A stretch of 64,000 nucleotides of DNA. It comes from Alphaproteobacteria bacterium (GTDB lineage Bacteria > Pseudomonadota > Alphaproteobacteria > CAAHEQ01 > UBA3637). The notes beneath the pieces are model-generated. The model saw nothing but the letters and a program-made list of their open reading frames with translations. It had not been told where the DNA came from and did no database searches. This document shows positions 1-64,000 of the stretch, piece by piece. Where the stretch lies: positions 408-64,407 of the forward strand of contig JAZOOQ010000006.1 of assembly GCA_045655105.1 (NCBI GenBank). Reading direction: 5' to 3'. A program made the translations under genes and the position numbers. How positions within the stretch are numbered: position 1 is the stretch's first letter; every line of letters starts with the position of its first letter.

Positions 1-71
1 TGAGCTACAAGTGCTGAACTGTTGCTTTTTATAAGTTATTTTCTTGAAAAAAGCAACAAAATTCTCTTTTT

Positions 72-1337
72 CTATTGATTCATGCTTTCAAAGAATTCAT
101 CATTTGTTTTTGTTTGTTTTAATTTATCCATTAAGAATTCCATTGAATCTGTGACACCCATTGGCATTAAAATGCGGCGCAAAATCCAAACTTTTGGAAG
201 TTTGTTTTTATCCACAAGTAAGTCTTCATTTCTTGTGCCGGATTTAATGATATCAATAGCAGGGAAAATACGTTTGTCTGAAACTTTTCTATCAAGGATG
301 ATTTCGGAATTACCTGTTCCTTTAAATTCTTCAAAAATAACTTCATCCATTCTGGAACCCGTTTCAATTAATGCTGTTCCAAAAATTGTGAGCGAACCAC
401 CTTCTTCAACATTTCTGGCAGCACCAAAGAAGCGTTTAGGTTTTTGAAGAGCATTTGCATCAACACCGCCCGTTAAAACTTTACCAGAACTTGGGATAAC
501 AGTATTATATGCTCTTGATAAACGAGTGATAGAATCAAGCAAAATAATAACGTCTTTTTTATGTTCAACCAATCGTTTTGCTTTTTCAATAACCATTTCT
601 GCAACTTGAACATGGCGAACGGCTGGTTCATCAAAAGTTGAGCTAATCACTTCACCTTTAATTGATCGAATCATATCAGTTACTTCTTCAGGTCTTTCAT
701 CAATAAGTAACACAATTAAGTGTGCTTCAGGATGATTTTTTTCAATAGAATGTGCAATATTTTTTAACATAACGGTTTTACCCGTTCTTGGTGGAGCAAC
801 GATTAAGCAACGTTGTCCTTTACCTTGAGGACAAACTAAATCAATGATTCTTGGCGTTAAATCTTTTGAAGCTTTTGGATCAGAATCGCCATATTCCATT
901 ACAATTGGTTGATTTGGATAAAGTGGTGTTAAGTCATCAAAGTTAACGCGATAGCGCAATTCTTCAGGTTCTTGATAGTTTACAGTGTTAATTTTTGTAA
1001 GTGAAAAATATTTTTCGCCATTTTTAGGAGCAATAATTTCGCCAATAATTGTATCTCCAGTTCTTAAACCCCATTTTTTAATATGATGTGGTGCAACATA
1101 AATATCATCAGGACCAGCCAAATAATTGGCTTCTGCAGAACGTAAAAAACCAAAGCCATCAGCCATTACTTCCAAAACGCCTTCACCCATTAAAGAGGCT
1201 TCTGACTCTGAAAGTCTTTTTAAAATGGCATACATTAAGTCTTGAGTTCTTAAGGATGAAGCATTTTCAACTTCTAATTCTTCTGCATAGAGCAATAACT
1301 CGGCAGGAGTTTTCTTCTTTAAATCATTAAGTTGCAT
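72..1337 (-). CDS. rho: Transcription termination factor Rho
   Basis: Canonical Rho N-terminus ([15 protein letters not shown]), RNA-binding GFGFLR, Walker A PPRTGKT, conserved C-terminal half. The ORF track runs to 1409; start trimmed to ATG 1337. Confidence 0.95.
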
Positions 1338-1533
1338 GTGAACCTTATATAAAAAATGGGAAAATAAAAATTTAGGATAACTTGAATTGGCATAAGTAGA
1401 TGTGGCCAAATTTCATAATATATATTTTAGCTGAAAAAAGTTTATCTGTCAATGAAATAATTAAAAATAACTGGACTTTGATTAGTTTTTATGTGAAGAT
1501 ATAAAGACCAACGATTAGAAAAGGGGTGTAAAG

Positions 1534-2673
1534 ATGGAACTTTGCGAATATCAAAATAAAAGGTTGCTAAGAGAAAATAAAATCCCTGTTTTAAAAGGAG
1601 AAGTTGCTTATACGGTTGATGAGGCAGTTGAAATTGCAACTCGTATGGATGCAAAAAGTTATCGTTTACATGTGCAAATACCTCAAGGTGAAAAAATTAT
1701 AAAATATATTCCTGAAATTGAGGGAAATTTGGATGCTTATTCCATTAAAGAAGTTGAAAAATTGGCTCATGATTTATTTCAAACAAAAGTTATAACAATT
1801 TCTGGTAAAGAATATCCTGTTCAACGAATTTATGTGGAAGAATTATGTCAAATTGAAAAAAGATTAACATTTTCAATGCGTATTGATACACCAAAACAAA
1901 AAATTCTTTTTTCGCTTTTAGGTAAAAAAAAGAAAAGCATTGAGTGTGAAATTCCATTTAAAAAAACAAATGTTTTGTTTTGGTGTCGCATATTAAAAAT
2001 ATTTGAATTTCAAGGAATGCAAAGCGCCTCTTTGTTGCCAATTTTAAAAAATATGTATTCCTTTTTCATGAAATATAACGTTGTTTTTATTGAGTTTAAT
2101 CCATTGGTTTTAACAAAAGATGGAAAATGGGTTGTTCTTGATAGTCAAATTCAATTTGATGATGAGGCGTTGTTTCTTCATCCAGAAATTTCCAAATTAA
2201 GAGAAACACCCAAAGGAGAAGAATCACAAGAAAGAGCGCGTCTTTATAATTTTAGATATCAGCCATTTAATGGGAATATTGCCTGTTTGGTAAATGGCTC
2301 TGGATTGGGTGCGGCCACTATTGATATGGTGGTTGAACATGGTGGAAAACCAGCTTGCTTGCTTGATGTTGGAACTGAGCCAACAAAAGAATCTGTTTTT
2401 CAAGCATTAAAGTTGGCTTTGAGCGAGCCAAATGTTGAGGGTATTTTTGTGAATATTTTTGGAGGAATCACACGTTGTGACGTTATTGCGGATGGTTTAA
2501 TTTCAGCTTCGCAAGAAATATCTGTTGGAATGCCTTTGGTTGTTCGTATGGATGGAACAAATGCATTGGTTGGATCAAGACTTTTGTTTGATTCTCGCTT
2601 GCCATTGATTGTGATGAAAGATTTTGATGAAGCGGTTAAAACTGTTATCAAACAGGTGGAGGATTTGTTGTGA
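1534..2673 (+). CDS. Succinyl-CoA synthetase beta-subunit-like protein with degenerate ATP-grasp motifs
   Basis: C-terminal half is SucC-like (NGNIACLVNGSGLGAATIDM, NIFGGITRCDVIADG). The N-terminal ATP-grasp lacks the VKxQVhaGGRGKaGGV block, which reads RLHVQIPQGEKIIKYIP. RBS AAGGGG. Confidence 0.7.
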   Translation: MELCEYQNKRLLRENKIPVLKGEVAYTVDEAVEIATRMDAKSYRLHVQIPQGEKIIKYIPEIEGNLDAYSIKEVEKLAHDLFQTKVITISGKEYPVQRIYVEELCQIEKRLTFSMRIDTPKQKILFSLLGKKKKSIECEIPFKKTNVLFWCRILKIFEFQGMQSASLLPILKNMYSFFMKYNVVFIEFNPLVLTKDGKWVVLDSQIQFDDEALFLHPEISKLRETPKGEESQERARLYNFRYQPFNGNIACLVNGSGLGAATIDMVVEHGGKPACLLDVGTEPTKESVFQALKLALSEPNVEGIFVNIFGGITRCDVIADGLISASQEISVGMPLVVRMDGTNALVGSRLLFDSRLPLIVMKDFDEAVKTVIKQVEDLL

Positions 2674-3527
2674 CAATTAAATTTCCAAATAAAAAAACGC
2701 CAATTTTATATCAAGGGATAACGGCAAGTTCTGGCTCCATTCATGTTGAAAAAGCAATTTTTTATGGTTCTAATGTTGTCGCGGGCGTAAGTAAAGATAA
2801 ATCTGTTACTATGTTTCAAAATGTGCCCGTTTTTCAAACAGTGAAAGAGGCTGTTAAAAAAACAAAACCTCAAATTAGTGTTATTTTTTCAAGTCCGCAA
2901 CGAGCACTTCAAGATGTTGAAGAGGCTGCGAAAGCAAAGATACCGCTTATTATTTGCCCAACAAATCATGTTCCTTATAAAGATGTTTTAGAAATGAAAC
3001 AATTGGCTCTTAAATATAAAGTTGAGCTTATTGGGCCATCCGCTCCTGGGCTTGTGACACCAGAGCAGTCGGTTGCGGGAACGGTGCCAGCTCATTTGTT
3101 TTTAAAAGGCAATGTTGGGATTGTTTCAAGATCCAGTTCTTTAACATATGAAACAGTTCAACAATTGGCTAAATATGGGTTAGGAGTTTCTTCTTGTGCA
3201 GCAATTGGGTCTGCTGCTATTTTGGGAACGGGGTTTATTCCGGTTGTTTCAGCCTTTTTAAAAGATAATAAAACGAAAGCAATTTTGATTATTGGAAAAG
3301 CAACGGGTAATTTTGAATATGAATTAGCTGATTATTTGAAAAAGAAAAAATTTTCAAAAAAAATTGCTCTTTATATTCCGGGAAGATTTACAAAAAATGA
3401 TGAGATTTCTTTAAAGGAAAAAGCGCTTGAAAAAGTTGGGGCCCATATTATTCGGTCAGCTGGAAATATTGGGGAACAAATGGCTTATTTTTTAAAAAAG
3501 GAAATAAAAAATAATGACGTTGAATGA
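2670..3527 (+). CDS. Succinyl-CoA synthetase alpha-subunit-like protein lacking the phosphohistidine loop
   Basis: Collinear with SucD (ILYQGITASSG, PVFQTVKEAV, IGPSAPGLVTP, GIVSRSSSLTYE). The GKRMGHAGAI segment is absent. GTG start overlaps the upstream stop (GTGA); RBS GGTGGAGGA. Confidence 0.7.
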   Translation: MTIKFPNKKTPILYQGITASSGSIHVEKAIFYGSNVVAGVSKDKSVTMFQNVPVFQTVKEAVKKTKPQISVIFSSPQRALQDVEEAAKAKIPLIICPTNHVPYKDVLEMKQLALKYKVELIGPSAPGLVTPEQSVAGTVPAHLFLKGNVGIVSRSSSLTYETVQQLAKYGLGVSSCAAIGSAAILGTGFIPVVSAFLKDNKTKAILIIGKATGNFEYELADYLKKKKFSKKIALYIPGRFTKNDEISLKEKALEKVGAHIIRSAGNIGEQMAYFLKKEIKNNDVE

Positions 3528-4056
3528 AATTCTTGTTACTAAAATGAGTCATGATTTAGCTGGTGCTGCTGGCTCTTTAGATAATATGGCTGATTTAATT
3601 TTGATGGATGATTCGTTTATTAAAGAAGGTGCTCCATTATTGAAAAAAACAACGTTAACATTGATTTCGAGGTTGAAGTTCTTTAGGGCCCTTTTAGGAG
3701 TTGAAACGAAAATAGATTTTGAGTTGGCGGATAATTATTTAAAAACGCTTTCAAATCCGATTTTGCTTGAAGGTGATGTTTCTAAAAAATTGCATTTAAT
3801 GTTTGTGTTGTTGGCGGGAGAAATTTTAACTGATGGTGGTTCTTTGCAAGTAAACGATGAAGGGTTTGTTTGTATGGGAAATATAAGAATTTCTGAAGAA
3901 AAAAAATTTCTTTTGCTTAATCGTGTAACAGATTTAAGTATTGACAATGCTTTATGGATTTGGCTATCTGATTGGATGATTGAAAATAAACTTAAGGCAG
4001 ATATTTACCATGTTGATGATGTTTTTTCATTAAAGTTTTTATCTGAAGCTTTGTGA
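3514..4056 (+). CDS. chpT: ChpT-like histidine phosphotransferase
   Basis: N-terminal MSHDLAGAAGSLDNMADLIL matches the ChpT/HPTransfase phospho-His helix (CHDlxxPxxAixxxxeLL), followed by LKFFRALLG. Size is about 180 aa. Its start overlaps the end of the sucD-like gene. Confidence 0.7.
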   Translation: MTLNEILVTKMSHDLAGAAGSLDNMADLILMDDSFIKEGAPLLKKTTLTLISRLKFFRALLGVETKIDFELADNYLKTLSNPILLEGDVSKKLHLMFVLLAGEILTDGGSLQVNDEGFVCMGNIRISEEKKFLLLNRVTDLSIDNALWIWLSDWMIENKLKADIYHVDDVFSLKFLSEAL

Positions 4057-4218
4057 TTTAAAACACTTTGATTGATGTGTTCATTTTAAGTTTTTTCTTT
4101 TTGGTTTAAAATTTTCTTTAAAATCTCCTTTTTTGCTTGATTTTTTTAAGTTTTTTTGGCATAATTTCACCCTGATAAATACTGAAAATCATTTAGTTAT
4201 AAAGTAAGGAAAGAAAAT

Positions 4219-7200
4219 ATGTCACAACAAAAATATTATCCGCAGTTAAATTCGCGTATAAGTTTTCCTGAAATGGAAAAAGAAATAATCGCTTATTGGG
4301 AAAAAGAAAAAACGTTCCAAAAGTCGATTGATATTCGAAAAGAAGCCGAAGAATTTGTTTTTTATGATGGTCCTCCATTTGCCAATGGATTGCCACACTA
4401 TGGGCATATTATGATTTCCTATGTAAAAGATACAATTGCTCGTTTTCAAACAATGAACGGTAAACGCGTTGAGCGTCGTTTGGGTTGGGATTGTCATGGT
4501 CTTCCAGCTGAAATGGCTGCTGAAAAAGAATTAGGCGTTTCAGGGCATAAAGCAATTGAAGAATTTGGCATTCAAAAATTTAATGATTTTTGCCGAACAA
4601 ATGTTTTGAAATATTCAACAATTTGGACGGATATGTTCCGTAGAATTGGTCGTTGGGTTGATTTTGATAATGATTATAAAACAATGGATCTTCCTTTTAT
4701 GGAATCAATTATCAATAATTTTAAACAATTATACGATAAAGGTCTTGTATATGAAGATTATCGTGTTCAACCATATTCATGGTGCGCTCAAACACCAGTT
4801 TCAAATTTTGAAGTGAACTTGGGCTATCGCGATAAAACAGATACGGCGATTACTGTTTTATTTAAACTTGAAAATGGGATGAATGTTCTTGTTTGGACAA
4901 CAACCCCTTGGACACTTCCTTCAAACTTAATGTTGGCTGTTGGTGAAGAAATTGATTATGCCATTATGCAAGAAGGAGATGAAAAATATATTTTAGCAGA
5001 AGCGTTGCTTGGAAGATATAAACAACAATTGCAACATGCTGAACGTGTTGGAACAATGAAAGGTTCAGAGTTGGTTGGCCTTTCTTATACACCTATGTTC
5101 CCATATTTTAAAGACTTAAAAGAAAAGGGTTGTTTTAAAGTTTTAAAAGGCGAATTTGTTTCCGTTGAAGATGGTACTGGTGTTGTTCATATTGCCCCAG
5201 GGTTTGGTCAAGATGACTTTGATGCTTGCCGTTCATTGGATCCTGAATTCCCTGTTGTTTGCCCTGTGGATGAAGCTGGATGTTTCACAGCGGAAGTTCC
5301 TGATTATCAATCACGCCAAGTTTTTGATACAAACGAAGATATTATGGTTTGGTTGAAGGAAAACCGTCTTTTAGTTAAAAAAGAACAAATCACTCACTCT
5401 TATCCATATTGTTGGAGAACGGATACGCCACTTATTTATAAAGCTATGAGTGGTTGGTTTGTAAAAGTTTCTGATTTCAGAGATGAAATGGTTGCTTTAA
5501 ATGAACAAATTACTTGGACGCCAGATCACTTAAAGAGTGGTCGTTTTGGAAAATGGCTTGAAGGTGCCAGAGATTGGTCAATTTCAAGAAATCGTTTCTG
5601 GGGAACGCCAATTCCTGTTTGGAAGTCAGATAATCCGGAATTCCCAAGAATTGATGTTTTTGGATCTATTCAAGAAATTAAAGAAAAAACAGGAATTGAG
5701 GTAACGGATTTGCATCGTCCAATTATTGATGATGTTGTTTATAAAAACCCTGATGATCCATCAGGAAAAACAATGATGCGCCGTGTAACAGATGTTTTTG
5801 ACTGTTGGTTTGAATCTGGTTCTATGCCAGAAGGTCAACTTCATTATCCATTTGAAAATAAAAAATGGTTTGAAGATCATTTCCCAGCAGATTTCATTGT
5901 TGAAGCTATTGATCAAACACGTGGTTGGTTCTATACGCTTCATGTTTTGGGCACAGCGCTTCACCATAAACCAGCTTATAAAAACTGTTTGTGCACAGGT
6001 TTAATCATGGCTGAAGGAGGCGTAAAGCTTTCTAAAAAACTAAAGAATTATCCGGATCCATATGTTGTTTTAGATTCAATGGGATCTGATGCTTTACGTT
6101 GGTTCTTGGTTTCATCTCCTGTTATTAAAGGCGGTAATGTGATGATTGACCAAGAAGGTAAAGAAGTTGCAAAAGCTGCTCGTAAGGCTTTAATGCCACT
6201 TTGGAATGCTTTCTATTTCTTCTGTTTATATGCAAATGCAGAAGGAATTAGAGCAACTAAAACAGTTGGTTCTGATGATGTGTTAGATAGATATATTCTT
6301 TCAAAAGTGAAAGTTTTAGCTCAAGATGTTAAAAAATCAATGGAAGAATATGATATCAACCAAGCATGTGCAGATTGTGCTGAATTTTTGGATATTTTAA
6401 ATAACTGGTACATCCGTCGTTCACGCACGCGTTTTTGGGATGGAACTGATTTAACAGCCTTTAATGTTTTATACACTGTTTTAATCACAATTGCAAAAGT
6501 GATGGCTCCATTAATGCCAATGATGTGTGAATATGTTTATCGCTCATTAACAGAAAAAGAATCTGTTCACTTAAGATCATATCCAGATGTAAGCGCATTA
6601 ACAGATGATGTTGAATTAATGGAAAAAATGGATTTGGTTCGCACCATTTCTTCAACAGCTAAAGCTATTCGAGAAGAACATCGCTTGCGTAACCGTTTGC
6701 CATTGCGTTCAATGACAATTGCAGGAACAAGCGTTGAAAAACTTTATGAATTTGCTGAAGTTTTAAAAGAAGAAGTAAATGTTAAAGATATTGTTTTCAA
6801 AACAGATATCAATGAAGTTGCAGATACATTCCTTTATTTAAAAACGCCACTTATTGGAAAGAGATTAGGTCGTTTTATGAAAGATATTATGGCTGAATCA
6901 AAAGGAAATAATTGGAAGAAAAATGAAGATGGAACATTATCTATTGCTGGCCAAATTTTAACACAAGAAGAATACGAATTGCGTCTTGTTTTAAAAGAAG
7001 GTTTGCAAGGTCAAGCATTGCCAGATAATACAGCGGTGATCCAATTGGATACAGAAGTTGTTCCAGAACTTGAAAAAGAAGGTATTGCAAGAGATTTTGT
7101 TCGCATGATTCAATCATTAAGAAAAGAAAAAGGATTTGATGTTTCAGATCGCATTCAATTATCTTTTGCAACAGATTCTTCTTTGGTTAAAGAAGCAATT

Positions 7201-7326
7201 GCTGAACATGAAGCTTATATTAAAGATCAAGTTTTAGCAGTTGAAATTAAACAAACAACAAACTCTTTAATGAAACAAGAAGAATTAGGTGATTCAAATA
7301 TTTCATTTGATGTTGTGAAAAACTAA
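4219..7326 (+). CDS. ileS: Isoleucyl-tRNA synthetase, type 2 (eukaryote-like)
   Basis: 1,035 aa. HIGH-type motif PHYGHIM, KMSKS-type motif KLSKKLKN, CP1 editing region, and the long type-2 C-terminus without a zinc finger. Confidence 0.95.
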   Translation: MSQQKYYPQLNSRISFPEMEKEIIAYWEKEKTFQKSIDIRKEAEEFVFYDGPPFANGLPHYGHIMISYVKDTIARFQTMNGKRVERRLGWDCHGLPAEMAAEKELGVSGHKAIEEFGIQKFNDFCRTNVLKYSTIWTDMFRRIGRWVDFDNDYKTMDLPFMESIINNFKQLYDKGLVYEDYRVQPYSWCAQTPVSNFEVNLGYRDKTDTAITVLFKLENGMNVLVWTTTPWTLPSNLMLAVGEEIDYAIMQEGDEKYILAEALLGRYKQQLQHAERVGTMKGSELVGLSYTPMFPYFKDLKEKGCFKVLKGEFVSVEDGTGVVHIAPGFGQDDFDACRSLDPEFPVVCPVDEAGCFTAEVPDYQSRQVFDTNEDIMVWLKENRLLVKKEQITHSYPYCWRTDTPLIYKAMSGWFVKVSDFRDEMVALNEQITWTPDHLKSGRFGKWLEGARDWSISRNRFWGTPIPVWKSDNPEFPRIDVFGSIQEIKEKTGIEVTDLHRPIIDDVVYKNPDDPSGKTMMRRVTDVFDCWFESGSMPEGQLHYPFENKKWFEDHFPADFIVEAIDQTRGWFYTLHVLGTALHHKPAYKNCLCTGLIMAEGGVKLSKKLKNYPDPYVVLDSMGSDALRWFLVSSPVIKGGNVMIDQEGKEVAKAARKALMPLWNAFYFFCLYANAEGIRATKTVGSDDVLDRYILSKVKVLAQDVKKSMEEYDINQACADCAEFLDILNNWYIRRSRTRFWDGTDLTAFNVLYTVLITIAKVMAPLMPMMCEYVYRSLTEKESVHLRSYPDVSALTDDVELMEKMDLVRTISSTAKAIREEHRLRNRLPLRSMTIAGTSVEKLYEFAEVLKEEVNVKDIVFKTDINEVADTFLYLKTPLIGKRLGRFMKDIMAESKGNNWKKNEDGTLSIAGQILTQEEYELRLVLKEGLQGQALPDNTAVIQLDTEVVPELEKEGIARDFVRMIQSLRKEKGFDVSDRIQLSFATDSSLVKEAIAEHEAYIKDQVLAVEIKQTTNSLMKQEELGDSNISFDVVKN

Positions 7327-7345
7327 AATACTCTACTTTGTTTTT

Positions 7346-7381
7346 ATACTCTGCGCTTTTTAAGCGCAGAGTATTTTTTTA
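7346..7381 (+). terminator. Rho-independent terminator after ileS
   Basis: 11-bp perfect stem ATACTCTGCGC / GCGCAGAGTAT (7346-7356 and 7364-7374) followed by a T-run. Confidence 0.85.
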
Positions 7382-7429
7382 TAAAAAACTTTCTTTTTCT
7401 ATAAACTTCTTCTTGCATAAAAAATAAAA

Positions 7430-7444
7430 TTAACTTATTGTTAA
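7430..7444 (+). promoter_or_regulatory. TTAA-N7-TTAA motif (candidate CtrA box) upstream of ctrA
   Basis: TTAACTTATTGTTAA lies 37 nt upstream of the ctrA ATG. It matches the CtrA half-site spacing but is easily produced by chance in AT-rich DNA. Confidence 0.3.
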
Positions 7445-7480
7445 GAAAGGTTAATAAATTCTATCTAAAAAAGGGGCGAT

Positions 7481-8167
7481 ATGCGTATTTTACTTATCGA
7501 AGATGACAAAACGGTTAGTCAAAATATCTCATTGATTTTAAAAAGAGAAAATATAGTTGTTGATTGTTCTTTTAAAGCCGAAGATGGCCTTGAAGATGCG
7601 CGTCATTATGAATATGATTTAATTATTTTAGATTTAGGGTTGCCTGATATGGATGGTTGCGAAGCGGTTCGAAAACTGCGAGGGATGCAAATTGCAACAC
7701 CTGTTTTGGTTTTATCTGGAATGGCGGCAATTGATAAAAAAGTTAAAGCTTTGGCTTTTGGCTGTGATGATTATTTAACAAAACCATTTGATTCTCGTGA
7801 ACTTGTGGCAAGAATTAATGCACTTGTTCGTCGTTCAAAAGGTTATTCTGAAAATATTATCAGAACGGGCGGTATGGAAGTTAATTTAAATTCAAAAATT
7901 GTTACTATTACAGGAAAAACGTTGCACTTAACAAGCAAAGAATATGCGCTTTTTGAGTTGTTAGCTTTAAGAAAAGGTGCAACAATTAATAAAGAACAAT
8001 TTTTAAACCACCTTTATGGTGGAATGGATGAACCTGAAGGAAAAATTATTGATGTTTTCTTATGTAAAATCAGAAGAAAAATTGAAAAACTTTCTCCACA
8101 AGAAGATTATATTCAAACTGTTTGGGGCAGGGGATATATTTTAAAAGATTTACCGGTTCTTCAATAA
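7481..8167 (+). CDS. ctrA: Cell-cycle response regulator CtrA (OmpR family)
   Basis: Near-collinear with Caulobacter CtrA: MRILLIEDD, DLGLPDMDG, TKPF, LTSKEYALFELLALRKG, FLNHLYGGMDEPEGKIIDVFLCKIRRK, TVWGRGYIL. Confidence 0.92.
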   Translation: MRILLIEDDKTVSQNISLILKRENIVVDCSFKAEDGLEDARHYEYDLIILDLGLPDMDGCEAVRKLRGMQIATPVLVLSGMAAIDKKVKALAFGCDDYLTKPFDSRELVARINALVRRSKGYSENIIRTGGMEVNLNSKIVTITGKTLHLTSKEYALFELLALRKGATINKEQFLNHLYGGMDEPEGKIIDVFLCKIRRKIEKLSPQEDYIQTVWGRGYILKDLPVLQ

Positions 8168-8243
8168 AAAAATAATGAAAATTATATAGTTTAAAAAAAA
8201 TAGATTTTAGAAATATAATTTATTAGTTTAAGTTTATAACAAA

Positions 8244-8275
8244 AAACGCCTTCTTTTTTAGAAGGCGTTTTCGTT
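8244..8275. terminator. Bidirectional terminator between ctrA and the porin-like gene
   Basis: AAACGCCTTC / GAAGGCGTTT hairpin flanked by an A-run and a T-run. Confidence 0.8.
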
Positions 8276-8290
8276 TGAACTAAATTTAAA

Positions 8291-9121
8291 TTAGAAGCCA
8301 AGGCGTAATCTTAAACCGATTTGATTGCCATGAATATCTTCTTTATGTTCTTCACCATCAATGATGTATTTGCCGTAAGCACTTAAAGCAACATTTTTTG
8401 TGAAGTGATAAGCAGCTTCAATGCCATAGCTATATATGCGTTCTTCATCATATTCATCATACTCAACGCTCAATTGATGATCCATTGAAACTTTCATTTT
8501 TGGGCAATATGAATATAACCCTGCTGTTCCAGTATATTTGAGTTCATTGTCATCATCTTGGCTTTGGAAAACAGGAACTTCAACTGTACCAGCTAAATAT
8601 GGTGTCCAGTAACCTAATTTATAACCGACTTTTGCACCAACTTTAGCATATTTGTAAGTTCCACTAAAACCAGCATTGGGTTCTATAAGATTAATTAAAT
8701 CATCTGGGAAACCATAATATGAATGATTTTCTTCTTGTCCATAAGCTAAGAGTGATTGAACTTTTAAAGCACCATCTGAAACAAGATTGTATTTTGATGT
8801 GATTTCAAAATTAATGTTTCTATCTTTATTATCTGTTACGCTGTTGACATAGTCAGATAATGTTCCCTTTGCCCAAGCATTTGAAACTGTTGCACCTAAT
8901 GACCAAGCATTTGACAAACCATATTCTAAAGTTTGTGTTGCTGTATGTGCATAGGTTTTGAGACGGAGGTCGTCTTTATAAGTTCTTGTTGAATAATCAT
9001 AAGATGTTGTTGAAAGAATGCCCCCTTCAGCTGGAACATAGAATGGGTTTGTTGATTCAACAGCCATTGCTGATGTTGCAAGGCTCATAGCGCCTAACAA
9101 TAAAAATGTTTTTTTAAACAT
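8291..9121 (-). CDS. Outer-membrane beta-barrel (porin-like) protein
   Basis: Signal peptide MFKKTFLLLGAMSLATSAMA, alternating amphipathic beta-strand pattern rich in Y/G/T, C-terminal GLRLRLGF with terminal Phe. RBS AAGGAG. Confidence 0.6.
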   Translation of the reverse strand: MFKKTFLLLGAMSLATSAMAVESTNPFYVPAEGGILSTTSYDYSTRTYKDDLRLKTYAHTATQTLEYGLSNAWSLGATVSNAWAKGTLSDYVNSVTDNKDRNINFEITSKYNLVSDGALKVQSLLAYGQEENHSYYGFPDDLINLIEPNAGFSGTYKYAKVGAKVGYKLGYWTPYLAGTVEVPVFQSQDDDNELKYTGTAGLYSYCPKMKVSMDHQLSVEYDEYDEERIYSYGIEAAYHFTKNVALSAYGKYIIDGEEHKEDIHGNQIGLRLRLGF

Positions 9122-9225
9122 AATAACTCCTTATTAAAAAGTTTTTATTTATACGCAGGACCCTCCTGCTGATTATACTTTAGCTAATCATAATTAAATA
9201 TGCAACAAAAATGTAACGTTTCATC

Positions 9226-9280
9226 GAATCGCGATTCTTTTTTTATTAAATTATTATCGAATCGATTCAAATATTGATTC
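9226..9280. promoter_or_regulatory. Cluster of palindromes containing five GANTC sites
   Basis: GAATCGCGATTC (9226-9237, 12-bp palindrome), GAATCGATTC (9259-9268, 10-bp palindrome) and GATTC (9276-9280). Both palindromes are preceded by ATC. Confidence 0.4.
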
Positions 9281-9418
9281 TCTTTATAAACAAAGACTTT
9301 TAGTTTTTTTAACATTTTTTGGTCTTTTTTTTAGTCTAAAAACACTCTTTTTTTGTGTAGTTTAAAAAATGTGAAAATATTTATTTTTCAATATGATATA
9401 AAAAATTAAAAAAAGCTA

Positions 9419-9448
9419 TTGACAATCAAACTTCACTCTTTGTATGAA
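9419..9448 (+). promoter_or_regulatory. Sigma70-like promoter candidate for the nrdD-fragment gene
   Basis: TTGACA (9419-9424), 18-nt spacer, TATGAA (9443-9448) preceded by TG. Weak prediction in AT-rich DNA. Confidence 0.3.
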
Positions 9449-9521
9449 TAAATTATAAGGTGCACCTATGAATGGGTTAAGCAATAAAAAGTTTAAAACA
9501 AAAAGAGAAAGGAACTAAAAA

Positions 9522-9707
9522 ATGACAGATGCAGAAATCTTGAAAGCAAATGAAAATGAACGTCAATCTGTTGAATGTTGGACACGCGTAATGGGTTATT
9601 TCCGTCCATACAGTCATTTCAATAAAGGCAAAAAATCTGAATTTGAAGAAAGACAATGGTTTATTGAAGAAAAAGCTTGTTGTTCATGTGAAATTAAAGC
9701 AGCTTAG
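9522..9707 (+). CDS. Stand-alone NrdD-type glycyl-radical domain protein (61 aa)
   Basis: TRVMGYFRPYSHFNKGKKSEFEERQWF matches the C-terminal glycyl-radical signature of class III ribonucleotide reductases (R-[IV]-x-G-Y ... N-x-G-K-x-x-E-x-x-x-R). It has its own RBS and terminator. Confidence 0.6.
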   Translation: MTDAEILKANENERQSVECWTRVMGYFRPYSHFNKGKKSEFEERQWFIEEKACCSCEIKAA

Positions 9708-9723
9708 AAGTTCTCTCTTGATG

Positions 9724-9752
9724 AAAATGCCCTTTTAAAGGGCATTTTTTTA
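9724..9752 (+). terminator. Rho-independent terminator
   Basis: AAATGCCCTT / AAGGGCATTT hairpin followed by a T-run. Confidence 0.8.
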
Positions 9753-9801
9753 TTGTGAAAAATATAACTTTTTTATATCTTAAAATAAAGGAGTTTTGAT
9801 C

Positions 9802-10566
9802 ATGATTAGAATTATTGTATTTTTATTTTTAATATTATTAACCCCTCTTACTTCATTTGCCAATTATTCTGAAGCAGATTTAAGAGCCAAAAATGTTCCA
9901 GAACGTTATGAAAAAAGATTAGAGGATTTGGTGAAATATCTGATTGAGCCATACAAAAAAAATGATGAATTAAAAGCAAGAGTTATTTTCGCATGGATAG
10001 GATATCATGTTGAATATGATATGTTTAAATATGATGTGATTAGTGAAAAGAAAAAAGGGGCGCGTTATACAAAAAGAAAAATGCGAACTGGAGATGCCTT
10101 TAAAACAAGAGTTGGTGTTTGTGGTGATATTGCGGATTTATATGAACGCATGGCAAGACTTGCTGGTTTAGAAGTGGAATATATTACTGGATATGCTGGA
10201 AATAATTTAACAATGGATGATTTAGAAGATTCTGGGCATGCTTGGAATGCGGTTAAAATTAATAAAAAATGGCATTTCGTTGATGCAACATGGGGAATGA
10301 GTGGTGATTATACAGCATTTAACAATGTTGATTCATTGGCAGAACATAGAAAAGAAATTAGAAAAAGACGCAGAGGGGATGTTGATGTAAATGCAAACAG
10401 ATCATTGAATAGTGAGTGGTTTTTGGTATCTCCAGAAAAAATGATTAAAACGCATTTTCCTAAAAGAGATAAACATCAACATTTAAATCGTTCGGTTGAT
10501 ATGAAAAAAGTTTTTAGAGAAAATAAAAGACGTATGGAAAAAGAAAAAAGAGGTAACAAAAGATGA
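9802..10566 (+). CDS. Secreted transglutaminase-like cysteine protease-fold protein
   Basis: Signal peptide; Cys-His-Asp core (GVCGDIADLY, GHAWNAV, FVDATWG); basic C-terminal tail. ATG 9802 sits 8 nt after AAGGAG; the track starts at a TTG at 9796. Confidence 0.75.
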   Translation: MIRIIVFLFLILLTPLTSFANYSEADLRAKNVPERYEKRLEDLVKYLIEPYKKNDELKARVIFAWIGYHVEYDMFKYDVISEKKKGARYTKRKMRTGDAFKTRVGVCGDIADLYERMARLAGLEVEYITGYAGNNLTMDDLEDSGHAWNAVKINKKWHFVDATWGMSGDYTAFNNVDSLAEHRKEIRKRRRGDVDVNANRSLNSEWFLVSPEKMIKTHFPKRDKHQHLNRSVDMKKVFRENKRRMEKEKRGNKR

Positions 10567-11630
10567 TTTATTCTCAATCGGTTTTAACAATTGATTTAAA
10601 TGCATTAAAAGAAAATTATTTGTTTTTGAAAAAAACAGCCCCTAAAAGTATTTCTGCTGCGGTTGTTAAAAATAATGCATATGGGTTAGGGATTGAACGA
10701 GTTGTTCCTGCGTTGATGGATGTTGGGTGTAATGATTTTTTTGTTGCATTGGCATGTGAAGGTGAACGCGTTCGTAAAATGGCGCCTAACGCAAATATTT
10801 ATGTGTTACAAGGTATTGGAGACGATTCGTTAAATTTATTTCAAACCCAAAAATTAATACCAGTTATTTCAACACCAAATATGTTACATTTTTGGATGAA
10901 AAACAAAATTGAAGGAATTAAACCCATTTTAAACATTGAAACGGGTCTTAATCGTTTAGGGTTTAGAAAAAAAGATATTCTTAATTTAACTGAAGAAGAA
11001 AAAAAAGAATTTTCATTTCTTTTATCTCATCTTTCTTGCGCAGATGAACCGTATCATTTTATGAATAAACATCAAATTGAAAAATTTAATGAGATAAAAA
11101 AATTATTTCCAAATTTAAGATCAACTTTATCTGCTTCTGATGGTGTTTTTTTAGGAGAAAATTTTCAAAAAGATATGGTTCGTTTAGGAGCTGCTATGTA
11201 TGGGTTAAATACAGCTCCTGATAGGCAAAATAAAATGAAACCAGTTGTTTATTTAAAAGCGCCTGTTCTTCAGATCGTTGATGTGTCAGATGGAGAATAT
11301 GTTGGATATGGGGCTGCATATAAAGCTAAAAAGAAAATGAAAGTTGGTATAGTTTCTATTGGTTATGCAGATGGTCTTCCCCGCTCATTGATGGGAAGAG
11401 GGCGTGTGTTTTTTAATGGGCAGGAAATAAGACTTATTGGAAGATTATCTATGGATAATTTAATGTGTGATGTCACAGATGTAAAAGGTCTAGAAGAAGG
11501 ATTATTTGTTGATGTTTTAAATGAGCATTACACTGCGGATGATATGGGTTCTGATGCCGGAACAATTGGATATGAAATTTTGAATGGTATCTGTAAATCA
11601 GGACGAGTTCAAATAATTGAAAAAAAATAA
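10563..11630 (+). CDS. alr: Alanine racemase
   Basis: PLP-lysine motif AVVKNNAYGLG, later GYADGLPR and SMDNLMCDV. The ATGA overlap couples it to the upstream gene. Confidence 0.9.
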   Translation: MIYSQSVLTIDLNALKENYLFLKKTAPKSISAAVVKNNAYGLGIERVVPALMDVGCNDFFVALACEGERVRKMAPNANIYVLQGIGDDSLNLFQTQKLIPVISTPNMLHFWMKNKIEGIKPILNIETGLNRLGFRKKDILNLTEEEKKEFSFLLSHLSCADEPYHFMNKHQIEKFNEIKKLFPNLRSTLSASDGVFLGENFQKDMVRLGAAMYGLNTAPDRQNKMKPVVYLKAPVLQIVDVSDGEYVGYGAAYKAKKKMKVGIVSIGYADGLPRSLMGRGRVFFNGQEIRLIGRLSMDNLMCDVTDVKGLEEGLFVDVLNEHYTADDMGSDAGTIGYEILNGICKSGRVQIIEKK

Positions 11631-11631
11631 A

Positions 11632-11666
11632 TTAAACGGCACTTTTCAGTGCCGTTTAAAGTTTTT
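11632..11666. terminator. Bidirectional terminator between alr and the recombinase gene
   Basis: TTAAACGGCAC / GTGCCGTTTAA hairpin with flanking A and T runs. Confidence 0.8.
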
Positions 11667-12273
11667 AATATCCAGCATTTCTTAAATAATTATATACTGT
11701 TTTTGAACTAACGCCTAAACGTTTAGCAATTTTTGTTTTTGCTAATCCTTGTTGATAAAGATGAATAAGTTCTTTTTCTTTTCCATCAAGGATATGTGTT
11801 TTATTTTTAGATCCTTTTTTTCGACCTAATTTTTTTCCAACAGATTTTAACCGGGATAAAGCTTCTTTAGTTCGTTGACTAATCAAGTTTCTTTCAATTT
11901 CTGCTGAAAGCGAAAAAGCAAAAGCTAATACTTTACTTTGAATGTCGGATCCTAAACGATAATTATCTTTAATGGTCCATACTTTAATATTTCTTTGCAT
12001 GCAATAATTTAAAATAGTCATAACCTGAAAAAGGTTTCTTCCTAATCTTGAAATTTCGCTACAAATTAAAATATCTCCAGATTTTAATTTCTTAATGTAT
12101 TTTCCAAGTTTTCGATATTCAACATCTTTTGTTCCGCTAACTGTTTCAGTTATCCAAACAGAAACGAGAAGTTTTTCTTTTTTTGTAAATTCAATAATTT
12201 CAAATTCTTGATTTTCGAGAGTTTGTTTGTCTGTACTGACACGAATATACGCATAAATCACATGAATCTCCAT
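11665..12273 (-). CDS. Small serine recombinase (resolvase/invertase family), copy 1
   Basis: Catalytic motif YIRVSTDKQ, GDILICSEISRLGRN, SAEIERNLISQRTK, C-terminal HTH (KTKIAKRLGVSSKTVYNYL). Start trimmed to ATG 12273. Confidence 0.9.
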   Translation of the reverse strand: MEIHVIYAYIRVSTDKQTLENQEFEIIEFTKKEKLLVSVWITETVSGTKDVEYRKLGKYIKKLKSGDILICSEISRLGRNLFQVMTILNYCMQRNIKVWTIKDNYRLGSDIQSKVLAFAFSLSAEIERNLISQRTKEALSRLKSVGKKLGRKKGSKNKTHILDGKEKELIHLYQQGLAKTKIAKRLGVSSKTVYNYLRNAGY

Positions 12274-12295
12274 TTCTAAAAATGCCCAAAAAATC

Positions 12296-12311
12296 CTAAA
12301 CATATGTTTAG
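12296..12311. promoter_or_regulatory. 16-bp perfect palindrome upstream of recombinase copy 1
   Basis: CTAAACATATGTTTAG, centred on a TA/AT dinucleotide, 23 nt upstream of the recombinase ATG. Confidence 0.45.
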
Positions 12312-12393
12312 AGACAAAATAAAAGTATGCAAAATTTTTTAATTTTACATACCCTTATTATATGCATAATTTGTTATGAAATGAAGGAAGATT

Positions 12394-13350
12394 TTATTTA
12401 GAAGCAATTAATGCATTTCCGCAAGTGATTCGATCGCTATCTTCTTCTCTACTTGGAACAAAAACAATCACATCCCAACCTTTTTTAAGAAGGGGTTGTT
12501 CAAATTCTCTATAAACATCATAATCATCATAGCTTGTTGTTACATCAAATCCATTTTGAATGGCGGAATTTGTTTCATGAATAGGTGTGATTTTCACAAT
12601 AAACATTTTTGGATCAAAAAGTTCTGTTAAGCGATCTGCATCTAAAATTGTTTCTTTTGTAACAGCAAAGTTAAGCGTATATTTTCTTCCAACTGGTTGA
12701 GGTAATTCCTTTGCTAATGCAGAAATTTCTTCTAAACTTAAACTATTTGAATTAAATTGAGCATCTCTTTGTGCATTATCTGTTGAATTAATTGAAAATT
12801 GAAGACCTGCCTCGCCATTGTAATCAATATTTTTAATGTTGCACCAATCTAAAATAAATTGTTTTAACTTTTTATTTTTTTTAGGAAGCATTGTTGAAAC
12901 AACGGGATGAATTGTTTTTACTGAGATATATTTGTTTGTTAAATTTCTTAAATTATTTTTTGCAAACTCCAAAACATTTTCATTGAATGTTGGTTCTCCC
13001 ATTCTTGCGAAATGAACATTAAATCTATCTGTATAATTGATGGTTTCATTTTTTAAAATAGTTTCAATTTCATATGAAAGTTCATCAACGGTGGCATTTC
13101 CAAAAAAACCATATTTAGGGCAATCGCAAAACTGACATTTCATTGGACATCCTTTTTGAGTACTGATTGTTGCGACCCATTTTTTTGTTAAATCAACATC
13201 TTTGTGTTTAACTCCATTAATTTCGGTGTGCAATCCCAAAAAGTCTGCTTTAATATTATTTTCTTTCCCATAATCGCCAACAGTTAAAAATTCTAAACGG
13301 CGATCTTTATCAACATAAATTTTTCCGGTATGTGTATGAATGATTTCCAT
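12394..13350 (-). CDS. Radical SAM protein with RlmN/Cfr-like layout
   Basis: ISTQKGCPMKCQFCDC (CX3CX2C), ARMGEPTFN, LQFSINS, VKITPIHETN, C-terminal DSDRITCGNAL. These are collinear with the RlmN blocks SSQVGCxxxCxFC, MGMGEP, SLH, LIPWNP and DIDAACGQL. ATG 13350 is preceded by GGAGG. Confidence 0.8.
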   Translation of the reverse strand: MEIIHTHTGKIYVDKDRRLEFLTVGDYGKENNIKADFLGLHTEINGVKHKDVDLTKKWVATISTQKGCPMKCQFCDCPKYGFFGNATVDELSYEIETILKNETINYTDRFNVHFARMGEPTFNENVLEFAKNNLRNLTNKYISVKTIHPVVSTMLPKKNKKLKQFILDWCNIKNIDYNGEAGLQFSINSTDNAQRDAQFNSNSLSLEEISALAKELPQPVGRKYTLNFAVTKETILDADRLTELFDPKMFIVKITPIHETNSAIQNGFDVTTSYDDYDVYREFEQPLLKKGWDVIVFVPSREEDSDRITCGNALIASK

Positions 13351-13409
13351 AATTTTCCTCCATTTGATAGTCGTTTGTTTTGTGATTATAGCATAAAAAA
13401 GCAATTTAT

Positions 13410-13964
13410 TCACGTTTTTAATTTAAAAAGTCCAAAAAGTGTTTCATTATCTTTATCATCTTCAATGTTTTCATCAATTAAAAAAAGATTGTAAAATTCG
13501 CCAGCACCTCTTTTACAAATAACAGCATAGTTTTCCGGATATATACCTGTGGATAACTTTTTTGCTGAAATCGCAGTGTCTTCAGATTCAATTTCTTTAA
13601 TTGAGGGAAAATTTTTTCTTCTATATTCTTTTGTTTGATTTAATGCTTGAATATGAGAAGCGATAAAACCAATTTTTGAATTTTTATTTTTTTTGAATAA
13701 GGAATGATGGATTGGAAGATAAAGTGAATCTATAAGTTCAATGTTTTCTGTGAGTGCGTCTGTTGTTTCTTTAACAACTCCAGCAATTTTATTTTGAATT
13801 GCTAAAACTCCATAATCTATTTTTTTATTTATAAGGGCTGAGACAACATTTTGTGATGTGATGAGAGGAATAAATTGATTAGTTTTCAATCCATGTGTTT
13901 TTGCAAATTGAATAGCTGCTTCTTCTGAATTTGAAAATAAATCACCTTGAAACCCGATTTTCAT
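13410..13964 (-). CDS. Stand-alone prephenate dehydratase (PDT)-domain protein without ACT domain
   Basis: MKIGFQGDLFSNSEEAA matches the PDT N-terminus (kiayqGxxGsfSeeAa). About 184 aa, ending NETLFGLFKL where PDTs have NxTRF. RBS AAGGAG before ATG 13964. The longer track ORF (to 14315) overlaps the perM promoter and start and looks spurious. Confidence 0.7.
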   Translation of the reverse strand: MKIGFQGDLFSNSEEAAIQFAKTHGLKTNQFIPLITSQNVVSALINKKIDYGVLAIQNKIAGVVKETTDALTENIELIDSLYLPIHHSLFKKNKNSKIGFIASHIQALNQTKEYRRKNFPSIKEIESEDTAISAKKLSTGIYPENYAVICKRGAGEFYNLFLIDENIEDDKDNETLFGLFKLKT

Positions 13965-13995
13965 TTTTTGCTCCTTTATTGTTATTAATAATTTG

Positions 13996-14024
13996 TTATT
14001 AACATAAAGATAAAAAGTTGTCAA
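13996..14024 (-). promoter_or_regulatory. Sigma70-like promoter candidate for the PDT-like/radical SAM operon
   Basis: Minus strand TTGACA (14024-14019), 17-nt spacer, TAATAA (14001-13996). Confidence 0.3.
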
Positions 14025-14147
14025 GTTGTTTTTTAAGTGTTTTATTAAAACAATTTGTTTAAGAGTAAAACATCTTGACATTTTTAAAGAAATACTTCCA
14101 TATTGAAAAAAGAATATGATATTTTTTATCAGTAAAGGATTATTTTT

Positions 14148-15179
14148 ATGTTTAGTATTTCTGAATTTATTAAAGTGAATAGAGTTTATTTTATTTGGGC
14201 TGTTTTTTTGAGCACACTTTATTTGTTTAGAAGTATGTTTGGCCTTGTTTTCATGACCTTTATTATGTGTTTTATTTTTGCAAGTATTGGGCATAAAATT
14301 CGGCGTAAATATCATTGGAATAGAAGAATTATTGTTGTTTCTTTATATTTACTCTTTTTGCTTTTTGAAATTTTATTTGTTGCGGTTGTTCCCAGCAAGT
14401 TAATAAATGAAACAATTAGTTTTACTGAGCAATTACCAAAAACAATTTATTTCTTTAAAAATTGGATTGATACGCATACGCAAGACAATGAAATTCTTTC
14501 TATGATTGTTGATCAACTTTCAATGAATATTTCGCCGGATAAAGCATTAATGAGAGCTTGGAGTATGTCTTTATCATTTTTGCATGTTGGGATACATTAT
14601 ATCGGTTGGTTTTTCTTAGCAATGTTATTTAGTTTTCTGATTCTTTTAGATTTGCCAACTTTATCTTTAGGTATTAGAAAATTGCGTGATACAAAATTGG
14701 CAGAAACATATAAAGAAATTGCAGGAAGCGTTGTTTTATTTGCTAAAGTTGTTGGTGAAAATTTTAGAGCCCAATTAATTATTTCTGCGATTAATACTTG
14801 TTTAACAGCGATTGGTCTTTATGCCCTTGGAATAAATGCAATTGCTCTTTTATGCACAATTGTTTTTATTTGTGGATTAATTCCAGTTTTAGGTATGATT
14901 ATTTCATCTGTTCCAATTCTTTTAATGGCGGTAAATAGTGGAGGGATGATGTTGGGCTTGTGGGCTTTTATGATGATTGTTTTTATTCATATTTTAGAAG
15001 CATATGTATTAAATCCAAGAATAGTATCTTCCGTGATGCATATTAACCCTGTTATGACTCTTATTATTCTTTATATTGCACATAGTTTTTTAGGGATTTG
15101 GGGTATGCTTTTAGGTGTTCCAATCGCGGTTTATTTCTATCGTAAAATTAATGTGTTACCAATAAAGAATGCGGAGTGA
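14148..15179 (+). CDS. AI-2E family (PerM/YhhT-like) membrane transporter
   Basis: 343 aa, about 8 hydrophobic helices, with the family-typical long central loop and C-terminal helices (GLIPVLGMIISSVPILL). Confidence 0.7.
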   Translation: MFSISEFIKVNRVYFIWAVFLSTLYLFRSMFGLVFMTFIMCFIFASIGHKIRRKYHWNRRIIVVSLYLLFLLFEILFVAVVPSKLINETISFTEQLPKTIYFFKNWIDTHTQDNEILSMIVDQLSMNISPDKALMRAWSMSLSFLHVGIHYIGWFFLAMLFSFLILLDLPTLSLGIRKLRDTKLAETYKEIAGSVVLFAKVVGENFRAQLIISAINTCLTAIGLYALGINAIALLCTIVFICGLIPVLGMIISSVPILLMAVNSGGMMLGLWAFMMIVFIHILEAYVLNPRIVSSVMHINPVMTLIILYIAHSFLGIWGMLLGVPIAVYFYRKINVLPIKNAE

Positions 15180-15184
15180 AAATT

Positions 15185-15216
15185 AAAAAAAAGCGCTTAA
15201 AAGCGCTTTTTTATTT
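15185..15216. terminator. Bidirectional terminator (AAGCGCTT hairpin)
   Basis: AAAAGCGCTTAAAAGCGCTTTTTT between the transporter gene and the restriction-modification (RM) gene region. Confidence 0.75.
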
Positions 15217-15217
15217 T

Positions 15218-15274
15218 TGGCGATCCCACTGCGATAAATCTCGAACTTTTCCTTGTGCGTCAGACTATTACCAA
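15218..15274 (-). repeat. Short copy (B) of the RNA-like element found at 18509-18646
   Basis: Shares three ordered blocks with element A: TTGG(C/T)GATCCCA, TCGAACT and TCAGACTATT. It lacks the GC-rich core of A. Confidence 0.6.
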
Positions 15275-15320
15275 GCCACAATGGAACGATATGAAGAAAT
15301 ACGCATGTTCAATAAAAAAT

Positions 15321-18287
15321 TTAATCTGGTTTAATGCAATAACCTGTATAATACTCTGGCTTGTCTTTCAAAAATTCAGGTAATCCTGGTGAAAGTAATT
15401 TTATACCTTTTTCCTCTAATTCTGCACATTTGAGATTAAGATTATATAGCATTTCTAATATATCATCTGACCACAATGATTTTGGAACTCCAAATTTATA
15501 GCACTCTAAAACAGCCGCATTTAATTTATCTTGTAAATTTTTTAAATGGTTTTCGCCATGTTTTTCCATTGTCTGGTAAATATCTCTTAAAGATATTTTA
15601 CAAGTTCTACGAATTTCGTCACGTTTCAAGTAAAACTCTCTTGCACAAGTTACAACATTATCCACCAATTTTGTTATTTCTGCTTTATTTTCCTCTTTAT
15701 ATTTCTCAATATTCTTTGCAAAAGGTATTCCGAACTGAGGCCATACAAAACTATTATATGTAGTTGTGTTTGTGTATCTAGGATCTCCTTTTAGTGTAGA
15801 ACATCTTGCGGTAAACCATTTCCAATGAAAATAACTTGATAATATTCCAAAAGAGTAATCATCCTCAAATGTAAACACCATAAGTGCTGCATTAGGATGA
15901 ATTTTAGATGATACAAATTCAAATATTGGTCTTTTGGTTACTTGCCCACAAGCTATATACTTTCTAGAGACATTTATCTTATCCATAAGTGGTTTTCTAT
16001 CTCTCAAATATGTCCACCATTTATTATAATGATTGATTCTATCATATTTTTTTATATTATTTTCTTTATTTTTTTCTCTCTGTTCATCAGCAAGTTCTTT
16101 TACTTTAGGTAAAACTTTTTTTTCTATTATTTTAAACAATCTATCATATTTTTGAATTGCAAAAATATCAAGATTATTAAAATCTATAGCATATCTCCTA
16201 TACTTTGATTCTTTAGTTCCTAACAAATCATCTGCGATTAAATATGGAAACAAAACATCTTTATAGGATTCTTCTTTTTGTATAATAGATTCAGCTTCAT
16301 CCTTTGACAACAAAAAACCCTCTTGCCCGTGGATTTGGCCCTGAAAACAAGTTTTGTTATTTGTTTTTTCATTGTCATTAGTTTTTTTTAGGTCTTTTGC
16401 TTTTGATACATCAAAAATCGGTTTTAAAGAAGATGTAATACTCGCTGGATTGTACTCTGTAAAGGTTGCATTCTTCTTTTCCTCATTAGGAACAAGTAAT
16501 CTTGTTCGTTTGATTGGCTTTTTAGGCTCTTTTTGCCAATTTACAATAGATACATACACCGCAGCAGCTCCGCTCCATACTTGAGAAGATATAGCATCAA
16601 AAATTACCCCACCATGCTCTACAATATAATCTAACCCTCCAATTCTTGAATAATTTTGTGTTATGGTATTTGTTCCCACAAGTCCTGCTCGTCCATCTTT
16701 TTTCAATGTATCATGAGCTTTTCTAAACCACCATACACAATAATCTGCTCTTCCTGGAATTTCAGGATACGCAGCTCTTACTTGTGCTGTATAATCTATA
16801 CCCAGTTCCTTGTTCATATCATTATATGTAATATATGGAGGATTGCTTATTATTACGTCAGTTTCTTCCCAATCGTTAAATAATGCATCCTTGCAAACAA
16901 TATTATTATCCATATTATCGAAAGGTAGCGGATTATCAAAGGCTAAAGTCAATGATTTATCATTTCTACTCAAAAATTCATTAAAATCATCAGCCCCATA
17001 TTTTTTAGCAATAGACATCGTTACCTTTGCTATTTCAACTGCAAATTCATTTATATCCATACCAAAAAAATTTTTACTATTGATACCTGATACGAAAGTT
17101 TTTTTCAGTTTTTGAGAAGAAAACTTATCTAATATGGCTTGAAACACTTCTATTTCTAAATGTTTTAATTCTCTATAAGCTATATATAAAAAATTACCAC
17201 TACCACAAGCAGGATCCAAAACCTTAAAATTAGACAATTTTTTCAATATATTCTCATAATCTTTTTGTGTTTTTGCCTTTTCTATTTCTTCTCTGAAAGG
17301 TCTTAAAATAGTTGGTTCAACTATTCTCATAATGTCAGCTTCGGAAGTAAAGTGTGCGCCATATGCGTGACGAAGTCCTTTTTCCATGCTGTCTTCAAAA
17401 ATTGCACCTAAAATATATGGTTGGACCTTAGACCAATCCTTATCAGAAGCTTCTTTTAATGCTTGTAATTCCTCTCTATTCAATTCTATTGGATTTATTT
17501 CCTTAAATAAACCGCCATTAAAATATGAAATATTCTTAAATCTGCCACCAATTCGTTTTTGCGGATTATTCATAGATTGAAACAATTCATTAAATAAATC
17601 ATAAGATGAAGCCTTTTCTGACAAGCAATCTTCAATTATCTCCTTAAAAAAATCAGATTTAGGAAACAAATTTACATCTTCTGCAAAGAGTGCAATCAAA
17701 CATTGTAAAACAAACCTTTGAATTTGCGTCTTTTCTAGCTGTATTTCATTTTTCCGTTTAACCAAGCTATTGTATACAAAAACTAATTTATCTGCAACTT
17801 CTCTTGTAACTTCCTCTAGATCATTTCTAAATTTTGGTTTTTGTTCTTCTTTTAGGAGAAAATTAAAAGCTTCCCATCTTTGACTATCGGAAGCGAGTTC
17901 TTGTATTGAAATTTTATCAAGGGCTTCTTTTTGTATGTTCCAATTATAAATCCAGATTTCATCAAAATTAGATAGCATAATGTATGTTGGGCGTTTTGAA
18001 TACAACTCATCCCAATATTGTTTTGCTTGTCGCCAGTGATTTTCAAGATTCTCCCCACCACTCTTCATTTCAACAAGCACTTTTCCTTCTATCAGCATAT
18101 CAGAAAACTTCGTGGTTTTATCTATTTTAATTTGGTCTTCAAAATGTCCATTAGCATCATCAACATCCTTATAACCGAAAACTCGCCATAATTTGTTCAA
18201 AAAAGTCTGTCCTTCGCCTTTTTCATACTTTTTTGCTCGTTTTACGAAGTCAATAAAATCTTTAATCGCCTCTTTATCGAAATTCAT
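15321..18287 (-). CDS. MmeI-like type IIL/IIG restriction-modification enzyme (fused endonuclease, N6-adenine methyltransferase and target-recognition domain)
   Basis: N-terminal PD-ExK region like MmeI (DMLIEGKVLVEMKS ... YIMLSNFDEIWIY), SAM motif DPACGSGNFL, catalytic NPPY (IISNPPYITYN), long C-terminal target-recognition region. ATG 18287 follows AGAGGG. Confidence 0.85.
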   Translation of the reverse strand: MNFDKEAIKDFIDFVKRAKKYEKGEGQTFLNKLWRVFGYKDVDDANGHFEDQIKIDKTTKFSDMLIEGKVLVEMKSGGENLENHWRQAKQYWDELYSKRPTYIMLSNFDEIWIYNWNIQKEALDKISIQELASDSQRWEAFNFLLKEEQKPKFRNDLEEVTREVADKLVFVYNSLVKRKNEIQLEKTQIQRFVLQCLIALFAEDVNLFPKSDFFKEIIEDCLSEKASSYDLFNELFQSMNNPQKRIGGRFKNISYFNGGLFKEINPIELNREELQALKEASDKDWSKVQPYILGAIFEDSMEKGLRHAYGAHFTSEADIMRIVEPTILRPFREEIEKAKTQKDYENILKKLSNFKVLDPACGSGNFLYIAYRELKHLEIEVFQAILDKFSSQKLKKTFVSGINSKNFFGMDINEFAVEIAKVTMSIAKKYGADDFNEFLSRNDKSLTLAFDNPLPFDNMDNNIVCKDALFNDWEETDVIISNPPYITYNDMNKELGIDYTAQVRAAYPEIPGRADYCVWWFRKAHDTLKKDGRAGLVGTNTITQNYSRIGGLDYIVEHGGVIFDAISSQVWSGAAAVYVSIVNWQKEPKKPIKRTRLLVPNEEKKNATFTEYNPASITSSLKPIFDVSKAKDLKKTNDNEKTNNKTCFQGQIHGQEGFLLSKDEAESIIQKEESYKDVLFPYLIADDLLGTKESKYRRYAIDFNNLDIFAIQKYDRLFKIIEKKVLPKVKELADEQREKNKENNIKKYDRINHYNKWWTYLRDRKPLMDKINVSRKYIACGQVTKRPIFEFVSSKIHPNAALMVFTFEDDYSFGILSSYFHWKWFTARCSTLKGDPRYTNTTTYNSFVWPQFGIPFAKNIEKYKEENKAEITKLVDNVVTCAREFYLKRDEIRRTCKISLRDIYQTMEKHGENHLKNLQDKLNAAVLECYKFGVPKSLWSDDILEMLYNLNLKCAELEEKGIKLLSPGLPEFLKDKPEYYTGYCIKPD

Positions 18288-18474
18288 GGTATAACCCTCT
18301 GTAAGTTGATGATTACAAGCTCTTAATATTACCTTATACAGATAATTAATAATCAAGTCAAACATTTGATATTAAAAATACAGCATTTAAATTTTACTCT
18401 CGAACTTGCAAATTAAGGATAAGCATATCTCGTATAACCTTAGAAAACCCTTTGATTGATAGATTCTTTAAACG

Positions 18475-18501
18475 AAAAAACACCCCCGAAAACCGAGGGT
18501 G
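18475..18501 (-). terminator. Rho-independent terminator immediately after element A
   Basis: Minus strand CACCCTCGG-TTTT-CGGGGGTG followed by TTTTTT. Confidence 0.75.
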
Positions 18502-18508
18502 TTGCGAT

Positions 18509-18646
18509 TGGTGATCCCAACTCGATTGACCTCATTTCATTCGGTCGCACGGGCGCTCATTCGCTTCGCTCACCGGCGTTCTTCCGCCCGCCTCTCGCTT
18601 GTAGTCGAACTCTCTTTACAAGTTCAAATCTCTCAGACTATTCTAC
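18509..18646 (-). other. GC-rich structured element (A), possible small RNA of unknown class
   Basis: About 138 nt, much more GC-rich than its surroundings. Lies between the tRNA-Glu terminator and its own terminator. The minus-strand 3' end reads GGGATCACCA. The 5' GATTTGAACT can pair with the 3' AGTTGGGATC. Confidence 0.4.
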
Positions 18647-18651
18647 AAAAT

Positions 18652-18680
18652 AAAAAAGACACCTTTAGGTGCCTTTTTTA
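18652..18680 (-). terminator. Terminator after tRNA-Glu
   Basis: Minus strand GGCACC-TAAA-GGTGTC followed by a T-run. Confidence 0.7.
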
Positions 18681-18686
18681 CTTTGT

Positions 18687-18761
18687 TGGTGACCCTAACG
18701 GGACTCGAACCCGTGTACCAACCTTGAGAGGGTTGTATCCTAACCACTAGATGATAGGGTC
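18687..18761 (-). tRNA. tRNA-Glu (anticodon CUC), CCA encoded
   Basis: Hand-folded cloverleaf: acceptor GACCCTA/TAGGGTC, D-arm ATCT..GGAT, anticodon stem CAACC/GGTTG with loop CTCTCAA, 4-nt variable loop, T-arm ACGGG-TTCGAGT-CCCGT, discriminator A plus CCA. Confidence 0.85.
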
Positions 18762-18889
18762 TTTGTGTAGAAATATCTAACATATTTTTGGTTAAATTGC
18801 AATTAAAAAATAATCTAGAAAAGATAAGTGTTTTTATGAATAGAATTCAATTTATAAATTTAGAAAGTATTTTCGTTTAAAAATATAAC

Positions 18890-18921
18890 AAAAAAACAAC
18901 CCGAAATTTTCGGGTTGTTTT
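18890..18921 (-). terminator. Terminator after rne
   Basis: AACAACCCGAAA / TTTCGGGTTGTT hairpin with a T-run on the minus strand. Confidence 0.8.
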
Positions 18922-18939
18922 AAAAGTTTTTTAAAAAGA

Positions 18940-21273
18940 TTATTGGTTAACTAATTTATTCCACCAACCTTTTTTTCTTTCACCAGTTGGGTCTGTGTTA
19001 TTTTCTGTTTCTTGAGCTGGCTTCTTTGAGGGTTCAACATCTTTTTTTTCAGATTTTGGATTTGTTCTTTTTTTACTTGTTTGTGTTTTATCCTCTTTTT
19101 TTAAGACTGGTGTTTCTTTTTCTTTTTCTTTTTTAGAAGCTGATTTTGGTTCACTGTTATTTTTATTTTCTTTAGGCGCTTTTTGTTCTGGCTTGTTTTC
19201 TTTTTTAGGTGCCTTTTTTTTGCCTTTAGATGTTGAGTTTTGTTTTTGTTCTTTACCATCTATATTATTTTCAGGTAAAGATGTTTTTGTTTCTGGTTTT
19301 TCTTCAGCTTTAAATTCAGAAAAATCTTTTTGTTCAACAACAGTAAATTTTTCTTCTGTATTGAGAGGTTGATTTTCCATTTCTTCAGCAGCTTGGCGTT
19401 GTTTCATTCTGGCAAGCATACGTTTTTCTTTTCGTCTTTTTCTCCATTCGCTACGACGTTTATTTTTGTTTTTCTTTTCTGGATTTGTTTCTGTTTGTTC
19501 AACAACTTCAGGTTCCTTTACTTCTTTTTGAACTGGTTCTGTTGGTTGTTGTTTTTTATGATCTTTATCAAATGGTACACGTAAGAAATCTTGTTTCTTT
19601 TTTTCTTTTTGCTCATAACGAGCAGAAGCATGTAAATTTACGTGTAAACGTTCACCATCTTCACGGATTCTTTCTAATTTATAATCAGAAGAGCGCAATA
19701 ATGTTTCATCAGGGATGATTTGAATGTTGACGCTATATTTTGTTTCTAAAGCAACTAAGTGTGATCTTTTCACATTTAAAAGATATGTAGCAACATTTTG
19801 AGGTAAAGAAATTAAAAGTTTATTGCTACTATTTTTAAATGCTGCTTCTTCCAAAATATGTAAGGCATGCATGGCACAAGATTCAACAGAACGAATAACG
19901 CCTTTTCCACCACAATGCAGACATGGTTGATAGCTGCTTTCTAAAAAGCTTGAGTGTAAGCGTTGTCGAGACATTTCAACTAAGCCAAACCCAGACATTT
20001 TGCCAACTTGAATGCGGGCTCTGTCTTTTTTCAATGCTTCTTTTAAGCGGCGTTCAACAGCAGCATTGTTTTTAGCTTCTTCCATATCAATGAAATCGAT
20101 AACGATAAGGCCTGCCATATCGCGTAAGCGCAATTGTCTGGCAAGTTCATCGCAAGTTTCAAGATTTGTTCTTAATGCAGTTTCTTCAATATCGTGTTCT
20201 TTTGTTGCTCTACCTGAGTTAACATCAACAGCAACTAAAGCTTCTGTTTGATCAATAACCAAGTAACCGCCCGATTTAAGTTGAACAATATTGTTATGAA
20301 TGCTTTCAAGTTGTTGTTCAATTTGATGGGCAACAAAAATAGGTTCTACCCCCTTGTATTGTTTAATTTTTTTAGCTTGAGCAGGCATTAACATTTTCAT
20401 AAATTCTTTAGCGGATTTGAAAACAGCTTCACCTTCTACCCAAATTTCTTCAATATCTGGAGTGAAAACATCTCTTAATGAACGTTTAACAATATCTCCT
20501 TCTTCATGAATCAATTTTGGTGCTAAAGATTCAAGGGTTTCTTCTCTGATTTTCATCCATGTTTTGATTAAGTAATCATAATCACGTTTGATTTCTGTTT
20601 TTGTTTTTCCTTGGCCTGCTGTGCGGATAATAACGCTCATCCCTTCAGGAATTGAAAATTTATCAATAATTGTTCGTAAGGCTTTTCTATCTTTTACATT
20701 GGTGATTTTTCTTGAAATGCCACCACCTTTTCCGTTATTTGGCATTAAAACGCTAAAGCGCCCTGCAAGTGATAAATAAGTTGTAAGTGCAGCGCCTTTG
20801 TTCCCTCGTTCTTCTTTCACAACTTGAACAAGCATTACTTGTCCTTGACGGATCACTTCTTGAATTTTATATTTTTTAATGAAAGAAGGATAAACTCTTG
20901 TTCGAACATCATTTTCTGTTTCTGAAACAACTTCAACATCAGAAGTGTTTTCATTTTCTTCTGTTGGTTCAACTTCATCTTCTGCTGCTTTTTTGAGCAT
21001 TGCTTTTAATGCTTCTCTATCCGCAACAGGAATTTGATAATAATCAGGGTGAATTTCACTAAAAGCTAAAAATCCATGACGGTTTCCACCATAATCAACG
21101 AAAGCAGCTTGCAATGATGGTTCAACACGAACAACTTTTGCTAAATAAATATTTCCTTTAATTTGTTTTTTTGTGGAAGTGTCGACATCTAATTCCTCCA
21201 CTCTTGAGTTTTCTGACACAACAACGCGGGTTTCTTCGGGATGTGTCGCATCGATAAGCATCTTTTTTGACAT
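18940..21273 (-). CDS. rne: Ribonuclease E
   Basis: Canonical catalytic N-terminal half (MLIDATHPEETRVVV, GNIYLAKVVRVEPSLQAAFVDYG, VIDFIDM) and a long Lys/Glu-rich low-complexity C-terminal tail. Confidence 0.95.
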   Translation of the reverse strand: MSKKMLIDATHPEETRVVVSENSRVEELDVDTSTKKQIKGNIYLAKVVRVEPSLQAAFVDYGGNRHGFLAFSEIHPDYYQIPVADREALKAMLKKAAEDEVEPTEENENTSDVEVVSETENDVRTRVYPSFIKKYKIQEVIRQGQVMLVQVVKEERGNKGAALTTYLSLAGRFSVLMPNNGKGGGISRKITNVKDRKALRTIIDKFSIPEGMSVIIRTAGQGKTKTEIKRDYDYLIKTWMKIREETLESLAPKLIHEEGDIVKRSLRDVFTPDIEEIWVEGEAVFKSAKEFMKMLMPAQAKKIKQYKGVEPIFVAHQIEQQLESIHNNIVQLKSGGYLVIDQTEALVAVDVNSGRATKEHDIEETALRTNLETCDELARQLRLRDMAGLIVIDFIDMEEAKNNAAVERRLKEALKKDRARIQVGKMSGFGLVEMSRQRLHSSFLESSYQPCLHCGGKGVIRSVESCAMHALHILEEAAFKNSSNKLLISLPQNVATYLLNVKRSHLVALETKYSVNIQIIPDETLLRSSDYKLERIREDGERLHVNLHASARYEQKEKKKQDFLRVPFDKDHKKQQPTEPVQKEVKEPEVVEQTETNPEKKNKNKRRSEWRKRRKEKRMLARMKQRQAAEEMENQPLNTEEKFTVVEQKDFSEFKAEEKPETKTSLPENNIDGKEQKQNSTSKGKKKAPKKENKPEQKAPKENKNNSEPKSASKKEKEKETPVLKKEDKTQTSKKRTNPKSEKKDVEPSKKPAQETENNTDPTGERKKGWWNKLVNQ

Positions 21274-21521
21274 AAAATAAATTCCTTTGATAATCTAAAA
21301 TAACGCGCATTCTGTTTAATAAAGAATGGCATTGTGGCAAAACATAATCCGATGTCCATCAGATAAAAAACATTCTGAAAATAATTTGACGTTGTAAAAG
21401 CACTCATTGCTAACCCATCGGATTAAAAAATAACTCTTGAGCAATCATTTTTGATTGCATTTTTCATTATATAGGTATAAAAGAAAATAAGCAAGTTTTT
21501 TTATACAAAAAATAAGGTCAT

Positions 21522-22721
21522 ATGAAAATTAAAACGTTTTTATTCTTTGTTTTAAGTATATTATTTGTTGTGAGCAATGCTTTTGCTACCACGATTTCTG
21601 ACGTGCGTCTTTCCACGTTTTCTAATGGAACGGGAAGAATTGTTGTTGAATCGGCGCAAAAAATTGACCCAAAAATTTTCACACTTGAAAATCCAAAAAG
21701 GTTGGTTTTAGATATTCCGAAAACAAATATATTATCATCTGTTTCAAAAAAAGATTTTAAAACGGGGGCTGTTGTTTCCAAAATTAGATTTGGAAAACCG
21801 CAAAAAGATGTGTCGAGAATTGTGGTTGATTTGGGTGAAAATATTTCAGAAAGCCATTTTACATTACCTCCAGAAAATAATAAAGGAATTTGGCGTTTTG
21901 TTTTAGATTTGAAACCAAGTAATCCTGTAAAAGGAACGGGTTATCAATCAACGGCTGCTGCAAAGGTTTTGTCAGATGCTTCTAAAGTTCAAAAACAAAC
22001 AGACAAACCATCTTTAAAAACACAAAGTGGTTTGTTACCATTTGGCAAATCTAAAAAAGTGGTTGTTTTAGATGCGGGGCACGGAGGTCAAGATCCTGGC
22101 GCTATTTCAAAAAATGGACATTTTGAAAAAGATTTAACGCTTAAAATGGCAAAAGAAACAAAGGCTCTTTTAGAAAAAGCTGGCTATAAAGTTGTTTTAA
22201 CAAGAGATAGAGATATTTTTATCACTCTTCGTGGTCGTGTAAAAAAAGCGCATGAAGCGAAAGCTGATTTGTTTATTTCTATTCATGCGGATAGTGCAAG
22301 AAACACTAAAGCAAGAGGCTTGTCAATTTATACAATTTCTGAAAAAGCATCAGATAAAGAAGCTGCAGCTTTGGCGGAACGCGAAAACAAATCAGATATT
22401 TTACTTGGGATGGATTTAGATGATTATCAACAAGAAGTAAGTTCTGTTTTGATTGATTTGGCAAAGCAAGATACCATGAAAGAATCTCGTGTATATGCAG
22501 ATTTAGTTGTTAAAGAAATGCAAAGAACAGTTCAGTTATTACCAAATGCACATCGTTTTGCTGGATTTGCTGTTTTGAAATCGCCAAATATTCCATCAGT
22601 TTTACTTGAAATGGGGTATATGTCTAATCGCCATGAAGAACGCGAAATGCAAAAAGCGGCATATCGCAAAAAATTAGGTCAGGCATTGGTTCGCGCTGTG
22701 GATGCTTATTTTGGAAGGTAA
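21522..22721 (+). CDS. amiC: N-acetylmuramoyl-L-alanine amidase with AMIN domain (AmiC type)
   Basis: Signal peptide, AMIN-like N-domain (RIVVESAQ ... RLVLDIP), amidase_3 motifs VVLDAGHGGQDPGA, SIHADS and LLEMGYMSN. Confidence 0.9.
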   Translation: MKIKTFLFFVLSILFVVSNAFATTISDVRLSTFSNGTGRIVVESAQKIDPKIFTLENPKRLVLDIPKTNILSSVSKKDFKTGAVVSKIRFGKPQKDVSRIVVDLGENISESHFTLPPENNKGIWRFVLDLKPSNPVKGTGYQSTAAAKVLSDASKVQKQTDKPSLKTQSGLLPFGKSKKVVVLDAGHGGQDPGAISKNGHFEKDLTLKMAKETKALLEKAGYKVVLTRDRDIFITLRGRVKKAHEAKADLFISIHADSARNTKARGLSIYTISEKASDKEAAALAERENKSDILLGMDLDDYQQEVSSVLIDLAKQDTMKESRVYADLVVKEMQRTVQLLPNAHRFAGFAVLKSPNIPSVLLEMGYMSNRHEEREMQKAAYRKKLGQALVRAVDAYFGR

Positions 22722-22920
22722 CGCATAATTTTTGAAAAATAAAAACGACTGTTAAATTTTTTATCATAGAAAAATAGGAATCTCAAAATAGAAGCAAATG
22801 ATAAATTAAGAAAGAATAACAGAGGAAAAAAAGAACAGCAAGAACAATCAAATCCATCTGTTTCAGCATCATTAAGAGCACGCAATATGGGGCGATAAAT
22901 TAACAAAATTTCTGTTAATA

Positions 22921-22948
22921 AAAAGGCGGTTTTGGACCGCCTTTTTTG
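22921..22948. terminator. Bidirectional terminator between amiC and pgm
   Basis: AAGGCGGT-TTTGG-ACCGCCTT with flanking A and T runs. Confidence 0.8.
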
Positions 22949-22962
22949 ATGTATATTTTCTC

Positions 22963-24591
22963 TTAAGTTATCACATTTGGAGCATCTTTTCCGGTATACT
23001 CCTTAATTTGCAAAATTTCATTTGCAGCAGCAATAAAATCAGTTAAAGCTTCAGTGGCTGGTTTATCAAATTGGGTTTGATCATTTGTTTCGCAAGCATA
23101 ATACATGCGAAGTGTTGCGCCACTGCTTCCCGTTCCAGATAAGCGAGAGAAAATGCGGCCATCTTCAAATTGAATAATATAGCCTTGATTATTTGCTGTA
23201 TCACCCGTAACAGGATCAACATAATCAAAAATGCTTGTTTCAACTACTTTATGTCCAAAAAATGTTTGCCCAATTAAACTTTCAAGCTTTTCTTTCAGGG
23301 CACTCATCATTTTTTGAGTTGGTTCAGATTCAAGGCCTTCATAGCTTTGCGTTGATGTGAAAACACGTCCATATTTATGCCATAAATTATAATTTAATTC
23401 TTCAACTGATTTTCCCGTGATGGCAATAATATTAAGCCAGAATAAAATAGCCCAGATGCCGTCTTTTTCACACAAGTGAAATGATCCAGTGCCAAAACTT
23501 TCTTCCCCGCATAAAGAGATTTTTTTTGCATTTAAAAGTGAGCTGAAAAATTTCCATCCAGTTGGCGTTGCATAAACAGGCAAGCCTTTTTTATCCATCA
23601 CTTTATCAACAGCGGGTGCCGTTGGCATAGATCTTGCCACACCAAAGAAATGGTTTTTATAAAAAGGAATTTGTTGCATATATTCGGCAATGACAGCCAA
23701 GCTATCTGAAGGAGCAACAAAAAACTTTTTCCCTAAAATCATATATCTGTCACCATCACCATCAGAGGCAGCTCCAAAATCAGGCGCATCATCTTGATAC
23801 ATTTTGTCAACAAAATGTTTTGCATATGTTAAATTAGGTTCTGGATGAAGTCCGCCAAAATCAGGTAAAGGTGTTTTGTTTAACACTGTTCCTTCTTCGG
23901 CGCCCAAAAGTGTTTCAAAAATATAGGATGCATAAGGACCTGTAACGGCATTTAAAGCATCATAAGACATTTTAAATCCGTTTTTAAAAAGATTTGATAT
24001 GGCTTCAAAATCAAAAATTTCTTGCATATAAGAGGCATAATCTCTAACTGAATCAACAACTTCAATAATTGTTGATCCAACAACTTGCTCGCCTATTTCT
24101 GAAAGCTTTATATCCCCAATATCAGCCATCCAATAATGATCAATCATTTTGGTTTGTTCGGTTATTTTATCTGAAATATTTTGTGGAGCAGGGGCTCCAT
24201 CTGCTGTGTCAAACTTAATGCCAAAATCGCCATTTGGACCACCGGGATTATGGCTGGCTGATAAAATAATGCCGCCAAAAGCTTTGCGTTTTACAATTAA
24301 ATGAGAAGTTGCAGGCGTTGATAAAATGCCATTTTGCCCAATGATTAAACGCCCAAATTGATTAGCAATAGCAATTTTAATAATTTTTTGAATGGCGATA
24401 TTATTGAAATAACGCCCGTCACCACCGATGACAAGCGTTTTTCCTTCAAACCCTTCTAATGAATTGAAAATAGATTGAACAAAATTTTCAAGATAATTTT
24501 CTTGCTTAACAATTGAAATCTTTTTTCTTAACCCGCTTGTGCCACATGTTTGATCAGCATAAGGCGAAGTTTTGATAGATTGAATGTTCAT
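22963..24591 (-). CDS. pgm: Phosphoglucomutase (alpha-D-glucose phosphate-specific)
   Basis: 542 aa. Active-site SASHNPGGPNGDFGIK, metal loop ASDGDGDR, sugar loop GEESFG. Confidence 0.92.
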   Translation of the reverse strand: MNIQSIKTSPYADQTCGTSGLRKKISIVKQENYLENFVQSIFNSLEGFEGKTLVIGGDGRYFNNIAIQKIIKIAIANQFGRLIIGQNGILSTPATSHLIVKRKAFGGIILSASHNPGGPNGDFGIKFDTADGAPAPQNISDKITEQTKMIDHYWMADIGDIKLSEIGEQVVGSTIIEVVDSVRDYASYMQEIFDFEAISNLFKNGFKMSYDALNAVTGPYASYIFETLLGAEEGTVLNKTPLPDFGGLHPEPNLTYAKHFVDKMYQDDAPDFGAASDGDGDRYMILGKKFFVAPSDSLAVIAEYMQQIPFYKNHFFGVARSMPTAPAVDKVMDKKGLPVYATPTGWKFFSSLLNAKKISLCGEESFGTGSFHLCEKDGIWAILFWLNIIAITGKSVEELNYNLWHKYGRVFTSTQSYEGLESEPTQKMMSALKEKLESLIGQTFFGHKVVETSIFDYVDPVTGDTANNQGYIIQFEDGRIFSRLSGTGSSGATLRMYYACETNDQTQFDKPATEALTDFIAAANEILQIKEYTGKDAPNVIT

Positions 24592-24621
24592 TTAGTCTCC
24601 TTGCAAAATGAAAAAATGTTA

Positions 24622-25428
24622 TTAAACATTTATATCATTTGCAGGGGCTGTTTGCAAGTCTCTTTGAAAAATATTTTGAAGAACATTAATGATTTCTTGA
24701 CGTCCACTCAAAGCAGATGGAGAGGTGTGCATATTCAAACCATTTTCTTTTAAATCCATCATTGTTAACCCTTTTAAGAACAATTCTCTATAAATCACAC
24801 GATCAGAAACACCTGCAGATAATGTGTAATGAATACGTCTTGAAAGAGCATTTAAAAGTGTTGTCATTAATTGAGAGTTTTTGCTCTTTGTGTAGGTTAA
24901 ACGATTGCGAACAATCAACCAATGAAGAGGTGGTTTGCGTTCAATCATGCGTTGTTGACGAGTTGACCAAACTTTTTGAGAAAAGTGACTTGGGCCTTTA
25001 ATGCGTAATGAGCCCGTGTCCACTTGAGCCAAAACATCAAGGTCAATTAAACTATCATTTAATGGCGTGATAAGTGTATCTGCTAAAACCATAGCTTCTT
25101 GAGAGTAATCGTTGCTGCTACCTGGGGTATCAACGATAATGAAATCAGCAGTTTCTTTTGCCTTTTCAATTTGGCCGCGAATGGTATAAATTTTTGCCAT
25201 TTCATCTGTCCAGTGTGTATGAACAGGCATTGGAATTGGAGTGCCCATGTTTTTTAAGAATTGTTCTCTGTTTTCAAGGTAGTGAGTAAGAGATCCTTGT
25301 GGATAATCTAAATCAAAAGAAACAACTTTTTTTCCAAGGCGCAATAAAGCAACAATAATATGCATGGCAAGGGTTGATTTTCCTGTGCCGCCCTTTTCAT
25401 TTGCGAATACGATTACATGAGCAGTCAT
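24622..25428 (-). CDS. mipZ: Division-plane positioning ATPase MipZ (ParA-like)
   Basis: Collinear with Caulobacter MipZ: NEKGGTGKST, DTPGSSN, NDSLIDLDVL, WLIVRNRL, DRVIYRELF. Confidence 0.85.
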   Translation of the reverse strand: MTAHVIVFANEKGGTGKSTLAMHIIVALLRLGKKVVSFDLDYPQGSLTHYLENREQFLKNMGTPIPMPVHTHWTDEMAKIYTIRGQIEKAKETADFIIVDTPGSSNDYSQEAMVLADTLITPLNDSLIDLDVLAQVDTGSLRIKGPSHFSQKVWSTRQQRMIERKPPLHWLIVRNRLTYTKSKNSQLMTTLLNALSRRIHYTLSAGVSDRVIYRELFLKGLTMMDLKENGLNMHTSPSALSGRQEIINVLQNIFQRDLQTAPANDINV

Positions 25429-25645
25429 TTTTTCTTTCCTTAAAATAAAGTGAACGAAATAAGCAATTGTTTATTAAAGTTAAAAAAAATGTTTTCCACA
25501 ATAAAGAAAACAATCGCTTATAACAATTTTTTTCAAATTTTTGTTATAAATATCATAATTTTTATTAAAAGTCAACAAGGATATTGAAAAAAGAAATAAC
25601 TTGTGATATGCACGAAAAAAAGAAGAAATAAGTTTTTGATAGCTT

Positions 25646-25673
25646 CTTGAATTTTAAATAAAACTGCTTATAT
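25646..25673 (+). promoter_or_regulatory. RpoH (sigma32)-type heat-shock promoter candidate for htpG
   Basis: CTTGAA (25646-25651) and CTTATAT (25667-25673). This fits the alphaproteobacterial CTTG-N17-CYTATNT pattern, about 30 nt upstream of the htpG ATG. Confidence 0.45.
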
Positions 25674-25701
25674 ATGTATGTATCAGATGAAAGGAAAAAA
25701 A

Positions 25702-27558
25702 ATGACAGAAGAAAAAATAGAATTTAAGGCCGAGGTTAGTAAGGTTTTAGATATTGTGATTCACTCTTTGTATTCGAATAAAGAGATTTTTTTAAGAGAA
25801 TTAATTTCAAATGCATCTGATGCTTCCGATAAGTTAAGATATGCCTTATTATTGCATCCTGAATTAGCATCAAAAACAGGTGAATTTAAAATTATTTTAT
25901 CCCCTGATAAATTGAATAAAACCTTAACAATTACCGATAATGGAATCGGTATGAATAAAGAAGATTTAATCAATCATTTGGGAACAATTGCAAGATCTGG
26001 TTCTGCTGAATTTATTAAATCATTAACAGGCAATAAACAAAAAGATATGGCGCTTATTGGCCAATTTGGTGTGGGATTTTATTCTGCCTTTATGGTTGCT
26101 GATAAAGTTACTGTTAAAACAAAAAAAGCAGGAGATGATAAAGGATACATTTGGGTGTCATCTGGTGCTGAGTCTTTTACAATTGAAGAAGATGATTCTT
26201 TGCCGATTGGAACAAGCATTATTCTTTCATTAAAACCAGATGATGAAGAGTTTTTAGAACCTATTCGTTTACGCCATTTGGTTCGTCAATATTCAGATCA
26301 TATTTCAATTCCAATTATTTTGAAAGAAGGCGCAAAAGAAGAAACAATTAACTCTGCAAGTGCTCTTTGGACGCGTTCAAAATCTGAAATTACAACAGAG
26401 CAATATAAAGATTTTTATCAATCTGTTTCTCATGCCTTTGATGAGCCATGGATGACAATGCATTATAAAGCAGAAGGAACGATTGATTATACAGCATTAT
26501 TATTTGTTCCAACAAAGCCTCCATTTAATCTTTTTCAACCTGACAGAAAATCAAATATTCAACTTTATGTGAATAGAGTTTTTATTTCTGATGATTTGCC
26601 AGAATTAATGCCATTTTTCTTAAGATTTATGACTGGTGTGATTGATACAAATGATTTGCCATTAAATGTATCTAGAGAAATGCTTCAAAAAACACCTGTG
26701 ATGCAAAAAATTAAAAAAGGCATTGTTAAACGTATTTTAAACGAGCTTAAAAAACGATCTGAAAATAAAGAAGATTATAAAAAGTTTTGGGATTCATTTG
26801 GTATTGTTTTTAAAGAAGGTTTGTATGAACCAATTGATGAAAGATTAGAAGTGGCGGATCTTTGCCGTTTTAATCAAACAAAAGGTGATGAATTAACAAG
26901 TTTTGATGAATATGTTTCTTCGATGAAAGAGGGCCAAGAAAATATTTATTATTTAACTGGAACAAATATTGAAGCTTTAAAAAATAATCCACAATTAGAA
27001 GGTTTTGCAGCACGCGGTATTAATGTTTTATTGCTTACAGATCCTATTGATGAATTTTGGATTCAAACATATACGGAACATAAAGGCAAAAAGATTGTTT
27101 CTGTTATGCATGCAGGGGCTGATATTGAAAAAATTAAATTAGAAAATGAACCAACAGAACAAGCTCTAGATAAAAGTAAAGAAAAGGAATTAATTAATCG
27201 AATTAAAGAAACTCTTAAAGAAAGCGTTAAAGATGTTCAAGTAACAGATCGATTAACAAAAAGCCCATTTGCGTTGATTACACCTGCAGGGGTTATGAGT
27301 TTGAATCTTGAACGTTTAATGAAAGCGCATGGGCAACAAATTGCTATGAATAGTGATCGTATTTTGGAAATTAATCCGCGTCATGAAGTGATTCATAAAT
27401 TGGCCGATATGTTGGATAAAAAAGAGATGGATGATAAAATAAATGATGCTATCTTAGTTTTATTTGATCAAACATTAATTGCTGAGGGTGAACCACTTAA
27501 AGATCCTGCGGCGTTTTCAAGAAGATTAACTTCATTTGTTTTAAGTGGTTTGGTTTAA
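25702..27558 (+). CDS. htpG: Molecular chaperone HtpG (Hsp90)
   Basis: HSLYSNKEIFLRELISNASDA, GQFGVGFYSAF, and full-length Hsp90 middle and C-terminal domains. Start trimmed to ATG 25702. Confidence 0.95.
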   Translation: MTEEKIEFKAEVSKVLDIVIHSLYSNKEIFLRELISNASDASDKLRYALLLHPELASKTGEFKIILSPDKLNKTLTITDNGIGMNKEDLINHLGTIARSGSAEFIKSLTGNKQKDMALIGQFGVGFYSAFMVADKVTVKTKKAGDDKGYIWVSSGAESFTIEEDDSLPIGTSIILSLKPDDEEFLEPIRLRHLVRQYSDHISIPIILKEGAKEETINSASALWTRSKSEITTEQYKDFYQSVSHAFDEPWMTMHYKAEGTIDYTALLFVPTKPPFNLFQPDRKSNIQLYVNRVFISDDLPELMPFFLRFMTGVIDTNDLPLNVSREMLQKTPVMQKIKKGIVKRILNELKKRSENKEDYKKFWDSFGIVFKEGLYEPIDERLEVADLCRFNQTKGDELTSFDEYVSSMKEGQENIYYLTGTNIEALKNNPQLEGFAARGINVLLLTDPIDEFWIQTYTEHKGKKIVSVMHAGADIEKIKLENEPTEQALDKSKEKELINRIKETLKESVKDVQVTDRLTKSPFALITPAGVMSLNLERLMKAHGQQIAMNSDRILEINPRHEVIHKLADMLDKKEMDDKINDAILVLFDQTLIAEGEPLKDPAAFSRRLTSFVLSGLV

Positions 27559-27565
27559 AAAATTG

Positions 27566-27594
27566 AGGCGCTTTAAAAAGCGCCTCTTTTTTTT
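27566..27594. terminator. Bidirectional terminator between htpG and recombinase copy 2
   Basis: GAGGCGCTTT / AAAGCGCCTC hairpin followed by T8. Confidence 0.8.
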
Positions 27595-27597
27595 ATC

Positions 27598-28200
27598 CTA
27601 ATTTAAATTTTCTCGTTTAAGAAAGTATCGAAGAGTTGTGCGTTCAACATTAAACTCCTTGGCAATTTTAGTTTTTGAAACACCTTGTTCTAAAAGTTGT
27701 TTAATTTTATTTGCATGGTCTGAAAGTTTTAATTTTTTATTTTTAGATGAAAAGGGGCGCCCTAGTTTTTTTCCGCTGGCTTTTAAGTTTTCTAAGGATG
27801 CCTTTGTTCTTTCAGAAATAAGATTGCGCTCAATTTCAGCAGAAACACCAAATGTAAAAGCAATAACTTTTGATTGTATATCATCTCCTAATCTATATTT
27901 TTCTTTGATTGTCCAAATTTGGCATCCTTTATTTAAACAGTTTTCTAGAATTTTAAAAATTTCTAAAATCGATCGACCAAGACGAGATATTTCGCAAGAA
28001 ATTAAAATATCGCCTGGTTTCATATTAGTAAGAACTTTAAAAAGTTTTCTTTGTGTTAAATGTTTTCTAGAAGAAATGGTTTCTTCCACCCATTGCTGAA
28101 TGTCAATATTATTGTTTTTTGCAAATTTTTGTATTTCATGTTTTTGGTGAGAAACAGTTTGTTTTTCTGATGAAACACGAATATATCCGATAATAGCCAT
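27598..28200 (-). CDS. Small serine recombinase (invertase/resolvase family), copy 2
   Basis: YIRVSSEKQ, GDILISCEISRLGRS, SAEIERNLISERTK, C-terminal HTH. Clear paralogue of the 11665-12273 gene. Confidence 0.9.
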   Translation of the reverse strand: MAIIGYIRVSSEKQTVSHQKHEIQKFAKNNNIDIQQWVEETISSRKHLTQRKLFKVLTNMKPGDILISCEISRLGRSILEIFKILENCLNKGCQIWTIKEKYRLGDDIQSKVIAFTFGVSAEIERNLISERTKASLENLKASGKKLGRPFSSKNKKLKLSDHANKIKQLLEQGVSKTKIAKEFNVERTTLRYFLKRENLN

Positions 28201-28243
28201 AAAAAACTCCTTTGATAAATTTAAATGAACTGCGATTTATTTT

Positions 28244-28381
28244 AAGGAACGTTTAAATCAAACACTTTTTTTTATTAAATGGTTTAAAAACATTTTTTTT
28301 CAATCTTTGATTTTAAAAGGATTTTCTTTTAAATTAGCTCAAATAAAGATCAAAAATAAATGGTGAGAATAAACGTTCCTT
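28244..28381. promoter_or_regulatory. 12-bp inverted repeats bracketing a promoter-like segment (candidate invertible switch)
   Basis: AAGGAACGTTTA (28244-28255) and its exact reverse complement TAAACGTTCCTT (28370-28381). Between them lie TTGATT (28307-28312), a 17-nt spacer and TAAATT (28330-28335), pointing at the autotransporter gene. Confidence 0.4.
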
Positions 28382-28429
28382 TATGCTATCCAGTTAAACA
28401 TAGAATAATATGCATTTTTAGGGGGAATT

Positions 28430-31273
28430 ATGAAAAAATTATATGCAACACTTTTAACAACAAGTTTCCTTTTTTCTTTAAATACTTATGCAACAACTGT
28501 TTCTTCATTTCAAGGGTTAACAGATGCTTTAGGATCAGCTGATGCAAATGTTGTTTTTGATGCTTCTTCTGTTATAAATGTTGATGGATGGCTGACAGTA
28601 AAAGAAGGTCAATCTGTTGCACTTCAAAATATTGCCTCTTGGACAAACATGAATCAAACTTTTAAAATTTCTAATAATGAATATGTTGCAGGAACAATAC
28701 CAAGCCTTGGAAACAGCAATACATTTGGCATTGGAAAAGAAAGATTAATTATGAATTCAGGTGAGTTGAAAATTAATAGCGTTGTTGTTCAAAATAATGA
28801 CTTGTTAACTTCTTCAAGACCTAATAATCAGTATGCTTTGTGGGGATCTGCATTTATTCAAAATAAAGGGATTATTACAGAAATATCCGATTTGATAGTA
28901 AAAAATAATGATGTTAACACCTTAAAGGGGCATGATTTATGGGGTGGGTTAGTTGGAAATCTTGATGGTGGCCAAATTAAAAGCATTAAAAATACTGTTT
29001 TTGAAAACAATTCATTTTTAACACAACAAAGCTCTCCTCATGGAGCTGTTATTTATAATGGATCAAATACAGCAGGTTCTCCTTCAGTTATTGAACTTAT
29101 TGAAGAAACAGAATTCAAAAATAATCATATGTTTGCTAGCGAGAATAATAGTGGAGGTGGTCACGGTGGCGTTATTGATAACAATCAAAGAGGTGTTGTT
29201 AATAAGATACATAAAACAAAATTTATCAATAACAGCTCACAAAAACCTGGCTCAGAAGCATCAGGACATGCTTCTGGTGGAGCAATAGATAATTATCATA
29301 TTATTAAAGAAATTTCAGAGAGCGAATTTCACGGAAATTTTGTTTTTACTGAATCAAGGGATGCTCTTGTAATGGGTGGGGCAATTAAAAACCTGTATGT
29401 AAGCGCATCTCTAGATGCAGCTGGGCGTATTGATAATATTGTGGATGTAGATTTTATTGGAAATTATGCCAAAAATACTGCGGGCGAAGCCTATGGTGGT
29501 GCATTTGCAACTGGGGATGGGGCTCGTGGAGCAGCAATAACTGAAAAAATGATTAATGTGTTATTCAAAAAAAATTATGCACAAGGAGATGGGCTTGAAG
29601 ATGGTTCTGGTGGTGCATTTGGTGGTGCAATGTATAACACAGGAACAATCAAAACATTAAACGGGAAGTTTATCGAGAACTATGCTATTAGTAAATGTGG
29701 CAAAGCTCAAGGTGGTGCAATTTGGAATAAAGGCACAATTGAAAGCATTAAGGATTCAGAATTTACAGGCAACTATGCAACAGGTGGATCTGAATCATTG
29801 GGTGGTGCAATATATAATGAGGGCACAATTGGATTTGAAGGAACAAATATCTTTAAAGGCAATAAAACAGGCAATAAACTTAATGATATTTATAACACAG
29901 GAACAATCACCGTTTCAGGAGATTTAACGCTTGATGGCGGTATTACTGGAACAGGAGCTGTTACTTTTAAAGACGGCGCTTCTTTAAATGCCACATTAAA
30001 TCAAACAACAATTTTGGCAGATAGTGTTACATTTGAAGGAAATAATAAATTAAGTTTTGTGATCGGTGGAGATATTGAATCAAAAACATATGACTTCATT
30101 GAAGCTTCTTTAACAGGAAGCGAAAATGTTTCAATCAGAGAAAATGCATTATATGATTTATCCTTAACAGATGAAGGTGATATTACTGTTGGTAAAAAAA
30201 GCTCTGATGAAATTCAAAAGACTCTTGAACAAAATATGGATAAAAAATCAGCAGAAATTATCACAGCTGTTTTAAATTCGAAAGGCAGTGAAAAATTAGC
30301 TGAATTATCATCAGAATTTTCAACAATTGTTCAAGAAGGAAGTTTTGAAAAAGCAACAAAAGGGGCCAAAGAATTAGCGCCAACAGATTCAGCCGTTGTT
30401 GGGCAAGTTGCGCAATCAACAAATACATTATTGTTAAATACAATAGGAAATAGAGTTGAAAGCACAGGTCGTTCAGGTGGTGATGCATTTAAAAATTCAA
30501 GCCTTTGGATGAAAGCACTTTATTCTAATGCAGAACAAGAATCTTCCTCTTCAAGTGAAGGGTTTGAAGCAGATACAAAAGGATTTGTATTGGGAGTTGA
30601 TGGCAAAGCAACAGAAGATTTAACAATTGGGGTTGGTTATGCATATACACAAAGCGAAATTGATGCAGGATCAAGAGAAATGGATGTAGATGGCCATAAT
30701 GCTTTTGCTTATGCTCATTATCAACCAAATAAATGGTATGTAAATGGGGTTGTGTCATATGGTCAAAGTAAATATAAAGAAACCAAAACACCACTTGGAA
30801 TGGCTTTAAGAAGCGAATATGATGTTAAAACATATGGTGCAACACTTATGAGTGGATATAACCTTGAAAATGGTATTACTCCAGAAGTTGGACTTCGTTA
30901 TTTAATTGTTGATCAAGAAAGTTATAATGATGGGGTTCAAACAATTGAAACAGGTAAAACAGATTATTTAACGGCAGTTGTTGGAGCTAAGTTTAATGTA
31001 ACCACACAAATTAATGATTGGGTTGTTGAACCAAATGCCAGAATTTATGCCACATATGATTTAATCAGTGATGATACCATTGCAACAGTATCATTCGCAG
31101 AAGGAGCCGGTTCTCAAGTTAAGGGAGAAAGTTTAGATCGTTTTGGAATTGAAACGGGGTTGGGTGTTTCTGCAACACTTGACAGCATTGAGTTGAGTTT
31201 GGATTATTTAGGTGGATTTAAAAAAGATTATCAAAATCACTCTGGTATAATCAAAGCTAAATATCATTTCTAA
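28430..31273 (+). CDS. Autotransporter with Pmp-type (FxxN / GGAI) passenger repeats
   Basis: Signal peptide. At least 8 passenger units of the form F-x-x-N ... GGAIxN (for example FIENYAISKCGKAQGGAIWN, FTGNYATGGSESLGGAIYN). C-terminal beta-barrel domain from about 30500 (SLWMKALYS ...) ending KAKYHF. Confidence 0.85.
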   Translation: MKKLYATLLTTSFLFSLNTYATTVSSFQGLTDALGSADANVVFDASSVINVDGWLTVKEGQSVALQNIASWTNMNQTFKISNNEYVAGTIPSLGNSNTFGIGKERLIMNSGELKINSVVVQNNDLLTSSRPNNQYALWGSAFIQNKGIITEISDLIVKNNDVNTLKGHDLWGGLVGNLDGGQIKSIKNTVFENNSFLTQQSSPHGAVIYNGSNTAGSPSVIELIEETEFKNNHMFASENNSGGGHGGVIDNNQRGVVNKIHKTKFINNSSQKPGSEASGHASGGAIDNYHIIKEISESEFHGNFVFTESRDALVMGGAIKNLYVSASLDAAGRIDNIVDVDFIGNYAKNTAGEAYGGAFATGDGARGAAITEKMINVLFKKNYAQGDGLEDGSGGAFGGAMYNTGTIKTLNGKFIENYAISKCGKAQGGAIWNKGTIESIKDSEFTGNYATGGSESLGGAIYNEGTIGFEGTNIFKGNKTGNKLNDIYNTGTITVSGDLTLDGGITGTGAVTFKDGASLNATLNQTTILADSVTFEGNNKLSFVIGGDIESKTYDFIEASLTGSENVSIRENALYDLSLTDEGDITVGKKSSDEIQKTLEQNMDKKSAEIITAVLNSKGSEKLAELSSEFSTIVQEGSFEKATKGAKELAPTDSAVVGQVAQSTNTLLLNTIGNRVESTGRSGGDAFKNSSLWMKALYSNAEQESSSSSEGFEADTKGFVLGVDGKATEDLTIGVGYAYTQSEIDAGSREMDVDGHNAFAYAHYQPNKWYVNGVVSYGQSKYKETKTPLGMALRSEYDVKTYGATLMSGYNLENGITPEVGLRYLIVDQESYNDGVQTIETGKTDYLTAVVGAKFNVTTQINDWVVEPNARIYATYDLISDDTIATVSFAEGAGSQVKGESLDRFGIETGLGVSATLDSIELSLDYLGGFKKDYQNHSGIIKAKYHF

Positions 31274-31292
31274 TGATTATGAAAAAAGGAAA

Positions 31293-31321
31293 AAACGAGG
31301 TGAAATCACCTCGTTTTTTTA
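31293..31321 (+). terminator. Rho-independent terminator after the autotransporter gene
   Basis: ACGAGGTG / CACCTCGT hairpin followed by T7. Confidence 0.8.
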
Positions 31322-31383
31322 TTCAAAAGTTTGGGTTGAGGGGGAATTTATAAATGCTTATTTAAATAAAAAAGGAGGCATTT

Positions 31384-32109
31384 ATGAGCGAGGAAAAAAA
31401 TCAAAAAGAAGGGTGTTTAAGAATAGGGGACAAAGCTCCAGCTTTTGAAGCGGATTCAACAATGGGAAAAATTTCTTTTCCTGTTGATTTTGAAGGGAAG
31501 TGGGTTATCTTTTTTTCTCATCCATCTGACTTTAGCGCTGTTTGCACAACAGAATTTATTTTTTTTGCAAATATGATGAATGAATTTGAAAATTTAAATA
31601 CAAAACTTCTTGGTTTATCTGTTGATGGATTAGCAAGTCATTTAGAGTGGCTTTATAAAATAGAAACAGAAATTTCTTTTCATGGGATAGTAAAAACAAA
31701 AATTAAATTTCCTTTGATTGCGGATTTATCTGGAGAAATTGCCAATCAATATGGCATGATTCATCCAAATGCTTCTATGGTAAAAGCTGTTCGTAGTGTT
31801 TTTTTTATTGATCCAACGGGAATTATTAGATCTATTTTATTTTACCCTTTTTCAACGGGTAGGAATTTTGATGAAATAAAGCGAATTTTGATAAGTTTGC
31901 AACTTTCCGATAAATTAAATATTTCAACACCAGCAAATTGGCAGCCTGGTGATGAAGTTGTTTCAAAAGCGCCAAATAATATCAATGATCTTGAACATCT
32001 TTCAAGAGAGACCATCAATAAATCTGGCGCTTGGTTTTTATCATTAGAAGAGCTTTCAAAAGAAGATATTGATATCGCCCTTTTAATAAAAAAGAATAGA
32101 CTTAATTAA
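31384..32109 (+). CDS. Peroxiredoxin (Prx6 / 1-Cys-like)
   Basis: Peroxidatic Cys motif FFSHPSDFSAVCTTEF; AhpC/TSA fold length plus the C-terminal extension typical of 1-Cys Prx. RBS AGGAGG. Confidence 0.85.
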   Translation: MSEEKNQKEGCLRIGDKAPAFEADSTMGKISFPVDFEGKWVIFFSHPSDFSAVCTTEFIFFANMMNEFENLNTKLLGLSVDGLASHLEWLYKIETEISFHGIVKTKIKFPLIADLSGEIANQYGMIHPNASMVKAVRSVFFIDPTGIIRSILFYPFSTGRNFDEIKRILISLQLSDKLNISTPANWQPGDEVVSKAPNNINDLEHLSRETINKSGAWFLSLEELSKEDIDIALLIKKNRLN

Positions 32110-32389
32110 TTATTTTTCGCTTATATGGATTACCATAACTTAATCCAACAGGTGCATTTTCACTAATCATACAATCAAAAAGAAAATAAGGATCAGCTTG
32201 CCCTGCAAAAAGCTCATCTAAATAATATTTTATTTCTTCTTCAACTGATTGTTCTAATTCCCTTGCAGGGATTTTGTGAAGTGGACATTTAAAATCAATC
32301 ATTAAATCATCTTGAATGCGTTGTAATCTTTTTTGAATGCCGCGTTCAATAATTTCATATCGTTTAGCTTTTTCTTCTAGTGTTAACAT
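32102..32389 (-). CDS. Hypothetical 95-aa protein
   Basis: Strong RBS AAGGAGG, own promoter-like region, separated from virB11 by a terminator. No recognisable motif. Confidence 0.5.
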   Translation of the reverse strand: MLTLEEKAKRYEIIERGIQKRLQRIQDDLMIDFKCPLHKIPARELEQSVEEEIKYYLDELFAGQADPYFLFDCMISENAPVGLSYGNPYKRKIIN

Positions 32390-32465
32390 TTGGCCTCCTT
32401 AAATTGTTTGTTGTTATATATTATACATATAATACATAATTTAAACAAGTCAAGAGAAAAATGTA

Positions 32466-32502
32466 TAAAAAAAAGAGGGTTTATAAAAAATATAAAACCT
32501 CT
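32466..32502 (-). terminator. Terminator after virB11
   Basis: Minus strand AGAGGTTTTATA-TTTTT-TATAAACCCTCT (one bulge) followed by a T-run. Confidence 0.55.
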
Positions 32503-32525
32503 AGATAATTTATCAAAAAATAAAA

Positions 32526-33515
32526 TTATGTTACTTCTGTAACCGCTCGGATATTTCCATCACGATTAATTTGCACAACGCGTAATTTTTCTTTCATCTC
32601 TCGGTATGTTTTTTCACGATCAGTTGTTGGATAGGAATGCAAAATTCGCCCAATAAACGCTTTATAAGCAGCATCTGGGCTTTCTGCGTGAATTGTTGCA
32701 AAACAGTTTTCATGACCTGATCCCATTAATTCCCATAGGGCCCCAGCATTTGAAGTTGAAATTTCACCGCCAATAATAGCATCTGGAGTAAAACGAACAG
32801 CAAGGTCGATTACTTTTTTATAATCAAAGTTATTTGTTAATTCTGTACGCGGTAAAACAATATGAACACGATTTTTGTGTGGCACAATAAGTTCCCGAGT
32901 ATCTTCAATTGTTAAAATACGTTTATGTGGATCTAAAACTTTAATTAAATTGTTTAAAAACGTTGTTTTACCCGTTGCTGTTGCGCCAGAAATTAAAACA
33001 TGGTCGCCTCTTTTTATTGAAAGCATTAAACGTTCAAAAGGATCATCAGGATCTTCTACTTGTTTTAATCTATTTAGTGGGCGTAATCTTTCTCCAACAC
33101 TAAGACCAAAATCACTCATAGAGATACTTACATCTTCTTTATAAACACGAATCGCCATGGCAATGCCACCAGTTAAGTCATTGTTATCATACATTACATT
33201 TCGACCTGCAATGCCCGTAAAACGATGACCACCAGGAAGTGTGGCATAAACTGTTGGAGTTCCTTGTGTTGGATCAAACGCATAATCATAAGAATTTGCA
33301 ATAATATACATAATATTATTGAGGTATTCACGTGTTAATTTTGGATCTTCATAATAATGCCATGGATGTGCATGTCGTCCGCGTAATCTAAGCCAGATTC
33401 CTCCTGGAGAATCAACAGCAACTTCTTCAACATTATCTTGATTATACCAATAGGATAAGGGTCTTAGAGCTGATTCTAAAACCCGATAGGTATCTGCAAT
33501 AGATAATTCCCCCAT
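32526..33515 (-). CDS. virB11: Type IV secretion ATPase VirB11
   Basis: Walker A GATATGKTT, ILTIEDTRELI, RFTPDAIIGGEIS, His-box ATIHA. Lies directly downstream of virB10. Confidence 0.9.
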   Translation of the reverse strand: MGELSIADTYRVLESALRPLSYWYNQDNVEEVAVDSPGGIWLRLRGRHAHPWHYYEDPKLTREYLNNIMYIIANSYDYAFDPTQGTPTVYATLPGGHRFTGIAGRNVMYDNNDLTGGIAMAIRVYKEDVSISMSDFGLSVGERLRPLNRLKQVEDPDDPFERLMLSIKRGDHVLISGATATGKTTFLNNLIKVLDPHKRILTIEDTRELIVPHKNRVHIVLPRTELTNNFDYKKVIDLAVRFTPDAIIGGEISTSNAGALWELMGSGHENCFATIHAESPDAAYKAFIGRILHSYPTTDREKTYREMKEKLRVVQINRDGNIRAVTEVT

Positions 33516-33529
33516 TTTTTTTATCCTTT

Positions 33530-36500
33530 TTAAAATAATCTATCAGACGAACCTGTTTTAGGAAGAACAGGAGTTACCTTTCTTTCTGATATAGGTTGTT
33601 TTTCAACGCTGTCGCCAGTATAAATAGCTTCATTTTGAGATTCATCTGATTCTTCTTCGCTATTATATTTATCTGAAGGTTTATAATATTTGCTATCATC
33701 AACATCAGAAGATTCCTCATCTTCTTCAGACTCTTCAGATTCTTCCTCATCTTCCTCATTTTCTTCATCTGTTGTTTCTTTTTGTGTATTTCTTGTTTCA
33801 ATCCATGAAGATGTGTCTGGTTTTTGAGCTTCTGTTGAAATTTCTTCTGCTTCAGAAATATCATCTTCTTCAGATCTTAACCATAAATCTTCGTTCGGGA
33901 ACACGGTTAAACGTGTGCCTGATGGAACATAAATAACAACAGGAATATTTGCTGAATCTTCAATAAGTTGATCAAAGATTGTTTGCATAGATTCGATAAA
34001 GTTTTCACGAGCATCATTTGCAGCTTCTGTTTTTGATGAAGTGATTGTATTTCCATACATATCTTGATACATATCATCATTTGTTGCCATCATATATGAA
34101 ATAGCTGAAGTGACAACGCTTGTCATAATTGGTTTACCGAATTTTTTAACCAATTCATCATCAAGATAAGCAGCAACACCACCACGGCCTTGAGCATCGC
34201 CTGAAGTTCCTTCAAATGAGAAGGCACCACCATCTGGACGAATAAGTCTTTGCCATGTGATTTCAAGTTTGGCTGCACGTTTGTCATTTCCTTGTTCACC
34301 AGCAAATGTTCCGATTAATCTTGAACCTGCTGGAATGATGATATTTCTACCTTTTTCTGAATAGATATGTCTTTCAACGATAGCTGTAACAGGCATTTCA
34401 GCATATCTTGAATCGATTGATCTTGTTAAGACGGCAGGGATTGCTTTATCTTTTAAGATCATGCGAGACATGTCAACAGGATAAGATGAAACAATTTTGT
34501 TAACACCAATAGATTTCCAGTCAGAATCTGCTTTTTTGCGAGCCATAGCCTTAATTTTAGAATTTGGTGTAATTAAACCTCTTGAACCCATTCCTGCTTT
34601 CATGCTTTCTCTTTTTTGAGAAAGAATTTCTTGCATTTGTTGAATTTGTTCAGGGGTTGGTTTCATCTTTTTGTTCCCAAAGTTCGGACGGATTCTACCA
34701 TGTTCATCACCATCTGGACTTAATGGACGACCATCTAAAGTCATTGGTCTTCCTTCTTGCATGAAACCAACGATTTCATTTTTATCATCTAAAATTGAAC
34801 CATCTGGTGTTACTTGATATAATTTATTACCAAAGGAAATTTTGCGAGAACCTGCTTGACCAGCTCCACCTTGAGCATTTCTTAAAGCTTCTAATTCTTC
34901 TTCTGAAAGAGACTTAATACCGCATTTATCCAAACGCAAATCAATGCCTTTGATTTGACCCATGTTGTTTCCATCTTTATCTTGCAATGTTCCGTTTTCA
35001 TGAATGGTAGCAAAAAGTTCTCCATTTAAACCAATGATAGATCCATTTGGTGTGATAGATGCGATTTTTTCATTTTGAAGATTGAAAACATCGCAACCTG
35101 AAATTTTACCAAAGACGTTTCCATTTGCATCTACAAGTAAACCGCTTTCGATATCGCTTGGAAGTTCTCCATTGTCACCTAATTGACCAATCACGTTACC
35201 ATTTTTATCAACAATTTCACCTGTTGGTAAAACTTGAGCAATGAAGTTTCCTTCGGCATCTTTAATCACCCCATCGGATCCGAAAGTTCCTTTGATATTA
35301 CCATTTTCATCATATAATATCTCTTCATCTCTTGAAACATTGCGGCCAATGATTTCTCCATTTGCGTTGACAACATTTCCATCTGCACGTAATGTGCCGA
35401 TTACTTCACCATTTTTGTTGACTACAGAACCATTTAATTTAACACGACCAATTGGTTTACCATCTTTTCCTAAAACAAGGCCACGTTCATGTGTTGCCCC
35501 AATGATTTCACCTGTTTTATGATCAACAACTGTGCCATCATTTTTGCTACAACCAATATTGATTCCATTGACATCAACAACCGTTGAGTCAGGCATTGTG
35601 CGTCCGATATATTTACCTTCTGGAGACATTACAATACCATTTCTTGTCAAGCGACCAATTTTTTCGCCAGAAGTGTTAACAGCCCACTTATCTGGCAATA
35701 TACGTCCAACAACGGTTCCTTTGGCATCAATTACTTGACCATTAAAGCCTGTTTGTCCAACAACTTTACAATCATTTGTAACTAAAGCAGATGATACCAA
35801 TGCTCCTGTGATTTTATAGGTGCCTTCTTTAACAGTTCCATTAACTGCAATTTTGCCTTTTAATTCACCAGAAGGAGACATGATTTGACCATTATGAATC
35901 AATGTTCCCATAAATGATCCATCTTGAGCAATAGCTGTGTGGAACGGTAAAATTGCGCCTGCTAATGGTTCATCTTTTCCTAAGATTGTTCCGTCATCTA
36001 AAATGCGAAGAGTTTTACTATCTGTGGCATCTAAAATATCACCAGAAAGGGTTGTTCGTCCTAAAACATCACCACGATAGCCAAATGGCAAACCTTGTTG
36101 AACAAGTCCACCTTTTTGAGGCATTGTGTTATATAAAGAACGATCTTGAATATCAGCAACAGATCCATCGCTAAGAGCTCTAGCCGTCATTTGATTATCT
36201 TTACCAATAACTGCACCATCTGCAGCAACTGTTCCAAGGATTTTTGCATCATCATCAACAGCTACACCGAATGGCGCTTTACCACCAGCCCAAAGATTAT
36301 CTTGTGTTAATGCAAAACCAAATGGCATTTGAACAGCAACAGTTTTTTCATCTTGATTCGTTATAGTTGCTGCTGTTTGTGTTTGACCGATTAAAAGACC
36401 TGATTTACCAACAAATGCTGTAACAGGTAAAGTCGTGCCACGAATATTTCCTTTATCATTATAAAGAGCTCTAATACCTGAAGCAGTGGATTCTTTTTTT

Positions 36501-39500
36501 CCTCTTAAGAAAATAGTTCCATTTAAACTTTCGCGACCAACGGTATTTAAAGCATTTGAAACTGCTGGACCTGCGTGTAAGACATTTCCTTGGATTTGTT
36601 TGATTAAATTTGAAGCCAAACCATTTGTCATGATAGAGCCAACAGGTTTTGATCCGCCAATTGTTAAAACACTACCATTTGTTGATACAATACCCATTGT
36701 TTTTGAAGCGCTATTTTCAGCAACAAATAAATCTTTATCAACTAATCTTGCAACAAAGTTCCCATCTTTTGTAATTGTTTCTGGAGCAATAACAAGACCT
36801 TTAATTTTACCTTGCGTATCAATTGCTTCACCATATTCATTAATCAAATATGTTGTTTGATTGTTATCCGTATATCCAACGGAATTTAAAGGAATAAATG
36901 TGCCTGTAATATCACCTTTTGCATTTGCAATACGGTTATCAGATAAAACATGCCCAAGTTGGGTTTTGCCAAGACCAACTCTGCCATCAGAATGAAGAAT
37001 TCCTGCAAATTTGCCAGAGTTATCAACAGCAATACCTTGCGGTAAAACTCTGCCAATTACTTCATCCATGTTGTTATAAATAAAGTCTGAAGCATAAAGA
37101 TATCCAGTATCTTTTTCAGTGCTAATGGTATTGTTAATTGCCATATAGCCAAGTAATTTCCCATTCGATTTAACAGCTAAACCTGTTTTTACAAGATATC
37201 CAATTTGAGTTCCTGCCTTATCAAGAGCAATACCATTTGACATTAATCTTCCAATTGATCTTGCATTTTTACCCAATAAATCAGCATCAAAACTTGTCCA
37301 ACCAATCAGTTCATTTTTTGTGTTAACATAAACACCAAATGGAAGCATTCTGCCGATAACACCTTCTTCGTTAATAACCAGACCAAATGGTGTTGCTTGA
37401 CCAACAATGTTGCCATTTTTATCCAAAATAGAACCTGTTACATTTGGATATCCAATTAATTCTTCTGGTGTAAATGCAACGCTTAAGCGTTTAAATACAC
37501 CACCTATAATTTTTTCATCTTGTGAAACTGCAATGCCATTCGCAAGGATTTTTCCAATAACTGTTTTCTTTAATGATACAACTTCACCTTTTGGTGTGAT
37601 TGATCCGATTTCTTTACCCAATATTGATAAAACCTTACCATGAGGCATTTCAAAACCAATAACTTTTCCATCTTTATCAGTTACTGTTTTGTTAGCTCTA
37701 ATGGCTCCAATGATATCGCCATCTGAATTTTTTAATGTGCCATCTACACTCATCGTGGCAAGATAGTTATTATCTAAATCAAGGAATGCAGTCTTGTCTG
37801 GGATTAAGGTACCAATGATTTGTTGAGTATCACCACTAACAGCCGTTAAATTTGGTAAAACACGAGCAAATCTTTCTCCTTCTTGATTAAGACCAAAACC
37901 AATTTTTGAGTTATAACGACCAAGAATTAAACCATCAGGTGAAACAATAACCCCATCAGGAGGAATCACACCTAAAAATTTTCCATTTGTAGCGGAAACA
38001 ATACCATCTTGATCAATAGTTCCAATTTCATTTCCATTGGCATCATAAACTTTATCACCCATCACAGTCCAACTGGTTGGATTTCCATTTGCATCTAAAA
38101 CAACGCCAGTAGGAGTGCCTGATTGACCATTATCACCAATAACAGTTCCTAAAATTTCTTTACCATCAATAGAAATTACAGATCCGTCTTCTTGAAGGCA
38201 GCCAATAACTTTTCCTTTTAAGTCCATTACTTTGCCGTCTAAGCGAACGCGACCAATCACAACTCCTTCGTTGTTTTTGACAATTCCTTTAATTGCTAAT
38301 GCACCAATAACTTTCCCAGCATTGTCAACAACTGTTTTATCTGGGGTAATACATCCAAAAGGTTCATTATTGGCATCTGTTAAATCGCCACCAAGAGTAA
38401 CAAGTCCTAATAAACGACAGCCATCCGCAATTGCAGATGCTCTTGGAACAACAACACCGATAATTCTATTTTGATCGTTACGGACATAACTATCCGTCAT
38501 GACTTTTCCAACTTGTTCAAGTGAATCATTAATGGCAATTCCGTTTGGGAAAACAGATCCAATTTGTTGACATCCAAATCCAATAACGCGTCCTTTGGGT
38601 AATACTGATCCAACTGTTTTTTTGCCAGCAGTTATTGATCCATCTGGATTAACGCAACCAATAACAGCTCCTTGTGGACCAACAGCTTTTCCTTCGGAGT
38701 TGATAAATCCAATAGGATTGCCTTTTTCATTAATAACAAGACCTAACTGAATAGCGCCACCAATATCTGTTCCTTCAGAATTTATTACACTACCATCAAT
38801 CAATGTTTTTCCAACAGTTTGATTATATGCATCACGCACTTCGCCATTTTGCATGATTTTCCCTGTTAATTGGCAACCTGGTGCAACAGCAACACCTTGA
38901 GGGATTGTACCCCCAATAAGATCATTTGTGTTATTTGTTACCAATCCGTTTGGTTTAACTGTTCCAAGAACGGAGTTTGCAGCATCCATAACAGATCCAT
39001 CAGGAATAATACCCCCGATAACATTACCAGTTAAGTCTGCAACCAAACCCCATGGTCTTAAAACACCCATTACGCGGTTATTTAAATTTGCAACAGCTCC
39101 ATTTGCAAGAGGTTTACCAATAACGGATCCTTTTTCGTTTACAACAGTTCCGTCTTTTAATAATTTACCGATAACATTTCCGGTCATATCCATTACAGAA
39201 ACAATTGGAATAGCTGCACCTAAAACATTTAATTCTGCATCCACAATGGTGTCATCACCTAATAAACGACCCAATTTATCTCCGTTTTCATTAATTACAT
39301 CCCCATTTGGCGCAATTTTACCCATGAGCTCATTTTTAAGGTTAAGAGGTAATTTTTCTGGAGTGGCAATTGCAACGATTTTACCATCTTTGTTAATATA
39401 TAATCCATTTTCAGTTGGTTTAATGACTTCACCATCGATAACGATAGAACCATCTTCCACAATAGGGTGCAACTTTCCATCAAGACCCATGGCGTATTTT

Positions 39501-40132
39501 TGTTCTTGAGCAGCATCATCTTTTGATGCGGTTTCACAAATAACACAATCTTTGGAATCAGTAGATTGAGCTTTTACTTGAACAGTTGTTTTCTTTTCTC
39601 TATCGGAAAAACCAGCAGCGGTTGCAGAATCTTCTTCCCATTGAATGGTTAAAACATTTTGAATTTGTCTTAAAGAAACAGGATTCCACAAAACTTTAAT
39701 TAAACATTCTTGTCCACTTGCTAAAGATTCATTTTCTTTACAAGTTGTTTCCATTGAAAATCCATCTTGTTGATTTTCAAGGAAAGTAGCTCCTTTATAA
39801 AGAACAGAACCATTTTCTGCTGTGAGTTTTATTAAAGCTTCAACTTGAGAACCAATAACAACGTTATTCATATCAATTTGTTCAGGAACAACTTTTAAAG
39901 AGACATCGCCCCTATCAAATCCTTGGAATTGACCTCCTTGAGCATCATTTTTAGTTTCATATTCATCGTCCCAGTCGATATTTTCCGTTGGAGTTTGAAC
40001 AGGCGCTTTTTCAGAAATAAAGGAAAGCGCTACAAAAAATACAATAAGAAGAAATAATCCACCAAACAAAAGTTTTCTGTTACTTTTTTTTACATATTGC
40101 TCACTTGAGCTTAATCCTCTGTTTTCTTTCAT
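33530..40132 (-). CDS. virB10: Giant VirB10-family protein (2,200 aa): TM anchor, beta-sandwich-like module, about 1,500 aa of 17-residue repeats, VirB10/TrbI domain, acidic tail
   Basis: C-terminal VirB10 domain at about nt 33880-34500 (AIPAVLTRSIDS, IIPAGSRLIG, RLIRPDG, DAQGRGGVAAYLDDELVKKFG). N-terminal TM helix LLFGGLFLLIVFFVALSFI. Lies between virB9 and virB11. Confidence 0.85.
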   Translation of the reverse strand: MKENRGLSSSEQYVKKSNRKLLFGGLFLLIVFFVALSFISEKAPVQTPTENIDWDDEYETKNDAQGGQFQGFDRGDVSLKVVPEQIDMNNVVIGSQVEALIKLTAENGSVLYKGATFLENQQDGFSMETTCKENESLASGQECLIKVLWNPVSLRQIQNVLTIQWEEDSATAAGFSDREKKTTVQVKAQSTDSKDCVICETASKDDAAQEQKYAMGLDGKLHPIVEDGSIVIDGEVIKPTENGLYINKDGKIVAIATPEKLPLNLKNELMGKIAPNGDVINENGDKLGRLLGDDTIVDAELNVLGAAIPIVSVMDMTGNVIGKLLKDGTVVNEKGSVIGKPLANGAVANLNNRVMGVLRPWGLVADLTGNVIGGIIPDGSVMDAANSVLGTVKPNGLVTNNTNDLIGGTIPQGVAVAPGCQLTGKIMQNGEVRDAYNQTVGKTLIDGSVINSEGTDIGGAIQLGLVINEKGNPIGFINSEGKAVGPQGAVIGCVNPDGSITAGKKTVGSVLPKGRVIGFGCQQIGSVFPNGIAINDSLEQVGKVMTDSYVRNDQNRIIGVVVPRASAIADGCRLLGLVTLGGDLTDANNEPFGCITPDKTVVDNAGKVIGALAIKGIVKNNEGVVIGRVRLDGKVMDLKGKVIGCLQEDGSVISIDGKEILGTVIGDNGQSGTPTGVVLDANGNPTSWTVMGDKVYDANGNEIGTIDQDGIVSATNGKFLGVIPPDGVIVSPDGLILGRYNSKIGFGLNQEGERFARVLPNLTAVSGDTQQIIGTLIPDKTAFLDLDNNYLATMSVDGTLKNSDGDIIGAIRANKTVTDKDGKVIGFEMPHGKVLSILGKEIGSITPKGEVVSLKKTVIGKILANGIAVSQDEKIIGGVFKRLSVAFTPEELIGYPNVTGSILDKNGNIVGQATPFGLVINEEGVIGRMLPFGVYVNTKNELIGWTSFDADLLGKNARSIGRLMSNGIALDKAGTQIGYLVKTGLAVKSNGKLLGYMAINNTISTEKDTGYLYASDFIYNNMDEVIGRVLPQGIAVDNSGKFAGILHSDGRVGLGKTQLGHVLSDNRIANAKGDITGTFIPLNSVGYTDNNQTTYLINEYGEAIDTQGKIKGLVIAPETITKDGNFVARLVDKDLFVAENSASKTMGIVSTNGSVLTIGGSKPVGSIMTNGLASNLIKQIQGNVLHAGPAVSNALNTVGRESLNGTIFLRGKKESTASGIRALYNDKGNIRGTTLPVTAFVGKSGLLIGQTQTAATITNQDEKTVAVQMPFGFALTQDNLWAGGKAPFGVAVDDDAKILGTVAADGAVIGKDNQMTARALSDGSVADIQDRSLYNTMPQKGGLVQQGLPFGYRGDVLGRTTLSGDILDATDSKTLRILDDGTILGKDEPLAGAILPFHTAIAQDGSFMGTLIHNGQIMSPSGELKGKIAVNGTVKEGTYKITGALVSSALVTNDCKVVGQTGFNGQVIDAKGTVVGRILPDKWAVNTSGEKIGRLTRNGIVMSPEGKYIGRTMPDSTVVDVNGINIGCSKNDGTVVDHKTGEIIGATHERGLVLGKDGKPIGRVKLNGSVVNKNGEVIGTLRADGNVVNANGEIIGRNVSRDEEILYDENGNIKGTFGSDGVIKDAEGNFIAQVLPTGEIVDKNGNVIGQLGDNGELPSDIESGLLVDANGNVFGKISGCDVFNLQNEKIASITPNGSIIGLNGELFATIHENGTLQDKDGNNMGQIKGIDLRLDKCGIKSLSEEELEALRNAQGGAGQAGSRKISFGNKLYQVTPDGSILDDKNEIVGFMQEGRPMTLDGRPLSPDGDEHGRIRPNFGNKKMKPTPEQIQQMQEILSQKRESMKAGMGSRGLITPNSKIKAMARKKADSDWKSIGVNKIVSSYPVDMSRMILKDKAIPAVLTRSIDSRYAEMPVTAIVERHIYSEKGRNIIIPAGSRLIGTFAGEQGNDKRAAKLEITWQRLIRPDGGAFSFEGTSGDAQGRGGVAAYLDDELVKKFGKPIMTSVVTSAISYMMATNDDMYQDMYGNTITSSKTEAANDARENFIESMQTIFDQLIEDSANIPVVIYVPSGTRLTVFPNEDLWLRSEEDDISEAEEISTEAQKPDTSSWIETRNTQKETTDEENEEDEEESEESEEDEESSDVDDSKYYKPSDKYNSEEESDESQNEAIYTGDSVEKQPISERKVTPVLPKTGSSDRLF
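34960..39490 (-). repeat. In-frame tandem array of a degenerate 17-aa (51-nt) coding repeat inside virB10
   Basis: Consecutive units parsed by hand include KLLKDGTVVNEKGSVIG, KPLANGAVANLNNRVMG, VLRPWGLVADLTGNVIG, GIIPDGSVMDAANSVLG and TVKPNGLVTNNTNDLIG. Consensus: x-h-x-P-[DN]-G-x-V-x-[DN]-x-x-G-x-h-I-G. Confidence 0.85.
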
Positions 40133-40187
40133 TGCTAACCCATTTCTTTACTGTCGGAACAAATACTTAAATGATTTTCAAAGAATT

Positions 40188-41924
40188 TTATTGAACGCGA
40201 ACAACTGAGCATCCAAATCCACGACGACCCAATCTTTTGCATAATTTATCTGCCAAAGTAATATCTTTAATTGGACCGACGCGTAAGCGGAATAATTCAC
40301 GCATATTGCTGTCTGCTGTTGTATCAACAGAATAATAAGGTTCATAACCGCTTAAAACATCTGCATTCTTATCAAGAATTTTTTCCCAAATTCCTTCAAG
40401 TTCAGTAATATCTGCATGTGTACCAAGTTCAATAGAAATTGTTTCGCTTGTGGCTAAACCGGAATTTCTTTGTGCTGAAATTGGCATTTGACTCATTACA
40501 CCAACAATCCCTGCAGATGCTTTTGGAGAGTTCACAACATTAGCTGGAATTGATTGAATCGGAGCCATGTTTGATGTATATACTGAACTGTTTGGTTGAA
40601 CATATCCCGGCATATAATTTTCAGTATATGTATCATACATTGATTCAACAGGATACATACCGTTTGTTTGTGGCATATATGTGTTTTGTTGATACATATC
40701 CATCATTTGAGGTCTTGGTGCTAATGGACTTTTTGTGATTTGTTTTTCTTCTGAATCAGCACCTAAAGTTGGATCATAAGCCGGAGCTTCTTTACTCATT
40801 ACGCTTGGTCGACCTGTATATGGAGAAACAGTCATATTTTCAGAACCGCTATAATCTGTATATTCAAGACCTGCACTTGGATCTCTTCTAAGTTTTAAAC
40901 AGATAAGTTTTTTACCATTTCTTAAAACCAAATCCCCAATAGCTTCAACAACAATTAAACGGCTATTTGGTCCCGTTGTTCTAAAACCAACAGGAACTTC
41001 TGTTTCTTGAACTAAAAGACTGACAACAGGGCGTTGAGTCATTGTTAAAGCTTTCGGTCCCAAATCAATGTATGTAAAAATATTATCGCGCCATACATTA
41101 TCTGGGGCAATATCCACATCTGATGGATTTGGAATATAAATATCAATATCAAAACGAATGTTTTCTGGATCTACAGGAATGCTTTGCAACCAATTTTTTG
41201 GGCCAGTTGAGGCGGTATTAATACCCAATTGGGGATTTTGACCACCACTTCTGCCAATTGCCCATCCTGGTGCTTTATTGGAGTTTAAAAACCCATTTCC
41301 AACTGCTCTATTTGTTGCACCATTCATACCACCTAAGCGGCCTCCATTTTCAACAGGAGTGTATCGTGGTCCAACTAATACATCAACAACAGATTGAGAA
41401 ATCTTTTCCGCATTATATGTTTCGCTTCTTAAATAGAAAACATATCGGTTACCTGAACGACCAAAAATAATCATATTGCTATCAACACCAATGTATGATG
41501 GGTCAGCATATAAAAGAAGAGAGTTTGGTGCTGCAATTTCACCACCAAAAGATTCTGGAGAACCGATATGAACTTTTTCAATTAACTCCCATGTTGGCAA
41601 GTTAATCAGAGTCATCATTCCTTCTCTTAAACGGATTGGTAAAATAACATCAGGTGACCAAGCATATTTTGAATATCCTGGTTTTGATTGACCTTCCCCT
41701 AAATGAGCCATTGGGTCATTCCATGCTTTTTGTTGCATGCCAAGAGAATGTAAATAATTTGGGTTAACAGATTCGTAATCGCCATTTGTTTGCGCAATAG
41801 CGTCGCTTAAACGTTCACTTTCAGCATCTGTAGGCAACCCCTCTGAATGTGCAACAACAGAAAATAAAACAAAAACAGCAGCTGTTGCCAGCCAACCTTG
41901 TCTGTGAAGTTTGTGTTTGAACAT
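40188..41924 (-). CDS. virB9: VirB9-family protein with Met/Tyr/Pro/Gln-rich linker and C-terminal SPOR domain
   Basis: Signal peptide (AAVFVLFSVVAHS). VirB9-like blocks (RYVFYLRS; NIFTYIDLGP ... PVVSLLV ... LIVVEAIGDLVLRNGKKLICLKLR). C-terminal 83 aa are SPOR-like (FRLRVGPIKDITLADKLCKRLGRRGFGCSVV). ATG 41924 is preceded by GAGGAG. Confidence 0.8.
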   Translation of the reverse strand: MFKHKLHRQGWLATAAVFVLFSVVAHSEGLPTDAESERLSDAIAQTNGDYESVNPNYLHSLGMQQKAWNDPMAHLGEGQSKPGYSKYAWSPDVILPIRLREGMMTLINLPTWELIEKVHIGSPESFGGEIAAPNSLLLYADPSYIGVDSNMIIFGRSGNRYVFYLRSETYNAEKISQSVVDVLVGPRYTPVENGGRLGGMNGATNRAVGNGFLNSNKAPGWAIGRSGGQNPQLGINTASTGPKNWLQSIPVDPENIRFDIDIYIPNPSDVDIAPDNVWRDNIFTYIDLGPKALTMTQRPVVSLLVQETEVPVGFRTTGPNSRLIVVEAIGDLVLRNGKKLICLKLRRDPSAGLEYTDYSGSENMTVSPYTGRPSVMSKEAPAYDPTLGADSEEKQITKSPLAPRPQMMDMYQQNTYMPQTNGMYPVESMYDTYTENYMPGYVQPNSSVYTSNMAPIQSIPANVVNSPKASAGIVGVMSQMPISAQRNSGLATSETISIELGTHADITELEGIWEKILDKNADVLSGYEPYYSVDTTADSNMRELFRLRVGPIKDITLADKLCKRLGRRGFGCSVVRVQ

Positions 41925-42081
41925 TGAATCTCTCCTCTTTATTTTTGTAATATATTTACACAATAAAACAAAAATATTTAAAAAGTCTAGCAAAAAATGA
42001 AAAAAGATGTGTTTTTAATAGAAAAAATTTTTCAAGGTTTTTTTTAGAAGTTTTTTAAGAGGGATTTTTTTGAAAAAATTA

Positions 42082-42780
42082 TTATGAATCAGCTTTTTTT
42101 ATCCCAAGTTGAATAACTGTAAATCCAAGTGGATTTTTTAGTCTTTCTTCCCAAGTTAAACCTTCTCTTGTGGGTCTAAAAGCAACATCCATTGTAACAA
42201 CCCATCTGGATTTTTGAGGTTCACTTGATAAGTGTTTCATTTCTGTAAATTCAACTTCTGTACGCCAAATGTTTTCATTTCTACTTGAGCGATAAGGGTT
42301 AACGACTAAAATTTTAACATTACGGGTCAACCCTTCTTCTTTAGCTTGTTTAATCCAATCTTCTGCATATTCAATAAATTTTGAATAAACGGTGCTTTCG
42401 CTCATCCAGTTAATTTCGCCATCAATCCCAGTGCGTCGTTCAAGTTCTTGAATGTTTGATCCAACGCTAAAATAGGAAAGCAAATACTGTCTTATAAAAG
42501 ATTCAGTCAGTGTTTGCATATTCATTTGGCTGAAGTTTGGGCGAACAACATTAATAACTTGTTCATTCTTATTAAGTGTTGTTAAGAAAAATGGTTGCAC
42601 TCTTACAATAGGCATTAATGAAACAAGAGCGCTAATAAGCATAATTGTTGTTAATGAAGAAACAACTAAAACAAGCGCAAAAGTGCGCGCCATCCAAAGA
42701 TAACGCCTTTCTTTAACGGCTTCTTCGGATAAATCTTGACCTTGTTTCTTTTTAACAGGTATTTGCTCGTTCATTGTCAT
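42082..42780 (-). CDS. virB8: VirB8-family protein (copy b)
   Basis: Short cytoplasmic N-terminus, one TM helix, periplasmic domain ending with the VirB8 signature NPLGFTV. Confidence 0.8.
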   Translation of the reverse strand: MTMNEQIPVKKKQGQDLSEEAVKERRYLWMARTFALVLVVSSLTTIMLISALVSLMPIVRVQPFFLTTLNKNEQVINVVRPNFSQMNMQTLTESFIRQYLLSYFSVGSNIQELERRTGIDGEINWMSESTVYSKFIEYAEDWIKQAKEEGLTRNVKILVVNPYRSSRNENIWRTEVEFTEMKHLSSEPQKSRWVVTMDVAFRPTREGLTWEERLKNPLGFTVIQLGIKKADS

Positions 42781-42798
42781 AAGAATAAATTTTTGTTA

Positions 42799-42978
42799 TT
42801 AAGATAACCATTCAGGAAGGGCAGGTGCTTTTTCAAGTTCAATGCATGCACATGGAGATTTTTTAAGTTCAGAATAATCTGGACCAATTCCAACTGGTTC
42901 TTTTTCATAAACACTGCCACAAGCAGCAGCTAAAGCAGCGATACCTAAAACAAATAAAATAACAAAATATTTTTTCAT
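42799..42978 (-). CDS. virB7: VirB7-like small lipoprotein (59 aa), absent from the supplied ORF track
   Basis: Hand translation: MKKYFVILFVLGIAALAAACGSVYEKEPVGIGPDYSELKKSPCACIELEKAPALPEWLS. Lipobox LAAAC. Located between the two virB8 genes, as rvhB7 is in Rickettsiales. Confidence 0.65.
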   Translation of the reverse strand: MKKYFVILFVLGIAALAAACGSVYEKEPVGIGPDYSELKKSPCACIELEKAPALPEWLS

Positions 42979-43066
42979 TTTTCCCTCTTATTTTTGTGAA
43001 TCACGAATTCAGTTTATCTAAAGAAAAATAATTAATCAACCAAAAAAAACATTATTTTAAAATATT

Positions 43067-43744
43067 TTATTTTTTAACGGCCTCATCATATTTTTGAATG
43101 TAAAAGCCAAAAGGATTTGAAAAAGTTTGAGAATAAATATGTCTATTTGGATAATGACCAATTGTAAGGGTTGCTACACGTTGTTGTACCAGAGGTTTAA
43201 CAATTGGATCATATGGGTTGTAAAGAAAAACATCAAACTCAACAGTATAGGTATTTCCTAATTTTGAAATATTATTAATTTCAACACTTTGAGTTTCTTT
43301 TCCAGCGGCAATTTTCTTAATTTTTTCTTGAATATTTTTGGCAAATTTAGAGTATACAGTCGGTGAAGACAATCGTCTAATTTCCCCAGAACCACCCCAT
43401 CTAGCAGTCATTTCATCTTTATCAGCAAAATATGAAATTCTTCTATCAATATAATATCTGATTAACATTTCATCTAATAATTCGCGATTGGCTCGATTGC
43501 TATGTGATGTTGAATTCATTAATCTTTTTGCGGGTAATGTGTCAATCTGAATATGATCTAAGGTATGCATAGGGGAGGGTAAAATTTGAGCTACCACTTT
43601 TAGTTTTGGAGCCATTTGAACCAATGTTAAAACAATAAATAAATTGATAGCAATAGAAACAGCGGCTAAAGTCATCCAAAATTTAGCTAAATAAATGGCA
43701 ATTTTTCCACGTTTTTTTTGATCTTTAATAAAATAAGAAATCAC
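43067..43744 (-). CDS. virB8: VirB8-family protein (copy a)
   Basis: One TM helix; C-terminal NPFGFYI signature. GTG start directly abuts the upstream stop (TAAGTG), with GGAGG 8 nt upstream. Confidence 0.75.
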   Translation of the reverse strand: MISYFIKDQKKRGKIAIYLAKFWMTLAAVSIAINLFIVLTLVQMAPKLKVVAQILPSPMHTLDHIQIDTLPAKRLMNSTSHSNRANRELLDEMLIRYYIDRRISYFADKDEMTARWGGSGEIRRLSSPTVYSKFAKNIQEKIKKIAAGKETQSVEINNISKLGNTYTVEFDVFLYNPYDPIVKPLVQQRVATLTIGHYPNRHIYSQTFSNPFGFYIQKYDEAVKK

Positions 43745-45289
43745 TTAAAGACCTCCATTTAAACAGCTTTTGCTAATTTTTTTATTATAATGTTTTTTAA
43801 TATCCACGTTATTCTTTTTTTCAAGTTCTTCATAAAGAGCAATTTCTGCTTTTTTTTGTTTTAAAAGATGATCAATTTCTTGAGCATTAACCACTGTAAA
43901 ATTAACATCTCCATTTATGTCTTTTTCAAGAGCGTTAACATAATTAAAATCTTGATAAGCTTGAGATGAATAGATGATTTGTTTAAGCTGTCTATATTCT
44001 TCTGTATCTTTTGGGATTTTATTTAAAGCATTTAATTGTTCAACATAAGACATTTTTAAATAAAGTTTAAAGGATTCAGTTTTGTTTTTTGTATCAACAA
44101 CATCTGAATGTGTTCTTGTGATTTTTTCACGAACAATTTTAATATTTTTATTTTTAAGATTTAATAATTCTTCTTCTAAAGCCATAATAGAATCAACATT
44201 ATCACCTTTAATTTCATTTGTGACGCCAAGATTTTTTAAACGTTGATTTAATTCGTTTATAGTTGTTTCTTTTTTGTTTGTTATAAGATTTAAAATGTTT
44301 TCGGAGTTTGTTTTTTCTTTTTTGATAGCTTGGTAAACGTTTAACCGATTGTTTTGTTCCTGAATATCTTTATGTCTAGCTTCTTCATTTAAAACAAGTG
44401 TTTTCGAAAAAAATATTTTTGACATTTCTCCATTGGGGTTATATGTATTAAATCCACTTTGAATAAATTCTTTCCATGGTTTTGGCCATTCTGGAAAAAC
44501 GGATTTTGTTTTTGCTGGATCATCATTAAACCACATAATTTCATGAGCTGGAGGTAAAGCTTTTGGTGGTTTAGGAAAGTTTTTTTGACTTTCAGATAAT
44601 CTTTGTGCTTGGTCTGGTGTTAGTGTGGATAAAAATGATTTATATGCCAATTCATTTTTTTCAAAATCATTTTCAGCACTAATTCCTGCAATTCGGCCTG
44701 TTCGTCCTAAAATTTTATTTATGTTCATTAAAAAAGAATTAACTTCTTCTTGGTAAGAATATTTTTGATCTTCCCATAATTCGAAAGACTTACCTTCTTT
44801 TACTTGACCATATTTTGATGGATTAGCATAAACGTCTGTTAAAATTTCTCTGCCCAAATACCAGTTAGCAAAAAGTTCTGCCTGAGCATCTTCTCCTGTG
44901 CTTGTTTTTTTCGGAACACTGTTTAAAATATCAACTGTTAATTTTAATTCTTGTTCATCATAAGCCTGAGTGATATTTTGCCAAGCAGCTTTTGGATTTT
45001 CATAAACATCAGCAAGTAAATTAATATTGCATTCTTCCATCGCGTTATATTTTTGGTTAATTAAATCAACGCGCAGTTTTTCATGCTCTTCTTCTTTATA
45101 TTTTTCTTTTAATTTTTTAAGTTTGAGTTGCATAGCATGAAGTTGCTCAAGATAGATAATTTCAGTTGTGTAATCATCTGTTTCAATCACTGCTTGAGAT
45201 TCATTTTCAACTGGCGCATTTGCTTGAGTTAAACTGATAAATGAAAAAAATGAAATACCTGTTAATGCAAATAATAGAAAATGTTTCAT
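43745..45289 (-). CDS. Secreted coiled-coil protein P6 (514 aa), T4SS-linked, unknown function
   Basis: Signal peptide MKHFLLFALTGISFFSFISLTQA. Lys/Glu-rich heptad-like segments. Its stop abuts the virB8a start. Confidence 0.6.
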   Translation of the reverse strand: MKHFLLFALTGISFFSFISLTQANAPVENESQAVIETDDYTTEIIYLEQLHAMQLKLKKLKEKYKEEEHEKLRVDLINQKYNAMEECNINLLADVYENPKAAWQNITQAYDEQELKLTVDILNSVPKKTSTGEDAQAELFANWYLGREILTDVYANPSKYGQVKEGKSFELWEDQKYSYQEEVNSFLMNINKILGRTGRIAGISAENDFEKNELAYKSFLSTLTPDQAQRLSESQKNFPKPPKALPPAHEIMWFNDDPAKTKSVFPEWPKPWKEFIQSGFNTYNPNGEMSKIFFSKTLVLNEEARHKDIQEQNNRLNVYQAIKKEKTNSENILNLITNKKETTINELNQRLKNLGVTNEIKGDNVDSIMALEEELLNLKNKNIKIVREKITRTHSDVVDTKNKTESFKLYLKMSYVEQLNALNKIPKDTEEYRQLKQIIYSSQAYQDFNYVNALEKDINGDVNFTVVNAQEIDHLLKQKKAEIALYEELEKKNNVDIKKHYNKKISKSCLNGGL

Positions 45290-45291
45290 TA

Positions 45292-46071
45292 TTAATTTTC
45301 CTCCGGCAACTCTTCTTCAGGGTTCCAATATGTTTTATGTCTTTTTGCGGTTGCAAGTCCAAGTAGCGCATTATATTGTAATTGAGCGGCTCTTAATTGT
45401 TTTTGAATCATAAGTAATTTAATCCAAGCAATTTTTGCAGCAGCAGTTCTTAATAAGAGCTTTGGTTTGTTTTCGTTGTTTTCTAAAGAATTTTGATTTG
45501 ACGCTTGTCTTGATGAGTTATCGATATCCTTTTCCATTTCATCAATGATATCAAATATTTTTTTGGTTTGATGTTTTAAAACCAATATTCTTGCCATCAT
45601 CTGAATATTGGCTTGTTGACGAATATATTGTCTTTTTTTAACAAAATTATAATCACCTTCATGATCAGCAAAAGGCATATCAGCATAAATTTTCATATTG
45701 CTTTTCATAAGGGTTTCAACTTTTGATGAGGCAGGATCTGGATATTCAACAACAATATCTTTTGGCGGTTCTTTTCCTTCAACAAAATCGCCAGGATTTG
45801 CAGAATCGTTATTTCCTAAAACCGAAGATGGATTTGGAAGGTCAGAGATTGTTTGATTGACAAGAGCATTTCCTTGTTCGGTTATATAATTAAATTGTTT
45901 GTTAGCTTCAGCTGCGCCTCTTGAAATCGTATCAGCAGTGCTTCCTGGTTCTAAAACTGGACCACCAACACCAGCAATCCAACATGGATCACAAGGCATG
46001 CATACTGAGGAATATGCTGACAGAGGAGTTGTGGTCAAAAATATGAAAAGAATATAAGGTGTTATTTTCAT
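45292..46071 (-). CDS. Secreted protein P5 (259 aa), T4SS-linked, unknown function
   Basis: Signal peptide, Cys-rich mature N-terminus (SVCMPCDPCW), helical C-terminal half. Its start overlaps the P4 stop (ATGA). Confidence 0.6.
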   Translation of the reverse strand: MKITPYILFIFLTTTPLSAYSSVCMPCDPCWIAGVGGPVLEPGSTADTISRGAAEANKQFNYITEQGNALVNQTISDLPNPSSVLGNNDSANPGDFVEGKEPPKDIVVEYPDPASSKVETLMKSNMKIYADMPFADHEGDYNFVKKRQYIRQQANIQMMARILVLKHQTKKIFDIIDEMEKDIDNSSRQASNQNSLENNENKPKLLLRTAAAKIAWIKLLMIQKQLRAAQLQYNALLGLATAKRHKTYWNPEEELPEEN

Positions 46072-46787
46072 TTTGAACCTCCTTGTGTTGTTACGCTAGG
46101 ATCGTTTGGTTTAAGTTCTAAAATGGTCGGTGATTCTTTAATAAATTGTTGAACAACATCAGATTCCATTTGAACAATTTGAATAATAATTTGAGATGCA
46201 AGTATTTTCATTTGAGCTTTGATATTGCGGTTCATCATGGCATTACTTTGTGTTTGATTGCATCCTTTTGCAGACGCACCATGAAGGGATTGCAAATCTT
46301 CAATATAAAGTGGGCGCAATTGTTGAGATAAAGCATAGGATTCAGCTGCAATTTCTGCAGCGAACGCCATTCTGTTTTGAAGCTTTGTTTTTGCTGATTC
46401 TTTATCATCTTTAGATACAAAAAACTTTTCTTTCAACATCTTAACAGCATCATCAAACTTTTCTTGCGGTGAGATGTATACTGATTTAAACATATTCATA
46501 ATATTATCTTTCAGATAATCATAAGTTTTTGATGAGAGTTCTGTTTTTTCATTTGAAGGGGCGTTGCTGCAATTGGCATTCCCAGATCTGGTTTCATTTG
46601 CGGTTTCTTCTTGTGCAACAACTTCATTACTTAAAGAGGCTGTTAATTGTGTTGCCATGTTGCTGCCAGCAAGCATTGGAATATTGCTTACATCGGTAAC
46701 CGGGCAAACTTGACCAAGGGCGGTATGACATAATAACCCAGCGAATAAAAAAGAAGAAAATAGATGTATTTTAAAGTTTTTTTTCAT
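46068..46787 (-). CDS. Secreted protein P4 (239 aa), tentatively VirB5/TrbJ-like
   Basis: Signal peptide then QVCPVTDVSNI, resembling the Q-[IL]-P-V-[TI]-D mature N-terminus of VirB5/TrbJ. Helical; typical VirB5 size. Confidence 0.5.
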   Translation of the reverse strand: MKKNFKIHLFSSFLFAGLLCHTALGQVCPVTDVSNIPMLAGSNMATQLTASLSNEVVAQEETANETRSGNANCSNAPSNEKTELSSKTYDYLKDNIMNMFKSVYISPQEKFDDAVKMLKEKFFVSKDDKESAKTKLQNRMAFAAEIAAESYALSQQLRPLYIEDLQSLHGASAKGCNQTQSNAMMNRNIKAQMKILASQIIIQIVQMESDVVQQFIKESPTILELKPNDPSVTTQGGSK

Positions 46788-46798
46788 TTTTTTCTCCT

Positions 46799-47557
46799 TT
46801 ATTTTTCTTCAATAATAGATCTTTGTCTATCTTGCATCATCAGCGTGCTGTTAATTTCTAAAATAGAAGATTCAACAACCAAAAGTTCGTTAAGTTGAGT
46901 TGCAATTTCTTTATCTAAAATTGATAATCCATTTTCAAGACTTTTAATTTCAGTGCGTGATTTGACGTTTGATGCCATTCTTTCAAGTTCTTCTTTTTGT
47001 TTTTCCGAGAGGGCTAAAATCTTTTCAGAAATTGCAAGCCCATGATGAAGAGAAAGATACCTTTTATGTTGAATAAATTCTTGAGTGTTTGGAAATGAGG
47101 CATCTGCTAATGGATCAATTTTCACAATAGCATCACTATCAAGATCAATTTTATCTCTTTCATTTAATGAATTTTGAGCTTTATAATCAACCAGATATGT
47201 GCTCTTTACAATTTGATGCATTTTTGAAAGATTTGGTTTTTCTTGGCGAAGTTCCGTTAAAAACATTTGTGTGAATGTTTTATCCGTATAAAAAGCAACA
47301 TCATCACCCGTGAGCAGTGGTGAATTATCAGTCGTGATACGTTCACGTCTGGTAATCCCTGGTTGGCCATAATTTGTGTTCGTTTTTTTTTGAAACTTAG
47401 ATATATATTTTGAAACAGTGGCAGAGGCTTGTTGAACGATTGCTTGGGCTTGAGCAAGCGGATACATTAAAATACTGGTGGTCATTCCTGCTTGTACTTG
47501 TGTATTTAAACAAGAAAGTATGATAACAGTTGGTAAGATTAATTTTATTTTTAACAT
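46799..47557 (-). CDS. Secreted helical protein P3 (252 aa), T4SS-linked, unknown function
   Basis: Signal peptide ending QVQA, coiled-coil-like C-terminal half. RBS AGGAGGA. Confidence 0.6.
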   Translation of the reverse strand: MLKIKLILPTVIILSCLNTQVQAGMTTSILMYPLAQAQAIVQQASATVSKYISKFQKKTNTNYGQPGITRRERITTDNSPLLTGDDVAFYTDKTFTQMFLTELRQEKPNLSKMHQIVKSTYLVDYKAQNSLNERDKIDLDSDAIVKIDPLADASFPNTQEFIQHKRYLSLHHGLAISEKILALSEKQKEELERMASNVKSRTEIKSLENGLSILDKEIATQLNELLVVESSILEINSTLMMQDRQRSIIEEK

Positions 47558-47566
47558 GTTATCCTC

Positions 47567-48340
47567 CTAATCAAAAAATGAACCGAGCATACTGCCAGCC
47601 GCTTGTATGGCCATACCCGCAACAACTTCTTTGAAAGATACGTTTGTGTTTGTAACATAATCTGCAGAGCTGATGGCTGTGATCATATTATTGGTTGCGG
47701 CTGTTAAAACAATGGCATTATAAATTTGAGCACTGCTCATTTTAACACTGGTATTATTTGAAACACTGGAACTATAATTTTTTGTTTGATTTGTTTGATC
47801 TTGAACTTGGGTATCAATTTTTGTTTTGCCAACTAAATTATTGCTCGCAAGTTCTTTATTTGTGGCTGCTAAAGCATATCCAAAAGTGGCAACTTCAACC
47901 AAAGCACGTTCTCTTTTTTCTTTTGATTTTGCAGTATTTGCAATACCGGCTTCTTCAGTTCTGTCTTTACCATCTTGATTTGTGGGAGGTAAAAGTGTTT
48001 CTCTAAAAAATTCACTGCCGTTAACACCTTCTGGAATTGTTTCAGATGAACTTGATCCTTCAGGAGAAAGAGAACCAGACACCCCCTCAGTTGCTGATTG
48101 AGGATTAATAAATTCAAGAGTGCTATTTGTGAAATCATTAATACCACCAATCATTCTGTTTTTTAAAGAGGTTTCGCCTTGAGAGTTTTGTTTTTCATCT
48201 TGCACATCTTCATCAGCTTGTTGTTGCTTTTTTTGGCCAGATCTATATTGCCCTGTGTCACTAACTGGAATACCAGCAAAAGCATTTTGAAGAGTTAAAG
48301 AATAGAGTGCAAAAAGAAGAATAAGTGTTATTTTTTTCAT
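47567..48340 (-). CDS. Secreted protein P2 (257 aa), tentatively VirB5/TrbJ-like
   Basis: Signal peptide ending NAFA, then GIPVSDTGQY (VirB5/TrbJ-like mature N-terminus). Low-complexity middle and helical C-terminal part. TGATG overlap with P1. Confidence 0.5.
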   Translation of the reverse strand: MKKITLILLFALYSLTLQNAFAGIPVSDTGQYRSGQKKQQQADEDVQDEKQNSQGETSLKNRMIGGINDFTNSTLEFINPQSATEGVSGSLSPEGSSSSETIPEGVNGSEFFRETLLPPTNQDGKDRTEEAGIANTAKSKEKRERALVEVATFGYALAATNKELASNNLVGKTKIDTQVQDQTNQTKNYSSSVSNNTSVKMSSAQIYNAIVLTAATNNMITAISSADYVTNTNVSFKEVVAGMAIQAAGSMLGSFFD

Positions 48341-49287
48341 CAGAAGCCTCCATCCGTTTTAACAGAATTGATTGTTGAATATATGCTTAAAGAATTTAAT
48401 TCAAGTGTTGATAAGCCTAGCCCTAAATAAGCACTGCCGATAACATTAAATATTAAATCCGATTCAGCACGTTTTGTTAATGTTTCAGAAACAGTTGTTG
48501 GGTTTTCTTCATTCACATCTTCTTGAACATCAGTAAAATCTGCAGTTGCATTAACAATGGCAGCAGAATCTGCATATAGATTTGAAATCCCATTAAATTG
48601 CGCTTGAGTAACATGTTGATGAATATCACCAACATCCATAATGCCGGGATCTTGCTCATTATCAATATAAAAACAAGTTTTAACGCCATCAATTGTTTTT
48701 AAATTATCGCAAATTTTTTTATCTTTTTCTCTTGTTGTTAAACGTTCTAGAGGGTTTAAGTCGTTAATTTTATTAACAACATTAGATCCGCTTTTGTTTT
48801 GAGCTACGAAACCTTTCCCCGCTTTTTCGCCACCCTCTTCGGATGAAAACATATCGCCAACATAATCTACTCCTTGATCAACCCAATTACCAACGGTTCC
48901 TGTAGCGCTATCAATAGCGCCAGACACAGCGCCTGTCACTTTATCTGTTGCAGCACCAGCAATAGTTGTGGCTGACCCAATAACAGCATCAGCTGTTCCC
49001 ATAACAGTGCTTTCAACGTTATCAATAACACCAGCTGCTTTGTTGACAAATTGCCCAATGGCTGATTGGTTAAAATAATTTGGAAATCCATTAAGAGAAT
49101 TTTGAAGTTGCATAAGTCCATTTATGTTTCCTTCAGTGGTGGCGTGTTCAAGAGTTGCCTTCATGTTTGGCATATAGTCAAGGTTTGTGTATTTAACAGG
49201 AAGAGCAAAACCTTCTTGCTGAAAGGATAGGCAAGAACAAAAAGAAATTAAAAATAAACCTAATTTTGAAAAATTCAGACGAAACAT
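48340..49287 (-). CDS. Secreted Gly/Ala/Thr-rich protein P1, first gene of the T4SS-linked array
   Basis: Signal peptide MFRLNFSKLGLFLISFCSCLSF. Contains the segment TVMGTADAVIGSATTIAGAATDKVTGAVSGAIDSATGTVG. ATG 49287 is preferred because GGGGGG lies upstream; the track starts at 49299. Confidence 0.55.
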   Translation of the reverse strand: MFRLNFSKLGLFLISFCSCLSFQQEGFALPVKYTNLDYMPNMKATLEHATTEGNINGLMQLQNSLNGFPNYFNQSAIGQFVNKAAGVIDNVESTVMGTADAVIGSATTIAGAATDKVTGAVSGAIDSATGTVGNWVDQGVDYVGDMFSSEEGGEKAGKGFVAQNKSGSNVVNKINDLNPLERLTTREKDKKICDNLKTIDGVKTCFYIDNEQDPGIMDVGDIHQHVTQAQFNGISNLYADSAAIVNATADFTDVQEDVNEENPTTVSETLTKRAESDLIFNVIGSAYLGLGLSTLELNSLSIYSTINSVKTDGGF

Positions 49288-49339
49288 TAGGCCCCCCATG
49301 CATATGTTTTATTGATTAGTATATATATTCTATTTTACA

Positions 49340-50194
49340 CTATTTTGGGGATTTTGCAAGATTTTTTTTATATGCAATCAATAGGTTAACAAATAGCATT
49401 GTAACAGTCATTGGGCCAACACCACCTGGAACAGGGGTAATAAATCCTGCAACATCTTTTATTTCTTCAAAATCTAAATCTCCAATAATTTTGTTATCAT
49501 CTAAACGTGTGATCCCAACATCAATAACAACAGAACCTTTTTTAATAAATGAAGGATCAATTAAATGAGGTTTCCCCGTTGCAGCAATAAGAATATCCGC
49601 CATATTGCAAAGTTCTTTCATATTTGTTGTTTTAGAATGGGCTTGAATAACGGTTGCATTTTGTTTGAGTAACATTTGGGCTAATGGCTTTCCAACCAAT
49701 CGAGATCGGCCAATAATAAGAGCCGTTTTTCCTTCGATCTTTGGGCAGACAGATTGAATAAGTTCCATGCATGCCAATGGTGTGCATGGCTTTAAATCTG
49801 TATCAGATAAAAATAAATCCCCTAAATTTTTAGGATGTAATCCATCAACATCTTTTTCTGGTGAAAGTGCTTCTAACACTTTGTTTTCATTAAAGTGTTT
49901 GGGTAATGGCAACTGAACTAAAATGCCATCAATTTCTTTATTTTGATTCAATTCTTCAATAAAAGAAATTAAAGCATCTTCTGTCATTACAGGAGAAAGT
50001 TGAAAGACTTCTGTGTCTGCGCCAATTCTTTCACCAACTTTTTTCTTATGGCCAACATAAATTAAACTTGCAGGATTATCCCCAACCAAAATAACAGCAA
50101 GTTTTGGTTTTCTATCTAAAGAGGAAATTTCTGTTTTTAGGGCATCTTGAATTTTTGATGCCATTTCTTTTCCGTTTATAATTATGCCAGTCAT
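49340..50194 (-). CDS. folD: Bifunctional methylenetetrahydrofolate dehydrogenase/cyclohydrolase
   Basis: LAVILVGDNPAS, YVGHKKK, VQLPLP, IIGRSRLVGKPLA, PVPGGVGPMT. Confidence 0.95.
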   Translation of the reverse strand: MTGIIINGKEMASKIQDALKTEISSLDRKPKLAVILVGDNPASLIYVGHKKKVGERIGADTEVFQLSPVMTEDALISFIEELNQNKEIDGILVQLPLPKHFNENKVLEALSPEKDVDGLHPKNLGDLFLSDTDLKPCTPLACMELIQSVCPKIEGKTALIIGRSRLVGKPLAQMLLKQNATVIQAHSKTTNMKELCNMADILIAATGKPHLIDPSFIKKGSVVIDVGITRLDDNKIIGDLDFEEIKDVAGFITPVPGGVGPMTVTMLFVNLLIAYKKNLAKSPK

Positions 50195-50209
50195 CCATTT
50201 CTCCCTTTT

Positions 50210-51385
50210 TTAAATTTTCATTTCAACAACACTAAATCTTTTTGCATTTTTGAGCAAACGTTCAGAGAGTTGTTCCATTTTTTCTGCTTCAAGTCGCATT
50301 CTTAATTCTTCATCACTAGGAATAACTTTTTTGTTTGTTATCTTGCATTTCATGAAAAATAAATCCGAATCTGGTGTTTGGATTGGTCCAATAACTTTTT
50401 TTGTTGGAGCATCTTTTAAAAGATCTTTTAATTCGCGTGGTAATTGTTCTGGAGAAATCATACCTGATTTAACGGATTCTTTAATAGCATTTTCTTTTGC
50501 AAAATCTTTGAAAGAATCGCAAGAGTTTAATTTATTAATTTTATCCCCAAAAGCTGCTGTATGGTTTGCACTTAAAGCCATTTGAGAAACTTCCCAAATT
50601 GGAACGGTGTCGGTATGAATAGGGTATTTCCTATCTAAAACAAGTAAAATAAGATAACCGTTTTTAGTTTTTAATGGTGTTGAAAGTTCACCACTTGACA
50701 TGACTCTTAAAGCATCTGTAATTTCTTTTTGATAATGTTTTCCATCAATCCAACCAAGTTCACCACCTTTTGAAGCAGAAGGAGCTATGGAATATTTTTT
50801 TGCAAGCTCAGGAAATGGTTTTCCTTGATGGAGTTCTTTATAGCAATGTTCAGCTTCTTTTTGATCCTTAATCAACATTTCTGCCACATAAAATCCTTCT
50901 GTTTTTAATTCGTTTCGAATGTTATTTTTTAAAGCAGAAATTTCTTTTTCAGAAGGAGGTAATAAAGATTTTTTATTTTGTTGAATAACTTGAAGCCACA
51001 TGAGGTCAGCTTTGATTTGGTTTTTTAAAATATGTAATGGAATTTGATTTTTTTTCAGCATACTTTCCATGCTTCCTTTTTTCATCCCATTTTGGGATTC
51101 TAAATGAAAAATAGCTTCTTCAATTTCTTTTTCAGAAACACTAAATCCTTTTTTTTCTGCTTCAGAAATTTTTATATGATCATTGATTAAAGCATCTAAT
51201 GCTGCTTTTACATATTCTTTTTTTTTCGCTGTGGTGATGGGACTTGAATTTTGAATAGAAATAAGTTTAGCACGAGCCTCTGCGTCAAATGAAGAAATTG
51301 GTTGATCATTAACAGTGGCAACAATTTGCCCCGCATTTGCAGATAAACTTAATAAAATTAAAGCAATAAAAAGAAGTGATCTCAT
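50210..51385 (-). CDS. surA: SurA-like periplasmic chaperone / parvulin PPIase
   Basis: Signal peptide, SurA N-domain, parvulin domain (GGELGWI ... TKNGYLILLV). Conserved position downstream of lptD; ATGA overlap with it. Confidence 0.8.
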   Translation of the reverse strand: MRSLLFIALILLSLSANAGQIVATVNDQPISSFDAEARAKLISIQNSSPITTAKKKEYVKAALDALINDHIKISEAEKKGFSVSEKEIEEAIFHLESQNGMKKGSMESMLKKNQIPLHILKNQIKADLMWLQVIQQNKKSLLPPSEKEISALKNNIRNELKTEGFYVAEMLIKDQKEAEHCYKELHQGKPFPELAKKYSIAPSASKGGELGWIDGKHYQKEITDALRVMSSGELSTPLKTKNGYLILLVLDRKYPIHTDTVPIWEVSQMALSANHTAAFGDKINKLNSCDSFKDFAKENAIKESVKSGMISPEQLPRELKDLLKDAPTKKVIGPIQTPDSDLFFMKCKITNKKVIPSDEELRMRLEAEKMEQLSERLLKNAKRFSVVEMKI

Positions 51386-54300
51386 TCCATTCCCCCTAAG
51401 GTTTTAAGAATAAATTTTACCATAAAAGATGTGTCTCCTTCATAGTCTCTGTCATAAGTGAAAGATTTATCCAATTCAAAAGCAATGATTGTGCAATCAT
51501 TTTCGTATTGAGCAATTAAACCTGATTCAACTGGGCCACGTTGGGATGATTTTTTTTCTAAATTATATCTATAATATCCAGATAAAGACCAGTTTTTTGT
51601 TAATTGAGATGATCCAAAGAATAATATTTCTTCGCGGTTTTTATAATAAGAAAATTCATCTGATTTCGTGTCATCTTTAATTTTGATATAATCGATACCA
51701 ACGCGTAAAGGTGCTTTTCCAACAGTAAAAGTAATTTCATTTTTAACTGGTTTAAAATCATCTTTATTTAACCGAAAACGATAAGCTAATGAGAAGATAT
51801 CAAAATTTGTTTGAAGTCTACCAACATAGTCAGAATAATTTGATTCATATCCTAAAGCTTTTTCCATCACTTCATCTCCAGAGAAGCGATATGATTGACC
51901 GAATAAAAATGATGATGACATATTTTTATTGCCATAAACTGAATATTCAATACCATAATTTGCTCTTGTGCCTGTTTCAACTCGGTCATACCCAATAAAT
52001 CTATTTTCAGAGAATAAGTTGGTATCATCAAAATCAATGTCAAGACTATCGACATTAGGGATTTTATCTTTATTGCCACTAACTGGTGATGAAACAAGCA
52101 TTAAAATTGGAGAAATAACCTGTGTATAATTTTCGCTTGCTTTTGCAAATGGATAACTTATTTTGCTTGAAAATACAGGATAAAATCTGCCAGTTGAATA
52201 ACTATCATCTGTTTTTAAACCGTTAAAAGAATATTTTCCTGTATCAATGCTATAACCATCTATGCGAACACTTGCTTTAGTGTCAATATTAATGCCTAAA
52301 TTTGAGATATAGGGTAGATGTAAACCTTGGGTTACAGAGGCTCTGTTTGATTTAAATCTTTGGCGGTTATTATAAGCAACGCCATTAATTTTTGAAAACG
52401 CATAAAGTCCACTGTTATTTAATGCTTCTGTGTTATACACATAATTCATTGTTGGAATGAAAACAGGGATGGATTTTTGATTAACTCTACCATGTTGGTT
52501 TTGAAAAGAAAGTCCTTTGAAATGGAAATAATTTCTTTCGCCAAATCTTTCAGCTGAAATATTTGATTCCAAGTATTGATCAGATGTATCAACATCTGGC
52601 AATGAGTATCGTCTAAAATATGTATCTGAAGAAACGCGATAATATTGTCCACTTAAACGCCATTTATCTGAAATATCTGCCCTCATATGAGCTTTGATGT
52701 GGCCTTGATTTTTATCATCATTATCTCTTGTTCCACTGGCTTGTAATTTTAAGTATCCACGTGTAAATGTTCCTTCATAATCCATAAATCCTAATGGGTC
52801 ATGACTAGTGGATAGTGTTGGAATAAGAGTTAAGTTTTGATTATCTGCAATATCAACAAAAAATGGGATGTTAATACCTTGTTTCATTTCATTACTATGA
52901 GCAAAACTTGGCGCTAAAAAACCTGTTTTTCTTTTAACGGTAAAATCTGGTATATTTAAATATGGAAAATAAAAAACAGGAACATCTTTAACCTTTAAAA
53001 AAGAATGAGTAAATGACATTTCTTTTTCTGGTTTATTGTGTTTAATTGTTCTAGCTGTTAATTTCCACAGAGGAGATTCTCCTTTGCAAAAAGTGCAAGG
53101 AGTATATGTAGCTTTTTTTAAATAAGTAATATCTCCATTCTCTTTTCTTTTATATCTAGCTGCAGACATATATGATCCTTCATATAAGTCCATTTCAACA
53201 ACGTTACTAACTGCCATTTTAAGAGCAGGAGTCAAAATAGTATCGGCTGTATATGTAACAGTTCCATCTGGTGTTGTTGTTTTAGAGGAGTGCGGGATAA
53301 TAATTTGCCCATTTTTTTTATCGTAAACAAATTTATCTGTTTGGATAATGGTATTGTTTTGTTCAATAACAACGTTGCCTTGAGCGGTAACAGATTCATC
53401 TTGATGATTATAAAAAATTTCATCAGCTTCAAAATTAACAGGTTTTTCTTTTTCAAATTTAACTTGTGGGTCTAATTTAATTTGAGAGTGAGCCGTGTTT
53501 GCTGAGATGCAAAATGTTGCGATTAATAATAATTTGAATGAATTTTTCATGACGTTTTTGATTTGAGGTTTTTGAATGGGTTTCATTGCAAGATAATAAA
53601 CAATCAAAACAGGAACAAAAAGATTTAAAAACATAAGAGGGGCAAACCAAAGATTTTTAGCAGTTAAGTTTTCAAAAGCTAAAGCAAGAGATTGCACTAA
53701 AATAGTTGTTAGAATAATGATATTCATACGACCCATCTGCCCCCGACGATTATAAAATGGTGATAAAATAGCAAACATTGCTAAAAACATAAATGAGATA
53801 TTATAAATTGGTTTTGTTAAGCGTTTTAAAATTTCTGTTTTATATTTACGATATTGAATTTCATTGCCAACATCTTCTTTTGTTGCAGAAAGCAAATAAG
53901 AAAGTGAATAATCTGATTCATCTAATTTTCGTGAGCTATCAGCATTTTTTTTGTCACTAAAAAACATTTTATATTTATCAAAATTTAAAATTGAAAACTT
54001 TTTTGTTTCAGGATTATATTCTTGTCTACTCCCATTTTGAAATACAAGATCAAATCCTTCATCATTTTGGAAAATAAATCCTTTTTCAGCAATTAAAACA
54101 GAAATATTTTTTGGATTTTTGGCATCATATGCTAAAACACCTTTAACAGAACCATCTTCAGATCTTTCTTTTACATAAAGAGTTAAGCGATTATTTAACG
54201 TATTAAATTGACCTTCTTGAAGCAATAAATGGGATAAATCATTTCTTACTCGCCATTTAAGTTCACCAAGTTCTCTATGAGAAGCAGGAATGATGTTGAG

Positions 54301-54654
54301 TGTTAATAAATAACCAATAATGGTGAGTGCAACGGCTAAAATAAATGCTGGTTTCATAATGCTTTTATTAGACATGCCAATTGCTTGCATGACCATAACT
54401 TCTTTATCCGCTTGCATTCTAGAAAAAATAAATAAAATCACAGCAAATAAGGCAATAGGTGATAAAATTTGGATAAAGTTAGGTAAAACCAACAATGTCA
54501 TTTCTAAAAACATGCTAACAGGAATACCTTTTGTAACAATCATATCAATCATGCGCAACGATTGTGTAAGCCACACAAGTGTTGTCATTCCTAATAAAAT
54601 CAATAAAAAGCTGATGACCAGCTGTTTTAAAATATATGATGTTAAAATCTTCAT
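51382..54654 (-). CDS. lptD: Single 1,090-codon frame joining an LptF/LptG-family permease (about aa 1-368) to LptD (from internal Met at nt 53550)
   Basis: The N-terminus (MKILTSYILKQLVISFLL ...) has six hydrophobic helices of the YjgP/YjgQ type. An internal MKNSFKLLLIATFCISANTAHS signal peptide follows, then an OstA N-domain (FEADEIFYNHQDESVTAQGNVVI) and the LptD beta-barrel. There is no stop codon between the parts. Confidence 0.75.
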   Translation of the reverse strand: MKILTSYILKQLVISFLLILLGMTTLVWLTQSLRMIDMIVTKGIPVSMFLEMTLLVLPNFIQILSPIALFAVILFIFSRMQADKEVMVMQAIGMSNKSIMKPAFILAVALTIIGYLLTLNIIPASHRELGELKWRVRNDLSHLLLQEGQFNTLNNRLTLYVKERSEDGSVKGVLAYDAKNPKNISVLIAEKGFIFQNDEGFDLVFQNGSRQEYNPETKKFSILNFDKYKMFFSDKKNADSSRKLDESDYSLSYLLSATKEDVGNEIQYRKYKTEILKRLTKPIYNISFMFLAMFAILSPFYNRRGQMGRMNIIILTTILVQSLALAFENLTAKNLWFAPLMFLNLFVPVLIVYYLAMKPIQKPQIKNVMKNSFKLLLIATFCISANTAHSQIKLDPQVKFEKEKPVNFEADEIFYNHQDESVTAQGNVVIEQNNTIIQTDKFVYDKKNGQIIIPHSSKTTTPDGTVTYTADTILTPALKMAVSNVVEMDLYEGSYMSAARYKRKENGDITYLKKATYTPCTFCKGESPLWKLTARTIKHNKPEKEMSFTHSFLKVKDVPVFYFPYLNIPDFTVKRKTGFLAPSFAHSNEMKQGINIPFFVDIADNQNLTLIPTLSTSHDPLGFMDYEGTFTRGYLKLQASGTRDNDDKNQGHIKAHMRADISDKWRLSGQYYRVSSDTYFRRYSLPDVDTSDQYLESNISAERFGERNYFHFKGLSFQNQHGRVNQKSIPVFIPTMNYVYNTEALNNSGLYAFSKINGVAYNNRQRFKSNRASVTQGLHLPYISNLGINIDTKASVRIDGYSIDTGKYSFNGLKTDDSYSTGRFYPVFSSKISYPFAKASENYTQVISPILMLVSSPVSGNKDKIPNVDSLDIDFDDTNLFSENRFIGYDRVETGTRANYGIEYSVYGNKNMSSSFLFGQSYRFSGDEVMEKALGYESNYSDYVGRLQTNFDIFSLAYRFRLNKDDFKPVKNEITFTVGKAPLRVGIDYIKIKDDTKSDEFSYYKNREEILFFGSSQLTKNWSLSGYYRYNLEKKSSQRGPVESGLIAQYENDCTIIAFELDKSFTYDRDYEGDTSFMVKFILKTLGGME

Positions 54655-55560
54655 TTAAAATCCTTCTTGCTTACTATACGCTAAAGGATGAGAATTTTCA
54701 ACAGTCTTTTTTAATCTATCTTGCAAAATATGTGTATAAATTTCTGTTGTTGTGATATCTGCATGACCTAACATTTTTTGAACAGAACGTAAATCCGCAT
54801 CATGTTGAATAAGATGGCTGGCAAAAGAATGCCTAAAAACATGGGGCGAAACACGATGAGGAGAGATGCCTTTTTCGATGGCAATTTTTTTTAATGCTTT
54901 AAAAAAGCCGTCACGGGTTAAATGCCCTGTTTTTGAGGAAGATGGAAATAACCATTTAGACGGTTTATTTTTAGGAAGTAGTGTTTCTCTTTCAATCAAC
55001 CATTGTTCTAAAGCAATACGAGTATTGTCATTTAAAGGTACAATACGTTCTTTATTGCCTTTACCGACAATTGTTAATGTGGATAAATCATGTGTAATAA
55101 CCGTAAGTGGAAGATTAACAATCTCACTGACACGCATTCCTGAAGCATATAGCATTTCAAGAAGAACATATATTCTTGTATTTTTTTCTTTGGCTCCACT
55201 AATTAATAAATCCACTTCTTCTTCAGTAAGGTATTTAGGAAGAGATTTTTTTATTTTGGGGGATTGAATATAATCAGATGGATTTTTTTTAATAATGTCT
55301 TCTGAATATAAAAAACGATAGAATTCACGCATAGCACATAAGCGCCTAGCTTGTGTTTTTGCACTTAAACGTGTGGATAGTAAAAATTCAATATAATCTT
55401 GTAAATCTTCTTTTTTTGCATTTTGAAGTTTAACTTTTTTTGAAAATAAAAAATTATAAAGTTCTTTTAAATCACGACGATAAGCTGTAATGGTGTTAAG
55501 TGCAGCACCTCGTTCAGCTAATAGCATTTCCAAAAAAGAATCAATTAATTTTAAGCTCAT
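54655..55560 (-). CDS. xerD: Tyrosine recombinase XerD
   Basis: N-terminal FLEMLLAERGAALNTITAYRRDL. Catalytic region ASGMRVSE, HVFRHSFASHL, LGHADITTTEIYTHI. Confidence 0.88.
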   Translation of the reverse strand: MSLKLIDSFLEMLLAERGAALNTITAYRRDLKELYNFLFSKKVKLQNAKKEDLQDYIEFLLSTRLSAKTQARRLCAMREFYRFLYSEDIIKKNPSDYIQSPKIKKSLPKYLTEEEVDLLISGAKEKNTRIYVLLEMLYASGMRVSEIVNLPLTVITHDLSTLTIVGKGNKERIVPLNDNTRIALEQWLIERETLLPKNKPSKWLFPSSSKTGHLTRDGFFKALKKIAIEKGISPHRVSPHVFRHSFASHLIQHDADLRSVQKMLGHADITTTEIYTHILQDRLKKTVENSHPLAYSKQEGF

Positions 55561-57071
55561 TGATAAAGTGTTCCTTCAAGTTCAAGTGGTAAAGAAACAT
55601 CTTGAGGATAATTTTGCTTAATGAAAAATATTAAAGAATGTTTGTCAGAGATATTTTCATCATTTAAATCAAAGATAGCCCTGATTAAATTTTCACCTGT
55701 TTTTCCTTGATGCTCTTGATTTAAATATTCAAAAATCATAAGAGGAGGGTGATTTGGTTTTTGAGTGTTTAGCGTTTCATAAAATTCTTGAGATGCTTTT
55801 TGCCAAAATTTTGAGCAGTTTTCTTCTTTTATGTCAGTGCAAAAATAATTTAAAAGAGACTCTGTTTCTTGAGGAATTCCAGCTCCTATCTTTTGAAGGC
55901 CAGGAATTAACAATAATCTTTCTTTTTGATAAGTATCTTCTTTTTCATTTTTTAAAATTTGATACCATTCATTTGCTTTTTCTAAATTGTTTTGCAAGAT
56001 ATAAATTTGAGCTGCATAAAAAGAAAGATCTTTTAATTCTTGTTGTGGTAAAATGGTGTTTAATTCTTGTTCAATAAGTGGCGCTATATAAAGACCTAAT
56101 TTATCTTGAAATGCAATTTTTATGAATGTTTTAATCCATTGAGCTTTTGTAAAATTATCTGTTTCAGATTTAATTTTTTGATAAATTTCAGCTCGTTTTA
56201 AATGATTTGGTTCAATTTTTAGATCAAAAAGTGGCAATTTATAAATGCTTTCAAGTTCTTGAGCATTTAAAGATGTTTTTTCAGCATAATAAATGCGATC
56301 ACTGATGTTCGATACTGGTAAATTGATAAAGATTTTTTGAATGCCTTCAAATTGATTATTTAATGAAAAAGAGTGGGCTTTTAATCTTGAAAATAGATAA
56401 ATATGCTCAATATTTAATGGCAAATCATTTGGTAGTTCTGTTTCTAATTCCAGAAGAATGTTTTCAGCTAAAGCATAGAAAAGAGGGTTTTCACCTTTTT
56501 GATTTTCTCTATATATTTCATAAGATAAAATAGCTTTGTTTTTTTCTTCTTTTTCTAAGAAAAAATTAATCCGAGCTTCATCAGTTTTAAATGAGGGCGA
56601 TAAATTTTCAAATTCTTTTTCTGCTTCTTCAAATTTTCCTTGTGCAATAAGAATATTTGTTTTTAAAAGAGCGATGTTTTGATTTATCTTTTGTGCAGGA
56701 ATTAGGTTAATCAATTTTAATGCTTCGTCAAAGGCGCCTAAACGGGTTAAAGCTTCAAGTCTTTTTGTTAAAAAAATATCTTCTTTTTGATTTTTAAGTT
56801 CGTAACCTGTTGTATCTTGTGTTAACAAGAGAATAAGCGCTTTTTTTGAAGCGGGAGAAAGTTTTTTTGTTCCAATTTGATCGATAAGTTTAAACAAAGT
56901 ATCTGTATCGCTTTCTTGCCATAAGTCTTTTTTAAACTTGTCATGTGAGCCAAGTGTGTTCAGTGAAAAGGGTGAAAGATCACTTATTACAACGCCAGAA
57001 TCAATTAATGATGCTGATGAGTTATAACAAAAAAGGAGTGAACAACAAAATAAAAGAAGAGTTTTTTTCAT
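55557..57071 (-). CDS. Secreted helical-repeat (TPR-like) protein, unknown function
   Basis: Signal peptide MKKTLLLFCCSLLFCYNSSAS, all-helical repeat-like composition. Its stop overlaps the xerD start (ATGA). Confidence 0.55.
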   Translation of the reverse strand: MKKTLLLFCCSLLFCYNSSASLIDSGVVISDLSPFSLNTLGSHDKFKKDLWQESDTDTLFKLIDQIGTKKLSPASKKALILLLTQDTTGYELKNQKEDIFLTKRLEALTRLGAFDEALKLINLIPAQKINQNIALLKTNILIAQGKFEEAEKEFENLSPSFKTDEARINFFLEKEEKNKAILSYEIYRENQKGENPLFYALAENILLELETELPNDLPLNIEHIYLFSRLKAHSFSLNNQFEGIQKIFINLPVSNISDRIYYAEKTSLNAQELESIYKLPLFDLKIEPNHLKRAEIYQKIKSETDNFTKAQWIKTFIKIAFQDKLGLYIAPLIEQELNTILPQQELKDLSFYAAQIYILQNNLEKANEWYQILKNEKEDTYQKERLLLIPGLQKIGAGIPQETESLLNYFCTDIKEENCSKFWQKASQEFYETLNTQKPNHPPLMIFEYLNQEHQGKTGENLIRAIFDLNDENISDKHSLIFFIKQNYPQDVSLPLELEGTLYQ

Positions 57072-57214
57072 TAATTTAATGGAGTTTGAATTTCTTTTTC
57101 AATGTGGGTAATTTCTGCTTTAGGTTCAATAAATGCCAAAACAATAAAAAAAGCAGCTACTAAAAGGATGGTTATTTTAAGAAAAATATGTTTTTTTTCC
57201 TCTTTGTGAATCAT
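57071..57214 (-). CDS. Small single-TM protein (47 aa), absent from the supplied ORF track
   Basis: Hand translation: MIHKEEKKHIFLKITILLVAAFFIVLAFIEPKAEITHIEKEIQTPLN. AGGAG 8 nt upstream; its stop overlaps the next start (TAATG). Confidence 0.45.
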   Translation of the reverse strand: MIHKEEKKHIFLKITILLVAAFFIVLAFIEPKAEITHIEKEIQTPLN

Positions 57215-57304
57215 TTTATACTCCTTTATACTGGACAGATTAAATAAATCTTGCTATGATATTCAGTAATACTATATTTATTTAAGAATTGTCAAGAAAA
57301 GAAC

Positions 57305-57922
57305 ATGAAACAAAAATTATTAGAACCTAAAATTATTTTGCTTGTTGGAATGATGGGTGTTGGTAAAACGAGTTTAGGTCGAATTTTATCTAAAAAGTTG
57401 CAATTGCCATTTTATGATAGTGATAAAGAAATTGAAAGATCAACAGGTTTTTTGATTAATGAATTATTTTCAAAATGCGGAATGGAAGAATTTCGTTTAG
57501 GTGAAGAACGAGTTATGCAAAGACTGCTTAATGGCGAACCTTGTGTGCTTTCTTCAGGAGGGGGTGCTTTTTTATCTGAAAAAACAAGAAAACTTGCTTC
57601 TGAAAAAGCTATTTCCATTTGGATCAAAGCATCAAGTGATGTTATTTCAAGAAGAACTCAAGGTCGCACGCATAGACCATTGGTTCCTGCTGCTGATAAT
57701 CATAAAACGATTGAACGTTTAGTTCATGAAAGGTATCCTGTTTATTCTGAGGCGGATATTATGGTTGAATCTTTTAAAGAGTCACCATATCGAACAGTAA
57801 GTCGTCTTTTAAAAGAGCTGGAAAAAAGAAATATCATTGAGAATGTTGAAGATAAAAATCAGGCGCCCTTCCCAAGGTATAAGAAAAAAAAGCGCTTGCC
57901 CAAACCATTAAGGAAAAAATAA
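57305..57922 (+). CDS. aroK: Shikimate kinase with basic C-terminal tail
   Basis: P-loop GMMGVGKTS, FYDSDKEIE, SSGGGAF. The additional C-terminal end is Lys/Arg-rich. Confidence 0.88.
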   Translation: MKQKLLEPKIILLVGMMGVGKTSLGRILSKKLQLPFYDSDKEIERSTGFLINELFSKCGMEEFRLGEERVMQRLLNGEPCVLSSGGGAFLSEKTRKLASEKAISIWIKASSDVISRRTQGRTHRPLVPAADNHKTIERLVHERYPVYSEADIMVESFKESPYRTVSRLLKELEKRNIIENVEDKNQAPFPRYKKKKRLPKPLRKK

Positions 57923-57925
57923 AAA

Positions 57926-59188
57926 ATGATTGATTGTTTTTTGATCTTCTTTTTGTTGTTGCTTTCATTTTATTTTTCAGGAACAGAAACAGCTATGACT
58001 GCTGTTTCTATGCCGCAACTTTATGAATTAGGAAAAAAAGGAAATTGGCGAGCGCAACAAATTTTGTTGTTGAAAAAAGATTCATCCAAGCTTTTGGGTA
58101 CATTATTATTCGGAAACAATATCGTTAATATTGCTTTAACTGCTTTATCAACAGCTCTTATGATTGAATTTTTTGGTGAAGAATATGGTGTTTTAATTGC
58201 AACATTTGGTGTGAGTGTTGTTGTTCTTTTGTTTTCAGAAATTATGCCAAAAACGTATGCTTTGAATAACCCTTTGGCATTTTCAATGGTTAGTGTTCCG
58301 CTTTTAACGTTTTTTGTTTTTTGTTTTTCTCCAATTGTAAAGGCATTTGGTGTTTTTTCTCAGATACTGATCAAATTTTTGCCCAAAGGAGAACAACACG
58401 TTGATGCTGAAACTGTAAAGGCTGAAATTCGAGGAACTATTTTAATGCCATCAGAAGATGATGCAATTATTAGCCAAGAAAAGGTTATGTTAAAAAGCGT
58501 GTTGGATTTAAGTGATGTGACTGTGGAAGATATTATGGTTCATAGAAGTCAGGTTGTTTCATTAAATGCGGCATTGCCTTTGACAGAAATTTTTGAATTT
58601 TTAAGTCGTTCGCCTTATAGTCGTATTCCACTTTGGAAGGGTGAGCCAGATAATATCATTGGTGTTTTGCATGCAAAAGCGTTGCTCAAATTAATGAATG
58701 CTTATTATCGAGGAAAAGTAAAGGTTTCTGTTGCTGATTATTTAACAAAACCTTGGTTTGTTTTGAATACAACTTCTTTGTTAGATCAGCTCCATGCTTT
58801 TAAAAGAAGAAGAGAACACTTTGCCCTTGTTGTTGATGAATATGGTGTGATTGAAGGGTTGGTTACATTAGAGGATATTTTAGAAGAAATTGTTGGTGAT
58901 ATTTCTGATGAAAATGATGTTCCAACCGAATCGAATTTGCAAGTTGTAAAAACAGATGCGGGTGGTTTTCGTTTGGATGGCCAAACAACTTTGCGTGATA
59001 TTAATCGTCATTTTAAATGGGAATTATCTGATGATAAAGCTTCAACTTTGGCTGGATATATTCTTTATGAAGTTGAAAGAATTCCATCCGTTGGAGAAAC
59101 ATTTGTGATTGATGGATTTTCATTTACAATTGTTTCTAAAAATAAAAACAGATTGGCTGTTATTGAAATTTTGCCACCAGCTTCTTAA
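57926..59188 (+). CDS. tlyC: HlyC/CorC-family (TlyC-like) membrane protein: DUF21, CBS pair and CorC_HlyC domains
   Basis: Four N-terminal TM helices, CBS-pair region (VEDIMVHRSQV ... IPLWKGEPDNIIGVLH), C-terminal transporter-associated domain. Confidence 0.85.
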   Translation: MIDCFLIFFLLLLSFYFSGTETAMTAVSMPQLYELGKKGNWRAQQILLLKKDSSKLLGTLLFGNNIVNIALTALSTALMIEFFGEEYGVLIATFGVSVVVLLFSEIMPKTYALNNPLAFSMVSVPLLTFFVFCFSPIVKAFGVFSQILIKFLPKGEQHVDAETVKAEIRGTILMPSEDDAIISQEKVMLKSVLDLSDVTVEDIMVHRSQVVSLNAALPLTEIFEFLSRSPYSRIPLWKGEPDNIIGVLHAKALLKLMNAYYRGKVKVSVADYLTKPWFVLNTTSLLDQLHAFKRRREHFALVVDEYGVIEGLVTLEDILEEIVGDISDENDVPTESNLQVVKTDAGGFRLDGQTTLRDINRHFKWELSDDKASTLAGYILYEVERIPSVGETFVIDGFSFTIVSKNKNRLAVIEILPPAS

Positions 59189-59760
59189 TTGGTATAACGT
59201 GTTAAAACAATAATATTTTGAACGCTAATTGTGTTTTTAATAACAGCTAAAACTTTTTTAAGTTCTTCTTCATTTTCGCTGATTCCCATCAAATAGATGG
59301 TCCCATTTTCCATAGTTATTTTGTAATTGACAGAAGAGATTTCTTTAGTGATAGAAAGCTCATATCGAATTTTGGCAGAGATTGCTGCATCTTCATTAAC
59401 AACCCCAATATCCACGGGATCATCTAATCGAATATAATTGTAAACTTTTTTAACACCAGTTGTATTCCAAACAATTTCATTTACTTCATCAATAAGAGAT
59501 GTTTGTGGCAAAGCTCCATTTAATAAAACACATCCTTCAAAAACTGTGATTTCAATATCTAAAAAATATTTGATATCTTTTTGAGCTAAGTTTTTGCGGA
59601 TAGAAAGATTAATTTTAGTGTCATTATAATCATCTTTTAAAGATCTGTCATCTAAAATTAAAGAAGTAACCTTATGGCCTGCATTATAAATTGTTCCGAT
59701 AAATTGACATCCAGTAAGAAATAAACAAAAAAAAGAGCAATATATAAGCCTTTTTTTCAT
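59185..59760 (-). CDS. BON-domain lipoprotein (DolP/YraP-like)
   Basis: Lipobox FLTGC, two BON-like modules. ATGA overlap with yraN. Synteny with rsmI/yraN as in the E. coli yra cluster. Confidence 0.7.
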   Translation of the reverse strand: MKKRLIYCSFFCLFLTGCQFIGTIYNAGHKVTSLILDDRSLKDDYNDTKINLSIRKNLAQKDIKYFLDIEITVFEGCVLLNGALPQTSLIDEVNEIVWNTTGVKKVYNYIRLDDPVDIGVVNEDAAISAKIRYELSITKEISSVNYKITMENGTIYLMGISENEEELKKVLAVIKNTISVQNIIVLTRYTN

Positions 59761-60122
59761 AAAACTCTCCAGGCATCTTTTAAGTGTTTGGGCCAAAAAC
59801 TTTTGTCTTTAAATAAAATGGCATCGTATCGAACATTCAAATTTTGCAAATTAGGGTGTTTTTTTAAAAAAACAGCTGAAGATTTAACAACGCGAAGCTG
59901 ATTATTCATATCGATAGCTTCAGCGGCTCTTAAATATGTTTTTCGTTTTTTAACCTCAATAAAAACAAGGTTTTTCCCTTTTTTCATTATTAAATCAATT
60001 TCACCGGCGCCTGTGCCGTTTTTAACGATGAAATTTTTTTTGAGCAATCGATATCCTTTGCATCTCAAATAAAAAAGAGCGATACTTTCGCTTATATGAG
60101 TGTTTTTAAACTTTTTTCCCAT
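59757..60122 (-). CDS. yraN: YraN-family (UPF0102) endonuclease-fold protein
   Basis: GYRLLKKNF ... GEIDLIMKKGKNLVFIEVKKRK. Start trimmed to ATG 60122. Confidence 0.75.
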   Translation of the reverse strand: MGKKFKNTHISESIALFYLRCKGYRLLKKNFIVKNGTGAGEIDLIMKKGKNLVFIEVKKRKTYLRAAEAIDMNNQLRVVKSSAVFLKKHPNLQNLNVRYDAILFKDKSFWPKHLKDAWRVL

Positions 60123-60933
60123 TTTTAAGATCCAGTGCTTTCTTGTAAATTTCTTTTTTTTGATATCCACTAATTTTTGAAACAATTTCAGCCGTGTCTT
60201 TTACAGAAGAAGTTTCTAATGTTTTTAAAATAAGCTCTTCAATATTAATTTCTTCAATGCTTTCTCTTTTTCTATCGATTACTAAAACGATTTCCCCCTT
60301 AGGCTGATCATTTTCTTCATAATATGCAATAAGATCCGAAACAAAACCAGATTTTGTCTCCTCAAATTTTTTAGTAATTTCTCGAACAACAGCCATTTCT
60401 CTGTTTCCTAAAATATCTAAAATATCTTTTAAAGAATCAATAAGTCGATTCGCGGTTTCATAAAAAATAAGTGTTGCTGGAACTGATTTAAAGGTGGATA
60501 AATGATTTTTTCTGGCACTTTGTTTGTGTGGCAAAAATCCAGCAAATAAAAAGGCATCTGAAGGAAGACCGGAAAGTTGCAAAGCTGATAAAACGGCATT
60601 AGCGCCTGGAACTGTTGAAACTTCGTGACCTTTTTGACGACATTCTCTTACAAGGCGATATCCGGGATCTGAAATAAGAGGAGTGCCCGCATCACTAACA
60701 AGAGCAACAAGAAGTCCTTTTTCTAAATAAGATATAATTTTAGGACGAATTTCATCTGCGTTATGTTCATGATAAGGAATAAGTTTTTTGGCTTTTATAC
60801 CAACAAGTGAAAATAAAGAGGAGCTTGTTCTTGTATCTTCACACGCAATAATATCTGCGTTGTTCAAAGTTTCAATCGCTCTTTTTGAAATGTCAGACAA
60901 ATTACCGATTGGAGTGGATACCAAAATAAGCAT
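60106..60933 (-). CDS. rsmI: 16S rRNA (cytidine1402-2'-O)-methyltransferase RsmI
   Basis: MLILVSTPIGNLSDIS ... IIACEDTR, SDAGTPLISDPG (tetrapyrrole-methylase fold). Confidence 0.9.
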   Translation of the reverse strand: MLILVSTPIGNLSDISKRAIETLNNADIIACEDTRTSSSLFSLVGIKAKKLIPYHEHNADEIRPKIISYLEKGLLVALVSDAGTPLISDPGYRLVRECRQKGHEVSTVPGANAVLSALQLSGLPSDAFLFAGFLPHKQSARKNHLSTFKSVPATLIFYETANRLIDSLKDILDILGNREMAVVREITKKFEETKSGFVSDLIAYYEENDQPKGEIVLVIDRKRESIEEINIEELILKTLETSSVKDTAEIVSKISGYQKKEIYKKALDLKNGKKV

Positions 60934-61015
60934 AAGAACCTCATTAATAATACTTGAAAATTTTTAATATTTTCAGTATACCAAATAAAAAGAAAGAAGA
61001 AAAGGAAATAATTTT

Positions 61016-62194
61016 ATGTTAAAAAAAATACTCATGGCAACATTATCTCTTGCTTTGGCGGGATGTGCTTTAAAAACAAATAAAACAAGTCCATTTGATG
61101 ATGGCGTTTTTGATGAAGTGCAAAAAGAAAAAACAAAAACAGCAGTGTTTTTGCCTTTATCAGGGGATTCTGCAGCGCTTGGTGATGCTTTTCGTAATGC
61201 TATTTTAATGGCGCAGTTAGATCGATCAACAGATGAAGTAACAGAAGTTGATTTTTATGATACAAAAGGAACGCCTCAAGGGGCAGAAGAAGCTTATTTA
61301 AAAGCGCAAAAAAATAATGCAGATATTATTTTAGGGCCAGTTTTTTCAAACAGTGTTGCTGCAATTAAAAATTTAGATCCAGATATTCCAGTTCTTTCTT
61401 TTACATCTGATACATCAGTTTTGGGTGATAATGTTTATTCAATGGCCTTGTTAATTGAAGAACAAATTAAAAGAATTGTTAAATTTGCTTGTGAGAAAGG
61501 GCAGTTTCGTATAGCTTTATTGGGCCCAAATGATAAAACAGGGGCTATGGTTTTAAAATCATTTGAAGAAGCGATAACTAATTGTCCTGGTATGCAGTTA
61601 TCACATATTTCTTTGTACGATTCTCAAAATCCAGATTTAATGGCTGCAGTTCAAAAAATTGCGCCGCCACTTATTGATTTAAAAGATAAAGAGCTTACAG
61701 AAGAAGAAAAACAATTGGCTCAAAATCCAACGGCAGATCGAATTGAATTTGATGCATTATTTGTTTTTGAACAAGGAGTGAAATTGCAACAATTAATTTC
61801 TCTTCTTTCCTATTATGATGTAACACCTAATTTAGTTGCATTTTATGGATTGGCTACATTGCGTGGACAAGGTTCAAGAGAGCTTGCTGGCGCTTATTTT
61901 GCGGATTTGCCTCAAAATCATTTAAATATATATCAAAAGAATTATCAAGAGGCATTTTTTACAAAGCCAATTTCAGTTTCTGCTTTAGGGTATGATGGTA
62001 TTTCTTTGATTAGTTATTTATCTCAAAAAGAAATGTTAAATAAAAAAGCATTACTAAGTGAAGATGGATTTGTTGGGTTAAATGGACGGTTTAGATTTAA
62101 TAAGGATGGAACAAATGATCGTTTGCTTGAAATGTTTCAAATTCGAGGGAAAAATTATATCATTAAGGTTTCTCCAGCAGATAGCTCTTTTTAA
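61016..62194 (+). CDS. LpoA/LppC-like lipoprotein (penicillin-binding protein activator family, tentative)
   Basis: Lipobox LALAGC, type-1 periplasmic-binding-fold-like sequence. Divergent from rsmI, as lpoA is in other proteobacteria. Confidence 0.55.
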   Translation: MLKKILMATLSLALAGCALKTNKTSPFDDGVFDEVQKEKTKTAVFLPLSGDSAALGDAFRNAILMAQLDRSTDEVTEVDFYDTKGTPQGAEEAYLKAQKNNADIILGPVFSNSVAAIKNLDPDIPVLSFTSDTSVLGDNVYSMALLIEEQIKRIVKFACEKGQFRIALLGPNDKTGAMVLKSFEEAITNCPGMQLSHISLYDSQNPDLMAAVQKIAPPLIDLKDKELTEEEKQLAQNPTADRIEFDALFVFEQGVKLQQLISLLSYYDVTPNLVAFYGLATLRGQGSRELAGAYFADLPQNHLNIYQKNYQEAFFTKPISVSALGYDGISLISYLSQKEMLNKKALLSEDGFVGLNGRFRFNKDGTNDRLLEMFQIRGKNYIIKVSPADSSF

Positions 62195-63279
62195 TCGGAT
62201 AACAGTAAAATAAGTTTATTTAATAAAAGGCGTCCTTTAAGCGTTGTATATATTTTATCCTTTTGAAGAATAATCCAATTGTTTTTTAAGGCAATTTGAA
62301 TTTTGTCAGGATTAATATTTGTTATAGGATAACCTTTATTAATCAGTCTTAATCCCATTAAAAGTTTTTCTTCTTCGCGTTCTTTTGTGGTTAGTTTTGT
62401 GAATGTTAATCCATTGGAAAGCCATTGGAGTGGATTTTTATAATTTTGAGTGGCGACAAGATTTATTCGGCCATGTGCAGCAGGGCCAATTCCCATATAA
62501 TCATTGCCTTCCCAATAAAGAAGATTGTGTTTGCATTCTTCATTTTTTGAGGCATGATTTGAAATTTCATAGGCAGGTATTCCAGCGCTTTGCATAATTT
62601 CTTGTGTTAAACAATATAATCGAGTGGCTTGGATTTCTGAAATTTGCGGAATACCCATTTTGTAAAATGGGGTTCCTTCTTCTAATGTAAGTTGATATAA
62701 AGAATAATGTTTTAAACCAAGAGAAAGAGCACTTGTTAATTCTTTTTCCCAGCATTTTAAAGATTGACGTGGTCTAGCATAAATTAAATCAATATTAATG
62801 CGTTTAAAGATATTTTTTGCCTCATCAATTCGTTGAAGTGCTGTTTTTAAAGAATGTTTTCTTCCTAGAAAAAGTAAATCTTTTTCATTTAAAGATTGAA
62901 TGCCCAAAGAAAGGCGATTTAATCCCGAATCTGAAAAGTTTTTCATTTTTTCTTTTGTAATTGCATCAGGATTGGCTTCTAAAGAAATTTCAATATTGTT
63001 TGATAGTTTAAAATTTTTTACAATTTCATTTAACAAAGTATCAAATAATTTTTCGCTCATTAAAGAGGGGGTTCCACCACCAAAAAATATAGAGGTTATC
63101 TCTTTTTGAATATTAAATTTTTCTTTAAAAACAATAAGGTCTCTAAGATATCCTTTTAATAGCATATCTTCATCTATTTTTTTTGAAACACTGCTTGCAA
63201 AATCACAATATGGGCACTTACTTAAACAGTAAGGCCAGTGTATATATAATCCAAAAGGTTCTTTTTTAGGTTGTGTCAT
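62191..63279 (-). CDS. hemW: Radical SAM heme chaperone HemW (HemN-like)
   Basis: YIHWPYCLSKCPYCDF, FFGGGTPS, HemN C-terminal domain. Confidence 0.88.
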   Translation of the reverse strand: MTQPKKEPFGLYIHWPYCLSKCPYCDFASSVSKKIDEDMLLKGYLRDLIVFKEKFNIQKEITSIFFGGGTPSLMSEKLFDTLLNEIVKNFKLSNNIEISLEANPDAITKEKMKNFSDSGLNRLSLGIQSLNEKDLLFLGRKHSLKTALQRIDEAKNIFKRINIDLIYARPRQSLKCWEKELTSALSLGLKHYSLYQLTLEEGTPFYKMGIPQISEIQATRLYCLTQEIMQSAGIPAYEISNHASKNEECKHNLLYWEGNDYMGIGPAAHGRINLVATQNYKNPLQWLSNGLTFTKLTTKEREEEKLLMGLRLINKGYPITNINPDKIQIALKNNWIILQKDKIYTTLKGRLLLNKLILLLSD

Positions 63280-63357
63280 TCTCTTCTTGACATTTTCTTG
63301 AAAAAGCGATAATGTGAAACTCGTATAGGTTTAATTATTAACAGGAAAGAAAAGACA

Positions 63358-63897
63358 ATGCAAATATTAATTTCCGGACAACAAATTAATTTAGGTGATA
63401 ATTTCAGAGTTTATGCTGAAGGCGCAATTGATGCTTCTGTTTCAAAATACTTTGAAGAAGCTGTTAGCGCTGATATTCGTGTAACAAGAGATGGAAGCGA
63501 AATTAAAACAGAATTAACAGTTCATCCAAAAACAGGTGCTGTAATTCGTTCTTCTGCAACATCAGCAGATGCTTATGCTTCTCTTGATGGTGCTGTTTCA
63601 AGATTGTCTCGCCAATTGCGCAAATATAAACACAAATTGGTTGAACATAAAAACGTTGTTGAAATGGCAGATATGTCAGTTATTGAGGCTGTTGCTGAAT
63701 CTGATGAAGCAGTTGATGCCCCTGTAATTATTGCTGAAATGCAAACTGAAATTCCAGTTTGTACAGTGAGTGAAGCTGTTATGCGTATGGATTTGGAAAA
63801 TTTGCCTGCTTTATTGTTTAAAAACACAGCACATGGCGGATTAAACATGGTTTATCGTCGTTCTGATGGTAATATTGGTTGGGTTGATCCGAAATAA
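63358..63897 (+). CDS. hpf: Ribosome hibernation promoting factor (long HPF)
   Basis: N-terminal S30AE-fold sequence (MQILISGQQINLGDNFRVYAE), C-terminal dimerisation domain (LFKNTAHGGLNMVYRRSDGNIGWV). Confidence 0.85.
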   Translation: MQILISGQQINLGDNFRVYAEGAIDASVSKYFEEAVSADIRVTRDGSEIKTELTVHPKTGAVIRSSATSADAYASLDGAVSRLSRQLRKYKHKLVEHKNVVEMADMSVIEAVAESDEAVDAPVIIAEMQTEIPVCTVSEAVMRMDLENLPALLFKNTAHGGLNMVYRRSDGNIGWVDPK

Positions 63898-63908
63898 TAA
63901 TAGGATTT

Positions 63909-64000
63909 ATGATGAAAATTACAGATATTCTGTCTAAAGAAAGTGTGATTGCAGACTTAACAGCAGACAGTAAGAAGAATTTGCTTGAAGAGTTGGCTGA
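63909..64000 (+). CDS. ptsN: PTS IIA-Ntr (PtsN), 5' fragment truncated by the window end
   Basis: MMKITDILSKESVIADLTADSKKNLLEELA is the typical PtsN N-terminus; conserved hpf-ptsN adjacency. Confidence 0.7.
   Translation, partial: MMKITDILSKESVIADLTADSKKNLLEELA

Follow-up and report, generated by a model that had tools for sequence, protein, structure and literature searches.

A repeat-bounded DNA segment between an Mpi-like invertase gene and an autotransporter gene occurs in both orientations in uncultured gut Alphaproteobacteria

The intergenic region between a small serine recombinase gene and an autotransporter gene of an uncultured gut alphaproteobacterium contains an invertible switch, very likely invertase-controlled, the flipped state of which is seen between assemblies that are ~95% identical. 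The invertible segment is bounded by a perfect inverted repeat, lies beside an intact invertase gene and occurs in both orientations in nature with exchange of half-sites at the repeat. Because it lies in the opposite direction in a sister genome, we regard it as a real on/off flip-switch of a well-known kind. Taken as a whole, the segment is probably an inverton run by the adjoining Mpi-like invertase that makes expression of the autotransporter gene phase-variable.

The stretch of DNA that was analysed (the window) comprises 64,000 nt of contig JAZOOQ010000006.1 from a genome (G000) of 1,584,907 bp (1.58 Mb) with 33% G+C. The host lineage belongs to the uncultured gut Alphaproteobacteria, with MipZ and a VirB-type secretion system encoded in the window, and the genomes of its relatives are metagenome-assembled genomes (MAGs) from human, rabbit and ruminant gut. 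The region of interest (28201-28429) measures 229 bp and is flanked by divergent genes (Table 1). A search of positions 27500-28700 gave no Rfam family above its gathering score, and the matches at 27515-27660 reflect just the terminator listed in the table.

Table 1. Features of the switch locus and its surroundings (window coordinates unless a contig of G000 is given)
Feature	Position	Strand	Remarks
htpG (HSP90/HtpG)	25678-27558	+	domain match; neighbour beyond the recombinase gene
Bidirectional intrinsic terminator, common to htpG and the recombinase gene	27565-27586		9-pair stem, 6 G-C pairs, T runs on both strands
Small serine recombinase gene, 200 aa, Mpi-like DNA invertase	27598-28200	-	Pfam Resolvase PF00239 (E=9e-32) and HTH_7 PF02796
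Left (recombinase-side) site TTTATTTTAAGG-AA-CGTTTAAATCAA	28236-28261		imperfect palindrome 9/12, centre AA at 28248-28249
Left arm of the perfect 12-bp inverted repeat, AAGGAACGTTTA	28244-28255	+	read from sequence
Invertible segment including both arms	28244-28381		138 bp (126 bp between central dinucleotides); reverse-complemented in G011
Proposed mobile -35 hexamer AATCAA (minus strand TTGATT)	28256-28261	-	A-tract behind it at 28264-28271; putative function
Internal promoter of the earlier note, TTGATT-17-TAAATT	28307-28335	+	not supported as a working promoter
Right (gene-side) site TGAGAATAAACG-TT-CCTTTATGCTAT	28364-28389		imperfect palindrome 8/12, centre TT at 28376-28377
Right arm of the perfect 12-bp inverted repeat, TAAACGTTCCTT	28370-28381	+	reverse complement of the left arm
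Proposed extended -10, fixed TG-n-TATCCA	28384-28392	+	outside the invertible segment; putative function
Ribosome-binding site AGGGGGA of the autotransporter gene	28420-28426	+	3 nt before the ATG at 28430
Autotransporter gene, 947 aa	28430-31273	+	PF03797 (E=3.5e-39, residues 692-926); TIGR01414
Copies of a ~300-bp repeated element in G000	C76:3343-3644, C10:2261-2575, C56:139310-139623, C67:2520-2832, C92:15996-16291, C28:51-352		

An earlier note on this DNA had reported a perfect 12-bp inverted repeat with 114 bp between its arms in the divergent intergenic region, and its coordinates proved exact. The accompanying judgement that such a match is unlikely by chance in so short a region is fair locally, since 1.4% of 5000 shuffled versions of this 229-bp region contained a perfect inverted repeat of 12 bp or longer. 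The genome as a whole contains 219 pairs of perfect inverted repeats of at least 12 bp with a spacing of 50-300 bp (35 of them with at least four G/C), and therefore we rejected the idea that the repeat is significant by itself. It gains significance from its position beside an invertase gene and from the observed inversion. A genome search for additional inverted pairs of the 12-mer, which the earlier note had proposed, gave none: exact copies occur only at the two arms, and copies with one mismatch are as frequent as those of a reversed control pattern (30 vs 34 in 1,584,907 bp). Pairs of Mpi-type cores were not found elsewhere in G000 either. The right arm contains AAACGTTCCT, which agrees at 9 of 10 positions with ARACGTWCGT, a motif that we take to be the Mpi repeat consensus.

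Direct evidence for inversion comes from a sister genome (G011) that is collinear with the window at ~95% identity and encodes an essentially identical recombinase. Window positions 28244-28381 align with L034 4265-4129 (G011:C2:61128-61264) at 97.1% identity over 138 bp when reversed, as opposed to 65% in direct orientation; the 300-bp flanks of the segment align directly, with identities of 99% and 93%. The recombination sites of G011 are the exact hybrids that half-site exchange predicts, with TTTATTTTAAGG-AA-CGTTTATTCTCA on the left and TTGATTTAAACG-TT-CCTTTATGCTAT on the right. As is characteristic of an inverton, the repeat-bounded segment is thus found in nature in both orientations, with breakpoints at the repeats (G000 vs G011). 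Three metagenome assemblies (L180, L181 and L182) encode the identical recombinase and share the orientation of the window. This comparison between assemblies gives a tally of four window-type orientations to one flipped (G011) among five, which establishes that both states exist among close relatives. The layout of invertase-controlled phase variation of a surface-protein gene, recognized in the earlier note, finds support in the G011 inversion and in related switches at recombinase loci.

Could this be an unprogrammed event, that is, a repeat arisen by chance plus either one inversion during evolution or a misassembly of G011? The frequency of 12-bp inverted repeats in the genome speaks for this reading, as does the fact that the flipped state of this locus is seen in one assembly only, but the breakpoints fall exactly at the repeat and beside an intact invertase gene. 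Furthermore, homologous recombination requires repeats longer than 12 bp, and because such a repeat is also shorter than the usual word lengths of assemblers it is unlikely to mislead assembly. The genus holds many paralogs of the recombinase, and a paralogous locus flipped in the same way: the switch interiors of L021 (G004) and L020 (G012), from two other species with recombinases ~67% identical to that of the window, match at 92% as reverse complements vs 47% directly, with junctions inside the shared AACG core. Together with the conservation and decay of the sites described below, these observations make an unprogrammed inversion exceedingly improbable.

The sites have been kept in related switches while the interiors have diverged. 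This pattern holds for the syntenic recombinase-switch-autotransporter locus of G006 (an ortholog), for a second switch in G011, and for the metagenome contig L134, which carries AAAGGAACGTTTA at both ends of an unrelated interior. The second G011 switch has the same sites and precedes a paralogous autotransporter gene adjoining mlaE, with no recombinase gene beside it. Its counterpart in G000, which also adjoins mlaE, is a relic (C13, ~13418-13539; L137 2916-3040, minus strand): both sites are mutated and now read AAGAACAGTTTA and TAAATATTCATT, only 62 bp are left of the interior, and the autotransporter gene is reduced to its last 183 nt. Decay of the sites where the cargo gene has been lost argues against an unprogrammed inversion, as does their retention around differing interiors. 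With regard to multiple targets of one invertase, G011 has this second switch with the same sites, and in G000 we found the decayed counterpart and no further site pairs. A metagenome scan with both arms returned only two diverged loci, L134 and L135, and a scan with the 22-mer of the left junction returned no match.

Contig ends at two related switches hint at mixed orientations within samples, which again speaks against an unprogrammed inversion. The last 227 nt of L018 (G016:C193) consist of the left flank, the switch interior and then the reversed left flank, giving an apparent 24-bp inverted repeat; this hairpin end is a hint that is most simply read as an assembly path through both orientations in that sample. 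In contig G013:C66 the hairpin is formed by the recombinase-side flank, stands at the start of the contig and points the same way.

The product of the adjacent gene consists of a catalytic domain with Y6, R8 and S10 and a C-terminal helix-turn-helix. Residues Y6, R8, S10, R73, R76, E124 and R125, which are invariant among the recombinase paralogs, are present, so that an intact site-specific recombinase is encoded next to the segment. Its best family is NCBIfam NF009949 (the Mpi "master DNA invertase"), which matches residues 3-198 of 200 with 260.8 bits; the second-best family reaches 35. This result and the Resolvase and HTH_7 domains bear out the earlier description of a 200-aa serine recombinase of Hin/Mpi size. 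The curated equivalog cut-off of NF009949 is 272 bits, and because the protein misses it by 11 bits we call it Mpi-like and not an Mpi equivalog. The closest solved structures are those of Gin, Sin and gamma-delta resolvase, all matched over the full length. The sequence similarity to Gin (44 bits) is weak beside the match to the Mpi family. As the adjacent enzyme is a serine recombinase, the locus does not belong with the tyrosine-recombinase (fimS-type) switches.

It is very likely that this neighbouring invertase (27598-28200) flips the segment. The genome encodes two further Mpi-like invertases that could act on the switch. One of them lies in the window (11665-12303, minus strand) and scores 293.5 bits, which passes the NCBIfam cut-off for Mpi; since the neighbouring gene on the same strand is just 90 bp away, there is no room for an adjacent switch, and no inverted repeat was found upstream of it. 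The window also contains an MmeI-type restriction-modification gene at 15321-18365.

Each repeat arm sits inside a 26-bp hix-like imperfect palindrome. Dyad symmetry of this degree has a chance of ~0.003 for the left site (9/12) and ~0.015 for the right site (8/12). Like the sites of Hin, Gin and Cin, both consist of two imperfect half-sites around an asymmetric central dinucleotide. A centre at the CG of the palindrome AACGTT was considered and rejected, with an outer symmetry of 4/11 vs 9/12 around AA. Over 11 switches of the family the half-site consensus reads TKRAYWTAAASG followed by AA/TT, with dyad symmetry of 6-11 out of 12 positions; judged by its sequence, this is the hix/gix layout. 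At the corresponding Mpi-type core, the relatives L045 and the G010/G014 elements have AAACGTACGT. In the proposed mechanism, dimers of the invertase would bind the two sites, cut at the central AA/TT, swap the inner half-sites and so reverse the 126 bp between the centres.

Which orientation is ON depends on the location of the promoter. The earlier note had placed a sigma70 promoter inside the segment, currently pointing at the autotransporter gene. Its two hexamers, TTGATT (28307-28312) and TAAATT (28330-28335), are present and 17 nt apart, but agreement with the consensus is limited to 8 of 12 positions, which is under the scan threshold, and this assignment is probably wrong. With a score of 6.2 the candidate outranks every other sigma-70-like match of the intergenic region (at most 4.8), and in the window it is directed at the autotransporter gene. 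The segment would then be a real inverton with a complete internal promoter, ON in the window and OFF in G011, where this promoter might drive the invertase gene instead. We consider this reading unlikely: by the same rough weight matrix, the best hits in random 230-bp stretches of this AT-rich genome also have a median score of 6.2, and the candidate has no conserved counterpart in paralogous switches. Specifically, G006, the second copy in G011, L134 and the 67%-identity group offer no equivalent, while all of them contain the elements of a split promoter.

These elements emerged from a comparison of 13 alphaproteobacterial switches of the family with L135 as an outgroup. In all 13 the inner half of the recombinase-side site ends with AATCAA or GTCAA, so that on the other strand an A-tract precedes a -35-like hexamer; at this position we find TTGATT, TTGACT or TTGACA (13/13), and TCAATT in L135. 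In the gene-side flank, TG stands at +7/+8 relative to the site centre and a -10-like hexamer comes after it, again in 13/13 and not in L135. The -10-like hexamers include TATCCA in the window, TATAAT (L025), TATCAT (L024) and TCTAAT (L020-22); TGnTATCCA is identical in both G011 copies and reads TGTTATCCA in G006. Inversion would place the two elements 16-17 nt apart in every one of the 13 switches, and in L025 a perfect TTGACA-16-TATAAT is formed only upon flipping. In the un-flipped state the -35 position is occupied by TGAGAA or TGACCA, and by TTGATT in the two loci that are seen flipped (L015 and L021).

The promoter of the autotransporter gene is probably split in this way. The gene-side flank would keep the fixed TGnTATCCA, and the inner half of the left site would carry TTGATT and its A-tract. 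Inversion would set TTGATT at 28364-28369 (+), separated by a 17-nt spacer (with TG at 28384-28385) from TATCCA at 28387-28392; transcription would then start near 28399 and leave a leader of ~30 nt. The fold of this putative 5' leader is no better than that of shuffled sequence (z = +1.1). Expression of the autotransporter gene should accordingly depend on TTGATT and TGCTATCCA and not on 28307-28335. Because the split promoter is complete only in the flipped state, the window more likely represents OFF, and the first copy in G011 would be ON. We hold a split promoter with the window OFF to be moderately likely on the strength of these sequence comparisons. However, TATCCA does not end in the T that is conserved in -10 hexamers, and the sigma-70 consensus may not be that of the host; moreover, the conservation of TTGAYW might reflect a recombinase-binding half-site alone. 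A resting OFF state is a better fit than a working internal promoter to the orientation of the window, which is that of the majority (4/5 assemblies), and by analogy it fits the related pilin switches of G010, 33 of 34 of which share one orientation.

The segment might also invert without gating the autotransporter gene, for instance by tuning expression of the invertase or by carrying an operator or a terminator. In the window orientation, TTGATT reads toward the recombinase gene with TAAATC 16 nt downstream, and a promoter scan and weight matrix identified no separate promoter for that gene (27598-28200). The -10-like TAAATC is unconserved in paralogous loci, and no terminator or known RNA element was found within the segment. 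In addition, the second copy in G011 fronts its autotransporter gene with no recombinase gene adjoining. On these grounds a non-gating role is very improbable. We also rejected the variant in which the mobile TTGATT additionally drives the invertase gene in the window orientation, as its -10 partner is poor and unconserved in the paralogs. That the switch gates transcription of the autotransporter gene is, by comparison, quite likely.

The predicted product of this gene carries a Sec signal peptide, FxxN and GGA[IF] repeats in its passenger, and a C-terminal beta-barrel, and it is probably an adhesin. The earlier designation as a Pmp-like autotransporter holds for the autotransporter beta-domain (E=3.5e-39). 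The "Pmp-like" part relates to the GGA[IF]/FxxN motifs alone (6 GGA[ILVF] and 12 FxxN in the passenger), since a Pfam search with the passenger domain gave no match even at E = 10. Other switches of the family precede genes for a YadA-anchor adhesin, an opacity-type porin and UDP-galactopyranose mutase.

Several further elements came to light in these genomes. G000 contains a second candidate switch on C9 (L013 2813-2942), where TGGTGGTTTA and TAAACCACCA, with 110 nt between them, are flanked by an N6-adenine DNA methylase gene (L013 878-2809, minus strand) and another Mpi-like recombinase gene (ATG at L013 2999, to 3588, plus strand); it may render the methylase phase-variable. L060 and L081 have similar arms (AAACCACC). 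The ~300-bp repeated element of G000 (Table 1) has inverted repeats at its ends, AAAGTCGGAAATTTAA(CGGTC), and resembles a miniature inverted-repeat transposable element. At C1:5160-5481 of the same genome lies a perfect inverted repeat of 112 bp with a 98-bp spacer; it overlaps the 5' end of a resolvase-like frame (C1:4672-5235) that is broken by two in-frame TGA codons.

One end of a uniform element of 156-157 bp, bounded by Mpi-type sites, can be recognized by the 20-mer AAACGTACCTTTAATGCAAC when at most two mismatches are allowed. Counts of this 20-mer are 101 in G010 (1.6 Mb), 89 in G014, 22 in G015, 10 in G017 and one in G019, with no occurrence of the reversed control; the element was not found in G000, G011 and the other 14 genomes of the genus. 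Over 290 kb of G010 it lies upstream of 34 out of 34 type IV pilin-like genes (N-terminus ...GRSMVEMLGVLAII...), 33 times in one orientation and once flipped. Outside this group, L135 (LSPZ01000800.1, 1136-1275) has the same core within arms of ~37 bp (TTGTCAATTTAAAGGAACGTTTAAATTGACAACTTTG), and its sites are nearly perfect palindromes. This switch, with the identical core site AAAGGAACGTTTAAAT, precedes a gene with a carboxypeptidase-regulatory-like N-terminus that is typical of SusC/TonB receptors of Bacteroidota, and sites of this type may therefore exist in another phylum.

Invertible promoters are a main route of surface variation in gut bacteria and have been studied mostly in Bacteroidales. 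The present locus, with its observed flipped state, points to an Mpi-like invertase switching an autotransporter in a small-genome uncultured gut alphaproteobacterium. What stands out is an unusually clean natural demonstration of flipping together with the proposed split-promoter design. In this design the recombination half-site itself contains a -35 element, and flipping brings that element next to a fixed -10, which would explain spread to new genes. For annotation, it follows that the orientation in a MAG represents only one state of the locus. Tentatively, and with somewhat less than even confidence, we suggest that the switch forms part, as a single node, of an Mpi invertase system in the style of Bacteroides that extends across this genus of uncultured gut Alphaproteobacteria. 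If so, a portable half-promoter (A-tract and -35) built into the half-site would activate any gene equipped with a half-site and TGn/-10, and one invertase would serve local as well as distant copies; the two autotransporter paralogs of G011 are seen in opposite states. The sister species G010 and G014, with genomes of 1.3-1.6 Mb, have ~100 such switches, most of them in front of type IV pilin-like genes, and the identical core site in L135 hints at exchange of the system between gut phyla.

We found no paper on such switches in this lineage. The closest known relative is Mpi of B. fragilis (FinA/Ssr2), likewise a small serine invertase of ~200 aa from a gut bacterium that acts on short inverted repeats with an AACGT-type core around promoter-bearing segments of 100-200 bp at genes for surface structures. 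Bacteroides Mpi switches contain a complete promoter of the TAnnTTTG type inside the segment. The locus described here differs in its host, an uncultured gut alphaproteobacterium, in its autotransporter cargo, in a switch that directly adjoins the invertase gene, and in a promoter that appears to be split, with the -35 inside and TGn/-10 outside. Mpi inverts 13 regions in B. fragilis, including seven promoters of capsular polysaccharides (PMC4747536), and invertons are known in many phyla including Proteobacteria (PMC11602134). The title of a 2003 study by Patrick et al., as cited in PMC3090145, terms the B. fragilis repeats hin-like, and the hix/gix layout found here agrees with that description as far as the title goes.

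The likeness to Salmonella Hin/hix (fljBA) and to Gin/Cin lies in an invertase adjacent to or within the unit and in 26-bp sites with imperfect 12-bp half-sites and exchange at a central AA/TT; the Hin segment, unlike the present one, measures ~1 kb and contains the hin gene and a complete promoter. Hin inversion requires Fis and an enhancer. E. coli fimS (FimB/FimE) resembles our locus as a short invertible promoter segment with short inverted repeats that turns a surface adhesin ON or OFF, but it relies on tyrosine recombinases, a whole promoter, and IHF and Lrp, so that chemistry and sites differ. The nearest parallels within the genus are the 156-bp pilin switches of G010, G014, G015 and G017, which share the recombinase family and the half-site layout ...TAAASG-NN-CSTTTA..., and part of whose interior is ~76% identical to window positions 28261-28325. 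Those switches are present in ~100 near-identical copies per genome, mostly before pilin-like genes, whereas G000 is without any of them; its own switch is single-copy (plus one relic), has the core GGAACGTT instead of AAACGTAC and serves a different cargo.

What the first reader, a model, noticed from the sequence alone, without database searches (positions are those of the whole stretch)
33530..40132. CagY-like giant VirB10 (2,200 aa) in an rvh-type alphaproteobacterial T4SS
ORF 33530..40132 is one uninterrupted 2,200-codon frame. Only about nt 33880-34500 looks like the canonical VirB10/TrbI C-terminal domain (YPVDMSRMILKDKAIPAVL, IIPAGSRLIG, RLIRPDG, DAQGRGGVAAYLDDELVKKFG). The N-terminus has the expected short cytoplasmic stretch and a single TM helix. 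Canonical VirB10 proteins are a few hundred residues long. Here about 1,500 residues of tandem repeat lie between the membrane anchor and the VirB10 domain. The only well-known VirB10 homologue of comparable size is Helicobacter pylori CagY, and its repeats are unrelated in sequence. A subunit that normally bridges inner and outer membrane but is 4-5 times too long implies a large extra appendage or a reorganised core complex.
Basis: partly seen in the sequence, partly recalled or inferred. Interest (0 to 1): 0.85.

Follow-up and report, generated by a model that had tools for sequence, protein, structure and literature searches.

The report
Giant beta-hairpin-repeat VirB10 secretion subunit
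This is a real, strongly conserved 2,200-residue version of VirB10, the type IV secretion protein that links the inner and outer membranes. Its usual flexible linker is replaced by about 90 disulfide-stapled beta-hairpin repeats, and the protein defines an apparently undescribed family in uncultured gut Alphaproteobacteria.

Summary
Window 33530-40132 (minus strand) is one 2,200-codon ORF.

**Domain order**
- a conserved cytoplasmic tail and one TM helix
- a PapD/ASH-like Ig domain
- about 1,550 aa of 17-residue beta-hairpin repeats (Pfam beta-flower/DUF3659)
- a helical linker
- a canonical TrbI/VirB10 barrel with two antenna helices
- an acidic tail

**Why it is not an artefact or pseudogene**
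- 111 full-length 90%-identity clusters, 2,133-2,609 aa (median 2,206), share this architecture down to 28% identity.
- dN/dS of the repeats is about 0.03.
- Orthologous repeat units are more alike than paralogous ones, and there is no DNA-level repeat. The array is therefore old and stable, unlike CagY.

**Location and packing of the repeats**
- Cysteine pairs spaced exactly 73 residues apart are gained and lost together across orthologues. This suggests disulfides between hairpin n and about n+4, in an oxidising compartment.
- In a sister clade the protein is split into a TM-anchored N-half and a C-half with a Sec signal peptide. This puts both repeat blocks in the periplasm.

**Context**
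- Gene order is virB8-virB7-virB8-virB9(SPOR)-virB10-virB11, as in the Rickettsia rvh locus.
- VirB4, VirB6 and VirD4 are not in the window.

**Reading**
- A rigid periplasmic strut, cage or collar made by VirB10. This is a new variant of a known kind.
- I could not inspect the predicted 3D arrangement of the repeats.

The parts
33530..40132 (-). Giant VirB10 gene (2,200 aa, 233 kDa)
   Evidence: ORF list and translation. Pfam TrbI, Bflower_2, Bflower and DUF3659 hits. Full-length orthologues of 2,133-2,609 aa. dN/dS.
40013..40132 (-). Cytoplasmic tail (aa 1-20, with the family-wide motif SSSEQYxKKSNR) and single TM helix (aa 21-40)
   Evidence: Translation. The motif is nearly invariant in the 84-sequence alignment. 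It is kept in the split N-halves as HSEKYIKKTNR.
39560..39901 (-). PapD/ASH/MSP-like Ig beta-sandwich domain (aa ~78-191). Four invariant Cys lie at aa 131, 143, 196 and 199; the last two are just C-terminal of the fold.
   Evidence: AF2 strands, model residues 38-151. Foldseek probability 1.0 to CEP192 ASH, HYDIN PapD-like and MSP domains. Cys invariance.
34739..39496 (-). Array of about 90 beta-hairpins with a 17-aa period (aa ~213-1798); beta-flower/DUF3659-type repeats with co-varying Cys pairs
   Evidence: AF2 pLDDT 84.4/pTM 0.79 and pLDDT 80.1/pTM 0.66. Cys pair co-occurrence. No solved homologue.
34589..34654 (-). Linker helix (aa 1827-1848) between the repeats and the TrbI domain
   Evidence: AF2 DSSP, model residues H828-849.
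33878..34459 (-). TrbI/VirB10 C-terminal barrel (aa 1892-2085), including two long antenna helices at aa 1989-2016 and 2033-2061 (nt 33950-34168)
   Evidence: Pfam, NCBIfam, PDB sequence hits, Foldseek to 6gyb, 7o3j, 2bhv, 6x6s, 3jqo and 9ngw, DSSP.
33533..33862 (-). Acidic Glu/Ser/Asp-rich C-terminal tail (aa 2091-2200)
   Evidence: Composition E 23%, S 15%, D 12%. A tail of 77-159 aa is present in all orthologues. Least constrained region, dN/dS 0.13-0.43.
32526..33515 (-). VirB11 ATPase gene, immediately downstream
   Evidence: Pfam T2SSE and NCBIfam VirB11 TIGR02788, E = 3.9e-39. 70-99% identical in related loci.
40188..41993 (-). VirB9/CagX gene with a C-terminal SPOR (peptidoglycan-binding) domain. 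The real start is probably the internal ATG at MFKHKL...
   Evidence: Pfam CagX aa 108-366 and SPOR aa 548-599. Aligns over aa 45-601 with the VirB9 of locus L009.
42082..42780 (-). VirB8 paralogue b
   Evidence: Pfam VirB8. 23% identical to paralogue a.
42799..42978 (-). VirB7-like 59-aa lipoprotein (lipobox LAAAC) between the two virB8 genes
   Evidence: ORF and translation. 59-100% identical in L001-L009. A small gene is called at this position in L007-L011.
43067..43744 (-). VirB8 paralogue a
   Evidence: Pfam VirB8.
43745..49299 (-). Six co-oriented ORFs with signal peptides (514, 259, 239, 252, 257, 319 aa) and no family match. They are possible accessory components, but membership is unproven.
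   Evidence: Translations. No Pfam or NCBIfam hits for any of the six; no PDB sequence hit for the three that were searched, the 259-, 239- and 252-aa ORFs. The 514-aa ORF is conserved upstream in close relatives. It is absent from that position in L007.

Best explanation
**Shown**
- The gene encodes the VirB10 scaffold subunit of a chromosomal, vertically inherited VirB-type (rvh-like gene order) type IV secretion system.
- The host is an uncultured clade of gut Alphaproteobacteria.
- The protein has a short conserved cytoplasmic tail and one inner-membrane helix.
- Its C-terminal TrbI barrel carries a two-helix antenna.
- The usual proline-rich linker is replaced by an Ig-like domain plus about 90 17-residue beta-hairpins (about 163 kDa).
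- The array is under strong purifying selection, is positionally conserved and has a nearly fixed length.
- The array carries conserved cysteine pairs. In a sister clade it is divided between a TM-anchored half and a Sec-exported half. Both points place it in the periplasm.

**Inferred**
- By homology, the barrel and antenna build the outer-membrane cap together with the VirB7 lipoprotein and VirB9.
- The hairpins pack into one rigid all-beta body in which hairpin n touches about hairpin n+4, stapled by disulfides.
- With the usual 13-14 VirB10 copies per machine, these bodies would form a 2-2.5 MDa periplasmic palisade, cage or collar around the translocation channel.
- This structure would fix the distance between the inner-membrane and outer-membrane complexes and mechanically couple them.
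- It would play the role proposed for the CagY and DotG repeat regions, but with an unrelated fold.
For: **VirB10 identity**
- all identify the C-terminal domain as VirB10.
- Antenna helices are predicted.
- The operon order is B8-B7-B8-B9-B10-B11, and it is the same in distant loci.

**Functional constraint**
- 111 full-length clusters span 2,133-2,609 aa, with an interquartile range of 2,183-2,295.
- Repeat dN/dS is 0.03 at unsaturated dS.
- Orthologous units are 37-69% identical against 26% for paralogous units.
- Invariant positions within the repeat array are almost all turn glycines.

**Rigid all-beta body**
- AF2 gives pLDDT 84 and pTM 0.79 over 1,160 aa, and pLDDT above 90 over most of aa 1030-1650.
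- Secondary structure agrees at 97% in the overlap of the two models.

**Periplasmic location and the n/n+4 contact**
- Cys420/493 occur together in 76 orthologues, are both absent in 7 and never occur singly.
- Cys521/594 give 73 both, 10 neither, 0 single.
- Cys572/645 are invariant.
- Cys1455/1528 give 33 both, 1 neither, 0 single.
- All four pairs are exactly 73 residues apart.
- The split genes carry a signal peptide on the C-half.

**Precedent**
- The DotG and CagY repeat regions have been proposed to form the periplasmic collar (bioRxiv 10.1101/2023.03.22.533729).

**Feasibility (my arithmetic)**
- 14 x 163 kDa is about 2.3 MDa, or about 2,800 nm3.
- That volume fits a hollow cylinder about 25 nm tall and 16 nm wide with a 3-nm wall.
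Against: - I could not inspect model coordinates or PAE. The shape of the repeat body (rod, stacked 4-fold flowers or curved solenoid) and its length are therefore unknown.
- A straight stack of about 22 layers could be longer than a normal periplasm.
- General residue covariation (Neff about 69) showed only short-range signal and no peak at 68-73 residues.
- Stoichiometry is assumed from other T4SSs.
- No expression data exist, and the organism is uncultured.
- VirB4, VirB6, VirB2 and VirD4 are not in the window, so completeness of the machine is not shown for this genome. A VirD4 gene does lie near the cluster in L007.
Confidence: 0.6

Rival explanations
1. Envelope-anchoring module. The hairpin array mainly binds peptidoglycan or membrane lipid and fastens the machine to the cell wall, rather than acting as a strut or cage. 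This overlaps with the best explanation and does not exclude it.
For: [quoted passage not shown]
- The Pfam clan includes lipid-binding Tubby domains (PMC10584680).
- The adjacent VirB9 carries a SPOR peptidoglycan-binding domain. This shows a tendency in this system to acquire wall anchors.
Against: - No ligand-binding motif was identified.
- Invariant positions within the repeat array are structural (turn glycines and cysteines), not surface residues.
- Binding would not by itself explain why total length is held within about 10% over deep divergence.
Confidence: 0.2
2. Surface-exposed host- or target-cell interaction module. This follows the model proposed for the CagY middle repeat region: the repeats reach the cell surface and act as an adhesin or an immune-modulated switch.
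For: - There is an analogy with CagY: a large, Cys-containing repeat region between the anchor and the VirB10 domain (PMC10706595).
- The bacteria live in animal guts.
Against: - No DNA-level repeats exist that could drive recombination.
- Repeat units are positionally conserved and under strong purifying selection, with dN/dS of 0.03. This is the opposite of a variable surface antigen.
- Topology places the array between an inner-membrane helix and an outer-membrane barrel.
- The split variant exports its C-half with an ordinary Sec signal peptide, and its N-half is inner-membrane anchored.
Confidence: 0.12
3. Assembly artefact, gene fusion error or decaying pseudogene.
For: Repeat-rich genes in short-read MAGs are prone to mis-assembly, and the window comes from an uncultured organism.
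Against: - The same architecture and length occur in more than 110 independent clusters from NCBI, ENA, JGI and Logan assemblies.
- The DNA contains no repeats that could mislead an assembler.
- dN/dS is far below 1 throughout.
- The chance probability of the open frame is about 1e-75.
Confidence: 0.01

Closest known systems
Canonical VirB10/TrbI (A. tumefaciens VirB10, pKM101 TraF, R388 TrwE, Xanthomonas VirB10)
   Same: - Short cytoplasmic tail and a single inner-membrane helix.
- C-terminal TrbI beta-barrel with a two-helix antenna.
- Gene sits between virB9 and virB11.
- Foldseek probability 1.0 and TM-score (target-normalised) 0.5-0.56 to 6gyb, 7o3j and 3jqo.
   Different: - It is 4-5 times longer than the canonical proteins.
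- The proline-rich periplasmic linker is replaced by an Ig-like domain plus about 90 beta-hairpins; proline is only 3.6% overall.
- It carries an extra 110-aa acidic tail.
- NCBIfam equivalog scores fall below the cut-offs, at 112 bits against 220.
Helicobacter pylori CagY
   Same: - A VirB10 C-terminal domain preceded by a very large cysteine-containing repeat region.
- It belongs to an expanded T4SS.
- The repeat region has been proposed to form a periplasmic collar or contractile region.
   Different: - The repeats differ in sequence and type. Here they are 17-aa beta-hairpins of the beta-flower/DUF3659 kind.
- CagY repeats are DNA-level direct repeats that recombine and vary between strains (my knowledge; 'most polymorphic region' in PMC10706595).
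- Here there is no DNA repeat, the units are positionally conserved, and dN/dS is 0.03.
Legionella DotG (T4BSS)
   Same: A VirB10-like dome domain (Foldseek hit 9ngw) preceded by a repeat-rich middle region of variable copy number. That region has been proposed to form the 13-fold collar.
   Different: - DotG is about 1,050 aa (my knowledge) and has 10-residue repeats whose structure prediction is of low confidence.
- Here the repeats are predicted with high confidence as beta-hairpins, and the copy number is nearly fixed.
- The system here is VirB-type, not Dot/Icm.
Rickettsiales vir homolog (rvh) T4SS
   Same: - Duplicated, divergent VirB8 genes flank a VirB7 lipoprotein gene and are followed by virB9-virB10-virB11. 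This is the order in R. typhi (PMC4676284; window).
- The T4SS genes are scattered, with no virB4 or virB6 nearby.
   Different: - RvhB10 is of ordinary size (my knowledge).
- virD4 does not follow virB11 here.
- Duplication of VirB4, VirB6 and VirB9 could not be tested.
- The host is a gut bacterium, and the distant relative P0114 has flagellar genes beside the cluster. It is not a known Rickettsiales member.
Beta-flower / DUF3659 repeat proteins (Pfam PF21784, PF21785, PF12396; Durairaj et al. 2023)
   Same: - HMM matches are well above the gathering scores: Bflower_2 at 212 bits against 38, in 9 stretches.
- The semi-conserved [DNEQ]xxG hairpin-tip motif is present.
- No relative in the PDB.
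   Different: - Described beta-flowers are single ~96-residue barrels of 4-6 hairpins, often lipoproteins.
- Here about 90 hairpins form one continuous array fused to a secretion-system subunit.

Membership tests
VirB10/TrbI (PF03743) | C-terminal TrbI beta-barrel domain above the Pfam gathering score | tested here: met
   115 bits against a cut-off of 35, aa 1892-2085, covering the full profile 2-188/188. PDB profile hit to ComB10 at E = 2.5e-25. Foldseek probability 1.0 to VirB10 C-terminal domains.
VirB10/TrbI (PF03743) | Two-helix antenna projection inside the barrel domain | tested here: met
   AF2 helices at aa 1989-2016 and 2033-2061. pLDDT is low there, as expected for a monomer model of an oligomeric pore.
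VirB10/TrbI (PF03743) | Bitopic inner-membrane topology: short N-terminal cytoplasmic tail plus one TM helix | tested here: met
   Read directly from the sequence: a Lys/Arg-rich aa 1-20, then a 20-residue hydrophobic stretch. Conserved across the family. No dedicated TM predictor was available.
VirB10/TrbI (PF03743) | Encoded between virB9 and virB11 in a virB-type operon | tested here: met
VirB10/TrbI (PF03743) | Proline-rich periplasmic linker (typical rather than strictly defining) | tested here: not met
   Proline is 3.6% overall and there is no Pro-rich segment. An Ig-like domain plus hairpin repeats take its place.
rvh T4SS (Rickettsiales vir homolog) | Duplicated divergent VirB8 genes with virB7 between them, followed by virB9-virB10-virB11 | tested here: met
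   Window genes 43067-43744, 42799-42978, 42082-42780, 40188-41993, 33530-40132 and 32526-33515. R. typhi order from PMC4676284.
rvh T4SS (Rickettsiales vir homolog) | virD4 directly downstream of virB11 | tested here: not met
   The next gene is an AhpC-type peroxiredoxin on the other strand. In L007 virD4 lies about 6 kb upstream of the first virB8 on the opposite strand.
rvh T4SS (Rickettsiales vir homolog) | Several large VirB6 paralogues, duplicated VirB4 and VirB9, no VirB5 | not testable with these tools
   None of these genes is in the 64-kb window; every ORF of 500 aa or more was assigned to something else. The rest of the genome is not available.
CagY | Cag-type repeat regions built from DNA-level direct repeats that recombine | tested here: not met
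   No tandem repeat array in the DNA. The repeats match beta-flower/DUF3659 models, not CagY. PDB CagY hits cover only the C-terminal domain.
Beta-flower (PF21784/PF21785, clan CL0395) | HMM match above the gathering score, with the [DNEQ]xxG hairpin-tip motif | tested here: met
   Bflower_2 at 211.8 bits (cut-off 38). Bflower at 67.4 bits (cut-off 25). DUF3659 at 40.5 bits (cut-off 24.8). Unit consensus DGxVVDxxGxVIG.
Beta-flower (PF21784/PF21785, clan CL0395) | Closed shallow barrel of 4, 5 or 6 hairpins | tested here: inconclusive
   Model coordinates could not be inspected. Co-varying Cys pairs at i/i+73 indicate contact between hairpin n and about n+4. General covariation was uninformative.

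The most novel reading that the evidence does not exclude
The disulfide-stapled hairpin arrays of 13-14 VirB10 subunits assemble side by side into a closed, rigid periplasmic tunnel or palisade. This structure would enclose the whole translocation channel and set the spacing between the membranes. No solved T4SS has such a core architecture.

In the split clade, an inner-membrane half-tunnel and an outer-membrane half-tunnel would dock non-covalently. That would show that VirB10's covalent link between the two membranes is dispensable.
Probability: 0.25. Interest if true: 0.8.

Novelty: new variant of a known kind. Interest (0 to 1): 0.62.

Why it matters
VirB10 is the only T4SS subunit that spans both membranes, and it is thought to carry ATP-driven signals to the outer-membrane gate. 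Its two known enlarged forms, CagY and DotG, have repeat regions whose structure and role remain unresolved.

This family is a third, independent enlargement with several useful properties:
- It uses a different fold that is predicted with high confidence.
- Its length is nearly fixed.
- It has co-varying disulfide pairs.
- A natural split version exists.

Together these give a tractable comparative system for asking what a periplasmic VirB10 'collar' does. The family also shows that widespread, uncultured gut Alphaproteobacteria carry a conserved and probably active T4SS of unknown substrate.

Tried and rejected
**Steps that failed or gave nothing**
- The 98-sequence alignment exceeded the size limit. 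The 84-sequence alignment was too large for structure prediction. I used 35 diverse orthologues instead.
- Model coordinates are not exposed, so I could not measure the tertiary shape or length of the repeat body.
- Foldseek against the PDB found nothing global for the repeats. It gave only weak, poor-TM matches to Rhs/teneurin shells and mastigoneme, and marginal profile hits to NHL-type propellers at E = 0.008-0.1. I treat these as generic beta-hairpin resemblance, not homology.
- Mutual-information analysis, run to test the 4-hairpins-per-turn idea, showed only intra-hairpin and near-neighbour signal. It is inconclusive.
- Pfam and NCBIfam searches of the six secreted ORFs upstream gave nothing, and PDB sequence searches of three of them (the 259-, 239- and 252-aa ORFs) gave nothing significant.
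- Literature searches for VirB10+DUF3659, RF32+T4SS and related terms found no prior description. This is absence in the held library only.

**Readings rejected**
- Pseudogene or artefact.
- CagY homology of the repeats.
- DotG-type repeats.
- An Rhs-like cocoon.

Full report
**Observation**

The window has about 32% G+C. On the minus strand, 33530..40132 is a single ATG-initiated ORF of 2,200 codons. At this base composition about 7.6% of random codons are stops, so a stop-free run this long has a chance probability near 1e-75.

Pfam places a complete TrbI/VirB10 domain at aa 1892-2085 (nt 33878-34459; E = 4.6e-33, 115 bits against a cut-off of 35). NCBIfam VirB10 and ComB10 models match the same stretch. 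So do solved VirB10-family chains: ComB10 2bhv, Xanthomonas VirB10 6gyb, CagY and TrwE.

The N-terminus is a Lys/Arg-rich 20-residue tail followed by a 20-residue hydrophobic helix.

**Anatomy of the protein**

Between the anchor and the TrbI domain lie two features.

- *An Ig-like domain.* AlphaFold2 was run on aa 41-1200 with 35 diverse orthologues (pLDDT 84.4, pTM 0.79). It gives a beta-sandwich at aa ~78-191. Foldseek matches this domain with probability 1.0 to PapD/ASH/MSP-type Ig domains such as CEP192, HYDIN and MSP. Four invariant cysteines lie at aa 131, 143, 196 and 199.
- *A very long array of 17-residue units.* Autocorrelation peaks fall at 17, 34 and 51 residues. The register holds almost perfectly for over 20 consecutive units. 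The consensus is DGxVVDxxGxVIG, and 52 units are detectable by a self-built HMM.

The two AF2 models agree at 97% in their overlap. Together they contain about 180 short strands, or about 90 hairpins, from aa ~213 to ~1798. pLDDT is above 90 over most of aa 1030-1650.

Pfam recognises the repeats as beta-flower (PF21785, 212 bits in 9 stretches; PF21784) and DUF3659. The beta-flower fold was described only in 2023 from AlphaFold models. It has a [DNEQ]xxG hairpin-tip motif and no relative in the PDB (PMC10584680). In line with this, neither sequence profiles nor Foldseek find a solved homologue of the array.

After the array come three more elements:
- a helix at aa 1827-1848;
- the TrbI barrel with two long antenna helices at aa 1989-2016 and 2033-2061, which resembles VirB10, TrwE, TraF, CagY and the DotG dome in fold;
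- a 110-residue Glu/Ser/Asp-rich tail.

**Is it real and functional?**

A search of 5.8 billion proteins returned 194 clusters. More than 110 of them are full-length proteins with the same domain set, at 97% down to 28% identity. Their lengths are 2,133-2,609 aa, with a median of 2,206 and an interquartile range of 2,183-2,295.

All share the cytoplasmic motif SSSEQYxKKSNR, the TM helix, the repeat block, the TrbI domain and a tail of 77-159 aa.

Against the orthologue in L005 (dS 0.32-0.42, unsaturated), dN/dS by region is as follows:

| Region | dN/dS |
|---|---|
| Repeats | 0.03 |
| TrbI domain | 0.004 |
| Tail | 0.25 |

Tandem Repeats Finder sees no repeat array in the DNA. Orthologous units are 37-69% identical, against 26% between units of the same protein. 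The array is therefore ancient and vertically inherited unit by unit, and it is not homogenised. Assembly artefact and pseudogene are excluded.

**Where is the array and how is it packed?**

Two lines of sequence evidence are independent of AlphaFold.

*Cysteine pairs.* The repeat cysteines come in pairs exactly 73 residues apart, and each pair is gained or lost together across orthologues.

| Pair | Both present | Neither | One only |
|---|---|---|---|
| 420/493 | 76 | 7 | 0 |
| 521/594 | 73 | 10 | 0 |
| 572/645 | 83 (invariant) | 0 | 0 |
| 1455/1528 | 33 | 1 | 0 |

This is the signature of disulfides, and so of an oxidising compartment. It also suggests a recurring contact between position 9 of hairpin n and the residue just after hairpin n+4. 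The pairs 521/594 and 572/645 interleave. That fits a continuous stack or superhelix with about four hairpins per turn better than isolated closed barrels.

*A naturally split version.* In a sister clade the protein is encoded by two genes.
- The N-half is 1,104-1,145 aa. It carries the same cytoplasmic motif, TM helix, Ig domain and hairpins, and always ends ...EVAKNRRN-stop.
- It is followed at once, behind a GGAGG ribosome-binding site, by the C-half. In this sister clade the C-halves are about 1,400-1,650 aa, with one of 1,888 aa. Each begins with a typical Sec signal peptide, then QEITAIDFNGDLLGK, more hairpins and the TrbI domain.
- This arrangement occurs in three independent assemblies, with two different frame relationships.
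- The signal-peptide C-half occurs in at least 12 clusters at 50% identity.

A TM-anchored N-half and a Sec-exported C-half place both repeat blocks in the periplasm.

The high pTM (0.79 over 1,160 residues) suggests a single rigid body rather than beads on a string. I could not inspect coordinates. A general covariation analysis was uninformative. The exact shape and length therefore remain open.

**Genomic context**

The gene sits in a block of co-oriented genes:

virB8a (43067-43744) → a 59-aa lipoprotein with lipobox LAAAC (42799-42978) → virB8b (42082-42780) → virB9 (40188-41993) → virB10 → virB11 (32526-33515)

- The small lipoprotein is 59-100% identical across all related loci. By position and type it is VirB7.
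- The same order is found at 28% VirB10 identity (L007 and L008) and in the split clade.
- It matches the R. typhi rvh islet rvhB8-II / rvhB7 / rvhB8-I / rvhB9-II / rvhB10 / rvhB11 (PMC4676284). This supports the 'rvh-like' label on gene order.
- virD4 does not follow virB11 here. In L007 it lies about 6 kb upstream of the first virB8 on the other strand.
- No VirB4, VirB6 or VirD4 is present in the window; every ORF of 500 aa or more is accounted for otherwise.
- The flanking genes are chromosomal housekeeping genes: rho, ileS, rne, htpG, mipZ, folD, surA and lptD.

Near-identical contigs are NCBI 'Alphaproteobacteria bacterium' MAGs from sheep rectum, roe deer colon and other metagenomes. 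A distant family member has flagellar genes beside the cluster.

An exhaustive HMMER scan with aa 1801-2100 gave a clear ranking. Full-length proteins among roughly the best 50 hits (E < 1e-54) all carry hairpin repeats; the repeat-free entries among them are short fragments or truncated records. Ordinary 500-630-aa VirB10s without hairpins start to appear around E = 1e-51 (P0175, 579 aa) and make up most hits from about 1e-45. The only ones that carry an organism name are from Microvirga and Holosporales MAGs. This suggests that the expansion arose once.

**Mechanism**

*Shown:*
- a functional VirB10 homologue under strong constraint;
- bitopic anchoring;
- an outer-membrane-type barrel with an antenna;
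- a periplasmic, all-beta repeat array with conserved, co-varying cysteine pairs and nearly fixed length.

*Inferred:*
- With the 13-14 copies usual for VirB10, CagY and DotG in other machines (my knowledge), the arrays would add about 2.3 MDa, or about 2,800 nm3. That is enough for a hollow cylinder about 25 nm tall and 16 nm wide with a 3-nm wall.
- I therefore favour a rigid periplasmic strut, palisade or collar. It would couple and space the inner-membrane and outer-membrane subassemblies, replacing the flexible proline-rich linker of minimal systems.
- The same role has been proposed, without structural proof, for the repeat regions of DotG and CagY (bioRxiv 10.1101/2023.03.22.533729; PMC10706595).
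- The fixed length would then reflect a geometric constraint.
- The conserved cytoplasmic motif is a candidate contact for the ATPases, by analogy with A. tumefaciens VirB10 (my knowledge).

*Rivals:*
- A peptidoglycan- or lipid-anchoring role is compatible with the favoured model. It is hinted at by beta-flower annotations and by the SPOR domain on VirB9.
- A surface-exposed CagY-like interaction module is disfavoured by topology, by the Sec/TM split and by the lack of variability.

**Comparison and novelty**

The protein is a member of the VirB10/TrbI family; all defining features tested were met except the typical proline-rich linker. It is not a CagY or DotG relative beyond the shared C-terminal domain. 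It resembles them in principle, as a repeat-expanded VirB10, but uses an unrelated and much more regular fold.

I found no paper linking VirB10 to beta-flower or DUF3659 repeats, or describing this family. Database names are only 'hypothetical', 'DUF3659 domain-containing' or 'TrbI/VirB10 family protein'.

I rate it a new variant of a known kind. It should interest T4SS structural biologists as a third, independent and structurally more tractable VirB10 expansion, with a natural split variant. Two limits apply: the organisms are uncultured, and I could not examine the 3D arrangement.

Noticed in passing
L009:6601-14638, L010:6686-14536, L011:3933-11795: In a sister clade the giant VirB10 is encoded as two adjacent genes. 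The N-half (1,104-1,145 aa) has the TM helix, Ig domain and hairpins and always ends ...EVAKNRRN-stop. The C-half in these three loci (1,511-1,545 aa) has a Sec signal peptide, hairpins and the TrbI domain. Related signal-peptide C-halves of about 1,400-1,900 aa form at least 12 clusters at 50% identity.
   Followed up: yes
window 40188-41993 (-): The VirB9/CagX homologue is 601 aa. It carries a low-complexity Q/P/M/Y-rich linker and a C-terminal SPOR (peptidoglycan-binding) domain, which is unusual for VirB9. It aligns through its C-terminus with the VirB9 of the distant locus L009.
   Followed up: partly
window 51382-54654 (-): A single 1,090-aa frame joins an LptF/LptG-type inner-membrane permease (aa 7-347) to a complete LptD (aa 409-1022). 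No stop codon separates them. The LptD signal peptide (MKNSFKLLLIATFCISANTAHS) lies internally at about aa 379. This is either a true fusion spanning both membranes or a lost stop codon.
   Followed up: partly
window 43745-49299 (-): Six consecutive ORFs (514, 259, 239, 252, 257, 319 aa) lie directly upstream of virB8a. All have N-terminal signal peptides and several are coiled-coil or Gln-rich. None has a Pfam or NCBIfam match, and the three searched against PDB sequences (259, 239, 252 aa) gave nothing significant. The 514-aa ORF is conserved but fast-evolving in close relatives (36-95% identity where VirB11 is 97-99%). They may be accessory T4SS or pilus-associated proteins.
   Followed up: partly
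window 42799-42978 (-): A 59-aa lipoprotein gene that falls below usual ORF-length thresholds lies between the two virB8 paralogues. It is 59-100% identical across all related loci and is likely VirB7.
   Followed up: yes
window 33530-40132 (-), aa 420/493, 521/594, 572/645, 1455/1528: Cysteine pairs spaced exactly 73 residues apart are always present together or absent together across 83 (or 34) orthologues. This suggests disulfide staples between hairpin n and about n+4.
   Followed up: yes
window 15321-18365 (-): A complete MmeI-family type IIL restriction-modification enzyme of 1,014 aa. All five MmeI Pfam domains match.
   Followed up: no
window 28430-31273 (+): A 947-aa autotransporter with a C-terminal beta-domain lies about 1.3 kb (one gene, an AhpC-type peroxiredoxin) from the virB11 end of the cluster, on the opposite strand. 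The passenger domain was not characterised.
   Followed up: no
one search list (P0199, P0201, P0206, P0210, P0232, P0233, P0236, P0240 and others): Many of the nearest normal-length VirB10 relatives (about 500-560 aa; the one such cluster with an organism name is from Holosporales MAGs) begin with a lipoprotein-type signal (…LTACG…) instead of a cytoplasmic tail plus TM helix.
   Followed up: no

Follow-up and report, generated by a model that had tools for sequence, protein, structure and literature searches.

A 17-residue hairpin repeat array forms the middle of a giant VirB10 homologue in gut Alphaproteobacteria

The repeat array described here is the middle, probably periplasmic, part of a five-times-oversized VirB10 and is not a free-standing protein. 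It is found in a stretch of 64,000 nucleotides from an Alphaproteobacteria bacterium (GCA_045655105.1, JAZOOQ010000006.1:408-64407; 'the window'). Within the VirB10 homologue, the repeat block separates the inner-membrane anchor from the outer-membrane TrbI barrel, and the surrounding cluster is an rvh-like P-type type IV secretion system of an uncultured gut alphaproteobacterium, with genes for part of the machine in the window. The sequence-only reading that drew attention to the repeat did not recognise the VirB10/TrbI protein that contains it or the type IV secretion genes alongside. We infer, with a probability of roughly 0.55, that the array is a fixed-length, disulfide-stapled periplasmic scaffold, in geometry as well as in role.

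Table 1. Features of the giant virB10 gene and its neighbours, by position in the window
Feature	Position	Strand	Basis
Giant virB10 gene, complete, 2,200 aa plus stop	33530..40132	-	single ORF; Pfam
Short cytoplasmic N-terminus and single membrane anchor (aa 1-40: ...KKSNRK-LLFGGLFLLIVFFVALSFIS-EK)	40013..40132	-	sequence inspection
PapD-like / ASH / MSP-type Ig-like beta-sandwich domain (aa ~75-200)	39533..39910	-	AlphaFold2, Foldseek
Array of 88 contiguous 17-residue beta-hairpin units (aa 220-1725)	34958..39475	-	periodicity, parse, profile, AlphaFold2
Putative first staple cluster (Cys420-Cys493, Cys521-Cys594, Cys572-Cys645)	38198..38875	-	73-residue spacing
Putative second staple site (Cys1455-Cys1528, 73 residues apart)	35549..35770	-	conservation, co-loss
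Linker, array to barrel (aa 1726-1884)	34481..34957	-	Cys1737, outlying units, basic stretch
TrbI / VirB10 C-terminal barrel domain (aa 1885-2086)	33875..34480	-	Pfam PF03743, PDB sequence matches
Acidic low-complexity tail (aa 2087-2200), end ...RLF	33533..33874	-	sequence
virB11 (T2SSE-family ATPase), directly downstream of virB10	32526..33515	-	Pfam T2SSE 68 bits
virB9 (CagX) with added C-terminal SPOR peptidoglycan-binding domain	40188..41993	-	CagX 46.5, SPOR 29 bits
virB8 paralogue, proximal	42082..42780	-	Pfam VirB8 52.8 bits
59-aa lipoprotein (lipobox L-A-A-A-C), VirB7-like by position	42799..42978	-	position, size
virB8 paralogue, distal	43067..43744	-	Pfam VirB8 38.6 bits

Domain architecture and genomic context

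Pfam matches to the ORF are Bflower_2 (212 bits), TrbI (115 bits), Bflower (67 bits) and DUF3659 (40.5 bits). From N- to C-terminus the protein consists of a membrane anchor, a PapD-like domain, the array, a linker, the TrbI barrel and an acidic tail. By inspection, residues 15–40 are first basic and then hydrophobic for 20 residues, as in the inner-membrane anchor of a bitopic protein. The anchor is kept in the consensus of the orthologues, and all giant-class proteins have a hydrophobic run of 18–25 residues. The PapD-like domain is predicted by AlphaFold2 with a pLDDT of ~90, and its Foldseek matches (6fvi, 2e6j and 1m1s) have TM-scores of 0.55–0.73 normalised to the target. It contains four cysteines (131, 143 and the C196-x-x-C199 motif) that are 97–100% conserved.

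The barrel matches PF03743 (TrbI) with 115.1 bits against a cut-off of 35, over residues 1892–2085 and profile positions 2–188 of 188. Sequence relatives in the PDB were found for this part of the giant VirB10 only, and include ComB10 (2bhv, 1.4e-15), Xanthomonas VirB10 (6gyb), CagY (8cb2) and TrwE (7o3j). The NCBIfam model T4SS_VirB10 scores 114.5 bits on the protein, under its 220-bit equivalog cut-off, and NCBIfam VirB9 scores 29 bits on the adjacent virB9 product, also below the equivalog cut-off. Since both the TrbI and VirB9 domains fall below these cut-offs, the system and its VirB10 member are considered divergent. The linker preceding the barrel holds one or two outlying repeat units (residues 1773–1808, the best DUF3659 match) and a basic stretch at residues ~1830–1850 that looks helical by eye; it is also the main indel hot-spot among orthologues. 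The acidic tail is the least constrained region (dN/dS 0.15–0.43), and its terminal aromatic (LF, YF, MF or IF) is present in almost all orthologues.

The cluster is chromosomal, is flanked by housekeeping genes and has the order virB8 / virB7-like / virB8 / virB9 / virB10 / virB11, identical to that of the R. typhi rvh islet (PMC4676284). Unlike in the Rickettsia islet, no virD4 follows virB11 in the window, and neither VirB2-B6 nor VirD4 is encoded anywhere in its 64 kb. The placement of virB11 and the virB8/virB9/virB11 synteny are repeated in the related loci L001, L002 and L083. A 58–59-aa gene also occupies the place of the small lipoprotein in L001 and L083. The lipoprotein has no family match, so its 'VirB7' label reflects position and size only.

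Repeat unit and family

Autocorrelation of residues 215–1725 of the minus-strand ORF (BLOSUM62) is strongest at 17 residues, where z reaches 20.5 relative to 300 shuffles, and recurs in harmonics at lags 34, 51, 68, 85, 102 and 119, while the best off-period lag reaches z = 4.1. The 17-residue repeat that had been placed at 34960–39490 is therefore real. In sliding 102-aa windows lag 17 is best nearly throughout residues ~205 to ~1580, and is weaker at ~1020–1220. A wrap-around profile parse divides the array into 88 contiguous units covering 1,506 aa, in agreement with an earlier estimate of 85–90. Units ~48–63 (residues ~996–1266) are the most degenerate. The per-position profile gives the consensus x-h-h-P(38%)-[DN](55%)-G(71%)-x-V/I-h-[DN](65%)-x-[DN]-G(67%)-x-h-I/L-G(86%), which matches the consensus proposed before, and both units then given as examples were recovered, at residues 628–644 and 594–610. 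At the nucleotide level the units are degenerate, as had also been described: Tandem Repeats Finder detects no 51-nt array in the array DNA, and no internal direct repeat exceeds 56 nt, with identities of 60–86%.

Although the sequence-only reading could name no family with confidence, Pfam does so. Bflower_2 scores 211.8 bits against a gathering score of 38, in nine stretches, and when the array is searched by segments matches occur in 9 of 10, covering all but residues 1166–1335, and Bflower scores 67.4 bits against 25. The [DNEQ]-x-x-G motif that is semi-conserved at the hairpin tip of beta-flowers (PMC10584680) is present, with D/N at position 10 in 65% of units and G at position 13 in 67%. 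The resemblance to DUF3659 that had been suspected also holds up (40.5 bits against a cut-off of 24.8). The best stretch for PF12396 is at residues 1773–1809 (E = 2.8e-10 on the segment), and NCBI names one relative 'DUF3659 domain-containing protein'. None of the families assigned to the repeat, beta-flower or DUF3659, has a known function. The profile search thus places the block in a named family, but since Bflower_2 has no known role, it is not a characterised family with an established role, the outcome that would have counted against the original observation.

Conservation among relatives

An intact orthologue occurs in 72 species-level genomes of gut or rumen Alphaproteobacteria with a GC content of 35–63%. 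These proteins range from 1,273 to 2,683 aa (60 of the 72 exceed 2,000 aa), and further related proteins form about 20 clusters at 50% identity (1,930–2,406 aa). The array appears to be a clade-wide and previously undescribed feature of uncultured gut Alphaproteobacteria. A short class of the protein has a cleavable-looking signal peptide at the N-terminus in place of the membrane anchor, and therefore bridging of two membranes is not the universal role of the array.

In 16 aligned orthologues the units are positionally orthologous, with in-register identities of 0.36–0.98 versus 0.13–0.20 when shifted by whole units. Whole-unit indels are absent from 15 of the 16, the exception being L006 (+326 aa). 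Against the two closest relatives, dN/dS is 0.034–0.059. The array is under strong purifying selection and is kept unit for unit across the clade. Together with the lack of DNA repeats, these observations bear out the view of an old, maintained array as opposed to recent slippage.

Public protein sets contain mostly truncated pieces of 240–680 aa, and two relatives are split, L001 by an N-gap and L083 by a frameshift. Such fragments are what would be expected if the gene were decaying, or if the long ORF were an artefact of annotation or assembly. However, the ORF is uninterrupted in the 72 independent genomes despite their wide range of GC, and the AlphaFold2 confidence is high. The intact ORFs and the purifying selection refute this explanation, leaving it a negligible probability.

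Local tandem expansions are seen near the C-terminal end of the array in a few lineages (L001, L021, L045 and L006). A further explanation would make the array a surface-exposed, recombination-driven variable region like that of CagY, acting in host interaction or immune evasion. The organisms inhabit animal guts, the CagY and DotG repeat regions vary by recombination and are proposed to be host-exposed (PMC5954226, PMC6761968), and the local expansions would fit. A CagY-type variable region is nevertheless rejected here, as there are no DNA-level repeats available for recombination and no whole-unit indels in 15 of 16 orthologues. Unit number and identity are conserved between species, dN/dS is 0.03–0.06 against the two closest relatives, the paired cysteines described below are conserved, and both array ends are tethered in a way that would place the region in the periplasm. 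For the lineage of the window this reading is largely refuted and very improbable.

Predicted structure and cysteine pairs

AlphaFold2 predicts 21 units of the array alone (355 aa) with a pLDDT of 89.3 and a pTM of 0.75; in the model, strands of 5 and 3 residues alternate, and the pattern recurs every 17 residues. These units model as one rigid hairpin superstructure, and the pTM argues for a fixed geometry between units. A larger model has a pLDDT of 70 and a pTM of 0.46, with low confidence past unit ~22. The local similarities found by Foldseek are confined to solenoids and shells made of hairpins, among them CROPs, Rhs/YD repeats and choline-binding repeats; there is no solved structural analogue, and all TM-scores are ≤0.16. 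For RHS / YD the local similarity is TM ~0.1; precomputed matches occur only in a few relatives, and PF05593 has no match in the window protein at E ≤ 0.01.

Cysteines in the array recur at a distance of 73 residues, with 227 occurrences (73 proteins) compared with a maximum of 15 at any distance in random controls, and this spacing is also found in the short class. In the first cluster, the partners occupy position 14 in one unit and position 1 in the fifth unit after it, and the last two pairs interleave. Paired cysteines are lost in orthologues only as pairs, with equal conservation fractions within pairs; for example, Cys1455 and Cys1528 are jointly substituted (G/R or G/H) in 6 of 37 aligned sequences. 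Cys1737 in the linker is the partner of Cys1680. The conserved pairs are read as putative disulfide staples. As they covary at 73 residues, the chain would return on itself about every 4.3 units. The strand period, the Foldseek matches and this spacing are all in line with the stacked beta-hairpins or beta-solenoid proposed from the sequence. A pooled covariation test for the stacking offset gave no signal, and plausible lengths for the rod run from ~10 nm to ~90 nm.

The interleaving also bears on whether the array might instead consist of ~18 closed beta-flower domains with 4 or 5 petals each, independent of one another and flexibly strung together as a long tether, or as a multivalent docking platform for substrates or other components of the machine. 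Described beta-flower barrels have 8, 10 or 12 strands (4-, 5- or 6-fold), the fold was first described as a closed shallow barrel (PMC10584680), and the Bflower_2 (5-fold) and Bflower (4-fold) models match the array in stretches of ~75–86 aa. However, neither linkers nor indel hot-spots recur at intervals of 4–5 units, and no 68- or 85-residue super-period shows in the autocorrelation or the profile. Because the putative staples 521–594 and 572–645 interleave, they cannot each close a separate 5-unit domain, are incompatible with non-overlapping closed domains and argue for a continuous stack. The strand pattern fits hairpins, and the pTM of 0.75 over 21 units speaks for fixed geometry between them. 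A string of closed domains is distinctly unlikely.

The array could also be a peptidoglycan- or glycan-binding module that anchors or embeds the machine in the sacculus, in the manner of CROPs and choline- or glucan-binding repeats. Structurally, its best local matches are with the CROPs of TcsL and TcdA and with CbpF, hairpin solenoids that bind carbohydrate or the cell wall. The neighbouring VirB9 has gained a SPOR domain, and the short class, having no membrane anchor, would need another periplasmic partner. However, the Pfam CW_binding repeat families give no match at E ≤ 0.01 on the protein or array segments, the TM-scores noted above are uniformly low, the aromatic ligand-binding residues typical of such repeats are not in the unit consensus, and the individualisation of the units would be more natural for unique protein contacts than for a repetitive ligand. 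A glycan-binding role is thus rather unlikely.

Proposed role

The preferred reading is a fixed-length stapled scaffold. The array is placed in the periplasm on two grounds: the known topology of VirB10 fixes both of its ends there, and the pairing of cysteines suits an oxidising compartment. It would fold as one rigid rod- or coil-like hairpin stack, with the chain back at the same side every ~4.3 units for about 20 turns, and disulfides may staple successive turns covalently. It would thereby stand in for the short proline-rich periplasmic segment of an ordinary VirB10. VirB10 is present in 14 or 16 copies in the outer-membrane core complex, which it forms together with VirB7 and VirB9 (review table, PMC12624023). 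At 14–16 copies, the giant protein could surround the secretion channel with a very large scaffold of fixed size, shaped as a ring, cage or cylinder wall, and couple the inner-membrane motor to the outer-membrane pore. By analogy, such a role would resemble that of the CagY and DotG repeat regions, with an array that is static as opposed to recombining or variable.

A broader suggestion is more tentative. An order-level lineage of uncultured gut and rumen Alphaproteobacteria might possess an architecturally new class of type IV secretion system, built on 14–16 stapled rods of ~1,500 residues. If so, each machine would gain >2 MDa of ordered periplasmic structure, of a fold type that has no experimentally solved example. 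The turns, constant in number, would serve as a molecular ruler or as a mechanical transmission element from one membrane to the other, and the short class with the signal peptide would represent a version of the device confined to the outer membrane.

Comparison with known systems

Canonical VirB10 proteins have ~380–480 aa and a short proline-rich periplasmic segment; chain lengths of canonical VirB10-type proteins in the PDB are 395–406. The giant VirB10 shares the C-terminal domain, bitopic topology and neighbours of RvhB10 and canonical P-type VirB10, TrwE and TraF. However, it has an acidic tail and ~1,700 extra residues, with the PapD-like domain and the 1,506-aa array in place of the short proline-rich linker of VirB10 / TrbI, which is absent.

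Among repeat proteins, the array resembles the beta-flowers (PF21784/PF21785, clan CL0395; Durairaj et al. 2023), with HMM matches well above threshold and the [DN]-x-x-G motif. Described beta-flowers are single closed barrels of ~96 residues, often with a lipoprotein signal and a C-terminal helix, whereas the array has 88 unbroken units, no helices and putative inter-turn disulfides, and lies inside a secretion-system subunit. DUF3659 (PF12396) has been described in fungal proteins, LdrD of lipid droplets among them. The CROPs of large clostridial toxins, choline-binding repeats and Rhs/YD shells similarly have hairpin repeats of ~17–21 residues in extended solenoids or shells, but there is no sequence-family match to them, TM-scores are no higher than 0.16 and the superhelical period differs (putative staples every 73 residues).

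Two VirB10 homologues are enlarged in a comparable way. CagY of the Helicobacter pylori Cag system, at ~1,900 aa, carries a huge repeat region ahead of a conserved TrbI-type domain, and its barrel is homologous to that of the giant VirB10 (PDB 8cb2 and 9vgf). To our knowledge, the CagY repeats are not 17-residue hairpins. They are reported to be repeats at the DNA level that recombine, with function altered between strains (PMC5954226). The giant VirB10, in contrast, has no DNA repeats, a fixed number of units and strongly purifying selection. DotG / IcmE of the Legionella and Coxiella type IVB systems is likewise an inner-membrane-anchored VirB10 homologue enlarged by central repeats, proposed to form a periplasmic channel or cylinder; its pentapeptide repeats vary in number even within a species and recombine frequently (PMC6761968). 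Membership in the DotG / IcmE group is rejected, as the period is 17 and not 5, and the neighbours are VirB8, VirB9 and VirB11 and not Dot/Icm genes. Whereas DotG belongs to a type IVB gene set, the giant VirB10 combines a static array of beta-flower repeats with a P-type, rvh-like cluster. After CagY and DotG, it would represent a third kind of VirB10 expanded by repeats, independent of the other two.

Periodicity of the repeat array

The array lies at residues 215-1725 of a single 2,200-codon open reading frame. BLOSUM62 autocorrelation of these residues, compared with 300 shuffles, peaks at lag 17 (z = 20.5) with harmonics up to lag 119; no lag outside the multiples of 17 (±1) exceeds z = 4.1. 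No enhancement that would mark a super-period is seen at lag 68 or 85, and similarity between units rises only weakly and non-significantly at offsets of 3, 6 and 9. HMMER under-calls the 17-residue units (~50 partial matches), and the count was taken from a wrap-around profile parser, which finds 88 contiguous units (residues 220-1725) and 1-2 outlier units beyond the main array (residues 1773-1808). The sequence-only reading had proposed a 17-residue repeat in an estimated 85-90 units. Both figures are borne out, and the two example units that it quoted are present in the parsed array. The units follow the profile x-h-h-P-[DN]-G-x-V-h-[DN]-x-[DN]-G-x-h-I-G, in which conservation is strongest at G17 (86%), G6 (71%) and G13 (67%). 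The DNA of the block contains no tandem array, and direct repeats within it do not exceed 56 nt (60-86% identical), in agreement with the earlier description of the units as degenerate at the nucleotide level.

Identity and architecture of the protein

The protein carries a TrbI (VirB10) domain at residues 1892-2085 (Pfam, 115 bits). Solved structures with similar sequence are exclusively VirB10-family barrels (ComB10, Xanthomonas VirB10, CagY and TrwE), all aligning to residues ~1885-2086. By reading, the N-terminus consists of a short basic cytoplasmic stretch and a single putative hydrophobic anchor of 20 residues. The domain after the anchor is predicted confidently (AlphaFold2, pLDDT ~90) and resembles Ig-type sandwiches of the PapD-like, ASH and MSP kinds (Foldseek, target-normalised TM 0.55-0.73). 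The order from N- to C-terminus is thus anchor, PapD-like domain, 88-unit array, linker of ~160 residues, TrbI barrel and acidic tail of ~110 residues. Domain, gene context and topology are those of VirB10, but the proline-rich linker feature is missing, and the score falls under the NCBI equivalog cut-off, which marks the protein as a divergent VirB10.

The repeat matches Bflower_2 (211.8 bits in nine stretches), Bflower (67 bits) and DUF3659 (40.5 bits) in Pfam. In a scan of ten sub-segments, Bflower_2 matches span the array except for a degenerate middle (residues 1166-1335). The repeat thus has the sequence characters of both the beta-flower family, which is defined by a closed-barrel geometry, and the DUF3659 family.

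The PapD-like domain has four nearly invariant cysteines (131, 143 and the pair C196-x-x-C199), which could form two disulfides or a metal site. The same module is tandemly repeated in unrelated giant proteins of the representative library, such as P0188 (4,358 aa, 34 matched stretches) and P0191. At the other end of the protein, almost every orthologue (C-termini of loci L003-L082) terminates in an aromatic residue (LF, YF, MF or IF), a sequence feature reminiscent of the C-terminal signal of outer-membrane proteins.

Relatives and distribution

Relatives were scanned at one genome per species, giving 80 loci. Almost all are titled uncultured (Alpha)proteobacteria, and the sample source, where named, is gut or rumen (sheep, roe deer, rabbit, yak, buffalo, human). 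A few stand under other genus names ('Acetobacter sp. CAG:977', Holdemanella, Limosilactobacillus). The VirB10 frame is uninterrupted in 72 of the 80 loci (1,273-2,683 aa, exceeding 2,000 aa in 60), in genomes of 35-63% GC; these intact frames and strong purifying selection exclude an artefactual reading frame. The nearest relatives, L008 and L003, share 99.5% and 98.6% identity in the barrel. In the exhaustive representative library ~20 further clusters (50% identity) of 1,930-2,406 aa align from residue 1. The relatives bear only the NCBI labels 'TrbI/VirB10 family protein', 'DUF3659 domain-containing protein' and 'hypothetical protein'.

A search with the TrbI part returned relatives of only 240-680 aa, some (550-680 aa) with one 'flower'. 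That the relatives are short was rejected, as contig ends, an N-gap or a frameshift have cut these entries off. At L001 an open reading frame of 1,895 aa, which shares the anchor, the PapD-like domain and the array, is broken off by a scaffold N-gap and continues beyond it as the '668-aa' protein, and the gene caller placed spurious opposite-strand genes in the array region. At L083 the gene for the '490-aa' protein overlaps a 1,764-aa gene ahead of it by 4 nt, a frameshift split. Spurious opposite-strand gene calls overlie the array in high-GC relatives. Public protein sets hold mostly truncated versions, so automated surveys will have missed the giant VirB10 and domain-architecture surveys will under-count it.

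Twelve loci form a short class (1,273-1,886 aa), mostly without anchor and PapD-like domain. In the six members read, the N-terminus is a cleavable-looking signal peptide (...VASA/QEITAIDFNG, the slash marking the apparent cut) with the array directly after it. The 1,273-aa protein of L043 has kept the N-terminal anchor sequence.

Conservation of the array

In global alignments of the window protein with 16 orthologues, in-register identity of the array ranges from 0.98 down to 0.36, and drops to 0.13-0.20 on a shift by one to three whole units. Gaps are mostly of 1-15 residues, the sole large insertion being one of 326 aa in L006. The contrast between in-register and shifted identity, with the small gaps, indicates that the units are individualised and positionally orthologous, and that their number is conserved. 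The dN/dS of the array is 0.034 (L008), 0.059 (L003) and 0.107 (L004), similar to that of the PapD-like domain. Constraint is tighter on the barrel (0.004-0.05) and much weaker on the fast-evolving body of the acidic tail (0.15-0.43).

Near-identical modules have been added at or close to the array's C-terminal end in a few lineages. In L001 these are repeats of ~51 aa, which have broken the assembly, and in L021 and L045 modules of ~79 aa, each with its own cysteine pair (in L021 five modules, paired cysteines 22 residues apart). These terminal expansions, including that of L006, are lineage-specific and recent. A variable surface region like that of CagY is a highly improbable reading of the array, given the lack of DNA repeats, the conserved unit number and register, and the low dN/dS.

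Cysteine pairs and predicted structure

All 14 cysteines of the window VirB10 are 70-100% conserved. Within the array, a spacing of exactly 73 residues separates the partners in four pairs, Cys420/493, 521/594, 572/645 and 1455/1528; in each, position 14 of unit i is paired with position 1 of unit i+5. One partner lies at the start of a long strand and the other midway along the long strand four hairpins on. Across 73 full-length proteins a Cys-Cys distance of 73 occurs 227 times, against a maximum of 15 at any distance in random controls. In the alignments, partners are lost only jointly (420+493, 521+594, 1455+1528, 1680+1737), and the short class retains one 73-residue pair (606/679). From these patterns we infer that the paired cysteines form disulfides, which fits a periplasmic location.

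If so, residues 4.3 units apart would be in contact. A flat hairpin ribbon was rejected, as it would place the paired cysteines ~40 Å apart. The pairs 521-594 and 572-645 interleave, which is incompatible with each one closing a five-unit domain of its own. The staples look like turn-to-turn links of a continuous stack which, from the spacing in the sequence, would comprise ~20 turns (1,506/73). Tested for a stacking offset, changes in units i and i+k (k = 0-10, pooled, cysteines excluded) correlate at noise level only, with a maximum r of ~0.1 at every k.

AlphaFold2 models were built on alignments of database matches and window segments. The model of residues 60-792 (mean pLDDT 70, pTM 0.46) shows strands of 5 and 3 residues alternating regularly with a 17-residue period. 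The array-only model of residues 306-660, comprising 21 units, reaches a mean pLDDT of 89.3 and a pTM of 0.75. The confident placement of these units relative to each other in the prediction indicates a single rigid body. A flexible string of independent flowers appears improbable, since the staples interleave, the pTM is high and linkers are absent. Foldseek searches of the PDB and a viral library give no global match to the array (all TM-scores ≤0.16). Similarity is local only, to TcsL and TcdA CROPs, Rhs/YD repeats, teneurins, CbpF and MORN repeats.

Genomic context

The same-strand gene order is VirB8, a 59-aa lipoprotein (lipobox LAAAC), a second VirB8, VirB9, the giant VirB10 and VirB11. 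This order is identical to that of the rvh islet of Rickettsia typhi (rvhB8-II, rvhB7, rvhB8-I, rvhB9-II, rvhB10, rvhB11, (rvhD4); PMC4676284), except that no virD4 follows virB11. Neither VirB2-B6 nor VirD4 was found within the window; in Rickettsiales such T4SS genes are scattered over separate islets (PMC4676284). VirB9 combines a CagX domain with a C-terminal SPOR domain (Pfam). The match to this peptidoglycan-binding domain scores 29 bits (cut-off 21), and the VirB9 of L001 has a C-terminal extension (512 aa) similar by eye to that of the window protein. The remainder of the window is chromosomal housekeeping sequence (rho, sucCD, ileS, RNase E, mipZ, htpG, lptD, surA, folD), indicating that the T4SS cluster is not plasmid-borne; a Xer-type integrase gene is also present.

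The six genes immediately upstream of the cluster all encode proteins with signal-peptide-like N-termini, several rich in charged Lys/Glu stretches. They match no family and nothing T4SS-related in Pfam and NCBIfam, and show no paralogy among themselves. It is possible that they are unrecognised parts of the machine or its substrates.

Other loci in the window also stand out. In the uninterrupted LptF/LptG-LptD frame the permease domain is complete and surA follows, as usual. This frame is either a true inner-to-outer-membrane LPS-transport fusion, possibly with the LptD signal peptide acting as a seventh helix, or the product of a lost stop codon. The restriction-modification enzyme and resolvases amid housekeeping genes hint at a small island of mobile or variable DNA.

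Features of the window and of related loci
Feature	Sequence	Position	Strand	Description
VirB10 open reading frame	window	33530-40132	-	2,200 codons
Repeat array	window	34960-39490	-	17-residue units
Acidic tail	window	33533-33874	-	~110 aa, highly acidic, C-terminal to TrbI barrel, ends Leu-Phe
PapD-like domain	window	39533-39910	-	follows anchor
VirB9 homologue	window	40188-41993	-	601 aa, about twice usual size
Six consecutive genes	window	43745-49299	-	514, 259, 239, 252, 257 and 319 aa
LptF/LptG-LptD frame	window	51382-54654	-	1,090 aa; LptF/LptG permease (aa 7-347), LptD_N (409-454), LptD barrel (649-1022)
MmeI-type restriction-modification fusion enzyme and two serine resolvase genes	window	11665-18365 and 27598-28200		enzyme of 1,014 aa
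Autotransporter	window	28430-31273		947 aa
VirB10 locus	L001	4384-12007		interrupted by N-gap
Near-identical repeats	L001	~9300-10400		~51 aa
VirB10 locus	L083	4710-11473		frameshift split
Near-identical modules	L021, L045	VirB10 aa ~1720-2070		~79 aa
Short-class members read	L074, L076, L080, L061, L079, L051			1,472-1,886 aa; signal peptide, array, TrbI

Proposed role

Among T4SS subunits, only VirB10 spans both membranes, and it gates the outer-membrane pore. The array lies between its inner-membrane anchor and its outer-membrane barrel, has been kept unit for unit by purifying selection, and has covarying cysteine pairs at a fixed spacing. By the known topology of VirB10 the array would be periplasmic, taking the place of the short proline-rich segment of an ordinary VirB10, and it may fold as a rigid, stapled rod or coil. 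The core complex contains 14-16 copies of VirB10 (PMC12624023); at this stoichiometry each assembled machine would contain >2 MDa of ordered periplasmic scaffold. This scaffold could couple the inner-membrane motor to the outer-membrane pore. To this reading as a whole we assign a probability of roughly 0.55.

The main alternative, a solenoid that binds peptidoglycan or another glycan, is less probable, with the odds well against it. Pointing to it are the local resemblance of the predicted model to CROP and choline-binding repeats, the 'cell wall-binding' annotation of some beta-flower relatives (PMC10584680), the SPOR domain on the neighbouring VirB9 and the short class without a membrane anchor. 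The two readings are not exclusive.

Comparison with known systems

To our knowledge, repeat-enlarged VirB10 proteins have hitherto come from two lineages only, those of CagY and DotG, and the structure and role of their repeats are debated. No paper was found that links VirB10 with the DUF3659 or beta-flower repeat, nor any on the secretion systems of this gut clade (RF32/Alphaproteobacteria), whose conserved chromosomal T4SS is essentially unstudied. The beta-flower fold was recognised only in 2023 (PMC10584680), and the present association gives this orphan repeat its first clear cellular context. The giant VirB10 is of real interest for T4SS structural biology, and its static, individualised and stapled array is a far better target for structure determination than the repeats of CagY or DotG.

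CagY repeats are present at the DNA level and vary by recombination (PMC5954226), as do those of DotG (PMC6761968). Like both, the protein described here is a repeat-expanded VirB10 that presumably works in the same way. Unlike either, it has an array of another repeat type that is static and lacks DNA-level repeats, and it belongs to neither kind. It would be a third, independent repeat expansion of VirB10, built on a different fold.
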